Source: a virus
Taxonomy: Duplodnaviria; Caudoviricetes
Direction: 5' to 3' (one strand)
Virus record (IMG/VR): IMGVR_UViG_3300018080_000186
Span: 1-62,665 of that record
DNA: 62,665 nt
In this document: positions 1 through 62,665 of the stretch, in pieces
How the letters are laid out: every line of letters begins with the position of its first letter
Position numbering within the stretch: position 1 is the first letter of the stretch
Position numbers and translations under genes: made by a program
The notes under the pieces: generated by a model
Seen by the model: only the letters and a program-made list of their open reading frames with translations
The model's database searches: none
What the model was told of the DNA's origin: nothing

Positions 1-123
1 CAACCCCCTTCGCATCTACAGCGGCTACGGCAAGGTCAAGGTCTCCCTCGGCATCATGCTCCCGGCCCTCGTCGGCGGCACCGGTGCTCTGGGTTCGACC
101 CTTCTCATGCGGGCGTTCGTGCC
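1..123. repeat. Terminal direct repeat, left copy (circular assembly overlap)
   Basis: Bases 1-123 are identical to 62543-62665; the ORF starting at 62490 continues in frame into 124-610. Confidence 0.97.
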
Positions 124-610
124 CCCGGAGAAGAAGGACGAGTCGGGCAACGCCATCATCGAGGACGGGAAGCCCAAGCTGAATCCGTTCTGGAAGTACG
201 CCGGCCTCATCGGCGGCGGCATCGGCGTCGTGGCATCCTGCATCCTGGGTCCGTTCCAGGGATGGGGCGCGGCCGTCGCCGGTGGCATCACCGCGGCCAT
301 GGCGGGGCTCACGGCCCAGTTCGCCAACATGGTCGTGCCCGAGGAGAAGCGTCACCTCGCGCAGTACGGTCGCCGCTACGGAGCGGTCACCTCGATCCCG
401 GCCAGGGATCGGACGGCGCGGGTCAACGTGATGTCCGGTCTCGGTCGCAAGGGTCTCGGCTCGGGCCAGGGCAACGGCTTCGGCCTCGTCTACGCCCAGG
501 AGACCGGTGGCCAGCAGGCAGGACGCACCCCCGGCGGGTTCATGCCCGAGGCCGTCACGGCGCAGGCCAACATGGCCGCCTTCGGGACCGGCACCGGGAT
601 GGGCTTCTAG
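2..610 (+). CDS. 3' part of a junction-spanning membrane/core protein (full gene 62490-62542 + 1-610, ~220 aa)
   Basis: In frame with the ATG at 62490 (RBS AAGGAGG). Basic N-terminus, Gly-rich hydrophobic helices, motifs YKGYG/YSGYG/MSGLG. Lies directly upstream of the capsid candidate. Confidence 0.85.
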   Translation, partial: NPLRIYSGYGKVKVSLGIMLPALVGGTGALGSTLLMRAFVPPEKKDESGNAIIEDGKPKLNPFWKYAGLIGGGIGVVASCILGPFQGWGAAVAGGITAAMAGLTAQFANMVVPEEKRHLAQYGRRYGAVTSIPARDRTARVNVMSGLGRKGLGSGQGNGFGLVYAQETGGQQAGRTPGGFMPEAVTAQANMAAFGTGTGMGF

Positions 611-670
611 CCCGTCTGACGACAACGCAACGAGCCACGGTTTAACCGTGCACTGAGAAGGAGACAAGTC

Positions 671-1357
671 ATGGCATCAGTCGACAGTGTCCGTCTAGCG
701 ACGGGTCAGATTTTCGACATCACCGACTTCGGTCATTACCCTCTGTGGTCCACGTTCGCGGGGATCATGGCGGGGATGCCGAGCGAGGGTGTCTGGGCAT
801 TCAACTACACCACCGGCCAGACCATTCCGGGCACGAACCGGAGGGCCAACGAGCTGGACACGAACCTGAGCTCGGCCAACCAGGGCCTGGGCTACGCCGA
901 GGAGATGATGGTCTACTCCGTCACCCTCGAGCTGCCCCAGCGTCCCGGCCTGCAGGATCCCGAGGAGCAGGAGCAGCCGGACAACCTGCTGCTCCACGAC
1001 ATGCAGATCCTCGCGGAGCGGTCCCTGTTCCAGTTCTACGTGACGCGCAAGGTCTACACCGAGGGCGTCATCACCCGCTACCCCTTCGGTGGCGGCCTCT
1101 GGGCGGAGACCAACATCAACAACGCGGAGCTCGTCAACAACGGGTTCCCGGTGGCCGGTGCACAGCGCCCGCTCGCGCTGCCCATCCACCTGATGTCCGA
1201 GGAGCCGTTCTACGCGCTGCTCCGGTTCTTCCCCGATTCGGGAACCCTCCTGAACACGTTCCAGGAGGAGACCCCCGGGGATCCCGAGTCCCGCGTGGAG
1301 GTCGGCTACGACATCCGGTGCTGGCTCGACGGCATCCGTCGGCGCCCGGTGGCGTAG
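671..1357 (+). CDS. Putative major capsid protein (single jelly-roll candidate)
   Basis: RBS AAGGAG, beta-strand-type sequence pattern (LPIHL..F..LLRF, WLDG.RRRPV C-terminus), followed by a strong hairpin. The fold is inferred from pattern and context only. Confidence 0.6.
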   Translation: MASVDSVRLATGQIFDITDFGHYPLWSTFAGIMAGMPSEGVWAFNYTTGQTIPGTNRRANELDTNLSSANQGLGYAEEMMVYSVTLELPQRPGLQDPEEQEQPDNLLLHDMQILAERSLFQFYVTRKVYTEGVITRYPFGGGLWAETNINNAELVNNGFPVAGAQRPLALPIHLMSEEPFYALLRFFPDSGTLLNTFQEETPGDPESRVEVGYDIRCWLDGIRRRPVA

Positions 1358-1381
1358 CCACGGCCTGACCGCGATCTCGAT

Positions 1382-1477
1382 GTGGCCTGGTCACCCGCCG
1401 CCCTGGCGGGTGGCCAGTGCCACTGATGAACCTGACCAACGCCTCGCGACCATAGGTCGTGTGTGCGTGGTGACAGG
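1382..1477 (+). promoter_or_regulatory. Intergenic hairpins after the capsid candidate; the second overlaps the RBS of the next gene
   Basis: CTGGTCACCCGCC (1387-1399) pairs with GGCGGGTGGCCAG (1405-1417). CCTG (1431-1434) / CAGG (1474-1477) closes a second stem that takes in part of the CAGGAGG RBS. Confidence 0.65.
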
Positions 1478-1485
1478 AGGACACA

Positions 1486-2337
1486 GTGGGACGACCAACC
1501 ATCATGTTTCAGCGCCTGGCCGTACCGGCGAGCCCCGCTGCGGTTCCCGCCGGTGCCCCCGGCTTGCTGCAGCGAACGGAGCCTTCCTTCTTCTCGGCCC
1601 CCGAGGCCATGAAGGTCGACTACATGTTCGTGGACAGCGAGAATGGCAACAGCGGCGACATCGTCATCCGCCCGTTCTTGCACGAGCGTGAGTTTTGGGT
1701 GGAGGAGCCAGTGCTTCCGTCCACCTACAACAACCTCGCTCGGGTTTCGGACTCGGACGACTACGGCGAGTGGTGGCTCGATGAGCCCTTCCTCGCCGTT
1801 CGCGGCCACGCCATCGGCATCGAGATCCAGAACCGATTCGCAGGAATGGCGACGGGTCTCATCGTGACGATGCAGGGCGTGGGAAGCGAGAGCGGTCGGG
1901 AGTACTCCCTGAGGTTCGACTGCAACGTTCCTCCGGGAACGGTCAACGGGGTGCAGCAGGCCTACGGGGGTCGGGACTCCTACGTGTCCGGTCGCGAAGA
2001 TGTCTGGATCCGTTGCATCACCTGGGCCCGCAAGCCGGGAAATCCCGACGAGGAAGGCGTGCCATTCGGGTTCGATCCGAGGCTCATCGGAATGCAGATC
2101 AAGCCGAGCTACGGCGTGAAGTGGAGTGGGCCCGGTGGCGGTGGCGCAGGCGGATCGTTCATTCCCCTGATCGTCATGAGCAACATCCGTGGCCCGCGGG
2201 CGGCTTGCTTCTACAAGCCGAGCAAGGATCTCGTACTGGAGCAGAACGATGTCTTCGGCATGGAGGTCTTCCCGTACACCCCGAACAACCCGACCGACGC
2301 TCTCATCGCCCTGGTCGGAACCACGATCTCGGAGTAG
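1486..2337 (+). CDS. Second capsid-like protein, possible tandem (double) jelly-roll
   Basis: GTG start with GGAGG RBS. The two halves end in similar patterns (LDEPFLAVRGHAIGIEIQN...VTMQG vs PSKDLVLEQNDVFGMEVFP...IALVG). Confidence 0.5.
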   Translation: MGRPTIMFQRLAVPASPAAVPAGAPGLLQRTEPSFFSAPEAMKVDYMFVDSENGNSGDIVIRPFLHEREFWVEEPVLPSTYNNLARVSDSDDYGEWWLDEPFLAVRGHAIGIEIQNRFAGMATGLIVTMQGVGSESGREYSLRFDCNVPPGTVNGVQQAYGGRDSYVSGREDVWIRCITWARKPGNPDEEGVPFGFDPRLIGMQIKPSYGVKWSGPGGGGAGGSFIPLIVMSNIRGPRAACFYKPSKDLVLEQNDVFGMEVFPYTPNNPTDALIALVGTTISE

Positions 2338-2341
2338 GGAC

Positions 2342-2749
2342 ATGGGCGAGCGGCATACCGATACGCAGTACAAGAGGGTCCAGGTCTTCAACACGGCGAC
2401 CCAGGTCCTCGTCATGGCCAACCGGAAGCGCCGCGTCCACCTGAACATCGGAACGCTTGCGCCCCCGATCTTCATTTCGGAAACACCAGATGTGACGGCA
2501 GGCACTGGCAGGCTCGTGAACAGGTGGAAGGGGCTCGACTACGATCTGGGTCCTGGGGAATTGCTGTACGCCGTGACGGTGGGGCCCTTTGGATCCGTTC
2601 TCTTCGTGACGGTGACGGACAAGCAAGATGAAGGACAGTTCACAGACGATGGGTCAGGCATTGAGGGAGCTCTCGGTGGTGGAGGGGACTCTGAGAAGGA
2701 CCCTCCCACAGCTCCACGCCCTGGCTCAGAGAGAACTGCTCGCGGCTGA
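2342..2749 (+). CDS. Small beta-rich protein, penton/minor capsid candidate
   Basis: ATG at 2342 after an RBS. Pattern VL..N.KR...LNIG..PIFI....V..G.G......LYAV is typical of small jelly-roll virion proteins (inference). Confidence 0.45.
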   Translation: MGERHTDTQYKRVQVFNTATQVLVMANRKRRVHLNIGTLAPPIFISETPDVTAGTGRLVNRWKGLDYDLGPGELLYAVTVGPFGSVLFVTVTDKQDEGQFTDDGSGIEGALGGGGDSEKDPPTAPRPGSERTARG

Positions 2750-3407
2750 CCTCAACGGGTACGCCAATCTACGCGAGCACTGGGTTTACGCCCTGAGGGT
2801 GTGCTGCGCCTTCATGCAGGAGAAGGGTGTGCCCGAGCAGTTCGTCTCGCAGATCTACGAAACGGTTCCAGAGGTGCCGGATCTGATGAGCTACGCCGTC
2901 AACGCCCCACCTCCCTCGGCAATCCTGCAGCAGGTGGGGGAGTTGTTCCCGGAGTGGGTGAGGACGTTCGCTGCGGACACCCCCCTGCTCGAGCGCGGAA
3001 CGACGACGGTGGCCACCAGCCAGTCGGTCGATCCCGAGGGAGCCGACATCAAGAGGCTGCTGTACCAGTTGGAATCCCATGGCCACGGAGCCGTCCTCGA
3101 GGAGGTGGTGCAGGGGGAGATCTGGGGCATCCCGATCGAGAACACCGTGAAGGTCTCCTTGAGGATGGCGGCGGCGTTCGACCTCTACGTGGATCTCCGT
3201 CTCGGATCCGTTCCCCAGCAGTCCGCACCCAGGAAGAGGTTCTTCATCGATCCGGCATGGATACTCCTCGGCCTCTCAGGGGCAACCGTGGCGGCCCACG
3301 CGGCCGGCGAGGTGCTGAGCTCGAGAGCCAGGGCGCAGCAGCAGGGAAAGAAGCGCAGCAAAAGCGTCAGCGAGCTCGCAGAGTTCATCAGGCAGCAGGA
3401 GGGGTAG
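2628..3407 (+). CDS. Membrane-anchored protein
   Basis: C-terminal hydrophobic helix (AWILLGLSGATVAA) followed by a basic segment. Confidence 0.6.
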   Translation: MKDSSQTMGQALRELSVVEGTLRRTLPQLHALAQRELLAADLNGYANLREHWVYALRVCCAFMQEKGVPEQFVSQIYETVPEVPDLMSYAVNAPPPSAILQQVGELFPEWVRTFAADTPLLERGTTTVATSQSVDPEGADIKRLLYQLESHGHGAVLEEVVQGEIWGIPIENTVKVSLRMAAAFDLYVDLRLGSVPQQSAPRKRFFIDPAWILLGLSGATVAAHAAGEVLSSRARAQQQGKKRSKSVSELAEFIRQQEG

Positions 3408-3410
3408 AAG

Positions 3411-3605
3411 ATGACAGTGGTCGTCAAGACAAAGGGAGGAGCCGTTCTGGGGCTCCTGGCGAGCATCGGTAGGGCGGTGGCCACCGGGATGTCGGCGGCG
3501 AAGGATGTGGATGAGGGGTGTGACTCGTGTCCTGACGATCCCCCTCCTCGGAGACGGCGCCAGAGGCCTCGGCCGAGGATCCGGCCGCACAGGAGGAGAC
3601 GATGA
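3411..3605 (+). CDS. Small Arg-rich hypothetical protein
   Basis: Has an RBS, is translationally coupled to the next gene, and ends in an Arg-rich tail. Confidence 0.55.
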   Translation: MTVVVKTKGGAVLGLLASIGRAVATGMSAAKDVDEGCDSCPDDPPPRRRRQRPRPRIRPHRRRR

Positions 3606-4276
3606 CTCTCGAGCAGGCAATGGGCATCATCGCCCGGGTGCAAATGGCCCTGATTTCTCACGGCTACAGCATCGGATCCTGGGGCCCATGCGGGGACGGG
3701 CTCGACGGACGTTGGGGGCCCGACACCCAGGAGGGGTGGAATGCGGCCATGTCGAACGCCGGGTTGCCGGCGACGTCCTCCGGCGATCTGCTCGCGGCCC
3801 TGAGCATCTCCGAGTTCGACGCGATGACCCTGCAGACCGCGATCACGGCCTGGAATCAGTGGCGCAGCCAGCAGGACCGCTCGAGGATGGACTACCACAC
3901 CACGGCCAACGCGGCCCTCGAGGCGGCGACCGGGATCAACGAGTCCACCTGCGTCGGCATGGAGCAGGCCGACAACGGTGTCCCTCCCGATCTCTACTCG
4001 CCCCCGCAGGAGAAGAAAGGAACGCTGCTGTGGCTCTGGATCCTGCTCGGCGTCGCCGGTGCCATCGCGGCCGGTGGAGGCGTCTGGTACTGGACCCAGT
4101 ACAAGAAGCGCAAGAAGCGCAAGAAGCGCAGTGGGATGAACGGGTACTCGGGTGGCGAGCAGGAGGATGACTCGGCCGGTCCAGAGATCACGGAGGCCGA
4201 GTTCTCTGGCCAGGGTGAGTTCACCTATGGCACCGACGAGGACTACGTGGACGAGGGCGACGAGGAGTACACCTGA
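3602..4276 (+). CDS. Peptidoglycan-binding-like domain membrane protein
   Basis: VQMALISHGY...DGRWGPDT matches the PG_binding_1 pattern. TM helix followed by KKRKKRKKR and an acidic tail. Confidence 0.7.
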   Translation: MTLEQAMGIIARVQMALISHGYSIGSWGPCGDGLDGRWGPDTQEGWNAAMSNAGLPATSSGDLLAALSISEFDAMTLQTAITAWNQWRSQQDRSRMDYHTTANAALEAATGINESTCVGMEQADNGVPPDLYSPPQEKKGTLLWLWILLGVAGAIAAGGGVWYWTQYKKRKKRKKRSGMNGYSGGEQEDDSAGPEITEAEFSGQGEFTYGTDEDYVDEGDEEYT

Positions 4277-4314
4277 ACGGGTGAATGACTGCCCGTGGGG
4301 CAGTGAGGTAGAAC

Positions 4315-5040
4315 ATGACGGAACCACTGGACAAGAGAATCAAGAAGATCCTGAAGGACCTCTACCCGGGACTCACGGAGATCCAGATCGTGATTGCGAC
4401 CTACGGCATCGACTTCGACGTGCCACACTACCACGGTCGCATCCCGGACTCCTGCGAGCTCATCGATCTGCAGGCACTCAGGATCGTCCTCGAGGCCCTC
4501 GGCGTGGTGTTCCCCTCGCCTGGCCCGAACGAGGCGATCCTTCTCGATGGCACCGTTCTCGACTCCTCGATCGTTGATCCCCCGATCCGCGTCGAGGGAG
4601 CTCCCGCGACATACCCCATCGAGAGCAGCAGCCTCTACACGAGGGTGAGAAACGTGTGGTTCCCCTTGGATCTCACGTCCATGAAGACGTTCGCCCTGGT
4701 GACTGGCATTCGCCAGGGCATCATCAACCCCGTCGTCGGGGAGGCTGCCGACATCACGGGCAACAAGATCCTGGACATCATCTCCCTCGAGGGGGTGTCC
4801 GTGCCCGCGGGAACCGAGGTCCACTTCGTTCCGGCGAACCCGAACTGGCTGACAGAGGAAGGCCTTCGGGGGCGCACATGGAGATGGACGTTCGGATCGG
4901 GGCCCAACCAGGTCACCGAATACCCGATCGCGCAGAACCTGTACTCCGTGCCTGGCACATACACCGTGACCCTGACAGGAAGCACCGACGAGCAGGGTGA
5001 CATCTCGATCGTGAAGACGAACTACCTCACGGTCACGTAG
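4315..5040 (+). CDS. PKD (Ig-like) domain protein, putative vertex/spike component
   Basis: C-terminal WRWTFGSG...Y..PGTYTVTLT...KTNYLTV matches the PKD signature. Confidence 0.75.
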   Translation: MTEPLDKRIKKILKDLYPGLTEIQIVIATYGIDFDVPHYHGRIPDSCELIDLQALRIVLEALGVVFPSPGPNEAILLDGTVLDSSIVDPPIRVEGAPATYPIESSSLYTRVRNVWFPLDLTSMKTFALVTGIRQGIINPVVGEAADITGNKILDIISLEGVSVPAGTEVHFVPANPNWLTEEGLRGRTWRWTFGSGPNQVTEYPIAQNLYSVPGTYTVTLTGSTDEQGDISIVKTNYLTVT

Positions 5041-5050
5041 GAGAAGATCC

Positions 5051-5350
5051 ATGGCAGACATCATGCTGAACCAGGTCGAGGTATCAAGGGCCGTCGGGGA
5101 GTTCGAGGTCGACACGGGAGACATGATCACCGTCGAGGCACCCATTCGCTTTCCCATCCGGCAGTCGCTGGATTTCCCGGAGCTGCAGACCGTGATCACG
5201 CCATTGAACGACTTCGCGCAGGACTACCAGCTCGAGGTGGCGTCCCAGGCCAACGACACGGGATTCATCACCTTCAACTTCACCAACCACACGGGGGGTG
5301 GACCCGACACCGGAGAGTTCCGTCTCGAGGTCCGCAAGACAAGAGGATAG
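5051..5350 (+). CDS. Small beta-rich structural protein candidate
   Basis: GGAG RBS, tightly packed in the operon. Confidence 0.6.
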   Translation: MADIMLNQVEVSRAVGEFEVDTGDMITVEAPIRFPIRQSLDFPELQTVITPLNDFAQDYQLEVASQANDTGFITFNFTNHTGGGPDTGEFRLEVRKTRG

Positions 5351-5386
5351 ACGCCCGCACAGGGCTGAACCAAGAGGAGAAGAGAC

Positions 5387-5776
5387 ATGGCCGCATCAGC
5401 AACAGTCGTCAAGACCCAGTACGGTGGAGCCTACAAGCGCGGAGTCTGGGTCAACGTCACCGATCCCGACGTGCCGGGTCCGGGATACCAGAAGGTCACG
5501 ATCCCCTACGACCTCGCCGGGGATCCCGAGGAGCGCCTCGACTACGTCCGCACCCAGGTGCCGAACCCGAAGGACGAGCAGGATCTCCTGGGCCCGCAGA
5601 TCGACCTCAGGGCCGGTCAGATTCCCGTGGTCGGTCCTCCCATCGATCACCTCTGGGAGGTCGAGGACGACGGTGCCGGCGGATGGAACATCGTGCTGTA
5701 CGCATTCCTCGCCGCGCAGGGCGCCACGTTCACCTGCTTCGTGGAGTACGGGAAGGCCTTCTCCACCGAGAAGTGA
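5387..5776 (+). CDS. Small beta-rich structural protein candidate
   Basis: GAGGAG RBS, tightly packed in the operon. Confidence 0.6.
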   Translation: MAASATVVKTQYGGAYKRGVWVNVTDPDVPGPGYQKVTIPYDLAGDPEERLDYVRTQVPNPKDEQDLLGPQIDLRAGQIPVVGPPIDHLWEVEDDGAGGWNIVLYAFLAAQGATFTCFVEYGKAFSTEK

Positions 5777-5922
5777 TCGCTTCCCCGTGGAAGCGAGAGC
5801 TTCTGACGGGGTGAAAACATAGGTCGAACAGCGGCTAGTCCACTGGGGCTGGCGCATCGGACGACCGGGACGACAGTCGAAACATCACGCCTGATCCTCC
5901 TGGTTGTCCACCAGGAGGTCGC
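5777..5922 (+). promoter_or_regulatory. Structured intergenic leader with an RBS-occluding hairpin
   Basis: TCGCTTCC/GGAAGCGA stem (5777-5796). CCTCCTGGT (5896-5904) pairs perfectly with ACCAGGAGG (5910-5918), which contains the SD of the 5923 gene. Confidence 0.6.
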
Positions 5923-6744
5923 ATGATCAACCTCACCACAGCCTACGGTGGGTCCGGCTACGGCTCCTACGCTGGGATCTGGGATGACACCCAGACCTGG
6001 ATCCTCGAGACTCTGCCCTCGTGGATGACCGGGGTGATGCCCATCGACGTCCCCGAGGGCGAGGCGGGAGTCATCGCCATGGGGGAGATCCTCGACAGCA
6101 TCGACCCTGGCCAGAAGGTTCTGCTCTCGGCGCGGGCCCAGATGGCCCTGTGGACGATGCTCAAGAGATCTGCCGACAGCCTGGACCGGCAGTTCGTGGC
6201 CACGGCCGATGTGGGTGGCCCCACCGGCGAGACCATCCGCGGCTACCTCGAGCAGCAGAAGCAGGAGCTCATGAACCAGGCCCAGCAGCTCGTGAACCTC
6301 AGCAACGCTGCCTTCGACCGAGGGATCCCCGAGGCGAACATGGGCGAGTGGTTCCCTGAGGAGAGCTCGAGGACGGCCGGCGCCGCGGCCGTGGCCGTTT
6401 CCTCGCCGGTGATCTACCTCGTGCTCGCCATCGCCATCCCCGTGGCCATCGTCGCGGTGGCCATCGCCGGCGCCATCGTCTGGACCAAGTACCTCGACAT
6501 CGGCCAGCAGGAGCACGAGCTCGCGCTGCTCCCGGACGCGGAGGCCAAGATGGCCTACCTGAGCCGGAAGTTCGCTGCCGAAGCATCCGCGAAGAAGGAT
6601 GGATTCCCCTGGCCCTGGGTCATCGGGATCGGAGCGGCTGGCGTTGGCCTGGTGCTCCTCGTCTCCTGGGCCGAGGGAACCCTCGGGCGGTGGGTCAAGA
6701 AGCTCTCGACGGGAACCGGACGATCTCTCTACAGCATCAGGTGA
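5923..6744 (+). CDS. Membrane protein with two TM helices
   Basis: N-terminal AYGGSGYG motif, two hydrophobic helices, KKDGFPW juxtamembrane motif. Confidence 0.75.
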   Translation: MINLTTAYGGSGYGSYAGIWDDTQTWILETLPSWMTGVMPIDVPEGEAGVIAMGEILDSIDPGQKVLLSARAQMALWTMLKRSADSLDRQFVATADVGGPTGETIRGYLEQQKQELMNQAQQLVNLSNAAFDRGIPEANMGEWFPEESSRTAGAAAVAVSSPVIYLVLAIAIPVAIVAVAIAGAIVWTKYLDIGQQEHELALLPDAEAKMAYLSRKFAAEASAKKDGFPWPWVIGIGAAGVGLVLLVSWAEGTLGRWVKKLSTGTGRSLYSIR

Positions 6745-6747
6745 TCT

Positions 6748-7584
6748 GTGAAGTGGAACCAGAAAGCGGAGAGAGCGACCTACGGGTTCTCGATCTGGGT
6801 TGGTGCTGAAGGGGCGCCTCCTCTCCCGGATTCGTTCATCGACACGATCATCGCCATGACGGGGCCGGTGGAGGCGGAGGAGCTCGAGATCCCGTCCTAC
6901 TTCAGAGGTCCTCCCCCGACCTACATCCTCACCGGCTCCATCATGACCGACCGGGCGGCCTCGGAGCTCGCATCCATGGAGATGCCGCTGCTGCCCTGGA
7001 CGGACAAGGTGCCGATGGTGGCCGTGGATGGCCGGATGGTCCAGTTCATGATGACCACCTGGGGAGAGAAGATCGAGGCGCACCTCACCGAGATCGAGGC
7101 GATGCTCGGTGAAGGAGGTCCCCTCGCCGGGATCCTCTACGCTGCCTTCAACAACTACATCAGCGAGTACAAGTTCCTCATCAATGAAACATCGCGCCTG
7201 GTAGACGCGGCGAACGTCGCCGGTGTCCCCATCTGGCAGCAGGTCCATGCCCTCGTCGGCGGTGCGTCCGGGATGTTCATGCCGACCTACGTCATGATGC
7301 CCGCCACGGTCATCGAGGCATGGGCCCTCATGTACCTCGATGCAGGAGAGCTCCAGGGTGCGGTGCAGCTCTCGCTGATGAACGGGGAGCCAGAGGAACT
7401 CGTTCTCTACTACGCCAACGAGGTTACGCAGACCAGTCAGAGGGGCAAGGTCAGCGGTCCCATGCTCGTCGGGATCGCGGCCCTTGGAATGACCGCCGTG
7501 GGAATGTACGTGGCGGTACGCACGGGCGCAACGGGTCAAAAGACCCACACAGGAGAGGTGAGACGTGAGGGATCTGGTCAGTAA
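6748..7584 (+). CDS. C-terminally anchored membrane protein
   Basis: C-terminal TM helix (MLVGIAALGMTAVGMYVAV). Confidence 0.7.
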   Translation: MKWNQKAERATYGFSIWVGAEGAPPLPDSFIDTIIAMTGPVEAEELEIPSYFRGPPPTYILTGSIMTDRAASELASMEMPLLPWTDKVPMVAVDGRMVQFMMTTWGEKIEAHLTEIEAMLGEGGPLAGILYAAFNNYISEYKFLINETSRLVDAANVAGVPIWQQVHALVGGASGMFMPTYVMMPATVIEAWALMYLDAGELQGAVQLSLMNGEPEELVLYYANEVTQTSQRGKVSGPMLVGIAALGMTAVGMYVAVRTGATGQKTHTGEVRREGSGQ

Positions 7585-8023
7585 CGTCAGGCAGAAGCTC
7601 GCAGCGAAGGTGGACACCAGGGCGAAGGCATATCGCGGGCCTCGACACAAGGCTGCGCGGACGAAGCATCCGCTGGTGAGGAAGAGCAATCGGAGGGCCA
7701 ATGCAACCCTGGCCCTTTTGAACCCCAACAGGACTCCTCGCCCTCGGGTGAGCGTCAACAAGAATCAGGTGCAGCCGAACCAGAGGATTCACACCAAGGC
7801 GAGCCCTCCCCCGAAGCTCATCACGAAGAGTGGGCGACAAAAGAAGAAGCGTTCGCTTTATGGACCGAAGGGGTACATAGGGGAGGCTGAGGTCTTGGCT
7901 GTCAAGAACGCACACTTCAGCAGGGGAGGGGATGCGAGGTTCAAGGTCAGGATCGAGGGAAAGTGTGAAGGATGGGCCAAGGTGACAGGGGCCGGCAATC
8001 TGAAACTCATCTCTCGGAAGTAG
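7565..8023 (+). CDS. Highly basic protein, core/DNA-binding candidate
   Basis: GGAGAGG RBS, Lys/Arg-rich composition. Confidence 0.6.
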   Translation: MRDLVSNVRQKLAAKVDTRAKAYRGPRHKAARTKHPLVRKSNRRANATLALLNPNRTPRPRVSVNKNQVQPNQRIHTKASPPPKLITKSGRQKKKRSLYGPKGYIGEAEVLAVKNAHFSRGGDARFKVRIEGKCEGWAKVTGAGNLKLISRK

Positions 8024-8035
8024 AAGGAGAACACC

Positions 8036-8401
8036 ATGGCCGCAGAAATCATGACAGACATCGGTGCGAACGTTTCGATTGCGGAGATCCAGGACATCGC
8101 CGCCGGCGGATTCTCGGAGGTCAGGATCACGAACCCCGGGATCATGTCCATCGCCGCGAAGGTCCACCCGCCGCCTCTGGCCGAGCCGAACCCGGGAGTC
8201 TACGAGCTCACCGGGATCGTGACGCAGCTCACGAACCAGACGACGAGCGGATGGCACGTCGAGAACTTCGCCTGGGTTGTGGACCCGAACGGCAAGCCGA
8301 TCGCGATCGAGTTCGAGCTCCACAACGACGCGCCCGCCAACCCCGGGGACACCCTCTCCGTGAGGTTGACGGCGAAGCGCCACTTCAGCCCCACGAGGTA
8401 G
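8036..8401 (+). CDS. Small beta-rich structural protein candidate
   Basis: AAGGAG RBS, alternating beta-strand pattern. Confidence 0.65.
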   Translation: MAAEIMTDIGANVSIAEIQDIAAGGFSEVRITNPGIMSIAAKVHPPPLAEPNPGVYELTGIVTQLTNQTTSGWHVENFAWVVDPNGKPIAIEFELHNDAPANPGDTLSVRLTAKRHFSPTR

Positions 8402-8404
8402 CCG

Positions 8405-8671
8405 ATGGAGCTCGTTGCCTACGGCGGGTACGGGGATGTGCAGGACGAGATCCCTGATGTCGCACTGGAGCGCCAACAGCTCTACGAGGAGCGCCTCGCT
8501 CGTGCGACCGAGGCGGCCATGGTCGCCGCATCGCAGGCCGAGATCAACGCAGCCCTCGCCGCCCAGGCCCAGGAGACCAATCACTCCATCATCATGGGGT
8601 TCGTGGGAACAGGGGCCGTGGGTATCATGGTGTGGGCCCTGAGCATGGCCTTCACTCATCGCAAGAGGTGA
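8405..8671 (+). CDS. Small C-terminally anchored membrane protein
   Basis: N-terminal LVAYGGYG, C-terminal TM helix followed by HRKR. Confidence 0.7.
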   Translation: MELVAYGGYGDVQDEIPDVALERQQLYEERLARATEAAMVAASQAEINAALAAQAQETNHSIIMGFVGTGAVGIMVWALSMAFTHRKR

Positions 8672-8674
8672 ACG

Positions 8675-10798
8675 ATGTCCAAGCGGACTGGTCCATTCGG
8701 CATCATCCCCCCAGGGGTTCCCGTCGAGAGAGGTCCCTACCCGGAGACCATCGAGTGGCGGCACACGCACGAGACCACGGACAACCCCGAGTTGTTCATG
8801 GGATGGCTCTCGGACATCCAGGCGTCCCTCGCCCTCGTCGGGCTCTCCATGGTGTCGCAGACCACGGATGGTCGCACAGTCTGGACCGCGGCCGGTCACA
8901 AGGTCGCGGAGCTCGTCACCACCATGGACGGAAAGAAGGGAACCGTCTACGCACGCCCCATCGGGGGGCAGGCCCCGTCCCCGGGGATCCGTGGAAGGGT
9001 CGCTGCAGAGGAGCTGAGGAGGAGCTCGCAGTGGCTCGGCTACGGGCAGAGGACGGCCACGTTGCGTCCAGGCGGAGCAACCCACGTCCCGGCCGAGGAT
9101 CCGACCGACGCGCCGACCTGGGAGTCCACTGAGGTCGGCACCGTCACCGCGGTGTCCACGGCCACGGGGGACGTGACTCTCCGCGCACCGACATGGAGCG
9201 CGGCGACTGGGAAGGCGATGCCGCTGTTCCCGATCCCCGAGGACCTCTATCAGCAGGCCCTGGCAGATCTGAAGGCTGGAAAACTGAAGTACTACGGAGG
9301 CATCGGCCTCGGCGTCCTCGGGGCCCTTGGTGGTGTCGCGACCGCCATGATGAGAAAGAGTCTCGGAACAGCCGGAACGGTGGCCGCTGGAGCCGCGTCC
9401 GTCGGTGGTGTCGGCGGAGGCAGCCTCCTCGCCGTGAACGGGAAGAAGTCGCAGGAAGAGGCCGTGCTCGTCATCGAGCAGTACGAAATGCAGCAGGACT
9501 CGAGTCGGGGCACTTCGGAGATAGAGATCAGTGAGGAGGTCGAGGTTCTGGTACCGGATACCGATTCTGTTCAGGCAGTCGCCGGCGGATCAGCCTTCCG
9601 CGTCCTTCCGGCCGGTGAGATCGTCAACGGCATCGAGTCGCTTCCCGGGGATGCAAAGGTGACCATTCGCGATCTGGAGGTTCCAAGCACGACGTCTCAT
9701 TTCGACTACGATGCCGACGACATCTACGCGAATGTTTACTGGGATGGCGACCGCTCGCTGCTCTTCAGCAACATCCCCAGGGAAGGCCAACTGCTCATTC
9801 GCATCGGAGTCCACAGCAACGGAAACGTTGGGTATGGAGTCGAGGGACATGAGGGGTTTCAGCGGAAGAAGGGGAAGCAGGCCCCGGCATTTCTCGACGG
9901 TGCAATCCTTGCCAACGATCTCATTCAGCAGGGGGATGTGGGAGTGTTTGCGAACGATCTGTTCGCCAAGATCGGGCTCACCTACAACTACGGACTGTGC
10001 ATCGGGGATCGCGGCGGTGGAGCGCAGGATGGGTTCGGCCTTGCCCTGAAGAACTACAGGAGCCCCTGGGAGGTGATCTCTCACTGGGCCGAGCGCACCA
10101 TTGGCATCCTCGTCAAGATTGTCAGCGCATACGTCGGGGCGCAGGCGGCAACGAGTACCATCGGTGAGATGGTTTTCACCGCAGCGATGACTGGCGTGGA
10201 TGCCCTGCAGGTCCTTGCGACGGGAGGATCTCTCAGCGATCTGAAAAACATCGGACTGGGCCTGGCCAAGAAAATGGGGTTGCGACTGTTCCTCGAGTAC
10301 GGACGGGATTTCTGCATCAATGCCAACGAGAAAATACGGGCCGGGTTCTTGGAGCATCTCGGAAGGGAGTCTTCCCTGTACCAGTTCGCCAACTCGTTCT
10401 ACGAAACCATCCAGGACTACAAGAGCTCACTGATGGGCACCGTGGGTGGAATGGACATCTGGGACGAGCTCAAGTACATCCCGCAGTCGATGGGGGTGGC
10501 CGATCATGGTCTTCTGGAGAGAGTCAACGACGTCTGGAGAGAGAAGCAGGCGCTGGCGATCCAGACCTACGAGGACACGATTGTGGCCTATGGGACCTCG
10601 ATGCCCGCAAAGCAGTTGAACTACATCGAGGCGATGAAGCAGAAAATCACTGACAAGATGGGGAGACTGGTCAACGCGCACGAGATGATGATCGCGTCCA
10701 ACCTCAACGGGATGAACGAGAGTTTTCACGGTTACAGCAAGACCCTTATCGACGCTGGAGCACAGTACGACCAGGTCAGGATCGTCCTGTACCGATAG
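8675..10798 (+). CDS. Large membrane-associated protein (707 aa), DNA-delivery candidate
   Basis: Long ORF with a Gly-rich hydrophobic hairpin and a second hydrophobic helical region. Function is inferred only. Confidence 0.6.
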   Translation: MSKRTGPFGIIPPGVPVERGPYPETIEWRHTHETTDNPELFMGWLSDIQASLALVGLSMVSQTTDGRTVWTAAGHKVAELVTTMDGKKGTVYARPIGGQAPSPGIRGRVAAEELRRSSQWLGYGQRTATLRPGGATHVPAEDPTDAPTWESTEVGTVTAVSTATGDVTLRAPTWSAATGKAMPLFPIPEDLYQQALADLKAGKLKYYGGIGLGVLGALGGVATAMMRKSLGTAGTVAAGAASVGGVGGGSLLAVNGKKSQEEAVLVIEQYEMQQDSSRGTSEIEISEEVEVLVPDTDSVQAVAGGSAFRVLPAGEIVNGIESLPGDAKVTIRDLEVPSTTSHFDYDADDIYANVYWDGDRSLLFSNIPREGQLLIRIGVHSNGNVGYGVEGHEGFQRKKGKQAPAFLDGAILANDLIQQGDVGVFANDLFAKIGLTYNYGLCIGDRGGGAQDGFGLALKNYRSPWEVISHWAERTIGILVKIVSAYVGAQAATSTIGEMVFTAAMTGVDALQVLATGGSLSDLKNIGLGLAKKMGLRLFLEYGRDFCINANEKIRAGFLEHLGRESSLYQFANSFYETIQDYKSSLMGTVGGMDIWDELKYIPQSMGVADHGLLERVNDVWREKQALAIQTYEDTIVAYGTSMPAKQLNYIEAMKQKITDKMGRLVNAHEMMIASNLNGMNESFHGYSKTLIDAGAQYDQVRIVLYR

Positions 10799-10807
10799 GA
10801 GAGGAAC

Positions 10808-11221
10808 ATGAGAAGCAACCTGATGACAGCCTACGGAGCTCCTCCTGGAATCCCGGAGGGCTACGAGCTCGAGACGCTGACCACTCCCTATGTCCACGAG
10901 GACGTGAGTGACGCGGTCGACTTCGCGGTGGAGATCCAGAACCTGTCGGACGAGCGTGGGTACGTGGTGCAGGGCATCGAGCCGGTCCAGGATCCCACGA
11001 CGGGCCTCTGGGGGGTCTACGTGGAGTACTGGAGGCCGCCCGTTGGGGCAATCCGTTCGGGAGAGGTGACCCAGGAGCCCGCGGAGATCCTTCGCACCCC
11101 GAGCAACACGACCGAGAAGAAGGGCTGGCCGTGGTACGCCTACGCTGGCATCGGACTGGGAGCCCTCGCCGTCCTGGGCGGTGGCTACCTCATCTACAAG
11201 GGAAGCAAGAAGAGGAGATGA
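10808..11221 (+). CDS. C-terminally anchored membrane protein (paralogue family)
   Basis: MTAYG N-terminus; EKKGWPW, TM helix, then KGSKKRR. Confidence 0.75.
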   Translation: MRSNLMTAYGAPPGIPEGYELETLTTPYVHEDVSDAVDFAVEIQNLSDERGYVVQGIEPVQDPTTGLWGVYVEYWRPPVGAIRSGEVTQEPAEILRTPSNTTEKKGWPWYAYAGIGLGALAVLGGGYLIYKGSKKRR

Positions 11222-11223
11222 CC

Positions 11224-11820
11224 ATGAGAACGGCAGCGTTCCAGAGGAACATGAGGCAGGCTGGAATCCCGTCGCTGTACAGGGGCTACGGCCGTCAGAA
11301 CATGATGAGCTACGACGGGTACGGAGCGTGCAGCGGCTGCGGCCTCGGCCAGGAGAACGGGGAGGTCCCATTCGACCCCAACGCCCCCACCGAGGAGGAG
11401 ATCGCGGCGATGATGGCCGAGCTCCCGCCTCACATCATCGCGGATCCGAAGAAGGGAGTCCTGCTCTACCTGCAGAGTGCGGTGGCTCTCGACAGGGGGA
11501 CCGCAGAGGCGATCAAGCTCGCCGTTCAGCAGGCACTCGAGCACCACGACGTCATGGGTGTCGAGCGAATCGACATCGTCCAGCAGGAAGGCGTCTACTA
11601 CGTCGAGGCCCTGTTCTGGGGCGACATCGACGAGGACATGCTGCAGGGCGGGATCAACGAGTTCGAGATCGCGGAGGGCATCCAGGGCTTCGTGCGACTC
11701 GCCACCGAGGAGGACCGCAAGGTCGAGACGCCGAAGTGGCTGATCTACGGCGGCATCGGCGCGGGCGTGGTGGCCCTGGGTCTCGTGGGCCTGGTCATCT
11801 GGCGTCCCTGGAAGAAGTAG
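11224..11820 (+). CDS. C-terminally anchored membrane protein (paralogue family)
   Basis: YRGYG/YDGYG/GCGLG in the N-terminus; TM helix followed by RPWKK. Confidence 0.75.
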   Translation: MRTAAFQRNMRQAGIPSLYRGYGRQNMMSYDGYGACSGCGLGQENGEVPFDPNAPTEEEIAAMMAELPPHIIADPKKGVLLYLQSAVALDRGTAEAIKLAVQQALEHHDVMGVERIDIVQQEGVYYVEALFWGDIDEDMLQGGINEFEIAEGIQGFVRLATEEDRKVETPKWLIYGGIGAGVVALGLVGLVIWRPWKK

Positions 11821-11829
11821 AGGTCTGAG

Positions 11830-12177
11830 ATGAGGTACGGAGCAAGCATCGACGCAGTGGCCTACGGGCAGATGGACGAGCGCCCCGCAGGACTGGATCC
11901 CTCGTGGGTCCTGAGGACCGAGCGGGACCCGACCGTGAGCGACAGCTACGACGTCGTGGCCGAGCGGATCGCGGCCATGGAGGAGAGGCTGGTCTCGAAG
12001 GGGTGGTACCCGCACGGGTACACCATCCCAGAGAACCCGGACGGGACCTACGGCCCTGCGGAGGTCCAGTATTGGGGTCCTCCCGAGGAGAAGGGTCCGA
12101 ACTGGGGTCTGATCGTCGGGGCTGGCGCGGCCGGCCTCTCGGTCATCGGGATCGTCCTGGCCATCGTGGAGAGCTGA
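11830..12177 (+). CDS. C-terminally anchored membrane protein (paralogue family)
   Basis: AVAYG motif; EEKGPNW followed by a TM helix. Confidence 0.75.
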   Translation: MRYGASIDAVAYGQMDERPAGLDPSWVLRTERDPTVSDSYDVVAERIAAMEERLVSKGWYPHGYTIPENPDGTYGPAEVQYWGPPEEKGPNWGLIVGAGAAGLSVIGIVLAIVES

Positions 12178-12190
12178 GAGGAGGAGCACC

Positions 12191-12829
12191 GTGAAAATAG
12201 TCATGAACGGTCACAACAGCCAGATCCTGACCCCATCGTGGCCCGGGATGAGAGGATACGGCACCGATCCGGTCATCAATCACGGTGCCCCTCAGTCCCC
12301 CCAGGCGGGACCGGACGGGACCTTCAGGCCCGACTGGGGGTCCAGGGGAGCCACGGCCATCCCCAAGAGGCCCACGAGCAGGCCCGAGAGGGGCCTCAGC
12401 GCGTCCGTGGAGGCCCCTGGGGCCACCGAGACGTCCATGGGCACCTCCGACGCCGAGCCGACGCCTCAGGAGATGCTGGAGGCCGTCGCGGAGACGATGG
12501 AGACCATGGAGGAGGGCATCGACCAGGCCACGGCCATCCTCCAGGAGGCGCAGCAGGAGCTCCCCGAGGACGCGGCCGGGGATCAGCCCACGGTCACGGC
12601 GACCGAGCACCCGTACGATGTGCCGAACCCCGAGGTGCAGGCCACCGCCAGCGACGTCCCGAGCGGGGAGTACGTGGGCGGGACGGAGATCGGTCCCGAG
12701 GCCGGCAACGGGGTCACCTACCCCGACACCGAGGAGGAGAAGAGCAGGTGGCCCCTCTACGTGGGCGTCGGGGCCGGGATCGGGCTCCTGGGACTGCTCG
12801 GCCTGGCCGCCTGGGGAGCGAGCAAGTGA
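12191..12829 (+). CDS. Acidic C-terminally anchored membrane protein
   Basis: MRGYG motif; EEKSRWP followed by a TM helix. Confidence 0.7.
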   Translation: MKIVMNGHNSQILTPSWPGMRGYGTDPVINHGAPQSPQAGPDGTFRPDWGSRGATAIPKRPTSRPERGLSASVEAPGATETSMGTSDAEPTPQEMLEAVAETMETMEEGIDQATAILQEAQQELPEDAAGDQPTVTATEHPYDVPNPEVQATASDVPSGEYVGGTEIGPEAGNGVTYPDTEEEKSRWPLYVGVGAGIGLLGLLGLAAWGASK

Positions 12830-12832
12830 TCC

Positions 12833-13093
12833 ATGGCTCGGAAGCGGACCAGGAAGCGCAAGCTCTGCCCCGACGGGGTGGTGAGCGAGTGCGTCTACTG
12901 CGTCGAGCTCCGGGGCGACATCTGGAAGGTACTCGATCCGAGTGGAGCGACAATCGAGGAGTCGAAGAGCCAGCGCAAGGCCATGGGCATTGCGGACAAC
13001 TACATCATCTCGTGCGAGGCATCGAGATCGGGGTACGGGCAGAAGCAGAAGCGAAGGGATTTCAACCATCGGCGGGGGCCGTTCAGGTGGTGA
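12833..13093 (+). CDS. Small basic Cys-containing protein
   Basis: Basic termini, CxxC motif, RSGYG motif. Confidence 0.6.
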   Translation: MARKRTRKRKLCPDGVVSECVYCVELRGDIWKVLDPSGATIEESKSQRKAMGIADNYIISCEASRSGYGQKQKRRDFNHRRGPFRW

Positions 13094-13102
13094 GGTGATG
13101 AC

Positions 13103-13342
13103 GTGGTCAAGCTCTCGTGGCAGATGACGATCCTGTACTCAATCGCAATGATCATCATGGGCACCGTGATCGTGCTCGGGTTCTACAACGAGCAGGCAGC
13201 GGAGATGAGCAAGTATGCCTTCGGGCTCATCGCGGCCCTGCTCGGGTACGGGGGAGGGAAACTGCAGACGGTCTGGGAGATCAAGAAAGGCAACAACGGA
13301 GGAAGCGATGCACGACCTGCACAGCCCACTGAACGGGAGTGA
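13103..13342 (+). CDS. Small two-TM protein (holin-like candidate)
   Basis: Two hydrophobic helices and a charged C-terminal tail. Confidence 0.5.
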   Translation: MVKLSWQMTILYSIAMIIMGTVIVLGFYNEQAAEMSKYAFGLIAALLGYGGGKLQTVWEIKKGNNGGSDARPAQPTERE

Positions 13343-13343
13343 C

Positions 13344-14066
13344 ATGAGGGAGAGCCATCCGAAGGTGACACGCCAGATCCGCGTGAGCCGTTGGTTGGTC
13401 CCCATCGCCGTCATGATCATCGTGACGCTGATGACGTTCATGCTCGGAGGTTGCGGGAGCTGGCTCAACGACACCCGCACCGGACTGCTTGCCGCCAACG
13501 CGAGCCTCAACGCCTACGACGACATCGCGGTGGAGGTCTGGGCCGATGCCCCGACAAACCCCGAGGCGAAGGCCGACCTGGGCATCAGCCTCTGCGCGTG
13601 CCTCATCACCCAGGACTCGCTGATCCAGGCATGGTCCGTGACCACGGCGGTGGACAAGGGCATTCAGAAGGAGGGCGACATCACGCCCTACCTCTCGACG
13701 GCCATCGGGGTGCTTGACTCGCTCGAGGACTACCTCGAGATGGGAGGTGTGCCGATTCCCCAGGCCATCAAGGCGGCCATCGCCTACCTCGAGGGGATGA
13801 ATCCGGGAGGTGTCCTTGCCCCGGACGCGGAGCCTCTCGAGCAGTGCACCGCGATCCTCGAGGAGAAGTTCCCGATGGCCGGCATCGGGAACGTGCCCTG
13901 GGAGACCATCGTGAGCTCGGGCGCGGAGCTCGCGCTGTTCCTGATGCAGATCATCAAGGACAACATCGAGGGCAACGACATCCCGGAGGGCGCCCTGGAG
14001 ACCTACATCCGATCCGTGCTCAAGCAGGCTTCCCTCTACGAGCACTCGCAGGGGGACCCGGAGTAG
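13344..14066 (+). CDS. Putative lipoprotein
   Basis: Hydrophobic signal ending in the lipobox-like MLGGC; helical body. Confidence 0.6.
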   Translation: MRESHPKVTRQIRVSRWLVPIAVMIIVTLMTFMLGGCGSWLNDTRTGLLAANASLNAYDDIAVEVWADAPTNPEAKADLGISLCACLITQDSLIQAWSVTTAVDKGIQKEGDITPYLSTAIGVLDSLEDYLEMGGVPIPQAIKAAIAYLEGMNPGGVLAPDAEPLEQCTAILEEKFPMAGIGNVPWETIVSSGAELALFLMQIIKDNIEGNDIPEGALETYIRSVLKQASLYEHSQGDPE

Positions 14067-14067
14067 G

Positions 14068-14514
14068 ATGCCGCCGAAGTGTACCAGGATCGACCGCGTC
14101 GAGCTCTGCACGACCACCACCGATGTCTGCGTCGAAGGTCCGATCACGAGCAGCGATCAGGTCTACCGGGTCTGCAAGGAGCTGATGATCTGCAACCGGA
14201 TGCAGGAGGAGTTCTGGGTCCTGTGCATCAGTCCCCGCGGCGACATCGTGAGCTACGCCCCCGTGACCAAGGGGACGACCGATGAGACCATGGTCATCCC
14301 CGCGGACGTGATGAGGATCGTTCTCGCCTCTGGGGTTCGCTCCATGATCCTGATCCACAACCACCCGAGCGGAGATCCCCAGCCGTCCGCGCAGGACCGC
14401 CACCTCACCATGAGGATGATGGAGGCGGCGAAGATGGTGGGGTTCACGGTGCTCGATCACATCATCGTGGCCGAGAGCAGCTACATCAGCTTTCGAGACG
14501 AGGGGATGATGTGA
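14068..14514 (+). CDS. RadC-like JAB/MPN domain protein
   Basis: E...HNHPSGDPQPSAQD...LDHII JAB motif. Confidence 0.92.
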   Translation: MPPKCTRIDRVELCTTTTDVCVEGPITSSDQVYRVCKELMICNRMQEEFWVLCISPRGDIVSYAPVTKGTTDETMVIPADVMRIVLASGVRSMILIHNHPSGDPQPSAQDRHLTMRMMEAAKMVGFTVLDHIIVAESSYISFRDEGMM

Positions 14515-15191
14515 TGGCGAGGCGGTTCGACTACTCGACGCTCTACCGCGAGGAGCCGCTCTCGTTCAGAGGATACGGCCAGCCTCAGCGCACGGTTCCG
14601 TGCGGCGAGACTCAGGTGAAGCCCACGCCGAAGAGGAGGGCGCCGGTACCGAAGAGCTACAGGGGGCTCTCGGCCGTCGAGCTCAAGCACTGCGATCTGC
14701 CGGACCACTACTTCGACCGCGAGAACCTGGCCTGGGGCACGCAGGTGGAGTTCGAGCACACCGATGACCCCGCAGTGGCGAAGTGCATCGCGAAGGCCCA
14801 TCTGCTCGAGCGCCCCGACTACTACGATCTGCTCGAGAAGTACGTGGAGGGACACGGCATGAGAGGACTCGAACGCAGACCCACCGGAGAGATCCGTCGG
14901 CCACGCGGGATGGGCAAGAAGCCGAGCTGCAGCCCGGTCGATGCCCAGGCCATGGCAAAGAAGCACCCGAAGACCTTCAAGGTGCCGAGCAAGGCCAAGC
15001 TCAAGAAGATCAAGAAGGGCGACACGGTGAAGATCACGGTGGCCGACGAGAGGTTCTGGGTCACGGTCACGAGCGTGAAGGGCAACAAGGTCTGCGGAAA
15101 GGTCGACAACGAGACCTCGGGCGAATGCAAGAAGTTCACCTACGGCAAGAAGGTGTGCTTCAAGAAGAAGAACATCTACGACGTCTGGTGA
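14514..15191 (+). CDS. Two-domain protein: DUF5661-like plus DUF2314-like
   Basis: G.QVEFEHTDD..VA..IA..HL.E.PDYY module, and DAQAM.K.HP.TF.VP...ERFWV...G.VDN module, separated by an MRGL/RGMG linker. Confidence 0.6.
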   Translation: MARRFDYSTLYREEPLSFRGYGQPQRTVPCGETQVKPTPKRRAPVPKSYRGLSAVELKHCDLPDHYFDRENLAWGTQVEFEHTDDPAVAKCIAKAHLLERPDYYDLLEKYVEGHGMRGLERRPTGEIRRPRGMGKKPSCSPVDAQAMAKKHPKTFKVPSKAKLKKIKKGDTVKITVADERFWVTVTSVKGNKVCGKVDNETSGECKKFTYGKKVCFKKKNIYDVW

Positions 15192-15195
15192 GAGA

Positions 15196-16089
15196 GTGGA
15201 CAGAGACGGACAGATCGGTAGCTTCATCGGACTCGGCCTGACCGGTGCGTTCACCATCGGTAGCCTCGCGGCCCTGGTCCATGCCCGCAGTCGAGACGAG
15301 GCCGGGAAGATCGACCGGTGCCAGAGCTTCTACTCCGGCGAGGTGCCCGGGTACGACACGGAGCCTGGTCGTGACTACCTCGTGCTCGTGCAGGTCGACG
15401 GGATGATGCAGCCGGTCTGCGATGCCGTCGCGATCTGGTTCGGGAGCAGCGGTGAGGATGCCCGGTTCGTCTACGATCTGGGCAGGAGCGCGGGGGCCCT
15501 GCCTCCCCTCGGCGCCCTGCTCGCGGTCGGCCACCATCGCAGGAGCGGATCGCACTACCTGGGCAAGAAGGGGCCCATGCGCGGCTTCAACCTCTGGGGC
15601 CAGATGGCCGGGAAGAAGTGGCGCGAGGACGGCAAGCCGTTCGTGGCCTCCCATGGATCCGAGTTCGAGATCCGTGCTGGGGCATCCCAGGTCTCGGGGC
15701 CCTTCAAGAAGTTCTTCGACACCCCGGAGGAGAGCATCGGGGACTTCCTGGGCGCGTTGCGGAACAACTGGCCGCAGGCCTACGACGAGCTCAAGAGAAA
15801 GCAGCCGAATCCCTACGCCTACACCTGGTACCTGCAGGGGGCCCACTCGGTCTACGGTGGCAACTACGCCTCGACGCTCAAGGACGCGGGCGGGCCCTGG
15901 CTGATGGGCACGAGCATCGTCAGCAAGCTCAAGGCCGCCGCCGAGGCCCTGTACCAGGAGGCTTCCTACAACGGCCTCGTGGAGTGGGCAGAGTCGCTCC
16001 CAGAGCTCTCCTACCAGGAGGCCCTGGCCCTGGATGCGGAGTTCCCTGACCGGTCGGGTCCCTACCCCCTTGGAGGAGATCTACCATGA
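15196..16089 (+). CDS. GH73 glucosaminidase-like protein with N-terminal membrane anchor
   Basis: FNLWG..., F..F.TPEESIGD, and YAS motifs of FlgJ-type muramidases. The usual catalytic Glu is not obvious. Confidence 0.55.
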   Translation: MDRDGQIGSFIGLGLTGAFTIGSLAALVHARSRDEAGKIDRCQSFYSGEVPGYDTEPGRDYLVLVQVDGMMQPVCDAVAIWFGSSGEDARFVYDLGRSAGALPPLGALLAVGHHRRSGSHYLGKKGPMRGFNLWGQMAGKKWREDGKPFVASHGSEFEIRAGASQVSGPFKKFFDTPEESIGDFLGALRNNWPQAYDELKRKQPNPYAYTWYLQGAHSVYGGNYASTLKDAGGPWLMGTSIVSKLKAAAEALYQEASYNGLVEWAESLPELSYQEALALDAEFPDRSGPYPLGGDLP

Positions 16090-16895
16090 GCGGGTACTCG
16101 GGATCGTCCGGCAAGGACAGGTGGCCATCGGTCAAGGCCGCGATCAAGGCCGGCAAGAGCTCCACGGCGCACAAGAGGATCAGCAACTGCGTTCCCAAGA
16201 CGCTGCAGTGGACCTCCCTGTTCAACCAGTACCGCAAGGACATCCCTCTGGCCTTCATGGTCGTCAAGGCGGCCTTCGAGTCGTGCGGGAAGGCGGATGC
16301 CCTGACGAAGAGCGGGAAGGACATCGGTCTGTTCCAGCTCTTTCCCATCCACTTCGAGAGAAACGGGCTGACCCCGACGCAGGGACTCGATCCGGCCAAC
16401 AACACCAGGATCTTCGTGAAGGTGCTCGATGGGAGAGCAGCCTCGTTCGAGAAGAGCCACGGGTCCTGGTTCCCCAACGGCCGGGACTGGTCCTTCTGGG
16501 GCATCATGTGGCTCACCGCGGGCATCGGACCCGGGGCGACCCGTCACCTGCTCAACCAGGTCAGCCAGGGTCCTGGGGCCTTCAACAAAATCGTCTCGTT
16601 CGTGAGCTCCCACCCGGGATGGATGGAGGAGTACGCGCAGGACGCGAAGTGGGGAGTGCAGAGCGGCCGGCTCGTCGCGTTCCGGGTCATGGTGGCCTGG
16701 GACGTGGTGGGGGAGATCCGAAAGCTCGAGGCGAGCGGCGAGCTCGAGGAGTACGTCACGCAACCCGTTCCTGGGGTACCTCGTGGAGGTGACCTGGGGC
16801 GCATCTTCGGCATCACCCTCGCGGTCCTCGGATCTGCGAGTTCAGCAGCTCTGGTGGGATGGACCGCCTACCAGGGCCTGAGGAGGAAGAGATGA
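16086..16895 (+). CDS. Membrane-anchored lytic transglycosylase (SLT domain)
   Basis: FES...GLFQ...DPANN SLT motifs; C-terminal TM helix followed by RRKR. Confidence 0.8.
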   Translation: MSGYSGSSGKDRWPSVKAAIKAGKSSTAHKRISNCVPKTLQWTSLFNQYRKDIPLAFMVVKAAFESCGKADALTKSGKDIGLFQLFPIHFERNGLTPTQGLDPANNTRIFVKVLDGRAASFEKSHGSWFPNGRDWSFWGIMWLTAGIGPGATRHLLNQVSQGPGAFNKIVSFVSSHPGWMEEYAQDAKWGVQSGRLVAFRVMVAWDVVGEIRKLEASGELEEYVTQPVPGVPRGGDLGRIFGITLAVLGSASSAALVGWTAYQGLRRKR

Positions 16896-17605
16896 GATTC
16901 GGAGCATTCAGACCCCGACGGCCGGCACTGCCTCGCCGCCCCGGCTACTACAACAAGGATCGCGATGGATTCCCCACCAATCCGGTGATGGGAGTGCCCG
17001 AGATCCCGGGGGGCCAGGTCTCATACGGGCCCCACCCCGACGCCATGTGGCCGACCGAAGTGCTTCCTCCCGGCCCTGGGGTTCCGTGCCCGCCGGGGAT
17101 GCAGTGGACCTCGGCCGACCGCAAGTGCACACCGATGCAGCCTCAGTACTCGGGCCTCGGCGCCATCGCGAGAACGGCCCCGCATCAGGGGATGGCCACC
17201 ATGCCGAACTACTGGGCCCGCAACGCCTACAACCGCCAGGCCAACGTCAGGGCCTTCGGCGGGTACGGTGGATACCTGAGCCCCAACGTGGGCAAGGAGT
17301 GGCAGTGGGACTCGTTCGCGGTCGCTCTCGCGGCCATGGCGGCCACCGCCTCGGTGGGCCTCGCCGGCGCGGCCATTGCTCACCCCCAGAAGAAGGGTGG
17401 AGGACGCGGGAAGATGTCACGCACCATCATCCCGTTCGTGCTCCCGAGTCTGGGGGCCGGCGTGATCGCCTACCTGCTCCGATGGAACATGAACAAGGGA
17501 GAGCCCTGCAACGGGGATCGGGTGGATCAGTTGCCGGGACCGAGCACCGTGGGCCGCACTCGCACCGGAACGGTGGACACGGCCTACGAGCCAGAACTGA
17601 TCTGA
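16892..17605 (+). CDS. Pro-rich two-TM membrane protein
   Basis: YSGLG and FGGYG motifs precede two TM helices. Confidence 0.65.
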   Translation: MRFGAFRPRRPALPRRPGYYNKDRDGFPTNPVMGVPEIPGGQVSYGPHPDAMWPTEVLPPGPGVPCPPGMQWTSADRKCTPMQPQYSGLGAIARTAPHQGMATMPNYWARNAYNRQANVRAFGGYGGYLSPNVGKEWQWDSFAVALAAMAATASVGLAGAAIAHPQKKGGGRGKMSRTIIPFVLPSLGAGVIAYLLRWNMNKGEPCNGDRVDQLPGPSTVGRTRTGTVDTAYEPELI

Positions 17606-17615
17606 GGAGGACAAC

Positions 17616-19259
17616 ATGAGCGCACCAGTCGTAATCTATTCCGATGACGTCGAGAGTTCACCGTTCGTGGTGACCAAGCTCTACGTCGACATCGTCAACG
17701 GCGACGACAACAACGACGGCCTGTCCTGGGCCACGGCGAAGCAGACGGACGCGGTCTTCGACCTGGTCCCCAACGGGGGCTGGTGTGCCGTCTACGTCAG
17801 GAGCCACGGTGGTACCTTCGTCATCGACAAGCGGACGCTGCCCTACGCCCAGTACGAGGGGCAGCTCTCGATCATCGGTGACGATGCGTGGGCCGAGACC
17901 GACTTCGGCGTGGTGACCAACTTCGCACACTTCGGTGGGAAGTACTTCCGCGATGAGATCACCATCGCGTGGGACTCGCATGTCCCCAGTGACGCCACGG
18001 ATCGTCAGCAGTTCATCCGCTTCACCGACGACGACGGGAACGAGTGGATCTGGAAGGTGTACGAGTACATGGGCGCGAACGTCTACGAGGCGTTCTCCGG
18101 GTTCGGCAACCCCAACATGGCCGCGGGAAACGAGGAGATCCACCTCGTCAAGCCGACGACGACCATCGCCCCTGCTCTCGTCACGCAGGCGGGAACCTTC
18201 GCGACGAACGGACGTGTCGGATTCATCGGATGCGTGCTGGCCTCCCCGGGGCAGAACGGGTTCCGCGAGTTCGACACCACGGCCTGCCACATCGACGCGA
18301 CGGCGCACAACGCTGCTTTCGCATGGGGCAGCAAGGGGTTCTGCACGAAGCTGTTCACCGACGACCTGGGCGTTCTCGCTCCGCAACTCTACATCCCTCG
18401 GCAACTGCTCGAGGGGACTGTCATGGAGAAAACGCAGGGGGGGGCCTACGGTGCTGCGAGCTACCTGGAGATGTCGGGTGCAGGCTACGCCTACTTCGCG
18501 GACGACAACCCGGGATCGTACAACCTCAGCCGCTGCAACGGATTGGTGTATGAGGGCGGGAATATCGAGTTCTGGAACGCGGTCCACACCACGTTCAACT
18601 ACGCCAGGGGAGTCGAGGACGGCGTGAGCGGATTCCGAGCTCTGGCCAGGTCACTCGTGGACACGAACGGCGTCAACTGCGACAAGGTCACCGCAGAGGC
18701 CGACGGCTACATCCGCGTGCAGACGCTGATGACCCCGGAGATCGACATCATCGAGGGGTGGCTGGGATCGAGCGGTGGCGTGAAGACCATCGACCTGGTG
18801 ACGAGCAACCCGACCCGAGACTCCCACTGCCTCAGGGTTCACCGAGGTGGCGTGACCGGACAGATCGAGATCAAGGGTGGATACTCGACCTCGGGTGTTG
18901 CTCTCCCGGCCACCAGGATCGACGGAATCTGCGAGGGACTCGAGCTGAACTTCGATGACATGGACAGGGGCGACGGTCCCGTGAACCACATCCGAGGCGG
19001 GGCTCGCGTCGAACTGATCAAGTGCGTGGGTGACAACCTCAACCTGGGAGTGGGTGGCACGAACGTCGGATTGCAGATCGAGGACCAGACCTACGTCGAG
19101 GCCGACGACGACGGCACCGGCAACCTCACCGCCACTGGTGCGGATGGGGACGTGCTGCTCGGCGCAAGCGCCGCGCCCATCGCGTGGCCAGCCCCCCCGA
19201 GCTACAACACGGACCTCGCTGCGGTTGCTCCGCAGATGTCGGTCCTCAAGATCGTGTAG
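17616..19259 (+). CDS. Putative spike/receptor-binding protein (beta-helix type)
   Basis: N-terminal LYVD...GDDNNDGLSWATAK.T motif typical of pectin-lyase-fold proteins; Gly/Asn-rich beta repeats. Confidence 0.65.
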   Translation: MSAPVVIYSDDVESSPFVVTKLYVDIVNGDDNNDGLSWATAKQTDAVFDLVPNGGWCAVYVRSHGGTFVIDKRTLPYAQYEGQLSIIGDDAWAETDFGVVTNFAHFGGKYFRDEITIAWDSHVPSDATDRQQFIRFTDDDGNEWIWKVYEYMGANVYEAFSGFGNPNMAAGNEEIHLVKPTTTIAPALVTQAGTFATNGRVGFIGCVLASPGQNGFREFDTTACHIDATAHNAAFAWGSKGFCTKLFTDDLGVLAPQLYIPRQLLEGTVMEKTQGGAYGAASYLEMSGAGYAYFADDNPGSYNLSRCNGLVYEGGNIEFWNAVHTTFNYARGVEDGVSGFRALARSLVDTNGVNCDKVTAEADGYIRVQTLMTPEIDIIEGWLGSSGGVKTIDLVTSNPTRDSHCLRVHRGGVTGQIEIKGGYSTSGVALPATRIDGICEGLELNFDDMDRGDGPVNHIRGGARVELIKCVGDNLNLGVGGTNVGLQIEDQTYVEADDDGTGNLTATGADGDVLLGASAAPIAWPAPPSYNTDLAAVAPQMSVLKIV

Positions 19260-19268
19260 GAGGAGAAG

Positions 19269-19514
19269 ATGCCGTACGGACAGTACACGAAGAAGATCCA
19301 GGTCACGGTCGCTGCTGGAGCAACGGACAGCATTGCCAGTCCGATGACCGGCAGGATCCCCGACGAGGTCATGGTGAAGACCGAATCGGGAGATGCGAAA
19401 CTGCAGCTCTCGAACTGGGATCCGGCCAACAACACGTTCGACGCACACAACCCCGGAGCGATGTCCAACACCAGTACTCTGATCCTGGTGTACCGTCACT
19501 CCATCCCCAAGTGA
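19269..19514 (+). CDS. Small beta-rich protein
   Basis: GGAGGAG RBS, tightly packed in the operon. Confidence 0.6.
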   Translation: MPYGQYTKKIQVTVAAGATDSIASPMTGRIPDEVMVKTESGDAKLQLSNWDPANNTFDAHNPGAMSNTSTLILVYRHSIPK

Positions 19515-19522
19515 GGTGAACC

Positions 19523-20107
19523 ATGGCGGGAAAGAGGAAGATCACGATGGAGCTCATCGACTCCTCGCTCAAGGACGATCTGATCGACATCGGAGGACGT
19601 CTCGGGATCGAGGACGAGATCCACTACAAGGACACGAAGCCCGAGATCTACGAGAAGGTGGTGAAGGCCTTCAAGAAGCAGCAGCGTGCCGAGAAGAAGG
19701 GCAAGTCGAAGCCGAAGGCGAAGTCCAAGGCCTCTCCGACGACACCCGAGGTCCCGGAGTACATCGAGACGCCGACGGGTCTGGTTCCGACGACGCCCCC
19801 CTCGGCCCCTGCGGATTCGGATGCTGAGGAGGCACCCGAGGTGGTGCCGGGGACCATCGAGAAGGTGGACGAGCCCGTCGGGCCTCCTGTGCGCCGCCTC
19901 GATCCCGGCACTCACTACTTCGTCAACGACGAGGAGAGGACGAAGCAGTACTTCGTGAAGGCGGCGAGGGGGATGTTCGTCAAGCAGGGCGTCATCGATT
20001 TCGCTCTGAAGACGGCCAAGCGCCGGGGCGTCGGGAGCTTCAAGGCCCACGCCAGGTACCGCGGTCGCATCGCGCAGTTCAAGTTCGTCATCAGGGTGGT
20101 GAAGTAG
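19523..20107 (+). CDS. Protein with N-terminal Rho-N/HeH-like nucleic-acid-binding domain
   Basis: LKDDLIDIGGRLGI......TKPEIYEKV helix-extension-helix pattern; basic segments. Confidence 0.5.
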   Translation: MAGKRKITMELIDSSLKDDLIDIGGRLGIEDEIHYKDTKPEIYEKVVKAFKKQQRAEKKGKSKPKAKSKASPTTPEVPEYIETPTGLVPTTPPSAPADSDAEEAPEVVPGTIEKVDEPVGPPVRRLDPGTHYFVNDEERTKQYFVKAARGMFVKQGVIDFALKTAKRRGVGSFKAHARYRGRIAQFKFVIRVVK

Positions 20108-20108
20108 A

Positions 20109-20423
20109 ATGGCTGACTTCACATGCACCAAGCGAGGGGCGAGGATGTTCGAGTTTCGGGATGCATCGATCCCGAACAACGGAGGATCGCGTACCTTCGC
20201 GTGTGTGGGGATCCCCGAAGATCCTTCTTCTCCCCAGTTCATCCCCCCGTTGCTGTCGATTCTCGGCACCAACGTCCATTTCCAGACCTACTACCAGAAC
20301 GGCGTGACATGGGATCCGCTCACTCGCACGGTCACATTCGAGCTCTTCAACACGACCCCTGGCGCAGGCGAGGATGGATTCTTGGACTTCGTCGTCTGGT
20401 TCCCCCACACGAAGGTCAGGTGA
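20109..20423 (+). CDS. Small beta-rich protein
   Basis: Packed in the operon. Its C-terminus (VW.PHTKVR) resembles that of 19269-19514 (VYRHSIPK). Confidence 0.6.
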   Translation: MADFTCTKRGARMFEFRDASIPNNGGSRTFACVGIPEDPSSPQFIPPLLSILGTNVHFQTYYQNGVTWDPLTRTVTFELFNTTPGAGEDGFLDFVVWFPHTKVR

Positions 20424-20427
20424 TGGG

Positions 20428-21453
20428 ATGGGGGCTCGAGTCTACAGTCGGTTTGGCCGGCGGGCCCGAGCCCCCTCTCGTTCCCTGGGCTTGATGTACG
20501 AGGACGAGGCCTTCGATAAGGCCGCTCGGGAGTGGGGCACCACCGACAATCCATACGACGCCGGATACATCCTGCCGGACGGATCCCTGCTGGACATGAG
20601 TGAGGGAGGTGGCGAGGGGAGAACTCTGGATCACAGGGCCGTCCAGGGTATCCTGCAGCGCGATTACCCACGTCAGGGTGCCATGGTCGAGTTCATGAGT
20701 CGTGGGGCCATCAGGATGCACGCCAGCCCCCGGGAGAGAGCCCTGTTCCTCGACGTGGTCCGGCGACCCACCGATGCCCAGGACTCCACGATCCGACGTC
20801 TCGTGCCATGGTTCGAGGAGGTCCGTGCGGAGATCACCAACCCGGACACTGGGTACGTCGAGGTCTGGGACCACTGGGGGGATCCTGGTGGCAAGAGACT
20901 GCACCCGCGGCCCGTCATCATGTTCCTGGACGAGCGCGGGATGCGCGGCCTCGGTGCTCGAGGACGAGCCGACTGGATCATCGTCGCTAGGGACCCGATC
21001 ACCGGAGAGCAGGTGACATGGGAGACGAGCTCTCATTCCGATGCGAGACGGAGGGCCGAACGGATCCGCAGGGAGCAGTGGCACGCAGATACGGAGTATG
21101 GCCGAGAGGCGGTCAGGTATCAGGATGTGAGGATCATCAGCAAGAGCCAAGGCCATATGCTCGACGGCCTCTCCGGGTTCCCGAAGGTGACCAGGTCCAC
21201 CCGCAAGGGCAAGAAGTTCAAGGTCAGGGTGTGCAGGAAGATCCGAGGAGAGCAGCGGTGCAAGACCATCCACTTCGGTGCGACGGGGTATCGCATCAAG
21301 CCGGGGACGAAGGCAGGTGACAGCTACTGCGCCCGCAGCGCCGCCCAGCAGGGAGCGGATGACCCGTTCAGCGCCGCGTACTGGTCCAGGCGGATGTGGG
21401 GTTGCGAGGGCAAGAAGAGCGTCAAGGGCAAGGCACTGAAGGTGGGAAAATGA
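20428..21453 (+). CDS. Three-module protein with a C-terminal DUF5754/DUF6321-like domain
   Basis: GYILPDG..LD.S...DHR module, MRGLG linker, small module, LDGLSG linker, then STRKGKK...IHFGA.GY...SYCARS...YWSR.MW module. Confidence 0.6.
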   Translation: MGARVYSRFGRRARAPSRSLGLMYEDEAFDKAAREWGTTDNPYDAGYILPDGSLLDMSEGGGEGRTLDHRAVQGILQRDYPRQGAMVEFMSRGAIRMHASPRERALFLDVVRRPTDAQDSTIRRLVPWFEEVRAEITNPDTGYVEVWDHWGDPGGKRLHPRPVIMFLDERGMRGLGARGRADWIIVARDPITGEQVTWETSSHSDARRRAERIRREQWHADTEYGREAVRYQDVRIISKSQGHMLDGLSGFPKVTRSTRKGKKFKVRVCRKIRGEQRCKTIHFGATGYRIKPGTKAGDSYCARSAAQQGADDPFSAAYWSRRMWGCEGKKSVKGKALKVGK

Positions 21454-21830
21454 AGAGACGACCCAGGAGGATCTCAGGACGGATGACACGGCCCCGGGGC
21501 GTCGGTGTGGGCGTGGACCCGGCGCGGTGCGACCAGATCCACTGGACGCAGATCGCCGGGGAGATCTCCGAGCTCAAGCGCATCTACACGGGTCTGCCGC
21601 TCCCGGGCAAGCCCAAGGTCGCGAAGAGGTGCATGTGGGCCCTCGAGACGGCCCTGGGCAAGTACGAGGAGGCGGAGACATACCGGGAGCGCGGGGAGTG
21701 CGAGCTCGCCGGAGAGTTCGGCCTGGACGCCATCCGCTACCATGGGATCTTCCTGCACTGCCAGATGAACCAGCCCAAGGCCAAGAAGAAGAAGCCGAAG
21801 AAGCGCAAGACGCGCAAGAAGAAGAGGTGA
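21450..21830 (+). CDS. Basic Cys-containing helical protein
   Basis: Poly-Lys C-terminal tail; translationally coupled start. Confidence 0.6.
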   Translation: MKRRPRRISGRMTRPRGVGVGVDPARCDQIHWTQIAGEISELKRIYTGLPLPGKPKVAKRCMWALETALGKYEEAETYRERGECELAGEFGLDAIRYHGIFLHCQMNQPKAKKKKPKKRKTRKKKR

Positions 21831-21833
21831 GTC

Positions 21834-22145
21834 ATGATGGAAGCTGGAGCACAGATCGTTCCGAGGTCCTCCGAGGGTGTGGGAGCTCTGGCCTACCCTG
21901 GATTCGACCCTGTCCACCTGAACCCGGGTGAGCACGGGGTCGTGTCCCCGTCGGCAGCGTTTGGGAGTGACAAGCTCCTGAAGGCCTACGGTGGGTACGG
22001 GGAGATCAGCGACGGCGCCGCCGTGGCGGCTGCGGTGGGCATCGGGGTCGCGGCGCTGGTCGTGACCGTGGGATCCTACGCGCTGCTCGCCTACGTCATC
22101 GGATGGGGCGCGAGCAAGGGCTGGAAGAAGGCGAAGGGCAAGTGA
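21834..22145 (+). CDS. Small C-terminally anchored membrane protein
   Basis: LKAYGGYG, then a TM helix and a basic tail. Confidence 0.7.
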   Translation: MMEAGAQIVPRSSEGVGALAYPGFDPVHLNPGEHGVVSPSAAFGSDKLLKAYGGYGEISDGAAVAAAVGIGVAALVVTVGSYALLAYVIGWGASKGWKKAKGK

Positions 22146-22168
22146 GACGCCGATACCCAGAGGAACCC

Positions 22169-22363
22169 ATGACGGTGGCCTACGGGCCCCCTGACGCTCG
22201 TGAGGGCCTTGGGGCACCCGGAGTCGAGGAGGAGTTCGAGGAGGCCGTCATCGAGGGCTCAGTGGTGCCCAGGGCCATCGCCATCGGCGGCGGCATCGTC
22301 TCGGGGGTCGTCATGTTCGGATCCATCGCCTACGCGATCGTCAAGAGGCCGAAGAGGCGGTGA
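22169..22363 (+). CDS. Small C-terminally anchored membrane protein
   Basis: MTVAYG...EGLG, then a TM helix and KRPKRR. Confidence 0.65.
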   Translation: MTVAYGPPDAREGLGAPGVEEEFEEAVIEGSVVPRAIAIGGGIVSGVVMFGSIAYAIVKRPKRR

Positions 22364-22379
22364 GACCTACGGGTACTGC

Positions 22380-23213
22380 ATGACCCTCGAGGAGTTCCGC
22401 ACGATCATGAGCAAGGGCGTCAACGGTCTGGGAGATGGAAGCATGAGACCCGGTATCACCTACACCTACTTCTTCGCGTTCGACCCGGAGATGAGCACCT
22501 GGATCGGGCCGTTCGACACGTTCGAGAGGGCCCTGCAGGAGATCGCGATGCGCTACTACTCCTACCACGAGAGGTACGGCGTGGAGGACGCGCAGCAGGA
22601 CGGCTACAAGGTGGGTGAGATCAGGACGAGCGACCCCGAGGATGCCGAGCGCATCATGGACACGAAGGGCCCCGAGCGAGACTACCCGGTGCGGGTCCAG
22701 GTGACCGATCGGGTGGCCTACGCGCACGGTGGAGGCCGGACCATGAGGGTTGCCCGAGACCAGAGCCTCAACGGCCTGGGAGGAGAAGACATGGACGACA
22801 TCGAGCAGAGGGCGGAGCAGCTCGCCTGGAGGGACACCCGAGACTCGTTCTGGGAGGGCCCGATGGACGAGAGCGACCGTACGAACTGGGCGGCGACCAT
22901 CGCGCAGCACCGCGACAGCGATCCTCTCGCCGTGAGCAACTACCGGGTCATCTCCCGGGACCTGGAGTCGAAGTTCCCCGACGACGTCGAGGAGCACCGA
23001 TTCAGCCACTGGGCGGTGGGCTGGATGGACCACCTGTTCGTCCGCATCCGGGACGACCAGGGCAACTTCACGCCGGCGTTCCTCCGAGTCATCGAGTGGG
23101 AGGAGGAGCTCGAGAACTACCCCGTCGCCAACGAGGAGGACCTCGGAGAGGTGGAGATGGAGATGGGCTACGACCCCGACACTGGGGAGTGGTCTGAGAG
23201 CATCGTGCACTGA
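22380..23213 (+). CDS. Two-module protein delimited by NGLG sites
   Basis: VNGLG and LNGLG linkers. The C-terminal RDSD.L..SN...HWAVGW...YPV module resembles a conserved phage hypothetical family. Confidence 0.7.
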   Translation: MTLEEFRTIMSKGVNGLGDGSMRPGITYTYFFAFDPEMSTWIGPFDTFERALQEIAMRYYSYHERYGVEDAQQDGYKVGEIRTSDPEDAERIMDTKGPERDYPVRVQVTDRVAYAHGGGRTMRVARDQSLNGLGGEDMDDIEQRAEQLAWRDTRDSFWEGPMDESDRTNWAATIAQHRDSDPLAVSNYRVISRDLESKFPDDVEEHRFSHWAVGWMDHLFVRIRDDQGNFTPAFLRVIEWEEELENYPVANEEDLGEVEMEMGYDPDTGEWSESIVH

Positions 23214-23411
23214 GATCCCAATCACCTACCAATCCGTACCAGATCTGGTAGATCCCTTCCCCGAACCCCCCTGAATCATTGAACTGAGACCCCGCTCCTG
23301 CAGGAGCGGGACACACCTCGCCAGCGCAGGTGCTCTTCTGGTGCTGACGAGGTGGCCCATGGAGGCGAGTAAGGTGAGCCAGGCCGTGATGCCCTCCCAC
23401 CGCGAGATTCC

Positions 23412-23473
23412 ACCCTATCCCAGGCCCTCCTCGAGGTCAATTCTTGACAGGATTAAGAACCCGTGTTAGTCCT
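23412..23473. promoter_or_regulatory. Back-to-back sigma70-type promoters
   Basis: Rightward: TTGACA (23444-23449)-N17-TAGTCC with TG extension. Leftward: TTGACC (23440-23435)-N17-TAGGGT (23417-23412). Confidence 0.7.
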
Positions 23474-23479
23474 GTGGTC

Positions 23480-23494
23480 TGGGAGCCGAACATG
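23480..23494 (+). promoter_or_regulatory. GGGAGCCGAACATG box over the RBS and start codon (copy 1)
   Basis: The same 12-mer occurs at 39043, 47773, 50217 and 50400. Confidence 0.8.
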
Positions 23495-23806
23495 ACAGCA
23501 AGATCAGACGAGGGCCAGGTCGGACTCTTCGACACGCCGCCACGGCCGCCCACCGAGCAGGAGAAGCAGATCAAGCGGGTCCGTGGCCGCATCCACAGGG
23601 CCATCCTGGCGTTCTTCGACAGGCTTGAGGTGGGGGAGCAGTTCACGATGGTGGCGCTGACTCGAGAGGTGGCCTCGAAGGTGCCGTCTCTGGCGCCGGA
23701 CAGCCCGGGACGGATCATGCGTCTGCTGCGTCGTGAAGGGAAGATCAACTACAAGGTCGTGAGCAGGGCGCAGTCCCTGTACGCGAAGAAGGAGAACGAA
23801 TCATGA
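23492..23806 (+). CDS. Putative winged-helix DNA-binding protein; first gene of the early operon
   Basis: APDSPGRIMRLLRREGKINYKVV wHTH-like pattern. Confidence 0.55.
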   Translation: MTARSDEGQVGLFDTPPRPPTEQEKQIKRVRGRIHRAILAFFDRLEVGEQFTMVALTREVASKVPSLAPDSPGRIMRLLRREGKINYKVVSRAQSLYAKKENES

Positions 23807-24140
23807 GCACGAACGTACACGAAGGTCCTCTCTGGGAGGTAGACATCAAGCAAGAGGTCTGGGAGCGTCTCAACAGCAACTCTGGACTCAAGCCAGCCTA
23901 TTCCTTCGTCAGGATCAATGAGCCGACAGAGGAACACGCCCGACTGTTTGGAATCCTTTGCCTCGAGGATGACGATGGTGGAGGAAACGAGATCCGGCTC
24001 ACCAATGAGGATGTGAATGTGTTCCCAGTCCATTGCGAGAAGTGCGGCGAGAGGGCCACGAAAATTTACCGTTTCCATGAGGACGATGGGGAGGAGGTTG
24101 AGTGGGAGCTCTGCGATTCCTGCTACGAGAAAGAGCAGTC

Positions 24141-24818
24141 GTGATCTTCTACATGGGCCACACCTCTGACCGCAAGATTGTGTCACAGGTCCGTGAGCGC
24201 CCCCAGAGAATGGGATTCCTGGTGCAGAGAGGCTACTCGGGGAGATACCCGATCCATGAGGGGATCCGGTGGGCCTACGACAACGGGGCCTACTCCGACT
24301 TCATCCATTCCCGTGAGTTCGACGCGGAGGCGTTCCGTGAGGATCTGACCCGGTTCATGGAGGAGGGGCTGAAGCCGAACTGGGTGGTCTTGCCCGACAT
24401 CGTGCAGGGAGGTCCCAGGAGCCTCGAGCACAGCCTCAGGTGGCTCGAGGAGCTGCCGAGGCAGTTCCCCTACCTGATCGCGGTGCAGGACGGGATGACG
24501 CGGGAGATGGTGGAGCCTCACATGAAGCCGATCCGGGGTCTCTTCGTCGGGGGGAGCTCGGAGTTCAAGGCCACCCTGCCCGAGTGGTGCCAGCTCGCGC
24601 ACGACCACGGCAAGATCTGCCACCTCGGCCGCTCGAGCAGCATCAACCGCATCCTCTGGGCGAAGGTGTGCGAGGCCGACTCCTGCGACTCCTCGTTCTT
24701 CAACTGGACCAGGGACAGGGTGGATGCCCTCCTGGAGTTCATCGATGCTGGATACGTGACCCGGCAGCAGTGGTTCGACTTCTTCAACGTGCAACCTCAG
24801 AGATGGGAGAAGCCATGA
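24141..24818 (+). CDS. TGT (tRNA-guanine transglycosylase)-fold protein, DpdA-like DNA-modification candidate
   Basis: DNGAYS, LPDIV, AVQDG, FVGG, HLGR and DSCDSS motifs in TGT order. Confidence 0.65.
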   Translation: MIFYMGHTSDRKIVSQVRERPQRMGFLVQRGYSGRYPIHEGIRWAYDNGAYSDFIHSREFDAEAFREDLTRFMEEGLKPNWVVLPDIVQGGPRSLEHSLRWLEELPRQFPYLIAVQDGMTREMVEPHMKPIRGLFVGGSSEFKATLPEWCQLAHDHGKICHLGRSSSINRILWAKVCEADSCDSSFFNWTRDRVDALLEFIDAGYVTRQQWFDFFNVQPQRWEKP

Positions 24819-25450
24819 CGGAGCGATATGCGAGAAATGCAGCGTTTTGGGCCCTGTTCACGGTCCTGATGTTCCTGGCCTGGGTGCTCCTGACGGGGTG
24901 CGGAGGTGGGGCCTCGACGTTCACGGAGGGGGACTCATCAGACGACTCCCCTGAGGCCATCTGGGACGCCCCAGACGCCGTGGAGGACTCGGGGGAGCCC
25001 GAGGTACCCGATGACCCTCTGGAGGACCCTGACGCCGTAGAGGAGCCTCCGTGCGGGGGCCCTGACGACGACTGCGACGAGGACGGGTGGACGCCGGGGA
25101 CGGGGGACTGCTGCGATGACCATCCTGGGGTGCACCCGGGGGCCGGGTGGGCCTCGAGCCCCTACGAGTGTCCGGGTTCGGGGGAGGGGCCCTCCTGGGA
25201 CTGGGACTGCTCGGGGGAGGTGGAGGTCTCGGTCGAGGATGTCGGGGACGGCCTCGAGGAGCTCCTGCCGGACTCGGGGTGCGACGGGGTCAGCGGGAGC
25301 CTGCAGTGCAACGCAGCGGAGGGGTGGGTCCCGGAGCCCGAGTGCGGGGTGACCGCAGAGTACTTCCACTGCTTCTGGTACTCGACCACGACCTTCAGCG
25401 GGTGCTACCCGCACCCGGCGACCTGGGAAGGGGTGGTGGAGTGCCGATGA
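24815..25450 (+). CDS. Cys/Asp-rich lipoprotein with MopE-like putative metal-binding motif
   Basis: Lipobox LLTGC; D.D.DG....GDC.D....VHPGA....DWDC.G motif. Confidence 0.7.
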   Translation: MTERYARNAAFWALFTVLMFLAWVLLTGCGGGASTFTEGDSSDDSPEAIWDAPDAVEDSGEPEVPDDPLEDPDAVEEPPCGGPDDDCDEDGWTPGTGDCCDDHPGVHPGAGWASSPYECPGSGEGPSWDWDCSGEVEVSVEDVGDGLEELLPDSGCDGVSGSLQCNAAEGWVPEPECGVTAEYFHCFWYSTTTFSGCYPHPATWEGVVECR

Positions 25451-26154
25451 CCGAGCAAGAGGCAAGGAATCTCCTGGAGATCGGTGACGCCTTCACCCCC
25501 CAGGATCTGAAGACTGCGTTCAGGAAGGCTTCCATGACGAAGCATCCCGACATCGGGGGATCCCAGGAAGACTTCATCGCGCTGATGGGAGCCTTCGATC
25601 TGCTCAAGCCACTGGCCTCCGCGACTGGCGCCGCCACCGGCGAGCTGAAGAAGATCACCACCGTCGATGGTCGTCCGCTCTCAGAGCTCGGGAAGGGATA
25701 CCCGATCACCATCTCAGCCAGAACATGCGACTCCTGCAATGGTCTCGGCTACCGGGAGTTCCACGAGCAGAGAAGTGTGATGGCGACGTGCAAGAGGTGC
25801 GGTGGCTGCGGGATGGTTCGGTATCCATGCAAGAGGTGCGGCGGGGATGGCAAGTACAAGCATCCTCGCTCCGGCAAGGTCGTCGGGGAATGCCATCGCT
25901 GCAAGGGGTCCGGCTGGTTCTATCCAGAGGACAAGAGGCGCCATCGTGGAACCTTCGGTGTGTTCGAGAGAGTCGTCTACATTCCGGGAACGGATAGGCC
26001 AGCACGGAAGTGCGGCGCATGTAATGGACTCGGAAGATCGTGGCAGGAGATCGATCAGGGAGGCGCCCTCTACGCGGAGTGCATGAAATGCCATGGCGTG
26101 GGCGAGATCAAGATGGGGAACCCAGTGATCCCCAGGGGGTACTTTCGGAGATGA
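25447..26154 (+). CDS. J-domain protein with DnaJ-type zinc fingers
   Basis: HPD motif in an N-terminal J-domain; six CxxCxGxG repeats. Confidence 0.85.
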   Translation: MTEQEARNLLEIGDAFTPQDLKTAFRKASMTKHPDIGGSQEDFIALMGAFDLLKPLASATGAATGELKKITTVDGRPLSELGKGYPITISARTCDSCNGLGYREFHEQRSVMATCKRCGGCGMVRYPCKRCGGDGKYKHPRSGKVVGECHRCKGSGWFYPEDKRRHRGTFGVFERVVYIPGTDRPARKCGACNGLGRSWQEIDQGGALYAECMKCHGVGEIKMGNPVIPRGYFRR

Positions 26155-26612
26155 ACGAAGATCGCCAGGGACGAGTGCCCAGGGGATGGAGATACTACCG
26201 GGGGCCCGAGGAGACCGTGATCCAGCTCGGGACCCGCCGGCACGTCTGGAAGGGAAGGCCGCCGTGCTTCGCGAGCATCGCAGCGGCATGGAGATTCGAG
26301 AACGAATGCGACTGCGACGAGTGCCAGCCGCAGCAACAGGAGGAAGACTCATGAAGTTCAAGATCGTGCAGTTCGATGACGGCGAGAATGCCTACATCGT
26401 GATCAACAAGAGGGGCCTCGCGTTCCTGATCGCGGCCGGGTTCAAGCCCACGGTGAAGTACCAGGGCCACGAGGTCGACGCGCAGCGCGGCCGGTGGGCC
26501 GGGGAGTTCCAGTTCGGGGCCATCGAGGACGCCAAGGTCTTCGCGGACAGGTTCCTCGAGGATCTCACCGAGGTCGAGGAGGTGGTGAAGGAGGTCGACA
26601 AGGAGGAGAGCG

Positions 26613-27113
26613 ATGGGTGAGGAGGAGAGGAAGAAGACGAGCGGCCCGTACTGCTACAGCGATGTGGTGGCCGAGGTGATCGATTCCCTGTACAAGGCCC
26701 CGAAGACCCACCAGATCCGAGTCCTCAACGCAGTCGCCGCCTACTACGAACTGGACGAGGACGAGGAGTGCGACTGCGAGGACGACTCGTGCGAGGTGGA
26801 TGCGACCTCCGACGATCCCCGCTCCACCCACACGAAGGCCCTCGTCCATCTCTACAGAGACGTCGAAGATGAGGAGGAGGTCGCCCTTCGACGTCTATGC
26901 CACAGGTTCTCGTTCTTCATGCTCCAGAAGATGATTCACAAGAAGAGAACCGACGGCTACTACGGGTGGGAGGAGAAGACCACCGACAACGCGAAGGGCC
27001 TGCGAGACGGCATCGAGAACCACTGGGAGAGGGACGACCGCTACGAGATCTCCAACCTCATCGACCTCGCCAACTTCTGCGCCTTCCTCTGGAACCTGGA
27101 GCGCGAGGCATGA
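26613..27113 (+). CDS. Hypothetical protein, possible MazG-like C-terminal domain
   Basis: M..K......GW....L......DLANFC.FLW pattern. Confidence 0.35.
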   Translation: MGEEERKKTSGPYCYSDVVAEVIDSLYKAPKTHQIRVLNAVAAYYELDEDEECDCEDDSCEVDATSDDPRSTHTKALVHLYRDVEDEEEVALRRLCHRFSFFMLQKMIHKKRTDGYYGWEEKTTDNAKGLRDGIENHWERDDRYEISNLIDLANFCAFLWNLEREA

Positions 27114-27571
27114 GCGGCGGGGATCTCGAGGGGGCCTTCGAGGAGCTCGGGGAGTTCTCGGTCAAGCCAGGGACCGGAATGCCGATCGTGGACTTCACCC
27201 ACCGCGACGAGGTGAACCAGTGCTTCGGCAAGATGGCCAAGCCTCCGAACTGGCACGTCGACAAGAAGTACTCCAACGGTCGCAGGTGGGTGCGGGGCAA
27301 GAAGAGGGACGAGGTCCTCATCGCCTCCATCGGCAAGGAGCAGGACGGGAAGGTGTGGCTGCACGTCTCGTACTCCCGGCCCCATCGGATGCCGAGCTAC
27401 GAGGACCTGCTCCAGATCAAGAAGCACTGGATCGGGGAGATGTCGAAGGCGATCATGGTCTTCCCTCCGAAGGAGTTCCACGTCTCGATCCACGAGTACT
27501 GCCTGCACCTCTGGTGCTGCCTAGACGAGGACCCACTGCCTGAGTTCAGTTGGGGAGAGGGGAGGATCTGA
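27110..27571 (+). CDS. Conserved phage hypothetical protein
   Basis: WLHVS.S...R.PSY..L..IK...FPP...V..H.YCLHLW motif. Confidence 0.65.
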   Translation: MSGGDLEGAFEELGEFSVKPGTGMPIVDFTHRDEVNQCFGKMAKPPNWHVDKKYSNGRRWVRGKKRDEVLIASIGKEQDGKVWLHVSYSRPHRMPSYEDLLQIKKHWIGEMSKAIMVFPPKEFHVSIHEYCLHLWCCLDEDPLPEFSWGEGRI

Positions 27572-28044
27572 TGCAGTTCACGCCAGCGAGCATCGACCAG
27601 ACTCTGAAGGGTCTGAAGCGGAAGACCAGGAGGCCATTCAGGGAGGGTGATAAGAGCACGACCGGCCGTGAGGGCGTGGCCTACGTCGAGGACAAAAATG
27701 GGCGACTGAAGTGGCGCCTCGGAAACACCTACGCCATCCAACCTGGCCGGGGGAGGAAGGGTATCGAGGGTCACCGGATCAAGATCATCGGGATCCAGTG
27801 CGAGAAGCTTGGGGACATCAGTCCAACGGACGCGATGGCCGAGGGCCTCGTGGTTGTGGCACCTGCTGGAGGAGGCTGCGATGGCATCTACGGGTACGGC
27901 CGAGACCCTGAGAAGGGCCACGACATCATGTGGACGGCCCCGAGCATCACCGAGGCCTACATCGAGATGTACCAGTCCATGCATCCGAAGGCGAAGCGCG
28001 AGGATCTGGTCTGGGTCCTCGAGTTCGATCTGGTGAAGTCATGA
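27571..28044 (+). CDS. ASCH (PUA-like) domain protein
   Basis: G.K..TRR, LGDIS..DA.AEG and VWVLEF motifs. Confidence 0.75.
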   Translation: MQFTPASIDQTLKGLKRKTRRPFREGDKSTTGREGVAYVEDKNGRLKWRLGNTYAIQPGRGRKGIEGHRIKIIGIQCEKLGDISPTDAMAEGLVVVAPAGGGCDGIYGYGRDPEKGHDIMWTAPSITEAYIEMYQSMHPKAKREDLVWVLEFDLVKS

Positions 28045-28614
28045 CCATGGACGACATCGAGGTGGAGGTGCGGGAGCGGCGCGAGCAGGGGTACAAGGTG
28101 GAGTTCGAGATGATCCACGAGGTCTACGTCAAGATGCCGCTCTCGCTCGACAGGGTCTCGGCGGCGAAGAAGGCCATCCGATGGGTGCGCGAGTACATGA
28201 AGACCCTCCCTGAGGGCCACAGGCTCCGTCAGGCCTGTCCGCAGCGCCATGTGACCCTCGGCAAGGACGGCCGTGAGAACGGCGGTCACTGGCTCGTGAA
28301 GTGCATCTGCACGCGCAAGAGCCCCGAGCCGCTGGAGACTGGCTGGAACGATCTGCTGGATCTGGATCTCGCGCAGATGAGGAGAATGGCGAGACCATGA
28401 AGATCTGCAAGGTCTGCGGCCGCGAGCTCCCCCTCTCGGCATTCCGGGAGCGCACGGTGCGCGGGAAGGGGACCTGGGTCGAGGGAAAGTGCCTGGAGTG
28501 CGCGAAGGCCTACGACACAGCCCAGAAGAGAGCACGGCGCCAGGGTGAGGGCAAGGAAGCCTACAACCGCTACATGCGCGACTACATGAGGAAGAGAGCA
28601 CTGGAGGGTAAGTG

Positions 28615-29439
28615 ATGAGGCGACATGAACTGAAGACATGGCCTGGTCCTTTTGACGAGATTCGTAGAGGGAACAAGACCCACGAGTTCCGCAAGGCCGA
28701 TCGTGGATTCCAGGTTGGCGATGAGCTGCTTCTACAGGAGTACGATCCCGAGAAGGAAGCCTACCTCGGATCCGACGACGTCTTGGTCCAGATCACGGCC
28801 ATCACCCACGGCCCCGCCTACGGGATCCCCGAGGGGTTCTGCGTCATGAGCATCAGGAAGCCCGAACCTTCGATGATGGACCTGTTCGACAAGCTCACGG
28901 GAGGACTGAACGAGAAGGAGCGCGAGCTCGTGCACGACTTCAACATCCGCAAGCAGGAGCACCTGCAGGACAAGGCCACGGCGGTGCTCAACCGGGTGAA
29001 GATCCTCCGCAACGTTTTCCACCGGGAGCAGCAGAAGTGCCTCAAGGTGGCCGAGCGGATCGAGGCCGAGGAGATGGACGTCGAGACCAGGGAGATCGCG
29101 GCCAGGAACGCCCGAGCTCGAGCAGCTCACTTCGGTGACAGCCTGCAGATGCTGCACCAGGAGTTCGAGGAGATCGAGGTCCTGGCCATCGACCAGAAGC
29201 CCCGGTGCCCGATCTGCGGCCAGGAGGTGAAGGACCTCGCCAGCCACTTCAAGGAGCACCAGGAGGTCAGGAAGCAGATCAACCAGGATCTTCAGGCCGG
29301 AGAGAGGGCTCGTGGCATCAAGTGGGCGGCTCCGGGGTTGCCGCTGGACCCCTTGATGCCGCTGGACCCGGCTCACAACACCAAGGTGGTCATGAAGGCC
29401 CTCGAGATCGAGCCCATCGCTGAGGAGGAGGAGCCATGA
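28615..29439 (+). CDS. DUF3850/ASCH domain fused to a coiled coil and C2H2-like finger
   Basis: HELKTWP..F.....G.K..EFR..DR.FQVGD.L.L.EYD motif; CPIC...H...H. Confidence 0.75.
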   Translation: MRRHELKTWPGPFDEIRRGNKTHEFRKADRGFQVGDELLLQEYDPEKEAYLGSDDVLVQITAITHGPAYGIPEGFCVMSIRKPEPSMMDLFDKLTGGLNEKERELVHDFNIRKQEHLQDKATAVLNRVKILRNVFHREQQKCLKVAERIEAEEMDVETREIAARNARARAAHFGDSLQMLHQEFEEIEVLAIDQKPRCPICGQEVKDLASHFKEHQEVRKQINQDLQAGERARGIKWAAPGLPLDPLMPLDPAHNTKVVMKALEIEPIAEEEEP

Positions 29440-29657
29440 TCGAGCTCAACACCGCTTGGCTCGGAAAGAGGCAGCGGGTGACCACCCGAATCACGCCTCA
29501 GCAGAAGGAGTGGGTCGTGAAGGAGTGCAAGAAGAGAGGGATCTCCGTCTCGGAGTTCCTGCGACTCCTGGTCATCGAGGAGCGCCGCCGCCACGCCGTC
29601 GAGTGGAGGGGCGACTACTTCAAGAACAAGTCGATGCCGCCCGAGGAGGAGCTATGA
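29436..29657 (+). CDS. Ribbon-helix-helix regulator
   Basis: RVTTRIT...KEW...CKKRGISVSEFLRLL. Confidence 0.75.
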   Translation: MIELNTAWLGKRQRVTTRITPQQKEWVVKECKKRGISVSEFLRLLVIEERRRHAVEWRGDYFKNKSMPPEEEL

Positions 29658-30212
29658 GGGAAAGAACAAACGGGCTGTTCGAGCTCGGCACATCACCGAA
29701 CAACGCAGAGCACCAGGAGGTGCGGGTCTCGTTCCGGGATCGCGGGGTGACCAAGCCTTCGGCCAGCTTCGAGAACGTGGGTGAGGCCGCGCTGTGGGGT
29801 CGCTGGTTCGTCATGGAGCGGACCAATGATCGTGGAGAGATCATCCGCACCGCCATCCCCATGGCGGCCATCTCGCAGGTCTCCGTCATCAGGGGAAAGG
29901 GGGAACCATGAAGAACACGAAGATCGAGGAGATCGAGATCGGGAAGGACGAAGCTGAGTTCAGTTACGACGCCGCGGATCTCGCCACCTCCAGATTCATC
30001 GAGACGTACCCTGGCCGGTTCACCCAGGTCAACGCCCAGGTCATCGGTGACAGGGAGGATTCATGGATCGTCCAGGTGATGGGGTCGAAGGGTCACGAAT
30101 CGGTCCTGGGAGAGAAGCAGGATGGACTGAGCCCAGGGTCGCCACGACTCCAGTACGAGGAGCACGACCACGAGTGCCCTGAGTGCGGGCACCAGTGGAA
30201 GGAAGGTGAGTG

Positions 30213-30374
30213 ATGGAGAAGCGAGAGCATCTGGTGCAGGCGCGACTGAGCAAGGGCGATTACGGATTCCTCGTCAAGGAGGCCGACAAGGAGGGGTGCA
30301 GCATCGCCGCCTACTTGAGGCGCCTGGTGAAGCGAGATCGACGTGCGGCCAGGCGGGCGAGGGGGAGGTCATGA
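30213..30374 (+). CDS. Ribbon-helix-helix regulator (53 aa, absent from the ORF track)
   Basis: Translated by hand: MEKREHLVQARLSKGDYGFLVKEADKEGCSIAAYLRRLVKRD...; coupled to both neighbouring genes. Confidence 0.7.
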   Translation: MEKREHLVQARLSKGDYGFLVKEADKEGCSIAAYLRRLVKRDRRAARRARGRS

Positions 30375-30977
30375 AGGAGACCCTCTACACCTGGATGGAG
30401 ACACAGGTGAGGTACACCGAGATCCGGGAGGAGTCCGAGAGGATCGAGAAGGAGTTCGAGGCGGCCGGGAAGGCCCATCGTGAGAGGTGGCCGCTCACGA
30501 AGAAGATGAAGGACGCCATCTACGGGGCATTCGCTGAGGGCCGACCTCTCTGCTGCAAGGAGGGAAGGAAGGTGCTGAAGGAGCTCGGAGTGGATTCGTG
30601 CTGGCGCGAGTACATCAATGACTGGGCATACAACTCCCTCGGATGCACCGAGAGCGACAAGCCCGGGGGGTGCTTCTACGAGAGGTACCTCGAGAACCTC
30701 AGGGTGTTCCTGTACGGAGGGAAGAGGACATGAAGACGGAACTGGCCTGCCCGGAGTGGTACGCGGATATGACCCGCGAGCGACAGAACGCGGTGTTCTC
30801 GAGGTGCATGACCAAGCTCGGCCTGGGGCAGCAGCTCCTGGACTCAGAGCTCGACCTCATGAAGTGGATCTCCCAGGAGAGCGTCAATGCGGCCATGATG
30901 CAGAGCATGGCCCACGAGGTCCTCGAGGAGGTGGACGAGGACGCCATCGAGCAGGTGGCGAGAGGAGGGTACCCGCG

Positions 30978-31745
30978 ATGACTGACTCGAAGATCTCCTG
31001 GGCAACCAAGAGCTACAACCCGATCCGCGGCTGCGATCCGATCAGCCCGGGCTGTGACAACTGCTACGCCTCGAGGATGGCGCACAGGTTCATGAACCCG
31101 AAGTCACCCTGGAAGGGCCTGGTGGACGAGGAGACGGCCGAGTGGAACGGCCGCGTGGTCTTCGATGAGAAGTCCCTCGACCTGCCGCGCCGGTGGAGGA
31201 AGCCTCAGCGGATCTTCGTCTGCTCGATGTCCGACCTCTTCAGCAAGAAGGTGCCGGACTCGTGGATCAGGAGGGTGTTCTCGGTGATGATCGCGAACGC
31301 GCATCACACCTACCTGGTCCTGACGAAGAGGGCAAACCGGATGAAGAACTTCCTCACGATGCACGAGGGAGATCAGTACAAGCACTGGCCTCACATCTGG
31401 TTGGGAGTGACCGCGGAGAACCAGGCCTATGCGAACTACAGGATCAGGAAGCTGATCCAAGTCCCGGCCGTGAACCGGTTCGTCTCGGTGGAGCCGATGC
31501 TCGGGCCCATCGACATGGAGCCCGAACTGGACTCCGGGAAGATCCACTGGGTCGTCTGCGGCGGAGAGAGCGGGGCCGGTCACCGGAAGATGGAGGAGGC
31601 CTGGGCCCTCGACCTCATGGACCAGTGTGAGAGCACGAGGGTCCCCTTCCACTTCAAGCAGCACTCGGGCCCGCGTCCCGGGTGGAAACCCGAGCTGGAC
31701 GGCGTGGAGCACCGGTGGGTTCCCCCGCTGCCGGGAGAGCGGTGA
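30978..31745 (+). CDS. Phage Gp37/Gp68 (DUF5131) family protein
   Basis: SKISW....NP..GC..ISPGC.NCYA, IFVCSMSDLF, S.EPMLG, WV..GGESG motifs. Confidence 0.92.
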   Translation: MTDSKISWATKSYNPIRGCDPISPGCDNCYASRMAHRFMNPKSPWKGLVDEETAEWNGRVVFDEKSLDLPRRWRKPQRIFVCSMSDLFSKKVPDSWIRRVFSVMIANAHHTYLVLTKRANRMKNFLTMHEGDQYKHWPHIWLGVTAENQAYANYRIRKLIQVPAVNRFVSVEPMLGPIDMEPELDSGKIHWVVCGGESGAGHRKMEEAWALDLMDQCESTRVPFHFKQHSGPRPGWKPELDGVEHRWVPPLPGER

Positions 31746-32098
31746 TGAACGATCTTGGATGTAGTTGCATTATCGATTACGGGCACGACTGCGATCCGCC
31801 CGACTGCTTCAGCGAGAAGATGGTCACGGCCCGCAAGGAGCACAAGTGCTGCGAGTGCGGCGAGGCGATCAAGCCAGGTGAGAAGTACGAGAAGGCCACC
31901 GGTGTCTGGGACGGGAAGTGGGATACCTTCAAGACCTGCTTCCTCTGCGTGAGAGTGAGGAACGCATACTGCTGCACCTGGGAGTACGGGGGGCTACGGG
32001 AGACCCTCTGGGATGCACTGGGGATCGACTACATCACCGGGGACTCCTGGGACGATGACGACGATGAAGAGCCGGAGGAGGTGACCGATGACGTGTGA
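31745..32098 (+). CDS. Conserved phage zinc-finger protein
   Basis: ARKEHKCCECG..I.PG..Y......KTC..C. Confidence 0.7.
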   Translation: MNDLGCSCIIDYGHDCDPPDCFSEKMVTARKEHKCCECGEAIKPGEKYEKATGVWDGKWDTFKTCFLCVRVRNAYCCTWEYGGLRETLWDALGIDYITGDSWDDDDDEEPEEVTDDV

Positions 32099-33584
32099 GC
32101 ACAAGGACGGGCTCGTGGCGTGTCCATTCTACAGCGGAGTGGAGGCTCGCGACTGCGTGAAGGGGCAGGAGCTGGACTGCCCCGAGGAATACCAGGACGG
32201 CTGTTTTATCCCGTGCGACTGCGCCGATGGTGATGACGTTGTTTCACGGGTGATACTCAACCAGAAGACTGGGGAGGTGAGATTCGAGGCAGTGCCCAAG
32301 CCCCCCGCCGACGGTGAGCGGGTGGCGGAGTTGGAGGGACGAGAGTCTACATGGAAGGCCGAACTCGATCTCACGGCAGCATGGCAGAAGCGAGCCGAGA
32401 CAGCAGAAGCCGACCTCGCCACCATGCGCCCCGTGGTGGAGGCCGCGGTGGCGCGAGAGAGTAAGTGCAACCGTGCTCGCATGTTCTGTAAGGACTGCGA
32501 AGACCAGCACATCTGCGCCGCCGTCGAGAAGTACAGGGAGAAGTGATGGAGCAGGAGATCAGTTGTTATACTTGTGGTGCGAAGTGGATCACGTCGGAAC
32601 CAGAGGGTTGCCCCTGGTGCAAGTTGAAGGCCGCCGAGAAGGAGCGGGACGAGGGGGTGGTGGTGGAGGTTGGCCGGTGCAACTGTGCCAGCGGCATTAC
32701 CCTGCGTGACCCGAGGTTCGCTGGACTCGTGAGGTACGTCCCCGGTACCCGCCTGCGAATCGTGGAGGTGCCCAATGAGTGACAGCGACAACCGCAAGAT
32801 CGAGTTGCCAGACTACTGCTGTCCATGGGGTGGTTGGAGCAAGGGTGGTGACGAGGACTGCGACCACGACTATCCGCCAGAGTCGAAGAAGGAACACGAT
32901 GAGTACGTGTGCTGGTCATGCTCGAAGTGTGGGATGAAGCGTTGCTACGAGGTGTACCAATGAGCGAACGAACATGTGAGAACTGCACTGGCTACGGGCA
33001 TTGCGGAGAGCGTCAAGACGACGGCACCTGCATCATTCCTGACCGCGGCACCACGCACCACGGGGTCGATAGGTGGTCACCATCGATAGAGGCGTTCGAG
33101 GCCGCCGAGAAGGAGATAGAAGATCAGAAGCACCGAGAGAGGGTGCTTTACGAACGGTGCGGGCACCTACAGGACGGACGCGACATTGCCCTCGCTCGCG
33201 TGGCCGTGATCAAGGAAGACGTCCGGGTGAGGGTCGACATCGCGGGGGACGACAAGAGGTACGCCCACATCAAGCTCTCGATGTCGCAGATCCTCGACAT
33301 CATCGGCGCCGACCTGAAGGTCGAGCGGATCGATGCCAAGCACGCGAGGGTCGCGGTCAACAAGGAGGCGAAGCGGATGGGCGTGGAGAAAGATGGCTAC
33401 CTGCTGCTCGTGAAGGTGACGCCATGACCGAGAAGAAGCACTGCGGGAACTGCAGGTGGTTCGACCCGTGCGTGGCGCGGCTGCTGAAGGGCGTGGGCCG
33501 TTGCATGAATCCTGAGATCTGGAGAGGACAGGCCCTGCAGGGGATGCCGCCGAAGCAGTCCAACTGTTGGGAGGAGAAGAAGTC

Positions 33585-34178
33585 ATGAAGAAGCTGACGA
33601 TCGCGTTCGACATCGACGGAGTCCTGAGGGACCTGGTTGGGTACACCCTCTCGAAGATGGATCCGCCGAGAAGCCCAGACGAGCTCCAGGCCTACGGAGA
33701 CTTCGTCAAACTGTTCCGCGGGAAGGAGGAGTGGAGATCGTTCGTGGACGGGAGCGGAGCCTGGTTCAACGCGATGCCCCATGGTGCCATGCGCGAGATC
33801 TTCTACGATCTGTCCTCGAGGCATGTCTGCATCATCGTGACGAGCAATTCTCATCCCATCGGGCAGCTCGCAACGATCGACTGGATCCGAACCAGCCTGA
33901 CCAAGAAGCCCCTCGACATCCACTTCGTCAACGACAAGACGCGGGTGCACTTCGACGCCATCGTGGAGGACATGCCGATGAACGCCATCAAGGCCGCGAA
34001 GAAGGGGCGACTGGCGTTCTTGGTGAAGCGTCCGTGGAGCTTCATCCCGGAAGGCAATCGGAAGAACCGGTCGTGGGCCCCGAGGCTCGTCAGTCTGCCC
34101 GAGGACGAGGTGGCAGGCCCCGTGATGGTCCGAGAGCTGGAGTACTGGCAGAGGTTCGCGAAGGAGAAGAAGTCATGA
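33585..34178 (+). CDS. HAD-family 5'(3')-deoxyribonucleotidase-like protein
   Basis: FDIDGVL motif I, VTS, K, and IVED motif IV. Confidence 0.8.
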   Translation: MKKLTIAFDIDGVLRDLVGYTLSKMDPPRSPDELQAYGDFVKLFRGKEEWRSFVDGSGAWFNAMPHGAMREIFYDLSSRHVCIIVTSNSHPIGQLATIDWIRTSLTKKPLDIHFVNDKTRVHFDAIVEDMPMNAIKAAKKGRLAFLVKRPWSFIPEGNRKNRSWAPRLVSLPEDEVAGPVMVRELEYWQRFAKEKKS

Positions 34179-34509
34179 GAAAGTTCGACTGGAAATCGTT
34201 CGGAGTGCGCCGACGCATGGTTCACCCGAGCGAGCACAGTGTCGCTGCGATCAAGAACCTCAATAGGCGCGTGAGTGCGATAGAGGAGGCACAGATGCCG
34301 GACGCCGATCTCGGTCCCGAGGTCATGCGGATGATGGGTCAGAAGCAGCTCGAGGAGATGGATCTCCAGTTCCGCGTGGACGAGTTCGTGGCGTGGGTGA
34401 AGGGCCTCACGCACCCCGACATTTCAGCAGAGGGCACGGAAGCATGTGTCGGTGCAACGAAGGGGGAGATGCTCGCGAAGCTGCGCGAGCTCGGCCTTGT
34501 GGAGAAGCC

Positions 34510-34770
34510 ATGAGCGGCGACAGCAGCACGGCGGATCTGATGAACGCTGCGGTGAAGCAGCAGTCGGCCATCGATGAGAAGGCGAAGCGGATCCCGCCGC
34601 TGTACCGGAACTGGTACCTCAAGGCGATGGAGGGGAACTCTCGCAAGAACGCGATCACGGCGATGTGCCTGGACTGCACGAGCTGGAACCGGATCGAGGT
34701 GGAGAGGTGCTCGTCGCTGGCGTGCCCCCTGTACATGTACAGGCCGTACAAGCCCGAGGAGGAGCAGTGA
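34510..34770 (+). CDS. Small four-Cys phage protein
   Basis: AI.A.CLDC......V..C....CPLY.YRP. Confidence 0.65.
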   Translation: MSGDSSTADLMNAAVKQQSAIDEKAKRIPPLYRNWYLKAMEGNSRKNAITAMCLDCTSWNRIEVERCSSLACPLYMYRPYKPEEEQ

Positions 34771-35287
34771 TGCGAAGAGGAAGAAGGACTTCGATGCCAA
34801 AGAAGAAGGTGTCCCGGACGGCGCCGAGGACTCGACACATGAGCTCCACTACGAAGATCAATGTGCCGTCCCCCATCATCGAGATTTCGCAGTATGGATA
34901 CCAGGGGAGCACGAACAAGATCGACAGAGTAGTCATCGGGGACGACCCCGAGATCATCTACATGGATGTGATCTCCGTGAAGGTGTTCGAGAGTCACGTC
35001 GTCATCGGGAAGAAGGATGGCAACAAGCGGACTACTACCCTTATTCCGATCTCGGATGCCGTCGAGGTTGTCATCGAGTCCAGATATATGAGGAACGAGG
35101 AATGGAGGAAGGAGGGGGTGAGGGAACTCGGGGCCCAGTGCAACCACACCTGCAAGTACTGGACGGACGGTGATGGATCTGAGGGGCCCGGTGGGAGAGA
35201 TGGATGCACGCTGTCCACAGAAGATTCCGAGGTGTGCCTCCGAGACGACACCCTGGAGTATTGGGAACCGCGGCCGGGGAAGGAAGC

Positions 35288-35896
35288 ATGAGCGCCACCC
35301 GGGGGATCAACGACCCCAAGAGACGCCCCCACGACTTCTACAGGACGCCTGAGTGGGCCACCAGGGCGATCCTCCCCGTCCTCGAGGAGCACATCAGGCC
35401 CAGGGCGATCCTGGAGCCTGGGGCCGGCTCAGGGGCCATCGCCTGGGTCATCCACCTGAGGTGGCCCAAGGCCGAGTACGTGGCCATCGAGTTGAACATC
35501 GAGCACCAGTGGTCGCTCCGCAACCTCGGAGTGGGCCTGACCATCGGTGACTACCTCGAGCAGGACGACAAGCTCCTGGTCCCTCCCTACGACCTGGTCA
35601 TCATGAATCCGCCCTACTCGGGGCCCAAGCGCCAGGACCTCGTGATGGAGTTCACGAAGCGGGCCCTGGTGCACGCCGGCAAGAAGGGGGTCGTGGCAGT
35701 GCTGACCCGGCTCAACTGGCTCGGTAGTCAGAAGAGGGCCCAGTGGCACAGAGACCACCGGCCCTTCGTCGGGATCCTGCCGAAGCGACCCTCGTTCACC
35801 GGGGACGGGAAGACGGATGCCGTCGAATACTGCTGGCTGGTCTACGGGATCCCGGATCTGCGCGGGCAGTGGCGGATCCTCGAACTACCGAAGTGA
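35288..35896 (+). CDS. DNA amino-methyltransferase (N6-A/N4-C)
   Basis: DFYRTP, LEPGAGSG (motif I), NPPY (motif IV). Confidence 0.88.
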   Translation: MSATRGINDPKRRPHDFYRTPEWATRAILPVLEEHIRPRAILEPGAGSGAIAWVIHLRWPKAEYVAIELNIEHQWSLRNLGVGLTIGDYLEQDDKLLVPPYDLVIMNPPYSGPKRQDLVMEFTKRALVHAGKKGVVAVLTRLNWLGSQKRAQWHRDHRPFVGILPKRPSFTGDGKTDAVEYCWLVYGIPDLRGQWRILELPK

Positions 35897-35906
35897 TGGG
35901 GCTCTT

Positions 35907-36326
35907 CTAGCCCTCGTCGGGGATGTCCTTGGCGGGGTTCTGCTCGCCGGCTTCCTTGCAGAGCTGCTCGAGCGTGTCCGAGATCTTCGGCCACATCTCG
36001 GGGGGGAAGCAGGCCAGGAGTTGCGAGGCTGCCGCCCCGAAGTCTCCCAGGCCACCGGCAGGGGTCGGCGCCGGATCCCCAGGTTTCCAGGCCATGGGGT
36101 CGCGGGAGGCTGCCTTCTGGCCGCCTCCGAGGGTCGAGCCCACCGCGTTCGTGACCATCTCGATGATTCCCCCGGCCGAGGGCTCCACGTCGAGCTCGAG
36201 GAAGCGGGCCACGGAGCCCAGGACCGCTGCCTGGCTCCCGGGGTCGTCCAGCTCCACCAGGGCCTTCACGCAGTCGGTGTGGGCCCCCAGTTCCCTCTCC
36301 AGTGATTCCTTCATATTCTCGTCCAT
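35907..36326 (-). CDS. Acidic hypothetical protein with its own leftward promoter
   Basis: GGAGG RBS; TTGACT (36387-36382)-N18-TACGTT (36363-36358) upstream. Confidence 0.7.
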   Translation of the reverse strand: MDENMKESLERELGAHTDCVKALVELDDPGSQAAVLGSVARFLELDVEPSAGGIIEMVTNAVGSTLGGGQKAASRDPMAWKPGDPAPTPAGGLGDFGAAASQLLACFPPEMWPKISDTLEQLCKEAGEQNPAKDIPDEG

Positions 36327-36638
36327 CTCATCCTCCTGTAGGCCCCGCGTCGAGGACAACGTAGCAGGGCCCTGAGACGGTAGTCAAGCAGGCCGACGAC
36401 TGGTGACGGCCAGATCTGTCCGTGACGGGGCGAAATTGGACCGTCAGGGGCCGTTCGCGCACCGTGCATCCGGTCGGTACCCCCGCGATCCACGGCGATT
36501 CTGGGGCGTCTGGGGGCCCCTGAGGGCCATGAGGCTGGAGGCTGGATTGAGGGATTCCCGGACCAGGGGCTGAGGGGCACGAACCCCCCAGGGGCCTGCA
36601 GGGCCATCATGCAAGTATACGTTATGGTATACCCCCCT

Positions 36639-36664
36639 GTAAGTAAATCCCCATATTTACTTAC
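36639..36664. repeat. AT-rich perfect inverted repeat, 10-bp arms with a 6-bp spacer
   Basis: GTAAGTAAAT-CCCCAT-ATTTACTTAC in an intergenic region. Confidence 0.85.
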
Positions 36665-36720
36665 TGGACATACCACGAGTCTTCATGCTACCTCTTCTGA
36701 AGGTGAAGGAGGGCCCATGG

Positions 36721-36900
36721 ATGGCGTCACATCTGCTGCTGGAGAAGGACAACTTCGGAGTTCTGACAATCCGTCTGCTCTGCATGGAATGCGGGAACAC
36801 CTGGTGGGTATCGGAGTCGGAGAAGGACCGCATCTGCACCTGCCCGTGCTGCCACCACCGCTCCAACGTCCAGCAGGACCGCCGGCGGGCCCTGCGGTGA
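36721..36900 (+). CDS. Zinc-ribbon protein
   Basis: CMECG...CPCC; AAGGAGG RBS. Confidence 0.6.
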   Translation: MASHLLLEKDNFGVLTIRLLCMECGNTWWVSESEKDRICTCPCCHHRSNVQQDRRRALR

Positions 36901-37277
36901 GGCCGGTCGTCCGTGGTGACTGCATCGACGGCCCTCGGCCGTGCCCGTGGGTCGGGTGCCGATACCACATGCTCCTCGAGTTGGCACCGAGAGACCTGGG
37001 GCTCGGGGGCAAGAAGCTCCGGCGCGGCGACCCGGATGTGCTGGTCAACTACCTCATGAAGATGCGCGACACCTGCGTGCTCGACCTGGCCGAGTACCCG
37101 TGGACCCTCGACCAGATCGGTCGGCTCTTCGACGTGACCCGTGAGCGCATCCGCCAGATCGAGGACAAATCACTCAAGAAGCTACGTGCGAGGCTTGGGG
37201 GAACCACCAACCTCGAAGAGATCAAGGAGCTCCTGCGCGAGGTGGGGGCCGCACACAGAGAAAGGGATCCGTTCTGA
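36897..37277 (+). CDS. Sigma-70 region-4 HTH protein with Cys/His-rich N-terminus (late activator candidate)
   Basis: RGDC..GPRPCPW..C.YH...TC.LD; TLDQIG..FDVTRERIRQIE.K.L.KLR. Confidence 0.85.
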   Translation: MRPVVRGDCIDGPRPCPWVGCRYHMLLELAPRDLGLGGKKLRRGDPDVLVNYLMKMRDTCVLDLAEYPWTLDQIGRLFDVTRERIRQIEDKSLKKLRARLGGTTNLEEIKELLREVGAAHRERDPF

Positions 37278-38368
37278 TGAAGAAGAAGTACAGGATGAAG
37301 CACGACTGCGTGATCGCAGAGCAGGATTTCGAGAACGGTGGCGCGTGGGCAGTCGAGCCCCCCGGAGGCGGATGGTTGTTCTATCTGGGTGGAGCCCCCT
37401 TCCACCAGTTCTTTGAGCTCGTGGAGGAGGAGGGCACGGACTGCGCTCGGTGCGGAGCCCCAGAGAACTGGGCGATGAGCCAAGAGGCATTAGACCATCA
37501 TCTGGGTGAAGTCCGAGGGGCCGTTGGAGTGAAGGACGGTGAGTCCCTACTCTGCCGCATCAAGGAGCTCGTGGAGAAGGAGACGAAACTCGCCGCCCTT
37601 GAGGATGATGTCGACAGACTACAGAAAAGCAACGACATGATCCGAGACATCTGCAAGCCACCAGAGGGCATCAACATCTACTACCGCGTCCGGCAACTGG
37701 TGGATACCGAGAAGGCTGTTGGGATCATCAGGCTGGACAACGATCGCAAGGACAAGGCCCTGAACAAGATCCGCACCGCCTGCAGGGCTCGGGACGGACA
37801 GGGAATCAGGGAGCGTTGCGAGCAGCTCGTGGAGACCGAGAACCAGTGCGTGAAACTCATCGCGGAGAACGACCGCCTCGAGGAGGAGAACGAGCGGCTG
37901 CGCGGCATCGCGGAGATCGAGCTGTTCCGATGCTCGACGTGCGGGATGGAGTTCCCCTCAGCTATCAGCAGGGACTGCCACCAGTCCCAGTGCGAGGCGA
38001 GCACCCCGGGCTACATCTGTCATCTTTGCTGCCACGGACTTCCCTGCGAGCTCGGAAAGATCGCGACCTCCGCGAACACCTGTGGATCGCTCAAGAGGGA
38101 GTTCGGGGACAGCGACATCCTCCCCAAGGCCGAGATCACCGCGAAGGATAGCGTGAGGATCCTCGACGGGATCAAGAAGGTGGAGAAGAGCATCATTCTC
38201 ATCAACGAATGGCTGGACGAGGACTGGAAGGATCTCAACAAGACCAAGCAGCGGTTCTGCAATCTGCGCGAGACCATGAACAGTCACATGCAGGAGACAA
38301 CGGGGCTTCGGGATCGGCTCCTCGAGCTCACAGAGCGCGTGGGGGCCCTGGAGAGCAAGGAGCGATGA
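37277..38368 (+). CDS. Coiled-coil protein with internal repeats and zinc fingers
   Basis: Three similar helical units (..R...LVE/DTE) and CxxC motifs. Confidence 0.65.
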   Translation: MKKKYRMKHDCVIAEQDFENGGAWAVEPPGGGWLFYLGGAPFHQFFELVEEEGTDCARCGAPENWAMSQEALDHHLGEVRGAVGVKDGESLLCRIKELVEKETKLAALEDDVDRLQKSNDMIRDICKPPEGINIYYRVRQLVDTEKAVGIIRLDNDRKDKALNKIRTACRARDGQGIRERCEQLVETENQCVKLIAENDRLEEENERLRGIAEIELFRCSTCGMEFPSAISRDCHQSQCEASTPGYICHLCCHGLPCELGKIATSANTCGSLKREFGDSDILPKAEITAKDSVRILDGIKKVEKSIILINEWLDEDWKDLNKTKQRFCNLRETMNSHMQETTGLRDRLLELTERVGALESKER

Positions 38369-39042
38369 TGACCGACGCTGAACTGAAGAAGATGACGAAG
38401 AAGGATCTGATCGAGGAGATCAAGGAGCTCCACGAGGGCCGCGAGAAGCAGTTCGAGCTGCTGTTGGAGCACAAGGGCAAGGCCAACAGCCTGATGCAGC
38501 ACCTCGATCACCTCGCCCTGTACACCAAGATGAGATCGTTCGTGATGGATGCACTGCGTGCCGAGGACACCGAGGATCACAAGATGTGGAATCACATGCT
38601 CGGCGGCAAGAACGTCGCCTACAACGAGATCCACGCCCTCGTCCTGAACATCATCAAGATCCACGAGGAGCAATCATGAGCGATGTCATTGCCATTGAGG
38701 TCCAGAGATCGGACGGCGAGAAGGAGAAGCTCGGGGTGCATCACTTTCCCGCGGTTCCCAGAAAGGGGGACCACATCTGCCTCGACGGGAAGGACGTCCT
38801 CATCGTCGGCTGGATCATCTGGGTGCCCATGAAGGTCGAGTATGACGGGAGCAACTACCACGTTCGTCAGTACACGACGCCCCTCATGCTCGTGAGCAAG
38901 CCCGAGTGAACATGACGACTGCAATCCTCCTCGAGGCGGTGGTGGCAAGCCTCGCGGAGTTCGGATCGGGCTGGCCGTGGCCAGCCATGATCCTTCGTGA
39001 GTACGGATGGCCCACACACACCCTGCCACTGACACACAAGAA

Positions 39043-39056
39043 GGGAGCCGAACATG
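39043..39056 (+). promoter_or_regulatory. GGGAGCCGAACATG box over the RBS and start codon (copy 2)
   Basis: Exact 14-mer shared with 23481 and 47773. Confidence 0.8.
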
Positions 39057-39605
39057 GACGAGGAGAAGAAGACGAGACTGGAGGAGAAGCACGAGATCTA
39101 CGGCAAGCCACCGGCTGGAAAGATGGACATCTCCGAAGAGGATGGCGTCCACGAGGAGTGGTACAAGGACGTCGCTGATCTCAAGACGCCCGAGGACCTG
39201 ATGGTCTTCATGCAGAACCTGGACGACAACTATCATCACGACTACGGGACGATCTGCCACGCCATCGCCGCATCCGGTCTCGGTGCCATGAAGGTCGCGG
39301 ATCACCACTGGAAGCAGGGCGGCATCACCGGGTTCCAGGCGAGCTGCATCATGTGGGAGGTCCTGAAGCACTGGCTGCACGAGAAGGGCCCTCTGCGCCT
39401 CGTGAGGTACGAAAAGATGCTCTACCCGCAGTACGCCGACAAGTTCGGTCTCACTATCAGCAAGCATGCCTGGGAGTGGCTGCAGGAGCACGCAGAGAAG
39501 AGGCTCGGTGAGGACGACTCCCCGGTGAACGAGAACGTGAAGAACCACTGGGCCAGCATCATCGCCGGCGTGGTGCCGTTCGGCTACAAGGTGGAGGAGG
39601 ACTGA
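39054..39605 (+). CDS. Conserved phage hypothetical protein
   Basis: HDYGTIC.A.AA...GGITGFQA...LYPQY motifs. Confidence 0.7.
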   Translation: MDEEKKTRLEEKHEIYGKPPAGKMDISEEDGVHEEWYKDVADLKTPEDLMVFMQNLDDNYHHDYGTICHAIAASGLGAMKVADHHWKQGGITGFQASCIMWEVLKHWLHEKGPLRLVRYEKMLYPQYADKFGLTISKHAWEWLQEHAEKRLGEDDSPVNENVKNHWASIIAGVVPFGYKVEED

Positions 39606-41827
39606 CATGGACGAGCGCGAAGACATCATGAAGATGATCAATGACTCGAAGGGATCGTCGTGGGCCACCCTGGGGGCCCTCGGTTACGGAGCCGCCCTGC
39701 CGATGCTTATGGGAGGCCTGATGGGCAAGCTCGGAAGGATCAAGGAAGTGAAGCTCGTCTACGAGAAGATCTCTCTCAGCGCGTTCGATGACCGACACGT
39801 CATCGTGCTCATCGGGCCCGATTCCAGAGTCTGGGGTAGCCTGAGCACCCATGCCGTCGAGCAGCTCAAGCGCCAGCCCGGAGACGTCCTCAGGCTCGGT
39901 GAGGTGCCCGAGGAGGAGGAGAAGGACGAGGACACCCCCGAGGACGAGGAGCCCACTGAGCAGCCAGGGAGGGCCCCTGAGGAGGGCCCGGATATTGACG
40001 AGGGCACCGGCCTCGTCGGAGCCGGGAGAGGCAACTACTTCTACTGTCCGTTCTGCGGGAAGATGCTCGCTGGACCACGGAGGCGGGCCGATCACATCAG
40101 GAGGGAGCATGAATCCTTCCTGGACAAGTACCCCAAGATCAAGGCCGAGGTCGAGGAGATCCTGCACGGGAAGGATGAAGGATGAGTGGGGCATTCGGAC
40201 CCAGCATCATCGGTGGCGGCATGGGTGGGGGGCTTCGATGGCGCGATATCAGGACTGGGGTGCGTTGCATCCACTGCGGCAAGGGCGAGTTCCTGATCAG
40301 TCACGAGGCCAGTGACACAAGGTGGGGCGTGGACGGATACTACGTCACCTGCACCTTCAGCCCACGACAGGGGGCCATCTGCCCCTGGGTCGAGAAGACC
40401 GACTACCGAGGCTACCCGCTCACAGAGGAGCAGGCCAGATTTTTCATCCCCCACGAGGGCAACCCGGACGCCATGGCCTATCTGCTTAGGCAGTACTGCC
40501 CCGAGCTCCGCGATGCGGTCCTCGAGCAGTTCGACCCGCACAAGCATGACCCGTACCAGAGGGCAGCAGACAGGGCGGCCGACGAGGAGCACGTCGAGAA
40601 GCACAAGGGGAGGAAGAAGCTATGAGTGATGAGGCGAGAAGGTGGGCGGTGGCGAGCATGAAGGCGGGGGATCTCCTCAGCAAGTGGTTCTGGAAGCACC
40701 CACGAATCCTCAAGACAATCGCACCGAAGCTCCCCGAGATCATCGACGTGCTCAAGGCCGCAGACATCCAGAAGATCGAGGTCCTGCTCGAGCACGGGTG
40801 GAAGCAGTGAAGGCCTGGTATGCGGCCGCGGCCATCGCGATGATCGCAGGGGCCGTCTATGCGCTGTGGAAGATCGACTGGGAGTGGAGCCAGGAGCTCG
40901 CCCCGACCCTGGCCATGATGATCATCCTCGGGGTTCTCATGCTATTTGCCTGGGCCTCGGAGCACATTCTGGAACCATTCAAGAAACGGAAGGAGAAGAA
41001 CATGTCCGAAGGAGTCTACAAGCTGTTCGTCCCGTGCCCGAAGTGCGGGAAGCCCCACGGTGTCCGTCTCGTGGTGGACGAGTCCGAGTTCAGGGTTGTG
41101 TGCATCAGTTGCGAGGAGATGGATGAGAGCGTGGAGCTCGACCAGGTCCTCGAGACGGTGAGCACCCTGACGCTGGTGGCCCACGACGAGGGCCCCCTCG
41201 AGGAGCAGAAGGTGCAGGAGGTCGTGGCGGATCTGCTCGGGCTCCCGGAGGAGGAAGAATGAAGCTCTCGCAGGTGGTGGACCGTGTCATCAGGGCCATC
41301 GAGGAGCGCCTCGAGCCCGATCAGGCATACCAGACCACCATGCTCCGTGGCATGGCCGGACAGCTCATCAGGCAGTTCGGGGACCTGGAGCTCAACATCA
41401 TCGTGAAGCGGATCCCGCTCGAGGAGGTGCAGGATGGGGAAGCGGCGGAAAAGGACGAGAAGTAGGGCCCCTGCGATGGACCCTCAGGAGAGGGCCACCA
41501 ACCAGAGGGCCATCGGGATGCTCAAGCGCATCACCCGGCGACTGGGACGTGGACAGCAGATGCCGTTCCTGGTGGTCTCGGTGGAGCCTGGGAGGCACCC
41601 GACCACCGGGGAGGTCCGGGCCCTGCCCGCGATCCTCAGCACCAGGATGGAGCAGAAAAAGTCTGCGTTCCTGATCCAGGCCCTGTTCAGCCACCTGGCG
41701 GAGATCGGGGCCGTGAAGCCCAATCCTGGGCCCCAGGAGGCCGAGAAGGCCTCGGGGGTGGTCCAGGGTGCCCCCGACCCTTCCGGGGGCCTGGACACGA
41801 ACCTGGACGAGCCTGACGCGGACGTGG

Positions 41828-42658
41828 ATGGCGAGTAGCCCTGACCTGCAGGGCTTCGAGACCTGGCTGCGCCGTCGTCAACTCAGAGCTCTGACCATCA
41901 AGGCCTACGTGGCCTCGGTGAAGTTCGCCTACAAGCGGGGCAACCCGGTCAAGGCCCTGTCCGGGGCCAAGAGCCGGGGACGCCACACGCAGCTCCGCAG
42001 CGCCCTCAACCAGTACGCGAGGTTCTCCAAGAACGAGGCCATGCTCGAGGACATCCGGGCTGTTCAGAGACCCCGAACGAAGCGCAAGCCGGCCCGCAGG
42101 CCCCTGGACACCCAGGAGTGGAACGAACTGCTCCGGTCGGTGAAGATCGAGGAGGAGCCCATCTCACAGGCCCTCGTGCTCATCGTCCACACTGGACTGC
42201 GGAGCTCGGATGTGCTGAACATCGAGAGAAGCTACGCCGAGCAGGGCCTCGAGAACGGCATCCTGCAACTGGAGCAGAAGGGAGGGGACTACAGGCCCTT
42301 CCCCGTCGGCGGGGGCATGAGGACGGCCCTGCGCGAGCTCGTGGAGTACTGGGAATGGGAGAGGCTCCGGGACATCATCTCCGACGGTCAGAGCGACAAC
42401 GCCGCCTACATGGTCGTCTACCGCAAGCTCAAGAAGGCTGCGGAGAGGGCCGGGTTCGAGCCGGGGCGTGTCCACCCCCACCTGCTGCGGATCACTGCGG
42501 CCATCCAGCTCTACACCAGGACCAAGGACATCTGGGCGGTCAAGGAGTGGCTCGGGCACTCCGACATCGCCACGACCCAGATCTATCTAAGCAAGTACAC
42601 CAACCCCGACAACCTCATGGACTCGATGAGAGCCCTGCAAGAGGAGAGAGAGGAGTAG
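41828..42658 (+). CDS. Tyrosine recombinase (XerC/D-like integrase/resolvase)
   Basis: TGLR, K, HLLR and LGH....T..Y catalytic motifs. Short, with no arm-binding domain. Confidence 0.92.
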   Translation: MASSPDLQGFETWLRRRQLRALTIKAYVASVKFAYKRGNPVKALSGAKSRGRHTQLRSALNQYARFSKNEAMLEDIRAVQRPRTKRKPARRPLDTQEWNELLRSVKIEEEPISQALVLIVHTGLRSSDVLNIERSYAEQGLENGILQLEQKGGDYRPFPVGGGMRTALRELVEYWEWERLRDIISDGQSDNAAYMVVYRKLKKAAERAGFEPGRVHPHLLRITAAIQLYTRTKDIWAVKEWLGHSDIATTQIYLSKYTNPDNLMDSMRALQEEREE

Positions 42659-44149
42659 TCATGAAAAGGAAGCAGAACAGACTCTTCAGGCCGCCGATGA
42701 TCGGAAAGAAACAGCGGCTGCGGTTCGTCATCGGTCCCGACATGGAGATGGCCTGGCTCACTCGCGAGGAGCGCAAGGCCCTCAGCGACCACGGCCAGGA
42801 GGTCATGAACCAGCAGTACGAGGAGGACGCCGCCGAGAAGGCCGTGTTCGAGAAGTTCGAGTCCGAGCTCGAGGCGGCCGCCCGCGCCGAGATCAAGGAG
42901 CTGCTCAAGGACCCGGACACGATCAACGACAAGTGGCCCACCGAGGAGTTCGCTTACCTGCTGCACATCGCCGGCGGGTCGCCCCCGGATTCCTGCCACA
43001 CCTGGACGGGGGGCGACATGAACGAGTTCCGTCTCGCCCACACCCTCAGCGTGGAGATCCCCAAGGAGCTCGAGCCCGAGGCCATCGGCCTCATCAATCC
43101 CATCGATTTCCCGAACGCATTCGAAGATGTCACGAAGGGGATGAAGGCCCTGCTGGATCACTTCGGTCTCACCATCAAGGAGGAGGAATAGCCATGACCG
43201 AGACACTGTGGGCAAGGGTAGAGGAGCGCAAGAGGGGCAAGGCCCTCGTGCTCTACCGCAACGAACTGGTGAGCGGCCCGAGGGGCCCGATGGTCGAGGC
43301 ACGGACGGTGTTCGTGGTCGAGAAGATCGGGAAGTCCTTCGAGGCATTCGACGGCGAGGCCGCCTCGCTCGAGCTCACCTCCACCGAGGTCGGCGGCGAC
43401 ATCACCGTCAGCGCCACCATCAAGCACTCCGCGCAGGATCCCCGCGATCCCGAGATCCCGCGCATCGGGTTCGAGGACAAGGTGCCCGAGCACGAGGAGA
43501 AGAAGAAGAAGATCCGCAAGCGCGGGATGGGCAAGTTTTTGGGCAAGGACGACAAGAAGGCCGCCACGCAGAAGCCTGGCTCGCCCCCCGTCCCCCCCGA
43601 GCAGCGCCGTCGCGGAGCCTCCGGCCTCAGGGCCCCCACACGCCGTCGCAGGCCGAAGAGGTGATCCATGGAGCCAGTACGCAAGCAGCAGTACAAGGAG
43701 GCCCTGGAGCCCATCCTGGGCCCCGGAGACGTCGTCCTGGTCGTCTGCAACGACGACAGCCACACCCTGCTCTACGGGCAGGACTACAGGACCGCCTACG
43801 CGCAGGGCCAGTGGAGCCCCCGCTACACCGTCTGGTCGGTCCTGCTCGGGTTCAAGATCCTCGGAGAGCTTATCGGTGAGCACATGAAGGTCGTGTTCCC
43901 CGGCGAGAACCTCGACCCCATGACCATGGAGCTCACGCAAGAGCAGCTCGAGGTCCTGCAGAAGAGCCTCGCCTCGGGGTCGCTGATGCCCAACGAGACG
44001 TTCCCTCTCGTGGCGGCCGGCTTCCGTCAGCTCGCCCAGGCCCTCGAGGGTCACCTCGCATCCTGCGCCCCCAACGAGTACCGCCAGATGCAGGAGAACA
44101 TGAAGAAGCCGATCGAGAAACCCATGGGGGGTGAAAGGAGCGGGAACTG

Positions 44150-45151
44150 ATGGACAACCCATGGTTTCCCAAGGCTGGAACGGTCATCCTCTTGCTGTTC
44201 GTGATCACCATCATCGTCGCCCACTTCCCAGACTGCCCCGGCGATGCCCACGGAGAGGATGAGGTACCCACACACCACGAGCAGTGGTGCGAGAACATCG
44301 ACGGTTGGTGCCCCACCGTGACCAACGGAATCCACGCCGGCAAGAAGTGGTGCAACAGCCCGAAGAAGAAGTGTTACACTAGCCACCGCAACCGATCCTA
44401 CGACATCTACATGGCGCTGAAGGACTGGTTCAATCTCTACCCCTCGGGCAAGCACGGCCTCTTCAAGAGCGGGACGATCCGAACCGAGAGCGAGCTCACC
44501 TGGGACAGCAAGACCAGTTCGTCCACCGAGGAGTGCGGGATCGCCAGCGTCGACCGCTCCAAGGCCAAGAAGTGGAACATCAATGCCTGCGACCCAGAGG
44601 CCAACCTCTGGGCGGCGCAGTCCATGGACGCGAGCCGGCTCATCAGGATGCGAGAGAAATACCCGGAGCTCGAGCTCGCACCACTCTCCGACCAGTGGAA
44701 GATCGCAGGGGCCGGTGGGGCCATCGGCAGCAACAAGGTCTACAACCTCATCAAGGGATCCGGGGCCCTGCGCCTGAAGAAGGGCGAGGACATCCTCGTC
44801 TACAAGCACCCGCACGACCGGATCATGAAGTGGCTGGTGTGGAAGGATAAGAGCGACCCGTCCTTCTTCTACAACTTCATGGCCATCCCGCTGCTCGGAA
44901 AGAACCAGGGCAAGGGGGCGTTCCGCCTGGCCCGCTCAGAGGGACAGGAGAATCTATTCGAGGATCTCTTCGTCCATGGCCTCGAGAGCGCCTACGGAGA
45001 GCCCACGATGCCCGCAAGACCCCTGGGGGCCTACCCCTTCCCCGACAACGCCAAGCACCACTGCCAGTGCTGGAGATGGCCGGAACTGGCCGATGTGATG
45101 CCGACCCCGCACACGGTCGGCGTGGATGTCATCGATCCGAGATTGCTCTGA
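44150..45151 (+). CDS. Secreted or anchored lysozyme-fold (SLT-like) protein, endolysin candidate
   Basis: N-terminal hydrophobic signal; TES...ECGI.....ACDPEANL resembles the SLT motifs ES/GLMQ/DP.N. Confidence 0.5.
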   Translation: MDNPWFPKAGTVILLLFVITIIVAHFPDCPGDAHGEDEVPTHHEQWCENIDGWCPTVTNGIHAGKKWCNSPKKKCYTSHRNRSYDIYMALKDWFNLYPSGKHGLFKSGTIRTESELTWDSKTSSSTEECGIASVDRSKAKKWNINACDPEANLWAAQSMDASRLIRMREKYPELELAPLSDQWKIAGAGGAIGSNKVYNLIKGSGALRLKKGEDILVYKHPHDRIMKWLVWKDKSDPSFFYNFMAIPLLGKNQGKGAFRLARSEGQENLFEDLFVHGLESAYGEPTMPARPLGAYPFPDNAKHHCQCWRWPELADVMPTPHTVGVDVIDPRLL

Positions 45152-46090
45152 TGGCGTCGAAGGGCTGGGCATCCTGTCACCAGAACTGGGTGGACGCGAT
45201 GAAGAAGAACCGCGACCGCCGCACCATCGCGATCGTCTACACCGGGTTTACCCGGGCCCCCTACAGGATCTGGATGCTCGAGGACGACCGAGTCATCATG
45301 AGGGGCACGTTCCGATTCAGTGACCTGCAGCACGTCGTCAGCGCCGTGGACTCCATCTACCGGGCCGCGGGGATCACCGGCTACTACGCCACCAACATGC
45401 AATGAGGAGAAGAACCATGGAAGCCTATCTGTGCGACATCACAGTCCACGTCCGAAAGCGCGTCGGCCCCGGGGCTCTCCCCGACCACGATGCCATGCGT
45501 CAGTTCGACAAGGACGCGGTCGAGTTCGTCAAGAAGAGCCTCATCAAGGGAGGCTTCGTCAGCGGCGACAGGCTGCGCTTCGAGGTCGACCCCCTCACCT
45601 GCGCCGATGGTCTCATCCAGGTATCAGTGAAGATCGGGTCGGCGCCATGAAAGACCGAGACCACTACTGGGTCGTCGTGCCGAAGTCTCAGAAGCGTGAG
45701 CCGTTCATGCTCAAGGAGAAGAACGCCTCACGGGTTTGGGAGAGGATCCGCGAAGAGGTCGGGGGTGCCGAGATCGAAGACGTGATCCACCTATGCGATG
45801 TTCTGGATGCGAGGGATCTGGTTGAGAGTATTCGAGACTTCGGAAGGAGTCTTGGATTCAGGTCCGTTCAATGATGCCGCTCACCAGCAAGCAGAGGGTC
45901 TCCGTCCTCGAGAAGATGGATCCAGATCAGCGCCTCGAGACCTACGTCTCGATCAGGAATCGGGTGGACCGGAATCTCCAGCAGGATGTGGGGTATCACT
46001 TCAGCGACGAGTACGATCGATTGCTGGACGAGCTCCAGGACTACTGGACTGCCATGACGGAAGAGGAGCGCATCAAGGCGCAACGTCAGC

Positions 46091-47578
46091 TCACACGCTG
46101 AACGCCTCCTCCATCGTGACGGGCACCACGGTGGGGTGACCTCTCTCCTCGCGCACCGCATTCTCCTTCTCGATCTTGACGTAGTCCGGCTCGTAGCCAT
46201 GGGCGAAGAACGCCTGGTTCGGGGTCCAGACTCCGAGCTGGCCATCGGGCCGTGGCGTGGCCGCCCTCTCCTCGTCGGTCATCATGCACCAGCGGCACTT
46301 CTGGCATGTGGCGTAGACGCGGGGGTTGGTCGCGGAGCACTCGGTCGGGTCCCCGATCTCGGTGTGCAGAGATCCGCAGTGGTACCCGAACACGGTGGTG
46401 ACTCGGACCCGGTCCCCAAACTCGTCGCTGATGGCGTTGCGGAACGCGGCGAGGATCTTGTCCTGGGGCTCGGCGGTGGCGTAGCTGAGGTGGCCGTTCA
46501 TCTTCGAGGCCGCCTTCGCGAGCTGCTCGACGCTGTTGGGCCCACCACGATCCCTGCTCGTGGGCGTGGAGGGATCCAGGGAGAACTGCAGCCGCAGGTT
46601 GGGACGGGGCACGAGCTTCTCGGCCGTGTCCTTCTTCCTCGAGAACCCCCAGACGATGAGATCGGGGTGTCGCTCTGTCATCCTGTTCACGAGTCGGATG
46701 GTGCCCTTGTTGAAGTCGCCGCCGCCGTTCCAGCGGATGTTGAGCGGGGCGTCGAGGGGCAGACGCTTCGACCTCTCCCCCTTCTGCGTGAAGAACTTCT
46801 CCCTCACCTGCTCGTAGAACAGATCTGCCTGCTCGCTGATCTCGGCCGACGATGCGGTCGCGTACATCTCCGATACGATCAGGTTCTGCAGGTACCTGGC
46901 CTGCTGGCGGCTCAGGTTGTACCAGTGCTGCTCGTCCCATCCGACGAAGCGGCCGACCTTGGCGTAGCAGTGCTTCATGCACCACGCCGTGGGTCGGCAG
47001 GTTCCGCCGATCTCGGGGTGCAGACGTGCAACCGCGGCCATGGGCGACCTCGACGGGTCCTTCTTCTTCTGCTTGCCCTTGAACGTGGTCGCGAGGGCGC
47101 CGAGGTACTTCTGGATCCTGATGTTGAAGGAGAACCCGGTCTTGAAGTTGACCGAGAGGTACATCACCTTGTTCTGGATGTCCGAGATGACCTCCTTGGG
47201 GGCGTGGCGGATGATGGCCGGGAGCTTCTCGCGCCAGGACATCTCCTCGGCCCACTGCTCGTCCACGATCTGCTGGATGGCCGGATCGAGCCGGTAGTCG
47301 GCCCCGACCCGGACGTCACGGATGCTCGTCGTGGGGTCGAATGGGGACCCCGCCGGCTCCGCCTCGTTCTCGATCTCCCGGCCCTCGATGTCCAGGAGCT
47401 TCACCTTGGCTCCGTACCCCGGATCCACAGGCATCCATGGGTAGGGATCGTAGAAGTCCCCCAGGCCCGTGTACCCGGCCTCCTCCATCGCCTCAGCGGC
47501 CATCTCCGGGATCACGCACTGGTCGGGCGGGAACCACAGATCATCGGTGGGCTCTTCGACTACTCGTACTCCTGGCAT
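46091..47578 (-). CDS. GP88-family (radical-SAM-like) protein with an acidic N-terminal extension
   Basis: C....WC...CYA, RW..GGDF, W.FSR, N..L..SLD, C..C..C motifs; GGAGG RBS before the ATG at 47578. Confidence 0.75.
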   Translation of the reverse strand: MPGVRVVEEPTDDLWFPPDQCVIPEMAAEAMEEAGYTGLGDFYDPYPWMPVDPGYGAKVKLLDIEGREIENEAEPAGSPFDPTTSIRDVRVGADYRLDPAIQQIVDEQWAEEMSWREKLPAIIRHAPKEVISDIQNKVMYLSVNFKTGFSFNIRIQKYLGALATTFKGKQKKKDPSRSPMAAVARLHPEIGGTCRPTAWCMKHCYAKVGRFVGWDEQHWYNLSRQQARYLQNLIVSEMYATASSAEISEQADLFYEQVREKFFTQKGERSKRLPLDAPLNIRWNGGGDFNKGTIRLVNRMTERHPDLIVWGFSRKKDTAEKLVPRPNLRLQFSLDPSTPTSRDRGGPNSVEQLAKAASKMNGHLSYATAEPQDKILAAFRNAISDEFGDRVRVTTVFGYHCGSLHTEIGDPTECSATNPRVYATCQKCRWCMMTDEERAATPRPDGQLGVWTPNQAFFAHGYEPDYVKIEKENAVREERGHPTVVPVTMEEAFSV

Positions 47579-47600
47579 ATCGGTCACCTCCTGATCAGAA

Positions 47601-47630
47601 GGTATACCCGCAGGGGCCGCTCTATGTCCA
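47601..47630 (-). promoter_or_regulatory. Leftward promoter for the GP88-like gene
   Basis: TGGACA-N18-TATACC on the minus strand. Confidence 0.5.
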
Positions 47631-47772
47631 GACAGGACCGCCGAGGTGTGACGATGCCGACACCGATCCCTCGAAAAACTACCAATTATTTCCGCCGTGA
47701 TTTCAGACACTTCTCAGCCTATACAAGGTCGTTGGTTGAATAAAAAGGTGTGCATATGCGTTGATATGGGCA

Positions 47773-47786
47773 GGGAGCCGAACATG
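47773..47786 (+). promoter_or_regulatory. GGGAGCCGAACATG box over the RBS and start codon (copy 3)
   Basis: Exact 14-mer; marks the first gene after an AT-rich intergenic region. Confidence 0.8.
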
Positions 47787-47999
47787 AAGAAACCATCCGA
47801 CAAGTACATCATTGGAACGCCGGCACAGAGGCGGTGGCTTGATGCCGTGATCCGAGATGCCGTCTGGAGATGCAGCGACATGGAGCCGGACCACCGAAGG
47901 TACGCCGTCATGGCATGGCTCATGACCAGGGCTGAAATGCACCAGACGACGTTCACGGGTCTCGTGAAGGAGATCAAGGAGGAGAAGGAGAGATCATGA
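47784..47999 (+). CDS. Hypothetical protein, first gene of a small-ORF operon
   Basis: ATG lies within the box motif; followed by a coupled chain of small ORFs to 49533. Confidence 0.65.
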   Translation: MKKPSDKYIIGTPAQRRWLDAVIRDAVWRCSDMEPDHRRYAVMAWLMTRAEMHQTTFTGLVKEIKEEKERS

Positions 48000-49329
48000 T
48001 CTACACGAACGAGGATGCCAAGTTTGATGCAGAGGCGCAGGGACGCTGCCCCATCTGTGGAAGAACCCCCCTCGATGGATGCACCCACTGCGACATTTGC
48101 GGTGACCTTGACTGCGATGGGACATGCGAAGACTGGGACGAGGAGCAGGAGCAGGATCAGTCATGAAGATGTACAGACACCAGATCGAAGAACTGAAGTG
48201 GAGGCCCGGGTACGGTTACATGGGTCTGCTGATCGACTTCGCGGATCTCAACGGGGTCCAGTTCAAGCGAAAGACCGACGTGGCGGAGAAGCAGAGCACC
48301 TACTACTACCTCGCGCAGGATCCCCTCATTCGAACGCTGGCCAAGTGGCTGATGATCAAGGTGCTCGAAGACCCGAAGGAACCGTTCATCGAATACCCAG
48401 ACTGTGACAAGGAGGCGCGAGACTTCGAGCGTGAGTGCTGCCTGGATGAGGACACAGAAGAGGAGGGATCATGAAGGACTTCATTGTGTACGCGAATGGG
48501 CTCGTCCACTGCTCGGTCTGCTCGAGCCTCCCAGAGGAGGATGTTGTCCTGCGCGTCAACATCGCGAATCCGACGGGGGTCACTCCATGGAGGATCGTGG
48601 AGGAGAAGTTCAAGACCGGCGAACCGAACCCGTGTCCGTGCGACAAGTACCCGGACACGCACAAGCACTACCTGTTCACCTGCTGAAGGAGGGAGCCATG
48701 GGCTACGGAAGAGAGAAGGAATGGTACGAGATCCACCTCGAGCGTGGATGTCACTCGTGCTACTACGTGGACGAGAAGCAGCTCGACGTCGGGCCGTGCT
48801 GCACCTTCGTCGGCAAGCTCGGTGTCGACGCCAAGGGCACCTGCACGAAGAGGAAGATCAAGAAGGTGAAGTCATGAGGATCAAGAAGGCGGATCGTGGG
48901 GCAGTGGCAATCGTCCTGTCGGTTGCATATTACATTCTCATGTGTTCGTGGCCAATCGCCATCGCGAAACTTCTGCTTCCACAGGAACTGGAATGGATCA
49001 TGCTCCCCGTGTTCACCGTTTGCATTATCTACGGGTTGGCTGGCGCTGGTGTTGCAATGGCATGGGTTGAGGAGAAGCCATGAACCTCGAAACTGACACC
49101 CCGTGCGTGGCGACCGACCGTCACAACGTCGTGGAGCACGCCGTGAGGACTCGATCGGACGGGGTTCCCACCCAGTACCGGTTCTGCGCCCGCTGTGGGG
49201 CCGAGTGGTTCCTCGAGCAGCGAGATGGGGTCTGGGTCGTGGCCGCCCACGTCGGGCCCCAGGAGGACGCTGAGGAGGACGAGGACGAGTTCGGCGCCTG
49301 CCAGGGCGGCTTCGGGCAGGAGGGCGACG

Positions 49330-49533
49330 ATGACTGAAGATCGCGTGCCCTACGGCAACCAGAAGCGCGGTGCGAGCCGCATCCACCTCTACTACCCGAC
49401 CGAGGATCAGATGGAGCTCGCGGAGGCCGTCGAGCTCTCACCCTTCCGATCCGCCTCGGCCCTGGTCCGTCACCTCGTGCGCCAGTACCGTCGAGGCCAG
49501 CTCAACAAGATCAAGCGTTCCTGCAACTCCTGA
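49330..49533 (+). CDS. Ribbon-helix-helix-like regulator
   Basis: RIHLYY...QMEL......FRSASALVRHLV. Confidence 0.6.
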   Translation: MTEDRVPYGNQKRGASRIHLYYPTEDQMELAEAVELSPFRSASALVRHLVRQYRRGQLNKIKRSCNS

Positions 49534-49544
49534 CCCCCATGACA

Positions 49545-49695
49545 TAGCCGCGGTCGCGGGCCTGACATAGAACTGCCCCGGGGAGCGAGGTTGGGGGGGA
49601 CCTTCTCCTCCGGGGCATGGGGCCCTGGAGAACGCGGGGCGTCAGGCTCCCCAGGGCGCGACGGCCAACCACCTTCACCACCTACCCTACCGTCA
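49545..49695 (-). ncRNA. Candidate structured ncRNA with a pseudoknot
   Basis: Leftward TTGACA-N17-TATACC promoter (49730-49702); nested stems with minus-strand G:U pairs; no credible ORF. Confidence 0.55.
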
Positions 49696-49726
49696 AGACT
49701 AGGTATACCGAGGGTCGCAGGATCTG

Positions 49727-50095
49727 TCAACGGACGTGCGGACGGATGCCCTTGATCGCCTCCATCACATCGGCGTGGAAGCCTTTCTCCATTCGGTGAG
49801 CTGTGTTGCTGATGACCGAGATCAACTTCGAGCGGATCTCGGCGTAGGCGGCGAGCATGGCCCTCATCTCGGGGCTGACCTTCTCACCGAGGCCGAAGTG
49901 GAGGAGGAACCGGGCGGCCTCTGAGCGGTTTCCCACGACGGCCTGGCCCTCGCACTTCGGGCAGGTGGAGCCGTCGCTGAGAACGGTGTCACCCTGACAC
50001 TTCGGGCAATCCTGTGGGAATTCTTGAACTGCGAAGGCCTCGAGATCGGCCAGGAGCTCTTCGTGTACCTTGACGGTCAGCGGATACGTCTTCAC
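49727..50095 (-). CDS. RHH-like regulator with an inserted zinc ribbon
   Basis: YPLTVKVHEELLADLE [CPKC...CPKC] NRSEAARFLL; GGGAGG RBS; TTGCCA-N18-TAGGGT promoter. Confidence 0.65.
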   Translation of the reverse strand: MKTYPLTVKVHEELLADLEAFAVQEFPQDCPKCQGDTVLSDGSTCPKCEGQAVVGNRSEAARFLLHFGLGEKVSPEMRAMLAAYAEIRSKLISVISNTAHRMEKGFHADVMEAIKGIRPHVR

Positions 50096-50159
50096 CCACG
50101 CCTCCCAGTGCCCCGTGGAGCACCCTATCACCCGCTGCACTTGAATGGCAAGTTGACGA

Positions 50160-50270
50160 CACACCTCCCCCAACTGGAGCAAGGGGAGGCTGACCATGCT
50201 GTAGTTGCATGTCGGTGGGAGCCGAACACGCGGGCCGACCCCCGAAGGGGCGGTACAGGTGGGTCACCTG
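50160..50270 (-). ncRNA. Candidate antisense sRNA complementary to the GGGAGCCGAACA boxes
   Basis: Minus strand: C(UUCG)G hairpin (50253-50235), seed CGUGUUCGGCUCCCA (50230-50216), terminal GCCUCCCC/GGGGAGGU hairpin (50190-50163); TTGACA at 50300-50295. Confidence 0.6.
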
Positions 50271-50397
50271 GGTTGTCCCACGAGAGGATCCTGGTGTCAA
50301 GCAAGGTCGCTGAATCACAGCCTGAAATGGCCGTTGTGGCCGTTGCTTCGTCATTTTTCTGGACGGATGTCACAGGGGTGTGCTACAGATCGTGACC

Positions 50398-50595
50398 ATG
50401 GGAGCCGAACAGTTCGTGGATGCGAGGACACTTGCCGATCGCCTGGGTCTCTCGACCCGCACCATCTACACCTACGTCAGCGAGGGGAGGATCCCCTTCA
50501 TCAGGCTCCGTCACAGCCCCGTGCCACGATATAGGTTCAACATCACGGAAGTGATCGAACACCTGAGAGGAGAAAGTCATGAACGCACCAAGTGA
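50398..50595 (+). CDS. Excisionase/Cro-like HTH protein; first gene of the replication operon
   Basis: LA.RLGLS.RTIY.YV.EGRIP..R.....YRF pattern; begins with the box motif (50400-50411). Confidence 0.8.
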   Translation: MGAEQFVDARTLADRLGLSTRTIYTYVSEGRIPFIRLRHSPVPRYRFNITEVIEHLRGESHERTK

Positions 50596-51547
50596 GAGCC
50601 AGCAGGATCCGAAGGTCGAGCTCGTGGCTGCAATGCCCGACCGTCCTGACCCCGACGATCTTCACATGAGGATCATCCGCTCGGCCAAGAACATGAAGCA
50701 GCTCGTGGAGGCGTACAAGATGGTACGCACCCATGTGCTCGACATGACGGAGCCCGACGACTGGATGATCCACGGACAGGATGGAGACCCGGATCCCAGG
50801 GTCTACCTCTGCGCCGACGGCGCCATCAGGATCGGACTCGGCCTCGGCGTTCAGTGGGGCGGCTTCAAGCAGGAGAGGATCGAGCACCAGGACTCCAACG
50901 GAGCCTTCTACGAGATCGTGACCACGGCCCACTTCATGTACTGCGGCCGCTACATCGAGGCGACCGGCTCCGCGGACACCCGCGACAGCTTCTTCTCCCA
51001 TCAGGGCCAGCTCGACAGCGACGATGTCGACATCCAGAACATCCGCTACAAGAGCGAGACGGCGTGCGTGCGCCGTGGCATCTCGGCCGTGCTCGCGCTG
51101 CGTGGGCTTCGAGTCTCCCACCTGCCCGATTCGATGAAGAGCCGTGTCCTCGGCAACACCGTCGGGTACGTGAAGGGCAACAAGGGCGGCAGCATCCAGG
51201 AGAAGGGTGAGCGCGAGCTCGCGGTGAAGTGCTGGAATGCCTGCATCACCATGTGCGGCGGCGACGTGGATGTCGCGACCAAACTGCTCGAGACGGTCAC
51301 CAAGTTCAAGGGCGACGACGGCGACGTCTGGGTGAAGGGTCCCGAGCACCTCAAGAAGATCAAGAGCGGCTGGCTGCAGCGCGTGAAGAACGATCTCGAG
51401 AAGGAGTGGCGGATGTGGAACGAGAAGGGCGCCATCCCCTACGTCATGGCCGACTTCGAGGCACCCCCCGAGGAGGGCCAGGGCGATGGTGGCGCTGACG
51501 GTGAGCCGAGCTCCGAGGAGCCCCCAGTCCAGAATCCGCTCGGGTGA
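50579..51547 (+). CDS. Putative single-strand annealing protein (Rad52/ERF-like)
   Basis: L..DGA.RI...G, G.A..RD.FF, N..K..T....R.I motifs; acidic tail; adjacent to an exonuclease. Confidence 0.55.
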   Translation: MNAPSESQQDPKVELVAAMPDRPDPDDLHMRIIRSAKNMKQLVEAYKMVRTHVLDMTEPDDWMIHGQDGDPDPRVYLCADGAIRIGLGLGVQWGGFKQERIEHQDSNGAFYEIVTTAHFMYCGRYIEATGSADTRDSFFSHQGQLDSDDVDIQNIRYKSETACVRRGISAVLALRGLRVSHLPDSMKSRVLGNTVGYVKGNKGGSIQEKGERELAVKCWNACITMCGGDVDVATKLLETVTKFKGDDGDVWVKGPEHLKKIKSGWLQRVKNDLEKEWRMWNEKGAIPYVMADFEAPPEEGQGDGGADGEPSSEEPPVQNPLG

Positions 51548-51550
51548 TCC

Positions 51551-52573
51551 ATGGAGACACTGGGGATCGCCAAGAGGCTGGATGAGGAAGCGAAGGGCCG
51601 GATCAAGATCTGGCCGGCGAAGTCGAACCGGGCCTCCTCGCTCGGCCGGCCCTGCATCCGCTACCACGTCCTGAGACGGACCAGGTGGAACGAGATGCGG
51701 GCCCACGACCTCGGACTGCAGCGGGTCTTCGATGAGGGAGTGGCGCAGGAGAAGATCGTCCTGCAGCGCCTCATGGCCATCGGCGTCGAGGTGCTCGAGC
51801 AGCAGCGTGCGTTCCGGGTGCCGCCACGGTGTCAGGGGTGCGGTCACTTCCGCGACATGTTCCAGACCACGGCCGCGTGCCCCGAGTGCGGCACCGACGA
51901 CTGGTACGACTACCAGATCACCGGCCACATCGACGGCATGGTGGACGACGGGATGGGCTACCACATTCCCCTTGAGATCAAGAGCATGAGCCCGTGGGCG
52001 TTCAACACCCTCTACTCCGCCGAGGACCTTGTGGAGACCATGCTCGCCGGCCCTCCGCACCACCAGACCTACCCGCCGCAGCTCCTGCTCTACATGAAGT
52101 TCACCGGCAAGCCTCGGGGCGCGTGGCTCTTCAAGGAGAAATTGGCGGGCCGACATCACGATCCCGTGATCTACCTCTCCCCCCACGAGCACATCATCGA
52201 GGGGCTGCTCGACAAGGCCCGGGTCATCAATGATCACATCGAGCAGAAGACCGAACCGGATCCTATCAACGACTACTCGATCTGCTCGGCGTGTGGGTTC
52301 AACCACATCTGCCTGCCTGGCCATGAGGGCAAGCAGGCGATCATGGACGCGGAGCTCGAGTGGTACGTGGATGAGAAGCGCAAGCGCGAGGATAGCATTC
52401 GCGATGTGAAGGCCGAGATCCGGGCCCTCGAGGACGAGATCAAGGAGAGAACGAAGGGGCGCGAGGAGATGATCATCAGCGGCAAGTACCGCTGTGTACC
52501 TCGCACCGTGAACGTGAAGCCTCGAGAGGGGTACTCCTACACCAAGTACGAATTTCAGAACGCGACAGAGTAA
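51551..52573 (+). CDS. Cas4-like PD-(D/E)xK exonuclease with a zinc-ribbon insert
   Basis: RASSLG.PC.R, GHIDG, EIKS, Q..LY, C..C....IC motifs. Confidence 0.8.
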   Translation: METLGIAKRLDEEAKGRIKIWPAKSNRASSLGRPCIRYHVLRRTRWNEMRAHDLGLQRVFDEGVAQEKIVLQRLMAIGVEVLEQQRAFRVPPRCQGCGHFRDMFQTTAACPECGTDDWYDYQITGHIDGMVDDGMGYHIPLEIKSMSPWAFNTLYSAEDLVETMLAGPPHHQTYPPQLLLYMKFTGKPRGAWLFKEKLAGRHHDPVIYLSPHEHIIEGLLDKARVINDHIEQKTEPDPINDYSICSACGFNHICLPGHEGKQAIMDAELEWYVDEKRKREDSIRDVKAEIRALEDEIKERTKGREEMIISGKYRCVPRTVNVKPREGYSYTKYEFQNATE

Positions 52574-52577
52574 CCAC

Positions 52578-52622
52578 GACCGAGGGCCCTGCGGGAACTG
52601 CCTCCCTCGAGGGCCCTCGGTC
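52578..52622 (+). promoter_or_regulatory. Intergenic 13-bp hairpin
   Basis: GACCGAGGGCCCT / AGGGCCCTCGGTC. Confidence 0.6.
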
Positions 52623-52639
52623 ACAACATGGAGGACGAC

Positions 52640-52840
52640 ATGGCAAAGGACAACGGAAAGAAGAGCAAGACCTTCCGCAGCAAGGAGCAGATCGCATTCG
52701 AGCACGGGCGCCAGCTCATGAACTACTGCGTCGGTGCCGGGAAGTGGGACTGGGTCGAGCAGCTCACCCCGATTATCAAGGACCTCGCGCCGAGCGACCA
52801 GGCCGATCCGCAGAAGGAGCTCGCCGTCGATCCGCAGTAG
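52640..52840 (+). CDS. Hypothetical protein
   Basis: GGAGG RBS. Confidence 0.6.
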   Translation: MAKDNGKKSKTFRSKEQIAFEHGRQLMNYCVGAGKWDWVEQLTPIIKDLAPSDQADPQKELAVDPQ

Positions 52841-52889
52841 TCGGTTGACAGCGGCCGAGGGCCGTGAGAGTCTGGTTCTGCCACGAACG

Positions 52890-52998
52890 ATCTGGGAGCA
52901 CTCATGAGATCATCTACATTTTCGACCATCCGGTGGGGCCCCGTGGGGGTTTCCCAGATACCCCGTGGCCGCGGGGTCCCACCGGGTGGCCGAGGAGG
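52890..52998 (+). promoter_or_regulatory. Structured leader of the replication initiator gene (25-bp stem plus loop pseudoknot)
   Basis: 52922-52946 pairs with 52969-52993. Loop TTCCCAGAT (52951-52959) is complementary to ATCTGGGAG (52890-52898). Confidence 0.65.
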
Positions 52999-53004
52999 TG
53001 GGTG

Positions 53005-53892
53005 ATGGGGCGGTGGATCCGAGTCGACGTTCTCGTCCACGACAACCCGAAGGTCGTGGCTGCCGGATTCTGGGGAATGACGGTCATCCAGGCCGCCTGG
53101 AGGATGAGCAAGGCTCACGATCTCGACGGTGAGCTCTCCGACCGCCACTGGACCCCCCAGATGCTGCTGAGATGGACCCTGGCGACCCCAGATCAGCTCG
53201 AGGACATCCAGGACGGGATGGCGGCCTGCATCAGCGAGGGGCTGGTGGAAACCGTTACGCGTAACGACCGTAACGCATTTCAGCTACACGATTGGGACGA
53301 CTACCAGAAGGATCCGACGGCCGCCGAGAGGATGAGAAGATACCGAGAGCGAAAGAAGAAGGAGAAGAAATCTAACGTAAGTGCCCGAAAACTCGATCCA
53401 GCACCCCCCGTTACGCGTAACGGCCGTAACGTTACGCTACAGGACATGACAGGACAAGACAGAAGAATGGATGAGAGGGGACGCTCTTCTCGTATGGAGA
53501 GATCTGATTCGACAGCATTGTCAGAATCGAATGAGCATAGAGACAGCAGTATCGAGAGTAGTGATCGTAGCGCCCCCTTGGTCTGGGACCTGTGGCCCAT
53601 CTACATCGAGTTTTACAATGAGTCGAAAGGTGTCCCGCCTGCCACAAGCTCCTCCACACAGACCCAACTTGAGAAACTCTACGACTACATCGGCCAGATC
53701 ATGGATCAGGAGCAGGTGTCCTCTGCGGACGAGGATGATCGACACCAGAAGACTCTCATGTTCGCGAGGGCCGTCCTGAAAAAGTACTTCGAGAGCGATG
53801 ATGAGTTCGTGGTCAACAAGGCCGAGTTCTCCCTGGCCTACTTCGTGAGCAACGCGATGCCATCTCTTGCCAGCAAGGTTCTTGGGAAATGA
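53005..53892 (+). CDS. Phage replication initiator / replisome organizer
   Basis: WI.VD....NPK, DG.L, HDW..YQ..T.AER.RRYRE motifs; directly upstream of DnaB. Confidence 0.75.
   Translation: MGRWIRVDVLVHDNPKVVAAGFWGMTVIQAAWRMSKAHDLDGELSDRHWTPQMLLRWTLATPDQLEDIQDGMAACISEGLVETVTRNDRNAFQLHDWDDYQKDPTAAERMRRYRERKKKEKKSNVSARKLDPAPPVTRNGRNVTLQDMTGQDRRMDERGRSSRMERSDSTALSESNEHRDSSIESSDRSAPLVWDLWPIYIEFYNESKGVPPATSSSTQTQLEKLYDYIGQIMDQEQVSSADEDDRHQKTLMFARAVLKKYFESDDEFVVNKAEFSLAYFVSNAMPSLASKVLGK
53253..53465. repeat. Iteron-like palindromes, putative replication origin
   Basis: CGTTACGCGTAACG (53253-53266), CCGTTACGCGTAACGG (53408-53423), CGTAACGTTACG (53425-53436), then 5-bp ACAnG repeats. Confidence 0.65.
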
Positions 53893-55337
53893 GCGCCCCC
53901 ATCGGTACATACCAGGGCAAGACTCCTCCGCACTCAACCGAGGCCGAGCAGTCAGTGCTTGGCGCTGTCCTTCTTAGGCAAAACGTGATGGACGAGATCG
54001 TGGATGTGGTGAGGGTCAGCGACTTCTTCCACGAGGCCAACGGTACGATCTTCGACGCGATGTGCGATCTGCACGAGAAGCGCAAGCCCATCGACCCGGT
54101 CACCCTTGGTGAGAAGCTCAGATCCAAGGGGATGCTCGAACAGGTGGGCGGGCTGCAGTACATCATCTCGCTCCCCGACAAGGTGGTGACCACGGCGAAC
54201 ATCCGGCAGCACGCTCGCATCATCGCTAACTCGTCCACGTACCGTGCTGTCGCCGGAGTCTGCATGGACACGCTCCAGCAGGTCTACAACTGGGACCTCG
54301 ATGACGCGCCCAATTACGCTTCGGATGTGCAGGGGCGACTTGACGAGGTCGTGGACCGTCGAGAGCAGCAAAGGATCGCCTCCATACGCGAGGGAGTCTC
54401 GCAGACACTCAAGAAGATGAACGAGGAGCTCAAGAGCCCCAGGACGCTCACGGGGGTCTCCACTGGATTCTTCGGAGTCGATCAGTTCACGCAGGGATTG
54501 CAGCCATCGGATCTGATCATCGTCGCAGGCCGTCCGTCGATGGGCAAGACAGCCGTGGCGATGAACATGGCCGTCAACGCGGCGAAGAGCGAGGTCGAGT
54601 TCGTCAAGGAGCACGGAGAGGAAGACGATCAGCCACGGAGGATCGCAGTCTTCTCCTTGGAGATGAGCACGGACAAGCTGATTCGACGGATGCTCGCGGT
54701 TGAGGCTGGCGTACCGGGATGGAGGCTGATGAATCCAAAGAGCCTCTCCACGAAGGCAACCGAGAGCATCGTGGCCGCTGGGGGCGCCCTCGATGCTCTC
54801 CCGATTGTCATCGATGACACGGATGGGATGAACGTGCGTGACATTGTGGTTAGGTCACGCCGACTCAACCGACGACAGCCGCTGTCGATGGTCGTCGTGG
54901 ACTACCTGCAGATCGTGAAGGCTCTTCCGCGCAAGGGAGATAAGTACAACCGGGACCGCGAGCTCGGGGAGATCACCGCTGCCCTGAAGGGGCTCGCGAA
55001 GGAGCTGCAGATCCCCGTGCTCCTCATCAGCCAGCTCAACCGTGGCAACGAGTCGAGACAGGACAAGCGGCCTCAGCTTTCGGATCTGCGAGAGTCGGGA
55101 GCCATCGAGCAGGATGCCGACGTCGTGGCCTTCATTCACCGCGAGGCCTACTACGACGAGAAGGCTGATCGCGAGCTGGCCGAGCTCATCTTCCGCAAGC
55201 AGCGCAACGGTCCCCTCGGCACCGTGCTGCTTCGATGGGAGGAGCACATCACCAGGTTCAGCAACACCGCGGAGCAAGACGAGCTCGCGGCCTCATTCGA
55301 GCAGGAGGGGTTCGATTGGGATCAGCAACCATCCTAG
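53889..55337 (+). CDS. dnaB: Replicative DNA helicase DnaB
   Basis: EAEQSVLG, GRPSMGKT, FSLEM, VDYLQ, SQLNR, DLRESGAIEQDAD, KQRNG motifs. Confidence 0.97.
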   Translation: MSAPIGTYQGKTPPHSTEAEQSVLGAVLLRQNVMDEIVDVVRVSDFFHEANGTIFDAMCDLHEKRKPIDPVTLGEKLRSKGMLEQVGGLQYIISLPDKVVTTANIRQHARIIANSSTYRAVAGVCMDTLQQVYNWDLDDAPNYASDVQGRLDEVVDRREQQRIASIREGVSQTLKKMNEELKSPRTLTGVSTGFFGVDQFTQGLQPSDLIIVAGRPSMGKTAVAMNMAVNAAKSEVEFVKEHGEEDDQPRRIAVFSLEMSTDKLIRRMLAVEAGVPGWRLMNPKSLSTKATESIVAAGGALDALPIVIDDTDGMNVRDIVVRSRRLNRRQPLSMVVVDYLQIVKALPRKGDKYNRDRELGEITAALKGLAKELQIPVLLISQLNRGNESRQDKRPQLSDLRESGAIEQDADVVAFIHREAYYDEKADRELAELIFRKQRNGPLGTVLLRWEEHITRFSNTAEQDELAASFEQEGFDWDQQPS

Positions 55338-55858
55338 CCGTGGACCCCGGTGCCTCGAGCGGATGGGCGATCCTCACGGGCATGAAGGTGGCCGACTGGG
55401 GGGTCGTGAGGCTCGGCAATGTCAACGCACCCGATGAGATGAGAATGGTGGGCTCCCAGGCCGTCCGGCTCGGGGCCCGCACCATGATCATCGAGGGTCC
55501 GTTCCCCTTCACCCCACCTCACGCGAAAGATCTGGAGGAGGACGACAAGGTCCGCATCGGATGGCGCACAGGATACTCCCTCGGCGTGTCGCGTGGACGG
55601 TGGGAGCAGACTGCCCTGCTCGTCGGTCTCGGCGTCGAGGAGGTCAATCCGAGGACCTGGCAGGCTGCTACGGTTGGCACGGGCCGTCGAGAGCAGCAGA
55701 TCGCGAAGTACCGAGACCGAGCGGCCTCAATGGCGAAGGTTTCGGCAAAGGAGATCCCCGCTGACGCTGCTGCTGCCATCTGCATCGGTGACTGGTGGAT
55801 GGTTCGCGAGCGCATTCAGCCCCCCTGGAAGAAGGGCGGATTCCGCCTGAAACCCTGA
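55316..55858 (+). CDS. RuvC-like Holliday junction resolvase
   Basis: LAVDPG..SGWA, IIE, P.TW, DAAAAI.I motifs. Confidence 0.75.
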   Translation: MGSATILAVDPGASSGWAILTGMKVADWGVVRLGNVNAPDEMRMVGSQAVRLGARTMIIEGPFPFTPPHAKDLEEDDKVRIGWRTGYSLGVSRGRWEQTALLVGLGVEEVNPRTWQAATVGTGRREQQIAKYRDRAASMAKVSAKEIPADAAAAICIGDWWMVRERIQPPWKKGGFRLKP

Positions 55859-55862
55859 TCTG

Positions 55863-55987
55863 ACCGGACCATAGGCACCGGAGAGGCACCGGACGATGTT
55901 TCGGAAAATGCTCCGGTTGAGGATCCGGTAGAGGATCCGGTCGATTCATCGGTTCCTTGACATCCCCTGCAGCCCTCTGATACCACT
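55863..55987 (+). promoter_or_regulatory. Phased ACCGGA/TCCGGT box array upstream of a TTGACA promoter
   Basis: YCGG cores at 55864, 55878, 55889, 55901, 55913, 55925, 55937 and 55949; TTGACA at 55957. Confidence 0.55.
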
Positions 55988-56015
55988 TTGAACGTGCGGG
56001 GCAGGGGAGTGTGCG

Positions 56016-56492
56016 GTGAGTTCCAACCAGCACGACAAGCTCGGGCTGACGCCAGAGCAGATCGAAGCACTCGAAAATCCTGAGAAGCGAAAGCAGGGCG
56101 ACACCCGCGAGCTCACGCCCGAGCAGCGCAGGGCCGTCGAGAAGCGCAAGCAGGTGACCGCCCCCACCGTCTCGTCGTTCCAGCACCCAGATCAGACCTG
56201 GAAAAAGATCCAGGGACGTGAAGGACCAAGCCCCTTCGACAAGCTCCTCGAGCACAAGGGGGCGATGCTCGAGGAGGACGTGTGCTGCAAGTGCCGTCAC
56301 TTCGTGGACAAAAAGCAGGGACAGGAGGAGTTGAAGCGCGACCAGTTCTGGGAGCGTGTCTTCAACAACCACGGCGATGGCACCGATTTCAAGCTCAAGC
56401 ACATCGGTGATCCCAGGGCTTACTCCATCTGTCGTCTGAAGGGATGCGCCACGCACGAGCTCGGCATGGACTGCAAGGAGTTCGAGCAGTGA
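56016..56492 (+). CDS. Cys-containing hypothetical protein
   Basis: CCKC.HF...C......C..F pattern. Confidence 0.6.
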   Translation: MSSNQHDKLGLTPEQIEALENPEKRKQGDTRELTPEQRRAVEKRKQVTAPTVSSFQHPDQTWKKIQGREGPSPFDKLLEHKGAMLEEDVCCKCRHFVDKKQGQEELKRDQFWERVFNNHGDGTDFKLKHIGDPRAYSICRLKGCATHELGMDCKEFEQ

Positions 56493-56776
56493 CCCCAGTC
56501 GAGCTCCTGCTCTACTGGCTGGCCCCAACCCTCGCGATTGTCTACGTGGTCGGCTACTCGTTGCTGTTCGATTCCATTCGGAAGTGGACTCGGTGGCCGC
56601 AGATCATCAAGGACCTGCTCGGTTGTCCGATGTGCATCGGTGGTTGGGCCGGGATGTTCGTAGGATTCATGAACTGGATGCCGGTCGAATGGCCGGCGGG
56701 GATGCAACACGTCGCCCTCGGGTGCTGTCTGTCGATCTCGGCGCAGTATCTCATCGAGGTTTTTGGAAGGGAGTGA
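56489..56776 (+). CDS. DUF1360-like membrane protein
   Basis: TM helices and LL.CP.C.G.W motif. Confidence 0.7.
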   Translation: MTPVELLLYWLAPTLAIVYVVGYSLLFDSIRKWTRWPQIIKDLLGCPMCIGGWAGMFVGFMNWMPVEWPAGMQHVALGCCLSISAQYLIEVFGRE

Positions 56777-56779
56777 GAC

Positions 56780-58753
56780 ATGGCAGCGAAGGGAAGGAAG
56801 CAGGTCGAGAAAATCAGTGGCAGTCCTCTGCAGAAGCTCCTGGCTCTGGCGCAGGAGCACAACCTCGAGCACTACCGATGCCTGGTCCGTCGGCGCAAGC
56901 CCGACGGCACGATGAAGATCATCAAGACCTACAAGCATCTCAAGCCGGAAGAGATCGACCACATGGTGGACTGGATCCCGGAGATGTACGGAGGCGGTGA
57001 CTTCGAGGTGGAGATCACGCACCCGATGGATCCTCAGCAGAGGTGGTACAACTGGGGCTTCGAGGCGGAGGGAGATCCCGTCGAGCCTCAGCGCAAGGGG
57101 TCGACTCCCGTCAGTGGCATCGACCAGTCCCTGCAGGGGGCGCAGGCGCAGCAGCAGTACCCCCCGTGGAATCCTCCGCAGCAGCATGCCCCGATGGCGC
57201 AGCAGGGCCCACCGAGACCGGGGATGCCCCCCGGATCTCCCCTCGCCGGGTACGCCCCTCCCGGAATGCCCCAGTACAACCCGTGGGGCTACCAGCGCCC
57301 ACAGGCCACCCCGCAGTCCACAGGCCCCTCGGCTCGCGAGAGGGCCCTCGAGCAGGAGATGGCGGCGCTGAGGAAGCAGAACGAGGACATGCTCCGCAAT
57401 CTCCAGGACCAGCGCCACCAGGAGGAGCTCCGTCGTCAGCGCGAGGAGTCGGATCGGCAGTTCCGCGAGCTCAAGACGAGCATGGACCAGCAGATCCAGC
57501 TCCTGAAGAACGAGCTCACGCAGAACCGCAACCGCCCCGACGACGGCGGCGGCATGAAGGATCTGTTCAACATCTTCATGAAGAGCCAGGAGGCCAACCA
57601 GACCATGCTCACCTCGCTGATGAAGCGAGACAGCGAGAGTGCCAAGGACCAGCTCAAGCACATGCAGTCGCAGATGGAGAAGGATCTGGAGTTCCGCAAG
57701 GAGATGTACCAGATGGCGATGGACCAGAAGGATCCATCGCAGGCCGCGGCGATGCTCGACGTGATGGGCCAGCAGACCGCCTCGATGCTCAACCTCATCA
57801 ACCAGGCGGTGAGCTCGGGTCTGCTCGGCCAGGCCGACGGAGATCCCGCATGGCTGAGAGCGGTGCAGCAGGGGCTGCAGGGGCTGCAGGAGTTCGGGCA
57901 GAATTTCCTCACGGCCAAGCAGCAGGAGGCCGCGATGGCCCAGCTCCGTCAGCCACCGCAGCCCGGAGCCCCGAGGTTCCCCCCGCAGAGACCCGGAGCC
58001 CCGCCGCAGCAGGGCCCACCGATGCCTGGACAGGCCCCCGCGGCGCCGGCGATGCCGCCACAGGGCCCGCAGGCACCGACGGCGGTACCGGGGATGCAGG
58101 CGGCCGGACTCGGCCAGCCCCCGGCCCAGGCGCAGCAGCAGGAGCAGGAGCCCGAGGATGAGGAGGAATACGAGGAGGGAGGGGCACCTCAGGCTCCCCC
58201 CTCTCTCATCGTCCCGATCCAGAAATACGAGGAGGGAGGGGCACCTCAGGCTCCCCCCTCGCTCATCATTCCGATTCAGAGGTTCACCAGCGCCATCGCG
58301 GATGGGGCACCCCCGGAGATCGTCGCGGACCTCATCTACTCCTTCGTGGACTTCCTCCGTGCCAACGACATGCTGCCGCCGGAGTGGCGCAACGTCTACA
58401 CCGACCCGGCCGACACCATCGACAAGTTCCTGCAGGCGTTCGTTCCCCACATCCAGCCCACCCGTGACTACCTGACTGAGGTCGGGGGCTACTTCCTCGA
58501 GAACGAGCGCGAGTACGGTCCCGACAGCGAAGACGGGAGCCCCGGGCCGAGCGCGAAGCTCCAGGTCGTGGATTCTCCAACCCCGCCGGCGTCCCCCGAC
58601 GAGGAGGAACCGGAGGTGCAGGAGGTCGAGGCGAAGGAGAAGGTGATCGAGGAGGAGGAGACGGAGAGCGACAAACCCGATCCCGACATCGAGCCACCCT
58701 CACCGCTCGAGCCGCCCAAGGACGAGAGCCCGCAGCCCCCGGCCTCGGAGTAG
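56780..58753 (+). CDS. Gln/Pro/Met-rich coiled-coil protein, assembly scaffold candidate
   Basis: Globular N-terminus, Q/P linkers, coiled coil, helical domain, acidic tail. Confidence 0.7.
   Translation: MAAKGRKQVEKISGSPLQKLLALAQEHNLEHYRCLVRRRKPDGTMKIIKTYKHLKPEEIDHMVDWIPEMYGGGDFEVEITHPMDPQQRWYNWGFEAEGDPVEPQRKGSTPVSGIDQSLQGAQAQQQYPPWNPPQQHAPMAQQGPPRPGMPPGSPLAGYAPPGMPQYNPWGYQRPQATPQSTGPSARERALEQEMAALRKQNEDMLRNLQDQRHQEELRRQREESDRQFRELKTSMDQQIQLLKNELTQNRNRPDDGGGMKDLFNIFMKSQEANQTMLTSLMKRDSESAKDQLKHMQSQMEKDLEFRKEMYQMAMDQKDPSQAAAMLDVMGQQTASMLNLINQAVSSGLLGQADGDPAWLRAVQQGLQGLQEFGQNFLTAKQQEAAMAQLRQPPQPGAPRFPPQRPGAPPQQGPPMPGQAPAAPAMPPQGPQAPTAVPGMQAAGLGQPPAQAQQQEQEPEDEEEYEEGGAPQAPPSLIVPIQKYEEGGAPQAPPSLIIPIQRFTSAIADGAPPEIVADLIYSFVDFLRANDMLPPEWRNVYTDPADTIDKFLQAFVPHIQPTRDYLTEVGGYFLENEREYGPDSEDGSPGPSAKLQVVDSPTPPASPDEEEPEVQEVEAKEKVIEEEETESDKPDPDIEPPSPLEPPKDESPQPPASE
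58167..58280 (+). repeat. 57-bp in-frame tandem duplication
   Basis: 58167-58223 vs 58224-58280 differ at 4 positions; each copy encodes YEEGGAPQAPPSLI.PIQ. Confidence 0.9.
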
Positions 58754-58756
58754 GCC

Positions 58757-59206
58757 ATGGTCGGGGTGCTGGCGGGATGGCTCCTGCGAAAATGGTGGGA
58801 GAGGCGCAACGCGCCGCCCCCTCCCGAGCCGGAGCCGGATCCCAACGGAATCTACGAGGGAACCGTGACCCTCTCGAGCGTCGTGGCGGGCCCGGTTCGT
58901 CGTGAGTGCAAGATCAGCGAGCCGCTGGACGAGGACGGCACCCGGGTGCTCCTCGAGGAGGGCGAGAAACTCGTGGAGACGACGCAGTGGGCCACGAGCA
59001 TGAAGAGCCGGGAGGACGGTCGAATCACGATCCGCTTCGAGGGAGACAGCGGTGCTCGCGACGAGATGATGAGGGCCGGAGTCGGAGACGAGTACCGCCT
59101 CGAGTTCTATCTCCTGAAGAAGGAGAAGCCACCCGTGCGGCCCGCACCATGGGAGGGTGGACATCGACCGTTCGGTGACGATGCGGGAGGAGGGATGTTC
59201 TCATGA
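58757..59206 (+). CDS. Hypothetical protein
   Basis: Has an RBS and is coupled to the next gene. Confidence 0.55.
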   Translation: MVGVLAGWLLRKWWERRNAPPPPEPEPDPNGIYEGTVTLSSVVAGPVRRECKISEPLDEDGTRVLLEEGEKLVETTQWATSMKSREDGRITIRFEGDSGARDEMMRAGVGDEYRLEFYLLKKEKPPVRPAPWEGGHRPFGDDAGGGMFS

Positions 59207-59898
59207 GCACGAAGAAGGATTCAGTCATGTTGTGCTTCGCGCCGATGCACAACACGAAGAACCGTCGGGACGCGAACGAGTTCCAGCGCCAGGCCGCCTA
59301 CTTCCTGGACTACCACAACCAGGACATGGGGATGCTGGTGCTCGTGGACAACAAGCAGTCGAAGTCGCGGATGCGAAAGACGGTGTACGATGCCATCGAG
59401 GAGTACTGCGGCGGACAGATCTGCTCGGTCCACTTCTTCTGCCACGGGTACCGCAAGGGGATCCAGTTCGGATTCACGACGAGGAACCTCGAGCTGCTCG
59501 CCAGAAAGATCTGGGCCGCAACGAGTTCGGCGCCAATCGTGACCTTCTATTCCTGCGACGTGGGACGTGACGCTGATCGCAACCGCCAGGACGACCTGCA
59601 GACCATCGGTGGCGACGGCGGGTTCTGCGACGAGTTCCGCGACGAGCTCTGTCGAGTGGGCGCAGTCAACTGCAGGGTCGATGGGCACACCACGGCGGGT
59701 CACACGACCAGGAATCCCCACGTCCGCCGCTTCAACGGTGCCGGCTCGATGACCGGCGGCCTGGGCGGCTTCTACCTCGTGTCGCGGGGCAAGAAGGATC
59801 TCTGGAAGATCTGGCGACAGGAGCTCACTGGTGACTACCGCTTCGAGTACCCGTTCCAGACCGAGAACGAGATCATCGACTACCTGAAGAGCCTCTGA
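59203..59898 (+). CDS. Putative caspase-fold (clan CD, C80/DUF4347-like) cysteine peptidase
   Basis: His-Cys dyad pattern VHFFCHG ... VTFYSC. Confidence 0.55.
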   Translation: MSTKKDSVMLCFAPMHNTKNRRDANEFQRQAAYFLDYHNQDMGMLVLVDNKQSKSRMRKTVYDAIEEYCGGQICSVHFFCHGYRKGIQFGFTTRNLELLARKIWAATSSAPIVTFYSCDVGRDADRNRQDDLQTIGGDGGFCDEFRDELCRVGAVNCRVDGHTTAGHTTRNPHVRRFNGAGSMTGGLGGFYLVSRGKKDLWKIWRQELTGDYRFEYPFQTENEIIDYLKSL

Positions 59899-60022
59899 CT
59901 TCCCTCTTTGAGGCCTGAAAAGCCCATCTCGCAAGACCCCTGTCAAGTACGAATTTGGGGGTGGTATACCTTAAGGTAAGACGGTCCCGGCCCGACCGGC
60001 ATTCCGAAAACCCGTGGTATAG

Positions 60023-60655
60023 ATGCCTTGTATGTCGGGAGCGGTATCCACAGACACGCAAGTGGCAGGCTACTCAATCGTCGGAGACGACGACCGGGTA
60101 GAGCTCATCCGTCAGATGGTCTTCGAGAGCATCAAGGACCCGCTTGTGCTCTGGACCGCTCGACACATCACAGCGAAGTGCCAAGGGCGCGACGATCACT
60201 GCGAACTGGAAGCCTTGTACGAGGCCGTCAAGAAGGGTCCGATACCTCTGCCCGATGGGGACAGCGGGAAGGTGATCGAGACACCCGGATTGAGGTTCGT
60301 CAACGACCCGCGATTCACGGACACCTACCCTACCGCGGGGAAGATCCTGAGGTGGCAGGCGCAGGGGGCGAACGGGGAGGACTGCGACGGCCACACGATC
60401 TTGGTCGATGCGATGCTCAACGCACTGGGCTGGCTCACGGGCGGGGTGATCGCGAGCAAGGACGGCAACGAGTTCGTCCATGTGTTCCCGGTCGCCGGCT
60501 ACCCCAAGGATGAACCGACCGAGTGGATCCCGATGGACACCACGGTGAAGGAGGCGAGTGTAGGTTGGTGGCCGCCCAAGACCCTCGTGAGGCGCATGAG
60601 GATCTACGGATTCCTGCCAAACTTCCAGGCGAAGGGAAGGGAGCTCAGACTATGA
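60023..60655 (+). CDS. Transglutaminase-like cysteine protease, putative maturation protease
   Basis: V....RF..DP, DCDG (catalytic Cys), HVF (His), W.PMD.T (Asp). Confidence 0.8.
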   Translation: MPCMSGAVSTDTQVAGYSIVGDDDRVELIRQMVFESIKDPLVLWTARHITAKCQGRDDHCELEALYEAVKKGPIPLPDGDSGKVIETPGLRFVNDPRFTDTYPTAGKILRWQAQGANGEDCDGHTILVDAMLNALGWLTGGVIASKDGNEFVHVFPVAGYPKDEPTEWIPMDTTVKEASVGWWPPKTLVRRMRIYGFLPNFQAKGRELRL

Positions 60656-61737
60656 ACATCATCAGCGGCGCAGCGATGCCGGGTGGCCCCTGGATTCTCC
60701 CCGAGGAGTTCGAGCACCCGAACTGGTTCACGCTTCAGAGCGCGAGCTCTCAGCAGATCCTCGAGGGCCGTGGGTTGCCCTCGTTCCCGCAGTACAGCGG
60801 CTACGGCGCCGCTCGCATGGAGCGACCGGCAGCGATGCGGCGCAGCGCAGCCCGGAGAAGGTTCGTTCAATCTCATCCGAGAACACCAGAAGAGTTCCGT
60901 CAGGAGCTCAACCAAGCAGAGCAAATGCTGGCCAACATGGGTTACAGCATCACCTCCAGGGAGATCGGTCACTTCTATGGTGACTCAGCAGGGAACCAGA
61001 TCGAATACTACAGCCAAGTGGGCCCATACGGATTCCACATGGCCAAAGAGTTCTACAAGCCTGACGGAGGATACTATTCCACCGTTTTCTGGGATGTATT
61101 GGATCGCAACGTCAGGGAGTACGCCGAGAGTCATCCGCAGACGCAGGCCACGCCATCCCGCCGCGGAGCTCTCCGCGGCCTCGGCGCCGCAGCTCCTCGC
61201 AGTGCAACGAGATCCAGGAGACCGACAACTCCGACGCGGAGGGGTAGCTACACTCACCCCCCCACGTTCGAGAACGCAAAGCGACAGCTCGAGTCGGAAC
61301 TGCGGAGTCGCGGGTGGACGCAGTTCCGGGAAGAGGTCGACCCATACGAAAGTCCACGCGGCCCTGGCGAGGACCACTACTTCTACGTGAGGGGCCCGGA
61401 CCAGGAGTACCAGTACGCCTGGTATCAGACACAGCCACCCGGAGGCCCTACCCCATACGGATTCTCTGGACACGTCGAGTTCAGTATCCTTCGGGTGGCC
61501 GATGCTCCGGCGCAGAGATCTCGTACGCACCTTCCCCAGAGAAAGGTTCCGATGCGAGGCCTCGGCCGGAACATCTCCTGCGCCCAGACCATGGGTGGAG
61601 AGCTCCAGTGCTCCTACACGGAGGCTCCCCGGGGCCGCGTCCGTCAGTCGATGCTGATGGGTCTCGGCGCCGGCCCGCGGGCGAACTCGAGGCGGCTCCC
61701 CTGGTCGGCGTTCCGAGGCGAGGTTGTCCTGCCGTGA
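60652..61737 (+). CDS. Polyprotein-like protein with two related modules between G[YL]G sites
   Basis: YSGYG, LRGLG, MRGLG and LMGLG sites; the HP.T.E...L...G[YW]...Y...GP module occurs twice. Confidence 0.7.
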   Translation: MNIISGAAMPGGPWILPEEFEHPNWFTLQSASSQQILEGRGLPSFPQYSGYGAARMERPAAMRRSAARRRFVQSHPRTPEEFRQELNQAEQMLANMGYSITSREIGHFYGDSAGNQIEYYSQVGPYGFHMAKEFYKPDGGYYSTVFWDVLDRNVREYAESHPQTQATPSRRGALRGLGAAAPRSATRSRRPTTPTRRGSYTHPPTFENAKRQLESELRSRGWTQFREEVDPYESPRGPGEDHYFYVRGPDQEYQYAWYQTQPPGGPTPYGFSGHVEFSILRVADAPAQRSRTHLPQRKVPMRGLGRNISCAQTMGGELQCSYTEAPRGRVRQSMLMGLGAGPRANSRRLPWSAFRGEVVLP

Positions 61738-61931
61738 GAGTGGTCGTTCCCAGGAGCTACCGCAGGCTCGAGCAGATCCCCGAGGAGCTCGCGCTGCCGG
61801 CCTCCCAGATCGGGGCCACGCAGCCGTCGTCCCGGGGTGAGGCCATCTCGGTGATCGGCGTCACCCTCGCGTTCTTCTCCACCCTCATGATCTTCGCATC
61901 ACTGATGGGACAGGGGGCCGAGAAGCGATGA
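61734..61931 (+). CDS. Small membrane protein
   Basis: Single TM helix; coupled GTG start. Confidence 0.55.
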   Translation: MRVVVPRSYRRLEQIPEELALPASQIGATQPSSRGEAISVIGVTLAFFSTLMIFASLMGQGAEKR

Positions 61932-62260
61932 GGAAGCGCAAGCCCAGGAAGGTGCCGATCCACGATCCTGGCCTCGGGGCCAATCTCGACGTGATGACCC
62001 TCTCGGGCTACGGGGAGAAGCGCAAGGGTCTCTGGCAGGAAGTCTACGGGGGCAAGCGCAACTACCCGAAGCTCAACGGCACTGGCAAGAAGAAGTGCGT
62101 GAGCTGGAAGACGGTCGGGAAGGGATGCAAGTGCAAGCCCCAGTGCGTGAGCTTCACCTCGCGATCCAAGGGCATGAGCAAGAAAGCAGCCGTCTCGCAA
62201 TGCGAGCGGAAGTGTTCAACCAAGAAGCGCCGGAAAAAGAGCCGACGCGGGAGGAAGTAA
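61928..62260 (+). CDS. Lys/Arg/Cys-rich core-like protein
   Basis: Extremely basic; PGLG and LSGYG motifs. Confidence 0.7.
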   Translation: MRKRKPRKVPIHDPGLGANLDVMTLSGYGEKRKGLWQEVYGGKRNYPKLNGTGKKKCVSWKTVGKGCKCKPQCVSFTSRSKGMSKKAAVSQCERKCSTKKRRKKSRRGRK

Positions 62261-62451
62261 TGGCAAAGAAGAAGAGGAAGATCTGCCGCAGCAAGTCCAC
62301 CGGCAAGATCGTGTCCTGCAAGCGCCAGAGGGCCGGCCGCAAGGCCGCCAAGTCGAAGGGCACGCGGGGACTCGGCAAGTCCAAGCGCAAGGGTCGCTGC
62401 CTGAAGTGGAGCAAGGGGCGCACCCGGTGCATGAAGAGGAAGAAGAGCTAG
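62260..62451 (+). CDS. Protamine-like Lys/Arg/Cys-rich protein
   Basis: 63 aa with no acidic residues; TRGLG motif. Confidence 0.7.
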   Translation: MAKKKRKICRSKSTGKIVSCKRQRAGRKAAKSKGTRGLGKSKRKGRCLKWSKGRTRCMKRKKS

Positions 62452-62489
62452 GGGTCGTACCCCCATCGCCATAGAAGGAGGAAACCATC

Positions 62490-62665
62490 ATGGCAAAGAA
62501 GCGCAAGAAGTCCAAGAAGCGCCGCTCGTACAAGGGGTACGGCAACCCCCTTCGCATCTACAGCGGCTACGGCAAGGTCAAGGTCTCCCTCGGCATCATG
62601 CTCCCGGCCCTCGTCGGCGGCACCGGTGCTCTGGGTTCGACCCTTCTCATGCGGGCGTTCGTGCC
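62490..62665 (+). CDS. 5' part of the junction-spanning membrane/core protein
   Basis: MAKKRKKSKKRRSYKGYGNPLRIYSGYG..., continuing into 124-610. Confidence 0.85.
   Translation, partial: MAKKRKKSKKRRSYKGYGNPLRIYSGYGKVKVSLGIMLPALVGGTGALGSTLLMRAFV
62543..62665. repeat. Terminal direct repeat, right copy
   Basis: Identical to 1-123. Confidence 0.97.

Follow-up and report, generated by a model that had tools for sequence, protein, structure and literature searches.

A Gly-Leu-Gly-type junction in small modular proteins of an uncultured virus as a possible protease recognition site

Several genes of an uncultured virus encode small proteins in which unrelated modules are strung together at a recurrent Gly-Leu-Gly-like motif, which raises the question of what this junction does. 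The genome is a complete IMG/VR virus record of 62.7 kb (62,665 nt), here called the window. The original prediction, made for three of its genes, held that the motif is a plug-in tag that loads interchangeable effectors into the virion and releases them by cleavage, injected anti-defence proteins being one example. Sequence analysis indicates that four genes (14511-15191, 20428-21453, 22380-23213, and 60652-61737) encode strings of independent modules and share the junction hydrophobic-x-Gly-(Leu/Tyr)-(Gly/Ser), with Met also occurring at the Leu position (Table 1). The reading to which we lean, at a little short of even confidence, is that they are small 'polyvalent' polyproteins whose lineage-specific junction is a protease site, the likeliest cutter being the virus's own caspase-fold protease (59203-59898). 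Independently folding modules are linked by hydrophobic-x-Gly-(Leu/Tyr/Met)-(Gly/Ser), the protease would cut after Leu or Tyr with small residues on either side, and cleavage would free the modules as separate small proteins, which could then be packaged or injected.

Table 1. Modular genes, junction motifs, and candidate proteases in the window
Feature	Residues	Window position (nt)	Strand	Remarks
RadC-like JAB-domain gene		14068..14514	+	PF04002, E 2e-35; stop overlaps start of A
Putative polyprotein A (P0003, 226 aa)		14511..15191	+	Leader, spacer, DUF5661 module, DUF2314/CusF-like beta module
FRGYG	19-23	14565-14579	+	P0003, between leader and spacer
YRGLS	50-54	14658-14672	+	P0003, ahead of DUF5661 module
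MRGLE	117-121	14859-14873	+	P0003, behind DUF5661 module
PRGMG	131-135	14901-14915	+	P0003, ahead of DUF2314/CusF-like module
Putative polyprotein B (P0001, 341 aa)		20428..21453 (start possibly 20494)	+	Three modules, B1, B2, B3
B1, 'GYILPDG' module	23-171		+	P0001
MRGLG	172-176	20941-20955	+	P0001, B1/B2 junction
B2, orphan module	177-244		+	P0001
LDGLS(G)	245-249	21160-21174	+	P0001, B2/B3 junction
B3, DUF5754 module	250-341		+	P0001
Small single-module gene		21450..21830	+	Overlaps stop of B (ATGA); 14-residue basic leader
PRGVG		21492-21506	+	Between basic leader and module of 21450..21830 gene
Putative polyprotein C (P0002, 277 aa)		22380..23213	+	13-residue leader, C1, C2
VNGLG	14-18	22419-22433	+	P0002, behind leader
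C1, orphan module	19-129		+	P0002
LNGLG	130-134	22767-22781	+	P0002, C1/C2 junction
C2, 'QHRDSD...HWAVGW' module	135-277		+	P0002; phrog_4313
Candidate processing protease (231 aa)		59203..59898	+	Caspase-fold (clan CD), DUF4347/C80-like; His81-Gly82, Cys118
Second candidate protease		60023..60655	+	Transglutaminase-like; between caspase-fold gene and fourth polyprotein-style gene
Fourth polyprotein-style gene (P0301, 361 aa)		60652..61737	+
YSGYG		60793-60807	+	P0301
LRGLG		61171-61185	+	P0301
MRGLG		61552-61566	+	P0301
LMGLG		61654-61668	+	P0301

The motifs predicted in the three genes were all found at the expected positions, and the gene given as 14514-15191 is indeed built in the same way, with four sites when called from 14511. 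The fourth gene was absent from the original prediction, and its product had no match in Pfam, PHROGs, or NCBIfam. The predicted family assignments stood in part. DUF5661 matched P0003 (38.2 bits, cut-off 27) and DUF5754 matched the B3 module once this was split out (27.8 bits, cut-off 27.4), whereas the DUF2314 match stayed below its threshold (19.3 bits, cut-off 22). A database gene call (P0033) begins at 20494, which leaves the 22-residue leader of P0001 in doubt.

That the modules also occur in other contexts, as had been predicted, was confirmed: they are found either alone, as C2 is, or within giant polyvalent proteins, as DUF5661 and B1 are. DUF5661 is present in polyvalent proteins of 974 and 1605 residues with LPD1 or ddrB-ParB (loci L099 and L098), and B1 in proteins of 1,000-6,000 residues, four of the seven scanned also containing ART-PolyVal or LPD38. 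The B1 family is widespread (780 cluster representatives) and has no Pfam name. A metagenome scan with the B1 alignment yielded 80 loci, all distant (28-61% identity, in most cases confined to the first ~100 residues), and a genome scan gave a single distant match, in a Gemmiger MAG.

Module boundaries defined independently of the motif coincide with it. In the structural model of B1 (pLDDT 93.1), the final helix (138-151) is followed directly by G-L-G (152-154), where confidence drops to 60. Alignments of B3 homologues begin within the homologue's own first 20 residues in 23 of 30 cases, with a median projected start at residue 248 of P0001, in which GLS occupies 247-249. Similarly, the alignments of 28 stand-alone C2 homologues never extend upstream past residue 136 of P0002, and 26 of these homologues have an N-terminus that projects to 127-151 (GLG, 132-134). 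Against this pattern, alignments spanning the P0001 junctions were found once each, in P0039 and P0125. The model and both homologue sets thus agree with the predicted coincidence of boundary and motif, as do the breakpoints in relatives described below.

Relatives contain the same modules in other combinations, with the motif kept at most junctions, as the predicted module shuffling requires. P0184, which is 84% identical to P0003, retains all four sites, the third reading MRGLG. P0004 matches P0002 from exactly G132 onwards, at its own GYG, and its upstream modules (X1 and X2) are unrelated, whereas P0035 matches P0001 as far as residue 177. In P0034, B1-type repeats number seven, and six to seven of its eight junctions show G-L-G; P0036 contains B1 and B3 and is missing B2. 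P0184, P0004, and P0034-P0039 all preserve motif sites, and the N-termini of P0038 and P0039 read MRARGKGLGA and MSERGYAGLGR, respectively. Motif-less fusions, which would speak against the prediction, do occur as partial counter-examples, namely the B1-B3 joint of P0036 (YAGIKKG, without G-L-G) and one junction of P0034. The module encoded by 21450..21830 recurs in P0035 (53% identity, E 1e-31), where it follows B1 modules in an in-frame fusion, and the leader of the 21450..21830 product aligns to the P0035 junction, the split gene retaining the junction as its N-terminal leader. No close IMG/VR relatives of P0001, P0002, or a 707-aa protein were found; for a 547-aa beta-helix protein, seven IMG/VR loci were found, sharing only its N-terminal motif.

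Homology breakpoints lying exactly on the motif could also reflect a DNA-level recombination joint that promotes shuffling, with the peptide as a by-product. This is very improbable, because the codons differ from site to site (GGT CTC GGT, GGC CTC GGC, GGT CTG GGA, GGA TAC GGC, and others), the DNA word is strongly frame-biased (41 in frame versus 17 and 7 out of frame), and a stretch of nine bases falls short of what homologous recombination needs. A DNA-level repeat was rejected on the grounds of codon variation and frame bias. At the protein level, the residue preceding Gly-Leu-Gly is not conserved, a point against the protease-site reading.

The frequency of the motif was scored as [YLMFVIW]xG[LYMFI][GS] in observed versus shuffled sequences. 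Per-protein shuffles of the three predicted polyproteins gave 2 observed in each case, versus 0.08 (p 0.003), 0.32 (p 0.04), and 0.25 (p 0.02) expected. All 99 crude ORFs contained 34 motifs versus 15.5 +/- 3.7 expected, a count reached in none of 1000 shuffles. In the late region, the late-gene half of the window, the strict motif occurred 33 times versus 10.1 +/- 3.2 (~3-fold; none of 1000 shuffles reached 33), compared with 3 versus 4.3 in the rest of the genome; these figures are to be read with the motif definition having been broadened and the late-region limits picked after the hits were seen, on crude gene calls. Six close relatives contained 10 strict motifs versus 2.7 expected (none of 300 shuffles reached 10). 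Enrichment was absent from 143 distant homologues of the same modules (strict motif, 92 versus 87.3) and from 122 other viral and metagenome loci; a set of 42 other viral loci contained G[LYMF]G 200 times versus 199.3, and the ratio in other loci of similar GC was 1.00. The enrichment is therefore lineage-specific. G-L-G by itself has 22 occurrences in 17.8 thousand residues and about seven of the 33 late-region matches fall in Gly-rich membrane helices, as might be expected if the motif merely reflected chance in a Gly- and Leu-rich, high-GC proteome. Even so, the shuffles, the ratio of 1.00 at similar GC, the agreement with independently defined boundaries, and the conservation of sites among relatives make chance the least probable of the explanations considered.

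Many other late proteins, some of them membrane-anchored, likewise have the motif after a short leader at the N-terminus. This suggests a general maturation code of the virus instead of a tag confined to cargo; in the proposed scheme, the same site would be used for leader removal. The interchangeability claimed in the original prediction therefore holds, in that modules are shuffled with the motif kept, and its cargo-specific character does not. A cargo-only plug-in tag was rejected.

The motif might instead be an uncleaved hinge, the G-L-G turn capping a module's last helix and starting a flexible linker within intact multi-domain polyvalent proteins, retained by this lineage for its usefulness. 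The motif trails the C-terminal helix of B1 in every close relative, linkers rich in Gly are widespread, many polyvalent proteins are regarded as working or travelling in uncut form (PMC5512222), and cleavage at the motif is so far deduced from sequence. However, the same five-residue pattern follows the unrelated modules C1, B2, DUF5661, and X1 and X2 of P0004, and it follows the leaders of single-module proteins, where a hinge would be superfluous. Gly-Gly is not enriched in the late proteins (98 versus 102 expected), the motif is missing from distant homologues of the same modules, and the pattern hydrophobic-x-G-hydrophobic-small, being fixed, looks more like a set of protease subsites than a spacer. 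A hinge is consequently regarded as rather unlikely.

If the junction is a protease site, the product of 59203-59898 is the leading candidate for the enzyme. Its model (pLDDT 94.8) retrieved caspase-fold proteases as the top Foldseek matches, the nearest solved structure being the T6SS effector Tce1, a putative protease that has been aligned to the TcdB dyad (PMC13323088). H81, G82, and C118 are invariant across 114 sequences of the family (115 homologues; 42 IMG/VR loci), and a His-Cys dyad is thus conserved. In sequence searches, Pfam returned a weak DUF4347 match (E 0.032, 14.4 bits) and no Peptidase_C80 match at E up to 2, Peptidase_C80 is annotated on just 13% of one look-alike cluster, a PDB sequence search with the protease profile produced no meaningful match, and no match was found among GenBank phages. 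Counting against this enzyme, it is encoded apart from its proposed substrates, at a distance of about 1-24 kb, whereas the MARTX protease lies in cis. By sequence pattern, the junctions fit a Leu between small residues (Gly-Leu-Gly, Gly-Leu-Ser); in the MARTX case the protease domain cleaves accessible loops behind a Leu, with a preference for Leu flanked by small residues (PMC5216533; PMC5218395).

The homologues in the 42 IMG/VR loci belong to diverse tailed phages and are 27-43% identical in the best segment. Within 10 kb on either side of them, the motif is not enriched (strict motif, 151 versus 135.4 +/- 12; G[LY]G, 126 versus 126.7), and the B1 module is present in none of the five closest protease-homologue records. 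The absence of enrichment at these loci suggests that the family may be an effector, like Tce1 and Tce2, instead of a processing enzyme.

The same absence favours cleavage at the motif by another enzyme, such as the 60023-60655 product, the RadC-JAB protein (14068-14514), an unrecognised adenovirus-like maturation protease, or a host protease. Transglut_core, DUF553, and Peptidase_C93 are found on language-model look-alikes of the 60023-60655 product, a papain-type Cys...His...Asp triad was read by eye, and its gene is directly upstream of the fourth polyprotein-style gene; against this, neither HMM nor PDB sequence searches supported a transglutaminase fold. The RadC gene ends in an overlap with the start of A, but RadC is only a minor rival as junction peptidase, because RadC-type JAB domains are argued in PMC5512222 to have nucleic acids as their targets and to be without a ubiquitin-tail groove. 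Six of 12 window junctions match the adenovirus consensus (M/I/L)XGX-G (PMC3386624); on the other side, scans of 58-70 proteins turned up no protease of clan CE, of prohead type, or of any further family, and C5, C48, and C57 gave no match in 40-70 proteins, a search that divergent members could escape. Another enzyme is accordingly judged unlikely, and the caspase-fold protease is retained as the preferred cutter.

Among known systems, the closest in architecture are the polyvalent proteins of mobile elements (PMC5512222; Iyer, Burroughs, Anand, de Souza, Aravind 2017), in which two to fifteen unrelated domains share one phage or plasmid polypeptide and for which proteolytic domain release has already been proposed. 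The proteins described here likewise combine two or three separately homologous modules and draw on the same repertoire, as the company of DUF5661 and B1 in giant proteins indicates. They differ in being small (226-361 aa), in having no zincin or other peptidase domain in cis, in carrying the same motif on leaders of other late proteins, and in having a defined lineage-specific junction; the word 'linker' does not appear in the available text of PMC5512222.

A functional analogy is offered by the MARTX and large clostridial toxins (C80), whose chained effector modules are freed by a caspase-fold His/Cys protease domain cleaving behind Leu, preferably between small residues, in exposed loops that separate the domains (PMC5216533, PMC5218395), comparable with the Gly-Leu-Gly or Gly-Leu-Ser junctions here. 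The activator of the toxin domain, inositol hexakisphosphate, is absent from bacteria (PMC5216533). In the virus, unlike in the toxins, the protease is a separate gene outside the effector chain, is not a Pfam C80 member by sequence, and has Tce1 as its nearest solved structure; Tyr and Met also appear to be accepted at the Leu position, and the setting is viral instead of a secreted toxin.

In phage T4, the internal proteins and Alt carry a capsid-targeting leader that is removed by the prohead protease gp21 at an L/I-x-E motif. In both viruses, many late proteins have a short leader at the N-terminus and, behind it, a short motif of fixed form, and T4 cargo is matured by one viral protease; the motif is different here, where it is frequent in late proteins lacking a functional annotation, and no prohead protease is recognisable. 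In adenovirus, one protease (AVP) trims many virion precursors at (M/I/L)XGX-G or (M/I/L)XGG-X (PMC3386624), to which the hydrophobic-x-Gly-x-Gly form of half the window junctions corresponds, whereas in the virus Tyr, Phe, or Val is frequent at P4, Ser is sometimes seen at P1', and the scans for a clan CE protease were negative. Searches of the open-access literature yielded no description of Gly-Leu-Gly as a junction code in phages and none of what phage DUF4347 proteins do.

Capsid, portal, and terminase genes were not recognised in the genome by Pfam, PHROGs, or NCBIfam (58-70 proteins scanned). Membrane anchors were predicted in 14 late proteins. The virus may be non-tailed and membrane-containing. 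A broader proposal, which we consider rather doubtful, is MARTX-like effector release in such a virus lineage by a stand-alone caspase-fold protease cutting Gly-Leu|Gly. The protease would free shuffled polyvalent-type modules and trim the leaders of most virion and membrane proteins, and the junction would be a portable 'cut here' code, so that modules could be added, split, or re-fused with the mature product unchanged.

If the junction is cut, it would provide a simple rule, readable from sequence, by which to find mature small proteins in a group of viruses that is nearly without annotation; several of the module proteins belong to polyvalent-protein families thought to be active early in infection. 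B1, with its wide distribution, its confident model, and no solved structural look-alike found, merits structure determination and assay. Cleavage would also extend effector strings freed by a Leu-specific caspase-fold protease from bacterial toxins to bacterial viruses, and would give members of the phage DUF4347 family their first proposed role.

The original prediction described polyproteins A (P0003), B (P0001), and C (P0002) as unrelated domains strung between GLG linkers, and all three proteins have this layout, with the motifs at the places described. The observation is confirmed and is extended by a fourth polyprotein gene and by the motif behind the leaders of other late proteins. Among the families named for the pieces split at the motif, DUF5661 (38.2 bits; cut-off, 27) and DUF5754 (27.8 bits; cut-off, 27.4) were recovered, whereas DUF2314 stayed below threshold (19.3 bits; cut-off, 22). 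The last module of P0002 (C2) matches phrog_4313, and no family assignment was obtained for modules B1 (P0001 residues 23-171), B2 (177-244), and C1 (P0002 residues 19-129). An exhaustive HMMER search with P0001 yielded 780 cluster representatives (E ≤ 0.001). As predicted, modules also occur alone or within large proteins: B1 in both forms (stand-alone proteins of ~150 aa and proteins of 1,000-6,128 aa), and B3, the DUF5754 module, chiefly as stand-alone proteins of 57-140 aa. Overlaps of stop and start suggest translational coupling in two gene pairs: RadC with polyprotein A (14511-14514), and polyprotein B with the gene that follows it (ATGA, 21450-21453).

Features of the window and of two loci with homologues of its caspase-fold protein
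Feature	Position	Detail
Leader-type motif	8405	MELVAYGGYG
Leader-type motif	11131	...LYRGYG
Leader-type motif	12191	...PGMRGYG
RadC-JAB protein	14068-14514	Pfam/PHROGs/NCBIfam
Polyprotein A (P0003)	14511-15191	FRGYG 19-23; YRGLS 50-54; MRGLE 117-121; PRGMG 131-135
Putative hydrolase	15196-16089	297 aa
Leader-type motif	16086	MSGYSG
SLT transglycosylase	16086-16895	Pfam/PHROGs/NCBIfam
Putative spike or fibre	17616-19259	547 aa
Polyprotein B (P0001)	20428-21453	MRGLG 172-176; LDGLS-G 245-250
Separate module gene	21450-21830	leader RPRGVGVG
Polyprotein C (P0002)	22380-23213	13-residue leader; VNGLG 14-18; LNGLG 130-134
Integrase	41768-42658	Pfam/PHROGs/NCBIfam
DnaB	53889-55337	Pfam/PHROGs/NCBIfam
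Low-complexity protein	56780-58753	657 aa
Caspase-fold protein	59203-59898	231 aa
Leader-type motif	60023	VAGYS
Transglutaminase-like candidate	60023-60655
Fourth polyprotein (P0301)	60652-61737	361 aa; YSGYG, LRGLG, MRGLG, LMGLG spread through
Lys/Cys-rich protein	61928-62260	110 aa
Polyvalent protein	L098:15853-20669	1605 aa, up to locus end; DUF5661, ddrB-ParB or LPD1
Polyvalent protein	L099:15972-18896	974 aa; DUF5661, ddrB-ParB or LPD1

Homologue boundaries coincide with the motif at the starts of B3 and C2 and at the end of the B1 model. Among the matches listed, 23 of 30 B3 homologues have the module within 20 residues of their N-terminus, and the N-termini of these 23 project to a median P0001 position of 248 (range, 189-273), GLS occupying 247-249. 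In the B1 model, built on 58 sequences (mean pLDDT, 93.1), the last helix spans residues 138-151 and is followed by G-L-G (152-154), where confidence falls to 60. In all 28 stand-alone C2 homologues, the alignment to P0002 begins at residue 136 or later; the N-terminus projects to 127-151 (GLG, 132-134) in 26, and the other two have N-terminal extensions. As counter-evidence, each P0001 junction is crossed by at least 10 residues in one alignment (P0039, P0125). No B2-only homologue was found among the 150 matches listed in the P0001 search.

The modules are shuffled among relatives, and the motif is mostly retained. P0004 carries a C2 module with 67% identity, its match to P0002 beginning exactly at G132, aligned with its own QGYGG, and the unrelated upstream sequence itself contains MGYGQ. 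P0035 resembles P0001 over residues 23-177, through its own LKGLG; a second B1-type module comes next and, at the C-terminus, a module corresponding to the separate window gene downstream of polyprotein B (53% identity, E = 1e-31), the leader of which aligns with the P0035 junction EKGFGQALG. In P0036, B1 is fused to B3 via YAGIKKG without B2. P0034 (1,299 aa) comprises seven B1-type repeats in series and other modules, with x-G-L-G at six or seven of eight junctions and one junction lacking it. The N-termini of P0038 and P0039 are MRARGKGLGA and MSERGYAGLGR, respectively, and all four sites of P0003 are present in P0184 (84% identical), with MRGLG in place of MRGLE.

A strict motif, [YLMFVIW]-x-G-[LYMFI]-[GS], was set post hoc after the junctions had been inspected, and it occurs 34 times in 99 crude ORFs versus 15.5 ± 3.7 after shuffling (0/1000 shuffles reaching the observed number). 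In the late region (gene starts below position 23300 or above 56000, bounds picked after the matches had been seen; 9,242 aa), the counts were 33 versus 10.1 ± 3.2 (0/1000), with ~7 matches lying in membrane helices, and 3 versus 4.3 ± 2.0 in the other region (7,164 aa). Six close relatives contain 10 versus 2.7 ± 1.7 (0/300), whereas 143 more distant matches of the P0001 search (92 versus 87.3) and 28 C2 homologues (1 versus 2.1) show no such excess. Likewise, G[LYMF]G is found 36 times in the late region versus 17.0 after shuffling, in contrast to 42 other viral loci (200 versus 199.3) and 80 metagenome loci (223 versus 209.6); Gly-Gly in the late proteins is not enriched (98 versus 102). 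Because enrichment is confined to the window and its close relatives in these comparisons, the motif belongs to the virus lineage, neither to the modules nor to composition. Codons vary among sites and the DNA word occurs 41 times in frame versus 17 and 7 times in the other frames, so it is the peptide that is under selection.

The window is a complete IMG/VR virus record (62,665 bp; GC, 63%) with direct terminal repeats and nearly all genes on the plus strand. Genes were called crudely from the codon-position GC pattern and refined by hand to 80 proteins, few of which were recognised by Pfam, PHROGs, or NCBIfam; a Cas4-like exonuclease, DUF5131, and a DNA methyltransferase were also identified, and no capsid, portal, terminase, or protease (including head-protease) family was matched. 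A membrane-helix-like segment is present in 16 of the 80 proteins; in the 14 of them encoded between 56 and 22363, it is mostly C-terminal. The virus may be non-tailed and membrane-containing, or tailed but very divergent. The N-terminus of the 547-aa protein carries a 'NGDDNNDGLSWATAK' motif common to seven otherwise unrelated IMG/VR loci and presumably resembles the opening part of a spike or fibre with a right-handed beta-helix. The Gln/Pro-rich 657-aa protein contains an internal near-exact duplication, 'YEEGGAPQAPPSLI(V/I)PIQ', and has no family match. The 297-aa protein adjoining the SLT gene has an N-terminal membrane helix and a C-terminal half that resembles, by eye, a cell-wall hydrolase of the glucosaminidase or FlgJ type, with no HMM match. 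The Lys/Cys-rich protein has HDPGLG and LSGYG within its first 30 residues and may likewise be a small basic protein that is processed.

We tentatively favour, at slightly under even chances, the reading that the junctions are protease sites cut by the virus's own caspase-fold protein. This protein has 115 homologues (E ≤ 0.001) among 300 candidates, and an alignment of 114 of these shows no variation at H81, G82, C118, G137, and R146. In its model (pLDDT, 94.8), H81-G82 directly follow strand 73-79 and C118 follows strand 107-116. Foldseek places MALT1, metacaspases, and caspases at the top (best E = 9.6e-4) and the protease domain of TcdB 25th (E = 7.4e-3), and BFVD matches are caspase-type viral proteins. 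Look-alikes in the protein atlas carry DUF4347 and partly Peptidase_C80. DUF4347 is described in Tce1 (PMC8262886), a putative protease with His/Cys aligned with the TcdB dyad (PMC13323088). The MARTX protease domain is described as cutting accessible loops after Leu, with a preference for small neighbouring residues (PMC5216533, PMC5218395), and thereby freeing effector domains (PMC5218395); the Gly-Leu-Gly and Gly-Leu-Ser junctions would, judged by sequence, be exactly sites of its kind. That the motif is instead a hinge left uncleaved seems unlikely, and cleavage by a different enzyme slightly more so. The gene between those of the caspase-fold protein and the fourth polyprotein has look-alikes carrying Transglut_core, DUF553, and Peptidase_C93, and Cys...His...Asp is visible by eye, but HMM and PDB sequence searches gave this assignment no support. 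For JAB domains of the RadC type, one of which is coupled to polyprotein A, the case has been made that nucleic acids are the substrate (PMC5512222).

Members of the caspase-fold family are spread over a wide variety of tailed phages, where genes for Baseplate_J, Mu Gp48, and the SU10 portal lie close by. The family could itself be an effector, like Tce1 and Tce2, because the 42 loci with homologues show no motif enrichment and the five closest records lack B1. In L098 and L099, a homologue lies ~5 kb upstream of large polyvalent proteins; these have zincin-like HExxH motifs, and in L099 a Zeta-toxin-domain protein comes next. The window polyproteins fit the polyvalent theme: DUF5661 sits in both of these proteins, and four of seven B1-bearing giants scanned have ART-PolyVal or LPD38. 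However, those of the window are small, lack a cis peptidase, and have a defined junction motif, which is similar to the adenovirus protease consensus, (M/I/L)XGX-G (PMC3386624); 6 of 12 window sites fit that consensus.

Many other late proteins, several of which terminate in a membrane anchor, carry the motif behind a short N-terminal segment, a pattern like the leader-plus-site logic of T4. The linker had been proposed as a plug-in tag that loads interchangeable effectors into the virion and releases them by cleavage. Modular chains, boundaries at the motif, and shuffling are borne out, but the distribution behind leaders of many late, partly membrane-anchored proteins favours a general processing site over a tag specific to cargo.

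What the first reader, a model, noticed from the sequence alone, without database searches (positions are those of the whole stretch)
50160..50411. Candidate multi-target antisense-RNA switch: one sRNA complementary to four translation starts across the genome
Seen: I found GGGAGCCGAACA five times on the + strand. At 23481, 39043 and 47773 it reads GGGAGCCGAACATG, i.e. SD plus start codon. At 50400 it covers the start of the HTH gene that opens the replication operon. Three of these four genes are the first gene after an intergenic/promoter region. The fifth copy (50217) is intergenic and has ACG instead of ATG. Its minus strand reads as a C(UUCG)G hairpin, then CGUGUUCGGCUCCCA, then a small hairpin, then a GCCUCCCC/GGGGAGGU hairpin whose G:U closure works only on the minus strand. 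A leftward TTGACA lies at 50300-50295 (its -10 is weak, so the 5' end is uncertain), and the downstream RHH gene has its own promoter. This RNA would pair over 13-15 nt with each target, using a G:U wobble opposite the U of AUG in three of them. Known: phage P1/P7 C4 and P4 CI RNAs give RNA-based immunity, but act on nearby targets in their own immunity operon. Inference: with no CI-type repressor visible, this virus may silence its early operons in trans with a single sRNA.
Basis: partly seen in the sequence, partly recalled or inferred. Interest (0 to 1): 0.92.

Follow-up and report, generated by a model that had tools for sequence, protein, structure and literature searches.

The report
Shared gene-start tag with mirror hairpin
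An uncultured 62.7-kb virus puts one identical 12-letter ribosome-site tag at the start of four operon-leading genes and keeps a fifth, gene-less copy inside a hairpin that, if read leftward, would give a small RNA able to pair with all four; this is plausible but unproven.

Summary
GGGAGCCGAACA occurs 5 times, all exact and all on the + strand. No copy has one mismatch. After 170 GGGAG sites, 0.014 such spacers are expected.

Three copies are SD plus 7 nt plus ATG. One overlaps the start of the HTH_17 gene. One (50217) is non-coding.

The leftward neighbour gene really starts at GTG 50095. So 50096-50397 is a roughly 300-bp regulatory gap.

New support for the RNA reading:
- On the minus strand the orphan copy folds into a 9-bp stem with the anti-SD CUCCCA in its loop. 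Only 1.7% of random flanks fold as well.
- The 108-nt unit is unusually stable on the minus strand only (z -2.47 against -0.75).

Against it: the -10 is poor, there is no U-tail, and I found no relatives and no Rfam match.

A DNA operator or a protein reader remains possible.

The closest known kind is the start-associated sequences (SAS) of Cluster K mycobacteriophages, whose role is still unknown.

Earlier unchecked notes of this scan report the same tag-plus-mirror-hairpin pattern in at least 8 other phage genomes.

Verdict: a new variant of a known kind, with the antisense mechanism at about 0.4.

The parts
23481..23492 (+). Tag copy 1: SD GGGAG + CCGAAC + A of ATG 23492. First gene (104 aa) after a 278-bp non-coding gap.
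   Evidence: the product has a winged-helix-like model in the Atlas (lead only)
39043..39054 (+). Tag copy 2: the same 14-mer up to ATG 39054 (183-aa gene), after a 144-bp gap.
47773..47784 (+). Tag copy 3: the same 14-mer up to ATG 47784 (71-aa gene). First gene of the rightward small-gene block, divergent from the leftward GP88-like gene.
50400..50411 (+). Tag copy 5, in the translation-initiation region of the HTH_17 gene. ATG 50398 overlaps its first G; the alternative start GTG 50416 lies 11 nt after the SD.
50217..50228 (+). Orphan tag copy, followed by CG, with no start codon and no credible ORF. Its minus strand reads UGUUCGGCUCCC, the anti-tag.
50207..50231 (-). Anti-tag hairpin 5'-GCGUGUUCGG/CUCCCA/CCGACAUGC-3': 9 pairs, one bulged U, one G.U (an A.C mismatch on the + strand), with the anti-SD CUCCCA in the loop.
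   Evidence: (-16.8 kcal/mol on minus, -13.3 on plus; 1.7% of 3000 random genomic flanks fold as well)
50235..50253 (-). Hairpin with a C(UUCG)G tetraloop on the minus strand (the loop is CGAA on the + strand).
50163..50190 (-). Last hairpin GCCUCCCC...GGGGGAGGU with a G.U closing pair on the minus strand only. It is followed by GUGUGUCGUC, not a U-tract.
   Evidence: (no terminator-like site reported here)
50155..50264 (-). Candidate leftward RNA of about 100-110 nt (ends inferred, not shown): closing stem, UUCG hairpin, anti-tag hairpin, last hairpin.
   Evidence: (z -2.47; 3 of 200 shuffles as stable) against for the + strand (z -0.75; 38 of 200)
50295..50300 (-). TTGACA, the possible -35 for the candidate RNA. 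The hexamer 17 nt downstream is GACAAC, a poor -10.
   Evidence: it did not pass the promoter scans
50122..50151 (-). Own promoter of the leftward gene: TTGCCA-18-TAGGGT. It shares the 9-mer GATAGGGTG with the leftward promoter at 23440-23412.
49727..50095 (-). Leftward 122-aa zinc-ribbon protein in the cI position. The true start is GTG 50095, preceded by GGGAGG 5 nt upstream. The RHH-like reading is by eye only.
   Evidence: six homologues start here; DnaJ/Anti-TRAP-type zinc ribbon, weak; fold search did not confirm RHH
50398..50595 (+). HTH_17 (Xis/MerR-type) gene opening the rightward block: a Cas4-like exonuclease, a replication-initiator-like protein and DnaB.
50328..50345 (.). Perfect tandem repeat TGGCCGTTG x2 between the divergent units. 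It is a candidate protein operator that does not involve the 12-mer.
   Evidence: D7

Best explanation
The 12-mer is a private translation-start tag of the SAS kind. It supplies the Shine-Dalgarno sequence and the exact spacer of three operon-leading genes, and it overlaps the initiation region of a fourth, the HTH_17 gene at the head of the replication block.

The fifth copy is not a gene start. It lies in the roughly 300-bp divergent control region, inside a minus-strand-specific set of stem-loops.

The most likely reading is that this region is transcribed leftward. The product would be either a small RNA of about 100 nt or the distal leader of the zinc-ribbon gene. The CUCCCA loop would first meet the GGGAG of each tag. 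Pairing would then spread through UGUUCGG, giving 12-15 bp that cover SD and AUG, keep the 30S subunit off, and so shut four early units down together.

Shown: the copies, their positions, the hairpin, the strand asymmetry and the complementarity. Inferred: transcription, the ends of the RNA, the pairing in vivo, and its repressive effect.
For: - Five exact copies and none with one mismatch. The SD-matched expectation is 0.014.
- Three of five copies are in the identical register, ending on the A of ATG. This ties the tag to translation starts rather than to promoters. No shared upstream motif lies at a fixed distance.
- The orphan copy has no ORF. The neighbouring gene starts at 50095, so the orphan lies in non-coding DNA.
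- The anti-tag forms a hairpin with the anti-SD in its loop. It is stronger on the minus strand (-16.8 against -13.3 kcal/mol), and only 1.7% of 3000 random-flank controls match it.
- The 108-nt unit gives z = -2.47 on the minus strand against -0.75 on the plus strand.
- The tags at the four starts are 63-80% unpaired in local folds.
- The four starts rank 1-4 of 95 start regions for duplex energy with the seed: -30.1 to -26.9, next -24.4, median -16.8. This ranking follows from how the seed was chosen.
- A separate tandem repeat in the same gap could serve as the protein operator.
- C-rich loops that bind G-rich mRNA sites without chaperones are an established mechanism in high-GC bacteria (abstract of PMC6486639).
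Against: - No transcript evidence of any kind.
- The -35 TTGACA has a poor -10, GACAAC, and no scan called a promoter there.
- The last hairpin lacks a U-tract.
- No Rfam family matches.
- No related genome could be found, so co-variation is untested.
- Seven of the 12 anti-tag bases are in a stem, so pairing needs strand invasion.
- Complementarity is automatic for any orphan copy and is not evidence in itself.
- In the best-known analogue the support is mixed. Cluster K phage Krueger keeps 14 exact SAS, but the apical loop of the corresponding hairpin is not their complement.
- Five exact 12-mers would suit a sequence-specific DNA-binding protein just as well.
Confidence: 0.4

Rival explanations
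1. The 12-mer is a double-stranded DNA operator of the stoperator kind. A phage regulator that binds an asymmetric site as a monomer sits on all five copies. The HTH_17 protein, the 104-aa winged-helix-like protein or another protein could play this role. It would block RNA polymerase just downstream of four rightward promoters and in the leader region of the leftward unit.
For: - Five exact copies of an asymmetric 12-mer, two of them 183 bp apart and flanking the divergent control region.
- All four start-site copies follow non-coding gaps of 144-300 bp where promoters are expected.
- Small DNA-binding candidates are encoded right there.
- Monomeric repressors that read asymmetric sites scattered over a phage genome are known (title and abstract of PMC9283540).
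Against: - Three copies share the exact register with ATG and include the SD. An operator has no need for that.
- No conserved promoter element lies at a fixed distance upstream.
- A different perfect tandem repeat in the same gap is a more conventional operator.
- An operator does not explain the minus-strand bias of the structure around the orphan copy.
- No homologue of a stoperator-type repressor was seen among the 20 proteins scanned. The other roughly 75 were not scanned.
Confidence: 0.22
2. The tag is a translation signal read on the mRNA by the ribosome together with a protein. This could be a phage or host RNA-binding activator or repressor, as T4 RegA represses many early messages (recalled, not checked here). 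The orphan copy would be a relic of a lost gene start (ATG to ACG) or a decoy, and the hairpins would belong to the promoter/terminator region.
For: - The position and the ATG preference match the SAS, for which a role in translation initiation was proposed (passages of PMC3203893).
- The tag contains an SD at the optimal 7-nt spacing.
- ACG differs from ATG by one transition.
- An ASCH/DUF3850 predicted RNA-binding protein is encoded at 28615-29439.
Against: - A relic would be expected to decay, yet 12 of 12 bases are intact and no copy with one mismatch exists anywhere.
- The spacer CCGAACA has no obvious partner in the 16S 3' tail (my reading, with the tail recalled from memory).
- This reading predicts neither the local inverted repeat centred on the SD of the orphan copy nor the strand asymmetry.
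Confidence: 0.2
3. There is no common function. The copies spread by short-patch recombination or duplication of a good ribosome site, and the orphan copy and its hairpin are accidents.
For: - There are only five copies.
- The flanks are unrelated.
- An 8-mer TGACCATG also recurs beside copies 4 and 5 (D13), which hints at an old local duplication.
Against: - The SD-matched expectation is 0.014 against 5 observed.
- The identity has abrupt edges and there are no decayed copies.
- About 7 repeated 8-mers are expected by chance in 950 bp (my estimate), so D13 carries little weight.
Confidence: 0.06

Closest known systems
Start-associated sequences (SAS) of Cluster K mycobacteriophages (Pope et al. 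2011, PMC3203893; passages read)
   Same: Both are short asymmetric repeats that are mostly exact, in one orientation, lie immediately before start codons, contain the SD, prefer ATG, and sit outside the structural genes. K1 phages also have one extra copy that is not at a gene start. The role is still called unknown in 2024-2025 (passages of PMC11373665 and PMC12699233). Both motifs contain GGAGCC.
   Different: There are 5 copies here against 11-19. The sequence is different. The tag runs right into the ATG instead of stopping 3-7 bp before it. No ESAS-like inverted repeats lie upstream. The extra copy is co-oriented and would have to be read leftward, whereas in K1 phages it is inverted. 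The host and the virus type are unknown.
C-rich-loop sRNAs of high-GC Gram-positive bacteria (6C/B11; abstract of PMC6486639). RsaE and RNAIII of Staphylococcus are recalled only.
   Same: A C-rich hairpin loop meets G-rich, SD-like mRNA sites of several targets, and G-C pairing is enough without a chaperone. This is what the candidate RNA would work like.
   Different: Those are chromosomal RNAs with short, imperfect seeds and host targets. Here the match is 12-15 nt, exact, and aimed at the virus's own gene starts. There is no sequence relation (no Rfam match).
P1/P7 C4 and P4 CI immunity RNAs
   Same: A phage-encoded antisense RNA silences phage early functions by pairing at or near ribosome sites or leader sites.
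   Different: Those RNAs are cut out of the leader of the same transcript that they control and act on one operon. Here the source would be on the opposite strand, and the targets are four separate units up to 27 kb away. No Rfam family reached its gathering score anywhere in the window.
Stoperators of Cluster A mycobacteriophages (PMC9283540, title and abstract from the search listing)
   Same: An asymmetric site of 12-13 bp is scattered over the genome in one orientation, and this could silence several units at once.
   Different: Stoperators number in the tens and are not locked to the start codon. A dedicated monomeric repressor is known for them, and none has been identified here.

Membership tests
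SAS-type start-associated repeat | Short asymmetric repeat, mostly exact, many copies, far above chance | tested here: met
   5 of 5 copies are exact against 0.47 expected. The SD-matched expectation is 0.014. The copy number is lower than the 11-19 of Cluster K.
SAS-type start-associated repeat | Immediately upstream of start codons, contains the SD, prefers ATG | tested here: met
   3 of 5 copies abut ATG, 1 of 5 overlaps a start region and 1 of 5 is an orphan.
SAS-type start-associated repeat | One orientation only | tested here: met
   5 forward and 0 reverse copies.
SAS-type start-associated repeat | Conserved at corresponding genes across related phages | not testable with these tools
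SAS-type start-associated repeat | Sequence GGGATAGGAGCCC (membership of the Cluster K family itself) | tested here: not met
   The motif is different and shares only GGAGCC. It is therefore an analogue, not a member.
Trans-acting antisense sRNA | A transcript of the proposed strand exists | not testable with these tools
Trans-acting antisense sRNA | Own promoter and terminator | tested here: inconclusive
   TTGACA has a poor -10. No promoter or terminator was called there. The terminal hairpin is strong but has no U-tract.
Trans-acting antisense sRNA | Stable structure specific to the transcribed strand | tested here: met
   z is -2.47 on the minus strand against -0.75 on the plus strand. The local hairpin gives -16.8 against -13.3 kcal/mol.
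Trans-acting antisense sRNA | Seed exposed in a loop or single strand | tested here: inconclusive
   CUCCCA is in the loop with unpaired probability near 1. UGUUCGG is in the stem. The mean over the 12 bases is 0.50.
Trans-acting antisense sRNA | Seed and targets co-vary in relatives | not testable with these tools
   No relatives were found. The contigs of runs X2 and X3 are identical to the window where listed.
P1/P7 C4 or P4 CI RNA family | Sequence and structure match to the curated family | tested here: not met
   No Rfam family reached its gathering score in the window.
P1/P7 C4 or P4 CI RNA family | RNA processed from the leader of the operon it controls | tested here: not met
   The candidate lies on the strand opposite to all four targets.
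Stoperator system | Dedicated repressor that binds the asymmetric site | not tested
   Only 20 of about 95 proteins were scanned.
Ribbon-helix-helix regulator (the leftward 122-aa protein) | RHH fold or family match | tested here: inconclusive
   Pfam gives only a weak zinc-ribbon match below its cut-off. The PDB profile finds DnaJ/Anti-TRAP at E 1e-4. The model has pLDDT 74 and its best fold matches are Anti-TRAP at E 0.15; an RHH protein appears only at E 5. The RHH label rests on reading the sequence by eye.

The most novel reading that the evidence does not exclude
One small leftward RNA displays the mirror image of a private ribosome-site tag in a hairpin. It acts as the master translational switch of four separate operon-leading genes, two of which are probable DNA-binding regulators. 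That would amount to RNA-based immunity or timing spread over 27 kb of an uncultured, possibly temperate virus. The same logic (tag plus one mirror hairpin) may then be what start-associated sequences are for in general.
Probability: 0.35. Interest if true: 0.75.

Novelty: new variant of a known kind. Interest (0 to 1): 0.5.

Why it matters
Start-associated sequences have been known in mycobacteriophages since 2011, and papers of 2024 and 2025 still call their role undefined.

This virus offers a minimal case: four targets and one orphan copy. The orphan copy sits in a strand-specific hairpin that displays the anti-Shine-Dalgarno sequence. That turns the open question 'RNA or protein reader?' into a simple experiment with four reporter fusions, one RNA and compensatory mutations.

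If the RNA reading holds, a virus can gang-switch dispersed operons at the level of translation with a single short RNA. That would be a compact regulatory design, and useful for synthetic control of several genes.

If it fails, the tag is still a clean new example of an SAS-like element outside the actinobacteriophage collections.

Tried and rejected
Relatives
- The phage collection gave no blastn match.
- IMG/VR scans with four proteins or alignments found no relatives.
- The exact 14-mer in IMG/VR gave only single-copy chance hits.
- The 322-aa neighbour protein has no relative but itself among 5.8 billion proteins.
- The metagenome protein scan found nothing.
- The metagenome two-copy DNA pattern gave 5 stretches, all unrelated tandem repeats of other organisms.
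- The genome-contig scan gave 3 loci. The one I inspected (L122) is host DnaJ, so these look like false relatives.
- The zinc-ribbon protein has 6 homologues at 41-54% identity, on short Logan or ENA contigs of 0.8-9.7 kb.

Expression
- No RNA holder was listed for the region. This says nothing either way.
- Laying the contigs of X1-X3 showed that X2 and X3 carry fragments identical to the window where listed, so they give no variation. The listed pieces of X2 and X3 do not cover 50217 or 50400.

Other checks
- Rfam gave no match and there are no tRNAs.
- The first duplex ranking, with the whole 108-nt RNA, gave uninterpretable energies. I replaced it by a 19-nt seed.
- I rejected the idea that ATG 50197 starts the leftward gene, which would have put the last hairpin inside coding sequence.
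- I rejected a + strand ORF through the orphan copy. The 109-aa frame overlaps the HTH gene out of frame and has no start behind the tag.
- I found no promoter motif shared upstream of the tags.
- The fold search did not confirm an RHH fold for the 122-aa protein.

Cluster K analogy
- The reverse SAS of Anaya lies in the apical loop of a conserved hairpin with compensatory changes.
- Only 4 of the 9 aligned phages have that loop. I chose those 9 out of 182 records.
- Krueger keeps 14 exact SAS with a non-complementary loop.
- The analogy therefore supports the idea only weakly.

Literature
- The two-term search 'start-associated sequence' + 'antisense' found one paper, which uses the word in another sense.
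- Supplementary files were not opened and may hold SAS tables that I did not see.
Full report
WHAT THE WINDOW IS. The window is a complete virus record of 62,665 bp with direct terminal repeats and 62.8% G+C. Nearly all genes lie on the + strand. The leftward genes that matter here are 46091-47578 (GP88-like) and 49727-50095. The record encodes a tyrosine recombinase (41768-42658), DnaB, a Cas4-like exonuclease and a replication-initiator-like protein. It may therefore be temperate. The sequence holds no tRNA and matches no Rfam family.

THE OBSERVATION.
- GGGAGCCGAACA occurs five times, always exact and always on the + strand.
- There is no copy with one mismatch, and only six sites have two mismatches. 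The family therefore has sharp edges.
- GGGAG occurs 170 times on the + strand, and 0.014 of these are expected to be followed by CCGAACA. Five are (Poisson P about 4e-12).
- Of 15 rough gene starts with GGGAG upstream, three share this spacer and the other twelve all differ.
- Copies 1-3 read GGGAGCCGAACATG. The last A of the tag is the A of the start codon, in the same register each time.
- The copy at 50400 starts with the G of ATG 50398 of an HTH_17 gene. An in-frame GTG follows at 50416, so the tag lies inside that initiation region either way.
- All four genes follow non-coding gaps of about 144 to 300 bp.

THE ORPHAN COPY.
- The ORF list offers ATG 50197 as the start of the leftward gene. 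That would put part of the region into coding sequence.
- A full HMMER search found 8 relatives. Six of them begin where residue 36 of that ORF aligns, and the alignment starts at an invariant M.
- GTG 50095 has GGGAGG five bases upstream.
- The gene is therefore 49727-50095 (122 aa), and 50096-50397 is non-coding.
- It has its own promoter-like site, TTGCCA-18-TAGGGT at 50151-50122. This is one of only five such sites in the genome, three of which are leftward and intergenic.
- The orphan copy at 50217 has no start codon behind it and no credible ORF on either strand.

STRUCTURE AROUND THE ORPHAN COPY.
It folds as GCGUGUUCGG / CUCCCA / CCGACAUGC: nine pairs with one bulge and one G.U, with the anti-Shine-Dalgarno CUCCCA in the loop.
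- The local fold is -16.8 kcal/mol on the minus strand and -13.3 on the plus strand, where the G.U becomes A.C. With the anti-tag kept and flanks drawn at random from the genome, the mean is -9.2 (sd 3.4), and 1.7% of 3000 trials reach the observed value.
- The 108 nt from 50262 to 50155 form a closing stem, a C(UUCG)G hairpin, the anti-tag hairpin and a 9-pair terminal hairpin. On the minus strand z = -2.47, with 3 of 200 shuffles as stable. On the plus strand z = -0.75, with 38 of 200.
- The tags at the four gene starts are mostly unpaired in local folds, at 0.63-0.80.
- With a 19-nt seed, the four starts give the four best duplexes of 95 start regions. That ranking follows from the way the seed was chosen. 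The fifth best is gene 61928, whose GGGGGCCGAG would pair with two G.U.

WHAT IS MISSING.
- The only -35-like element upstream, TTGACA at 50300-50295, is followed by GACAAC at the -10 position. No scan called a promoter there.
- The terminal hairpin is followed by GUGUGUCGUC rather than a U-tract.
- No relatives could be obtained by any route (see Tried and rejected). Neither conservation nor co-variation can therefore be judged.

PROTEIN REGULATORS ARE PRESENT.
- The leftward protein has a DnaJ/Anti-TRAP-type zinc ribbon, though the matches are weak. By eye it has an RHH-like strand-helix ... helix pattern, which the model and the fold search did not confirm.
- The rightward block opens with an HTH_17 protein.
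- The 104-aa product behind tag 1 resembles winged-helix proteins in the Atlas. This is a lead only.
- A perfect tandem repeat, TGGCCGTTG x2, lies between the divergent units.
A protein that reads the 12-mer, as DNA or as RNA, stays possible.

WEIGHING THE READINGS.
- The fixed register with ATG in three copies and the built-in SD tie the tag to translation starts. This speaks against a pure DNA operator.
- The two copies that are not SD-ATG units, and the complete absence of decayed copies, speak against a mere strong ribosome site.
- That leaves a specific reader of the 12-mer: an RNA or a protein.
- The RNA reading predicts the orphan copy's strand-biased hairpin with the anti-SD in its loop. 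The other readings do not.
- I put the antisense RNA at 0.40, a DNA operator at 0.22, an mRNA-level protein or ribosome signal with a relic or decoy copy at 0.20, and no common function at 0.06. The rest is unassigned.

COMPARISON WITH WHAT IS KNOWN.
- The closest kind is the start-associated sequences of Cluster K mycobacteriophages. These are 13 bp, in 11-19 copies, lie 3-7 bp before mostly ATG starts, have one orientation and contain the SD. The role was still called undefined in 2024 and 2025 (passages).
- The present tag is an analogue of the SAS, not a member. The sequence differs and shares only GGAGCC.
- Mechanistically the candidate RNA would work like the C-rich-loop sRNAs of high-GC bacteria (abstract of PMC6486639). 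It differs from P1/P7 C4 and P4 CI, which come from the leader of the operon they control (recalled). No Rfam family reached its gathering score anywhere in the window.
- Among the papers that can be searched, I found none that links SAS to an antisense RNA.

A SIDE CHECK IN CLUSTER K.
- Pope et al. note one reverse SAS that is not at a gene start in K1 phages.
- In Anaya it lies in a 385-bp non-coding gap that is conserved in 182 records.
- I aligned nine phages of my own choice. RNAalifold places the site in the apical loop of a long hairpin, and five pairs of that hairpin show compensatory changes. An invariant TAGACT lies upstream.
- Only 4 of the 9 carry the near-complement of the SAS in the loop. 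Three have other C/U-rich loops, one lacks the loop and one has an unrelated loop.
- Krueger keeps 14 exact SAS without a complementary loop.
- The analogy is suggestive but does not establish an anti-SAS RNA.

EARLIER NOTES OF THIS SCAN. Unchecked AI notes report the same pattern, a shared start tag plus one mirror-image hairpin or small RNA, in at least eight other phage genomes. One of them claims co-variation. I did not test these and do not count them as evidence. They do mean that this finding is not unique within the scan.

VERDICT. The element is a new variant of a known kind (an SAS-like tag). The antisense mechanism is the single most likely reading, but it is unproven. Interest is 0.5.

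Noticed in passing
L124 37683-38067 (Mycobacterium phage Anaya, record about 59682-60066); alignment A3: The single reverse-oriented SAS of K1 phages lies in the apical loop of a long hairpin with compensatory changes. The hairpin sits in a non-coding gap conserved in 182 Cluster K records, downstream of an invariant TAGACT. Only 4 of the 9 aligned phages carry the anti-SAS loop, and Krueger keeps 14 exact SAS without it.
   Followed up: partly
window 50328-50345: A perfect tandem repeat TGGCCGTTG x2 lies between the divergent leftward and rightward units. It is a candidate operator for one of the small DNA-binding proteins.
   Followed up: no
window 23412-23440 and 50122-50151 (minus strand): Two leftward promoter-like sites (TTGACC-17-TAGGGT and TTGCCA-18-TAGGGT) share the 9-mer GATAGGGTG. 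A third leftward site lies at 36387-36358. No comparable site precedes any rightward operon, so rightward transcription may need a phage factor.
   Followed up: partly
window 49727-50095 (minus strand): The 122-aa protein belongs to a rare family, with 8 hits at E up to 0.001 among 1.84 billion representatives. A DnaJ/Anti-TRAP-type zinc ribbon appears to be inserted between two helices of an RHH-like frame. The fold search did not confirm RHH.
   Followed up: partly
window 53253-53266 and 53409-53422: The palindrome CGTTACGCGTAACG occurs twice, 156 bp apart, inside the replication-initiator-like gene (52864-53892). It may mark an origin within the initiator gene.
   Followed up: no
window 61911-61930: The start region of gene 61928 (GGGGGCCGAGAAGCGATG) would pair with the anti-tag over 10 nt with two G.U pairs. 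It is the fifth best of 95 start regions and may be chance.
   Followed up: no
window 23492-23806: The product of the first tagged gene has an Atlas model (pLDDT 0.70) that resembles winged-helix proteins such as DsrD and Penicillinase_R-like (TM 0.56-0.72). It may be a regulator.
   Followed up: no
window 33000-52900: Two further public DNA runs, from a sediment and a seawater metagenome of other studies, hold low-depth fragments identical to this virus. The virus therefore occurs in more than one sample.
   Followed up: partly
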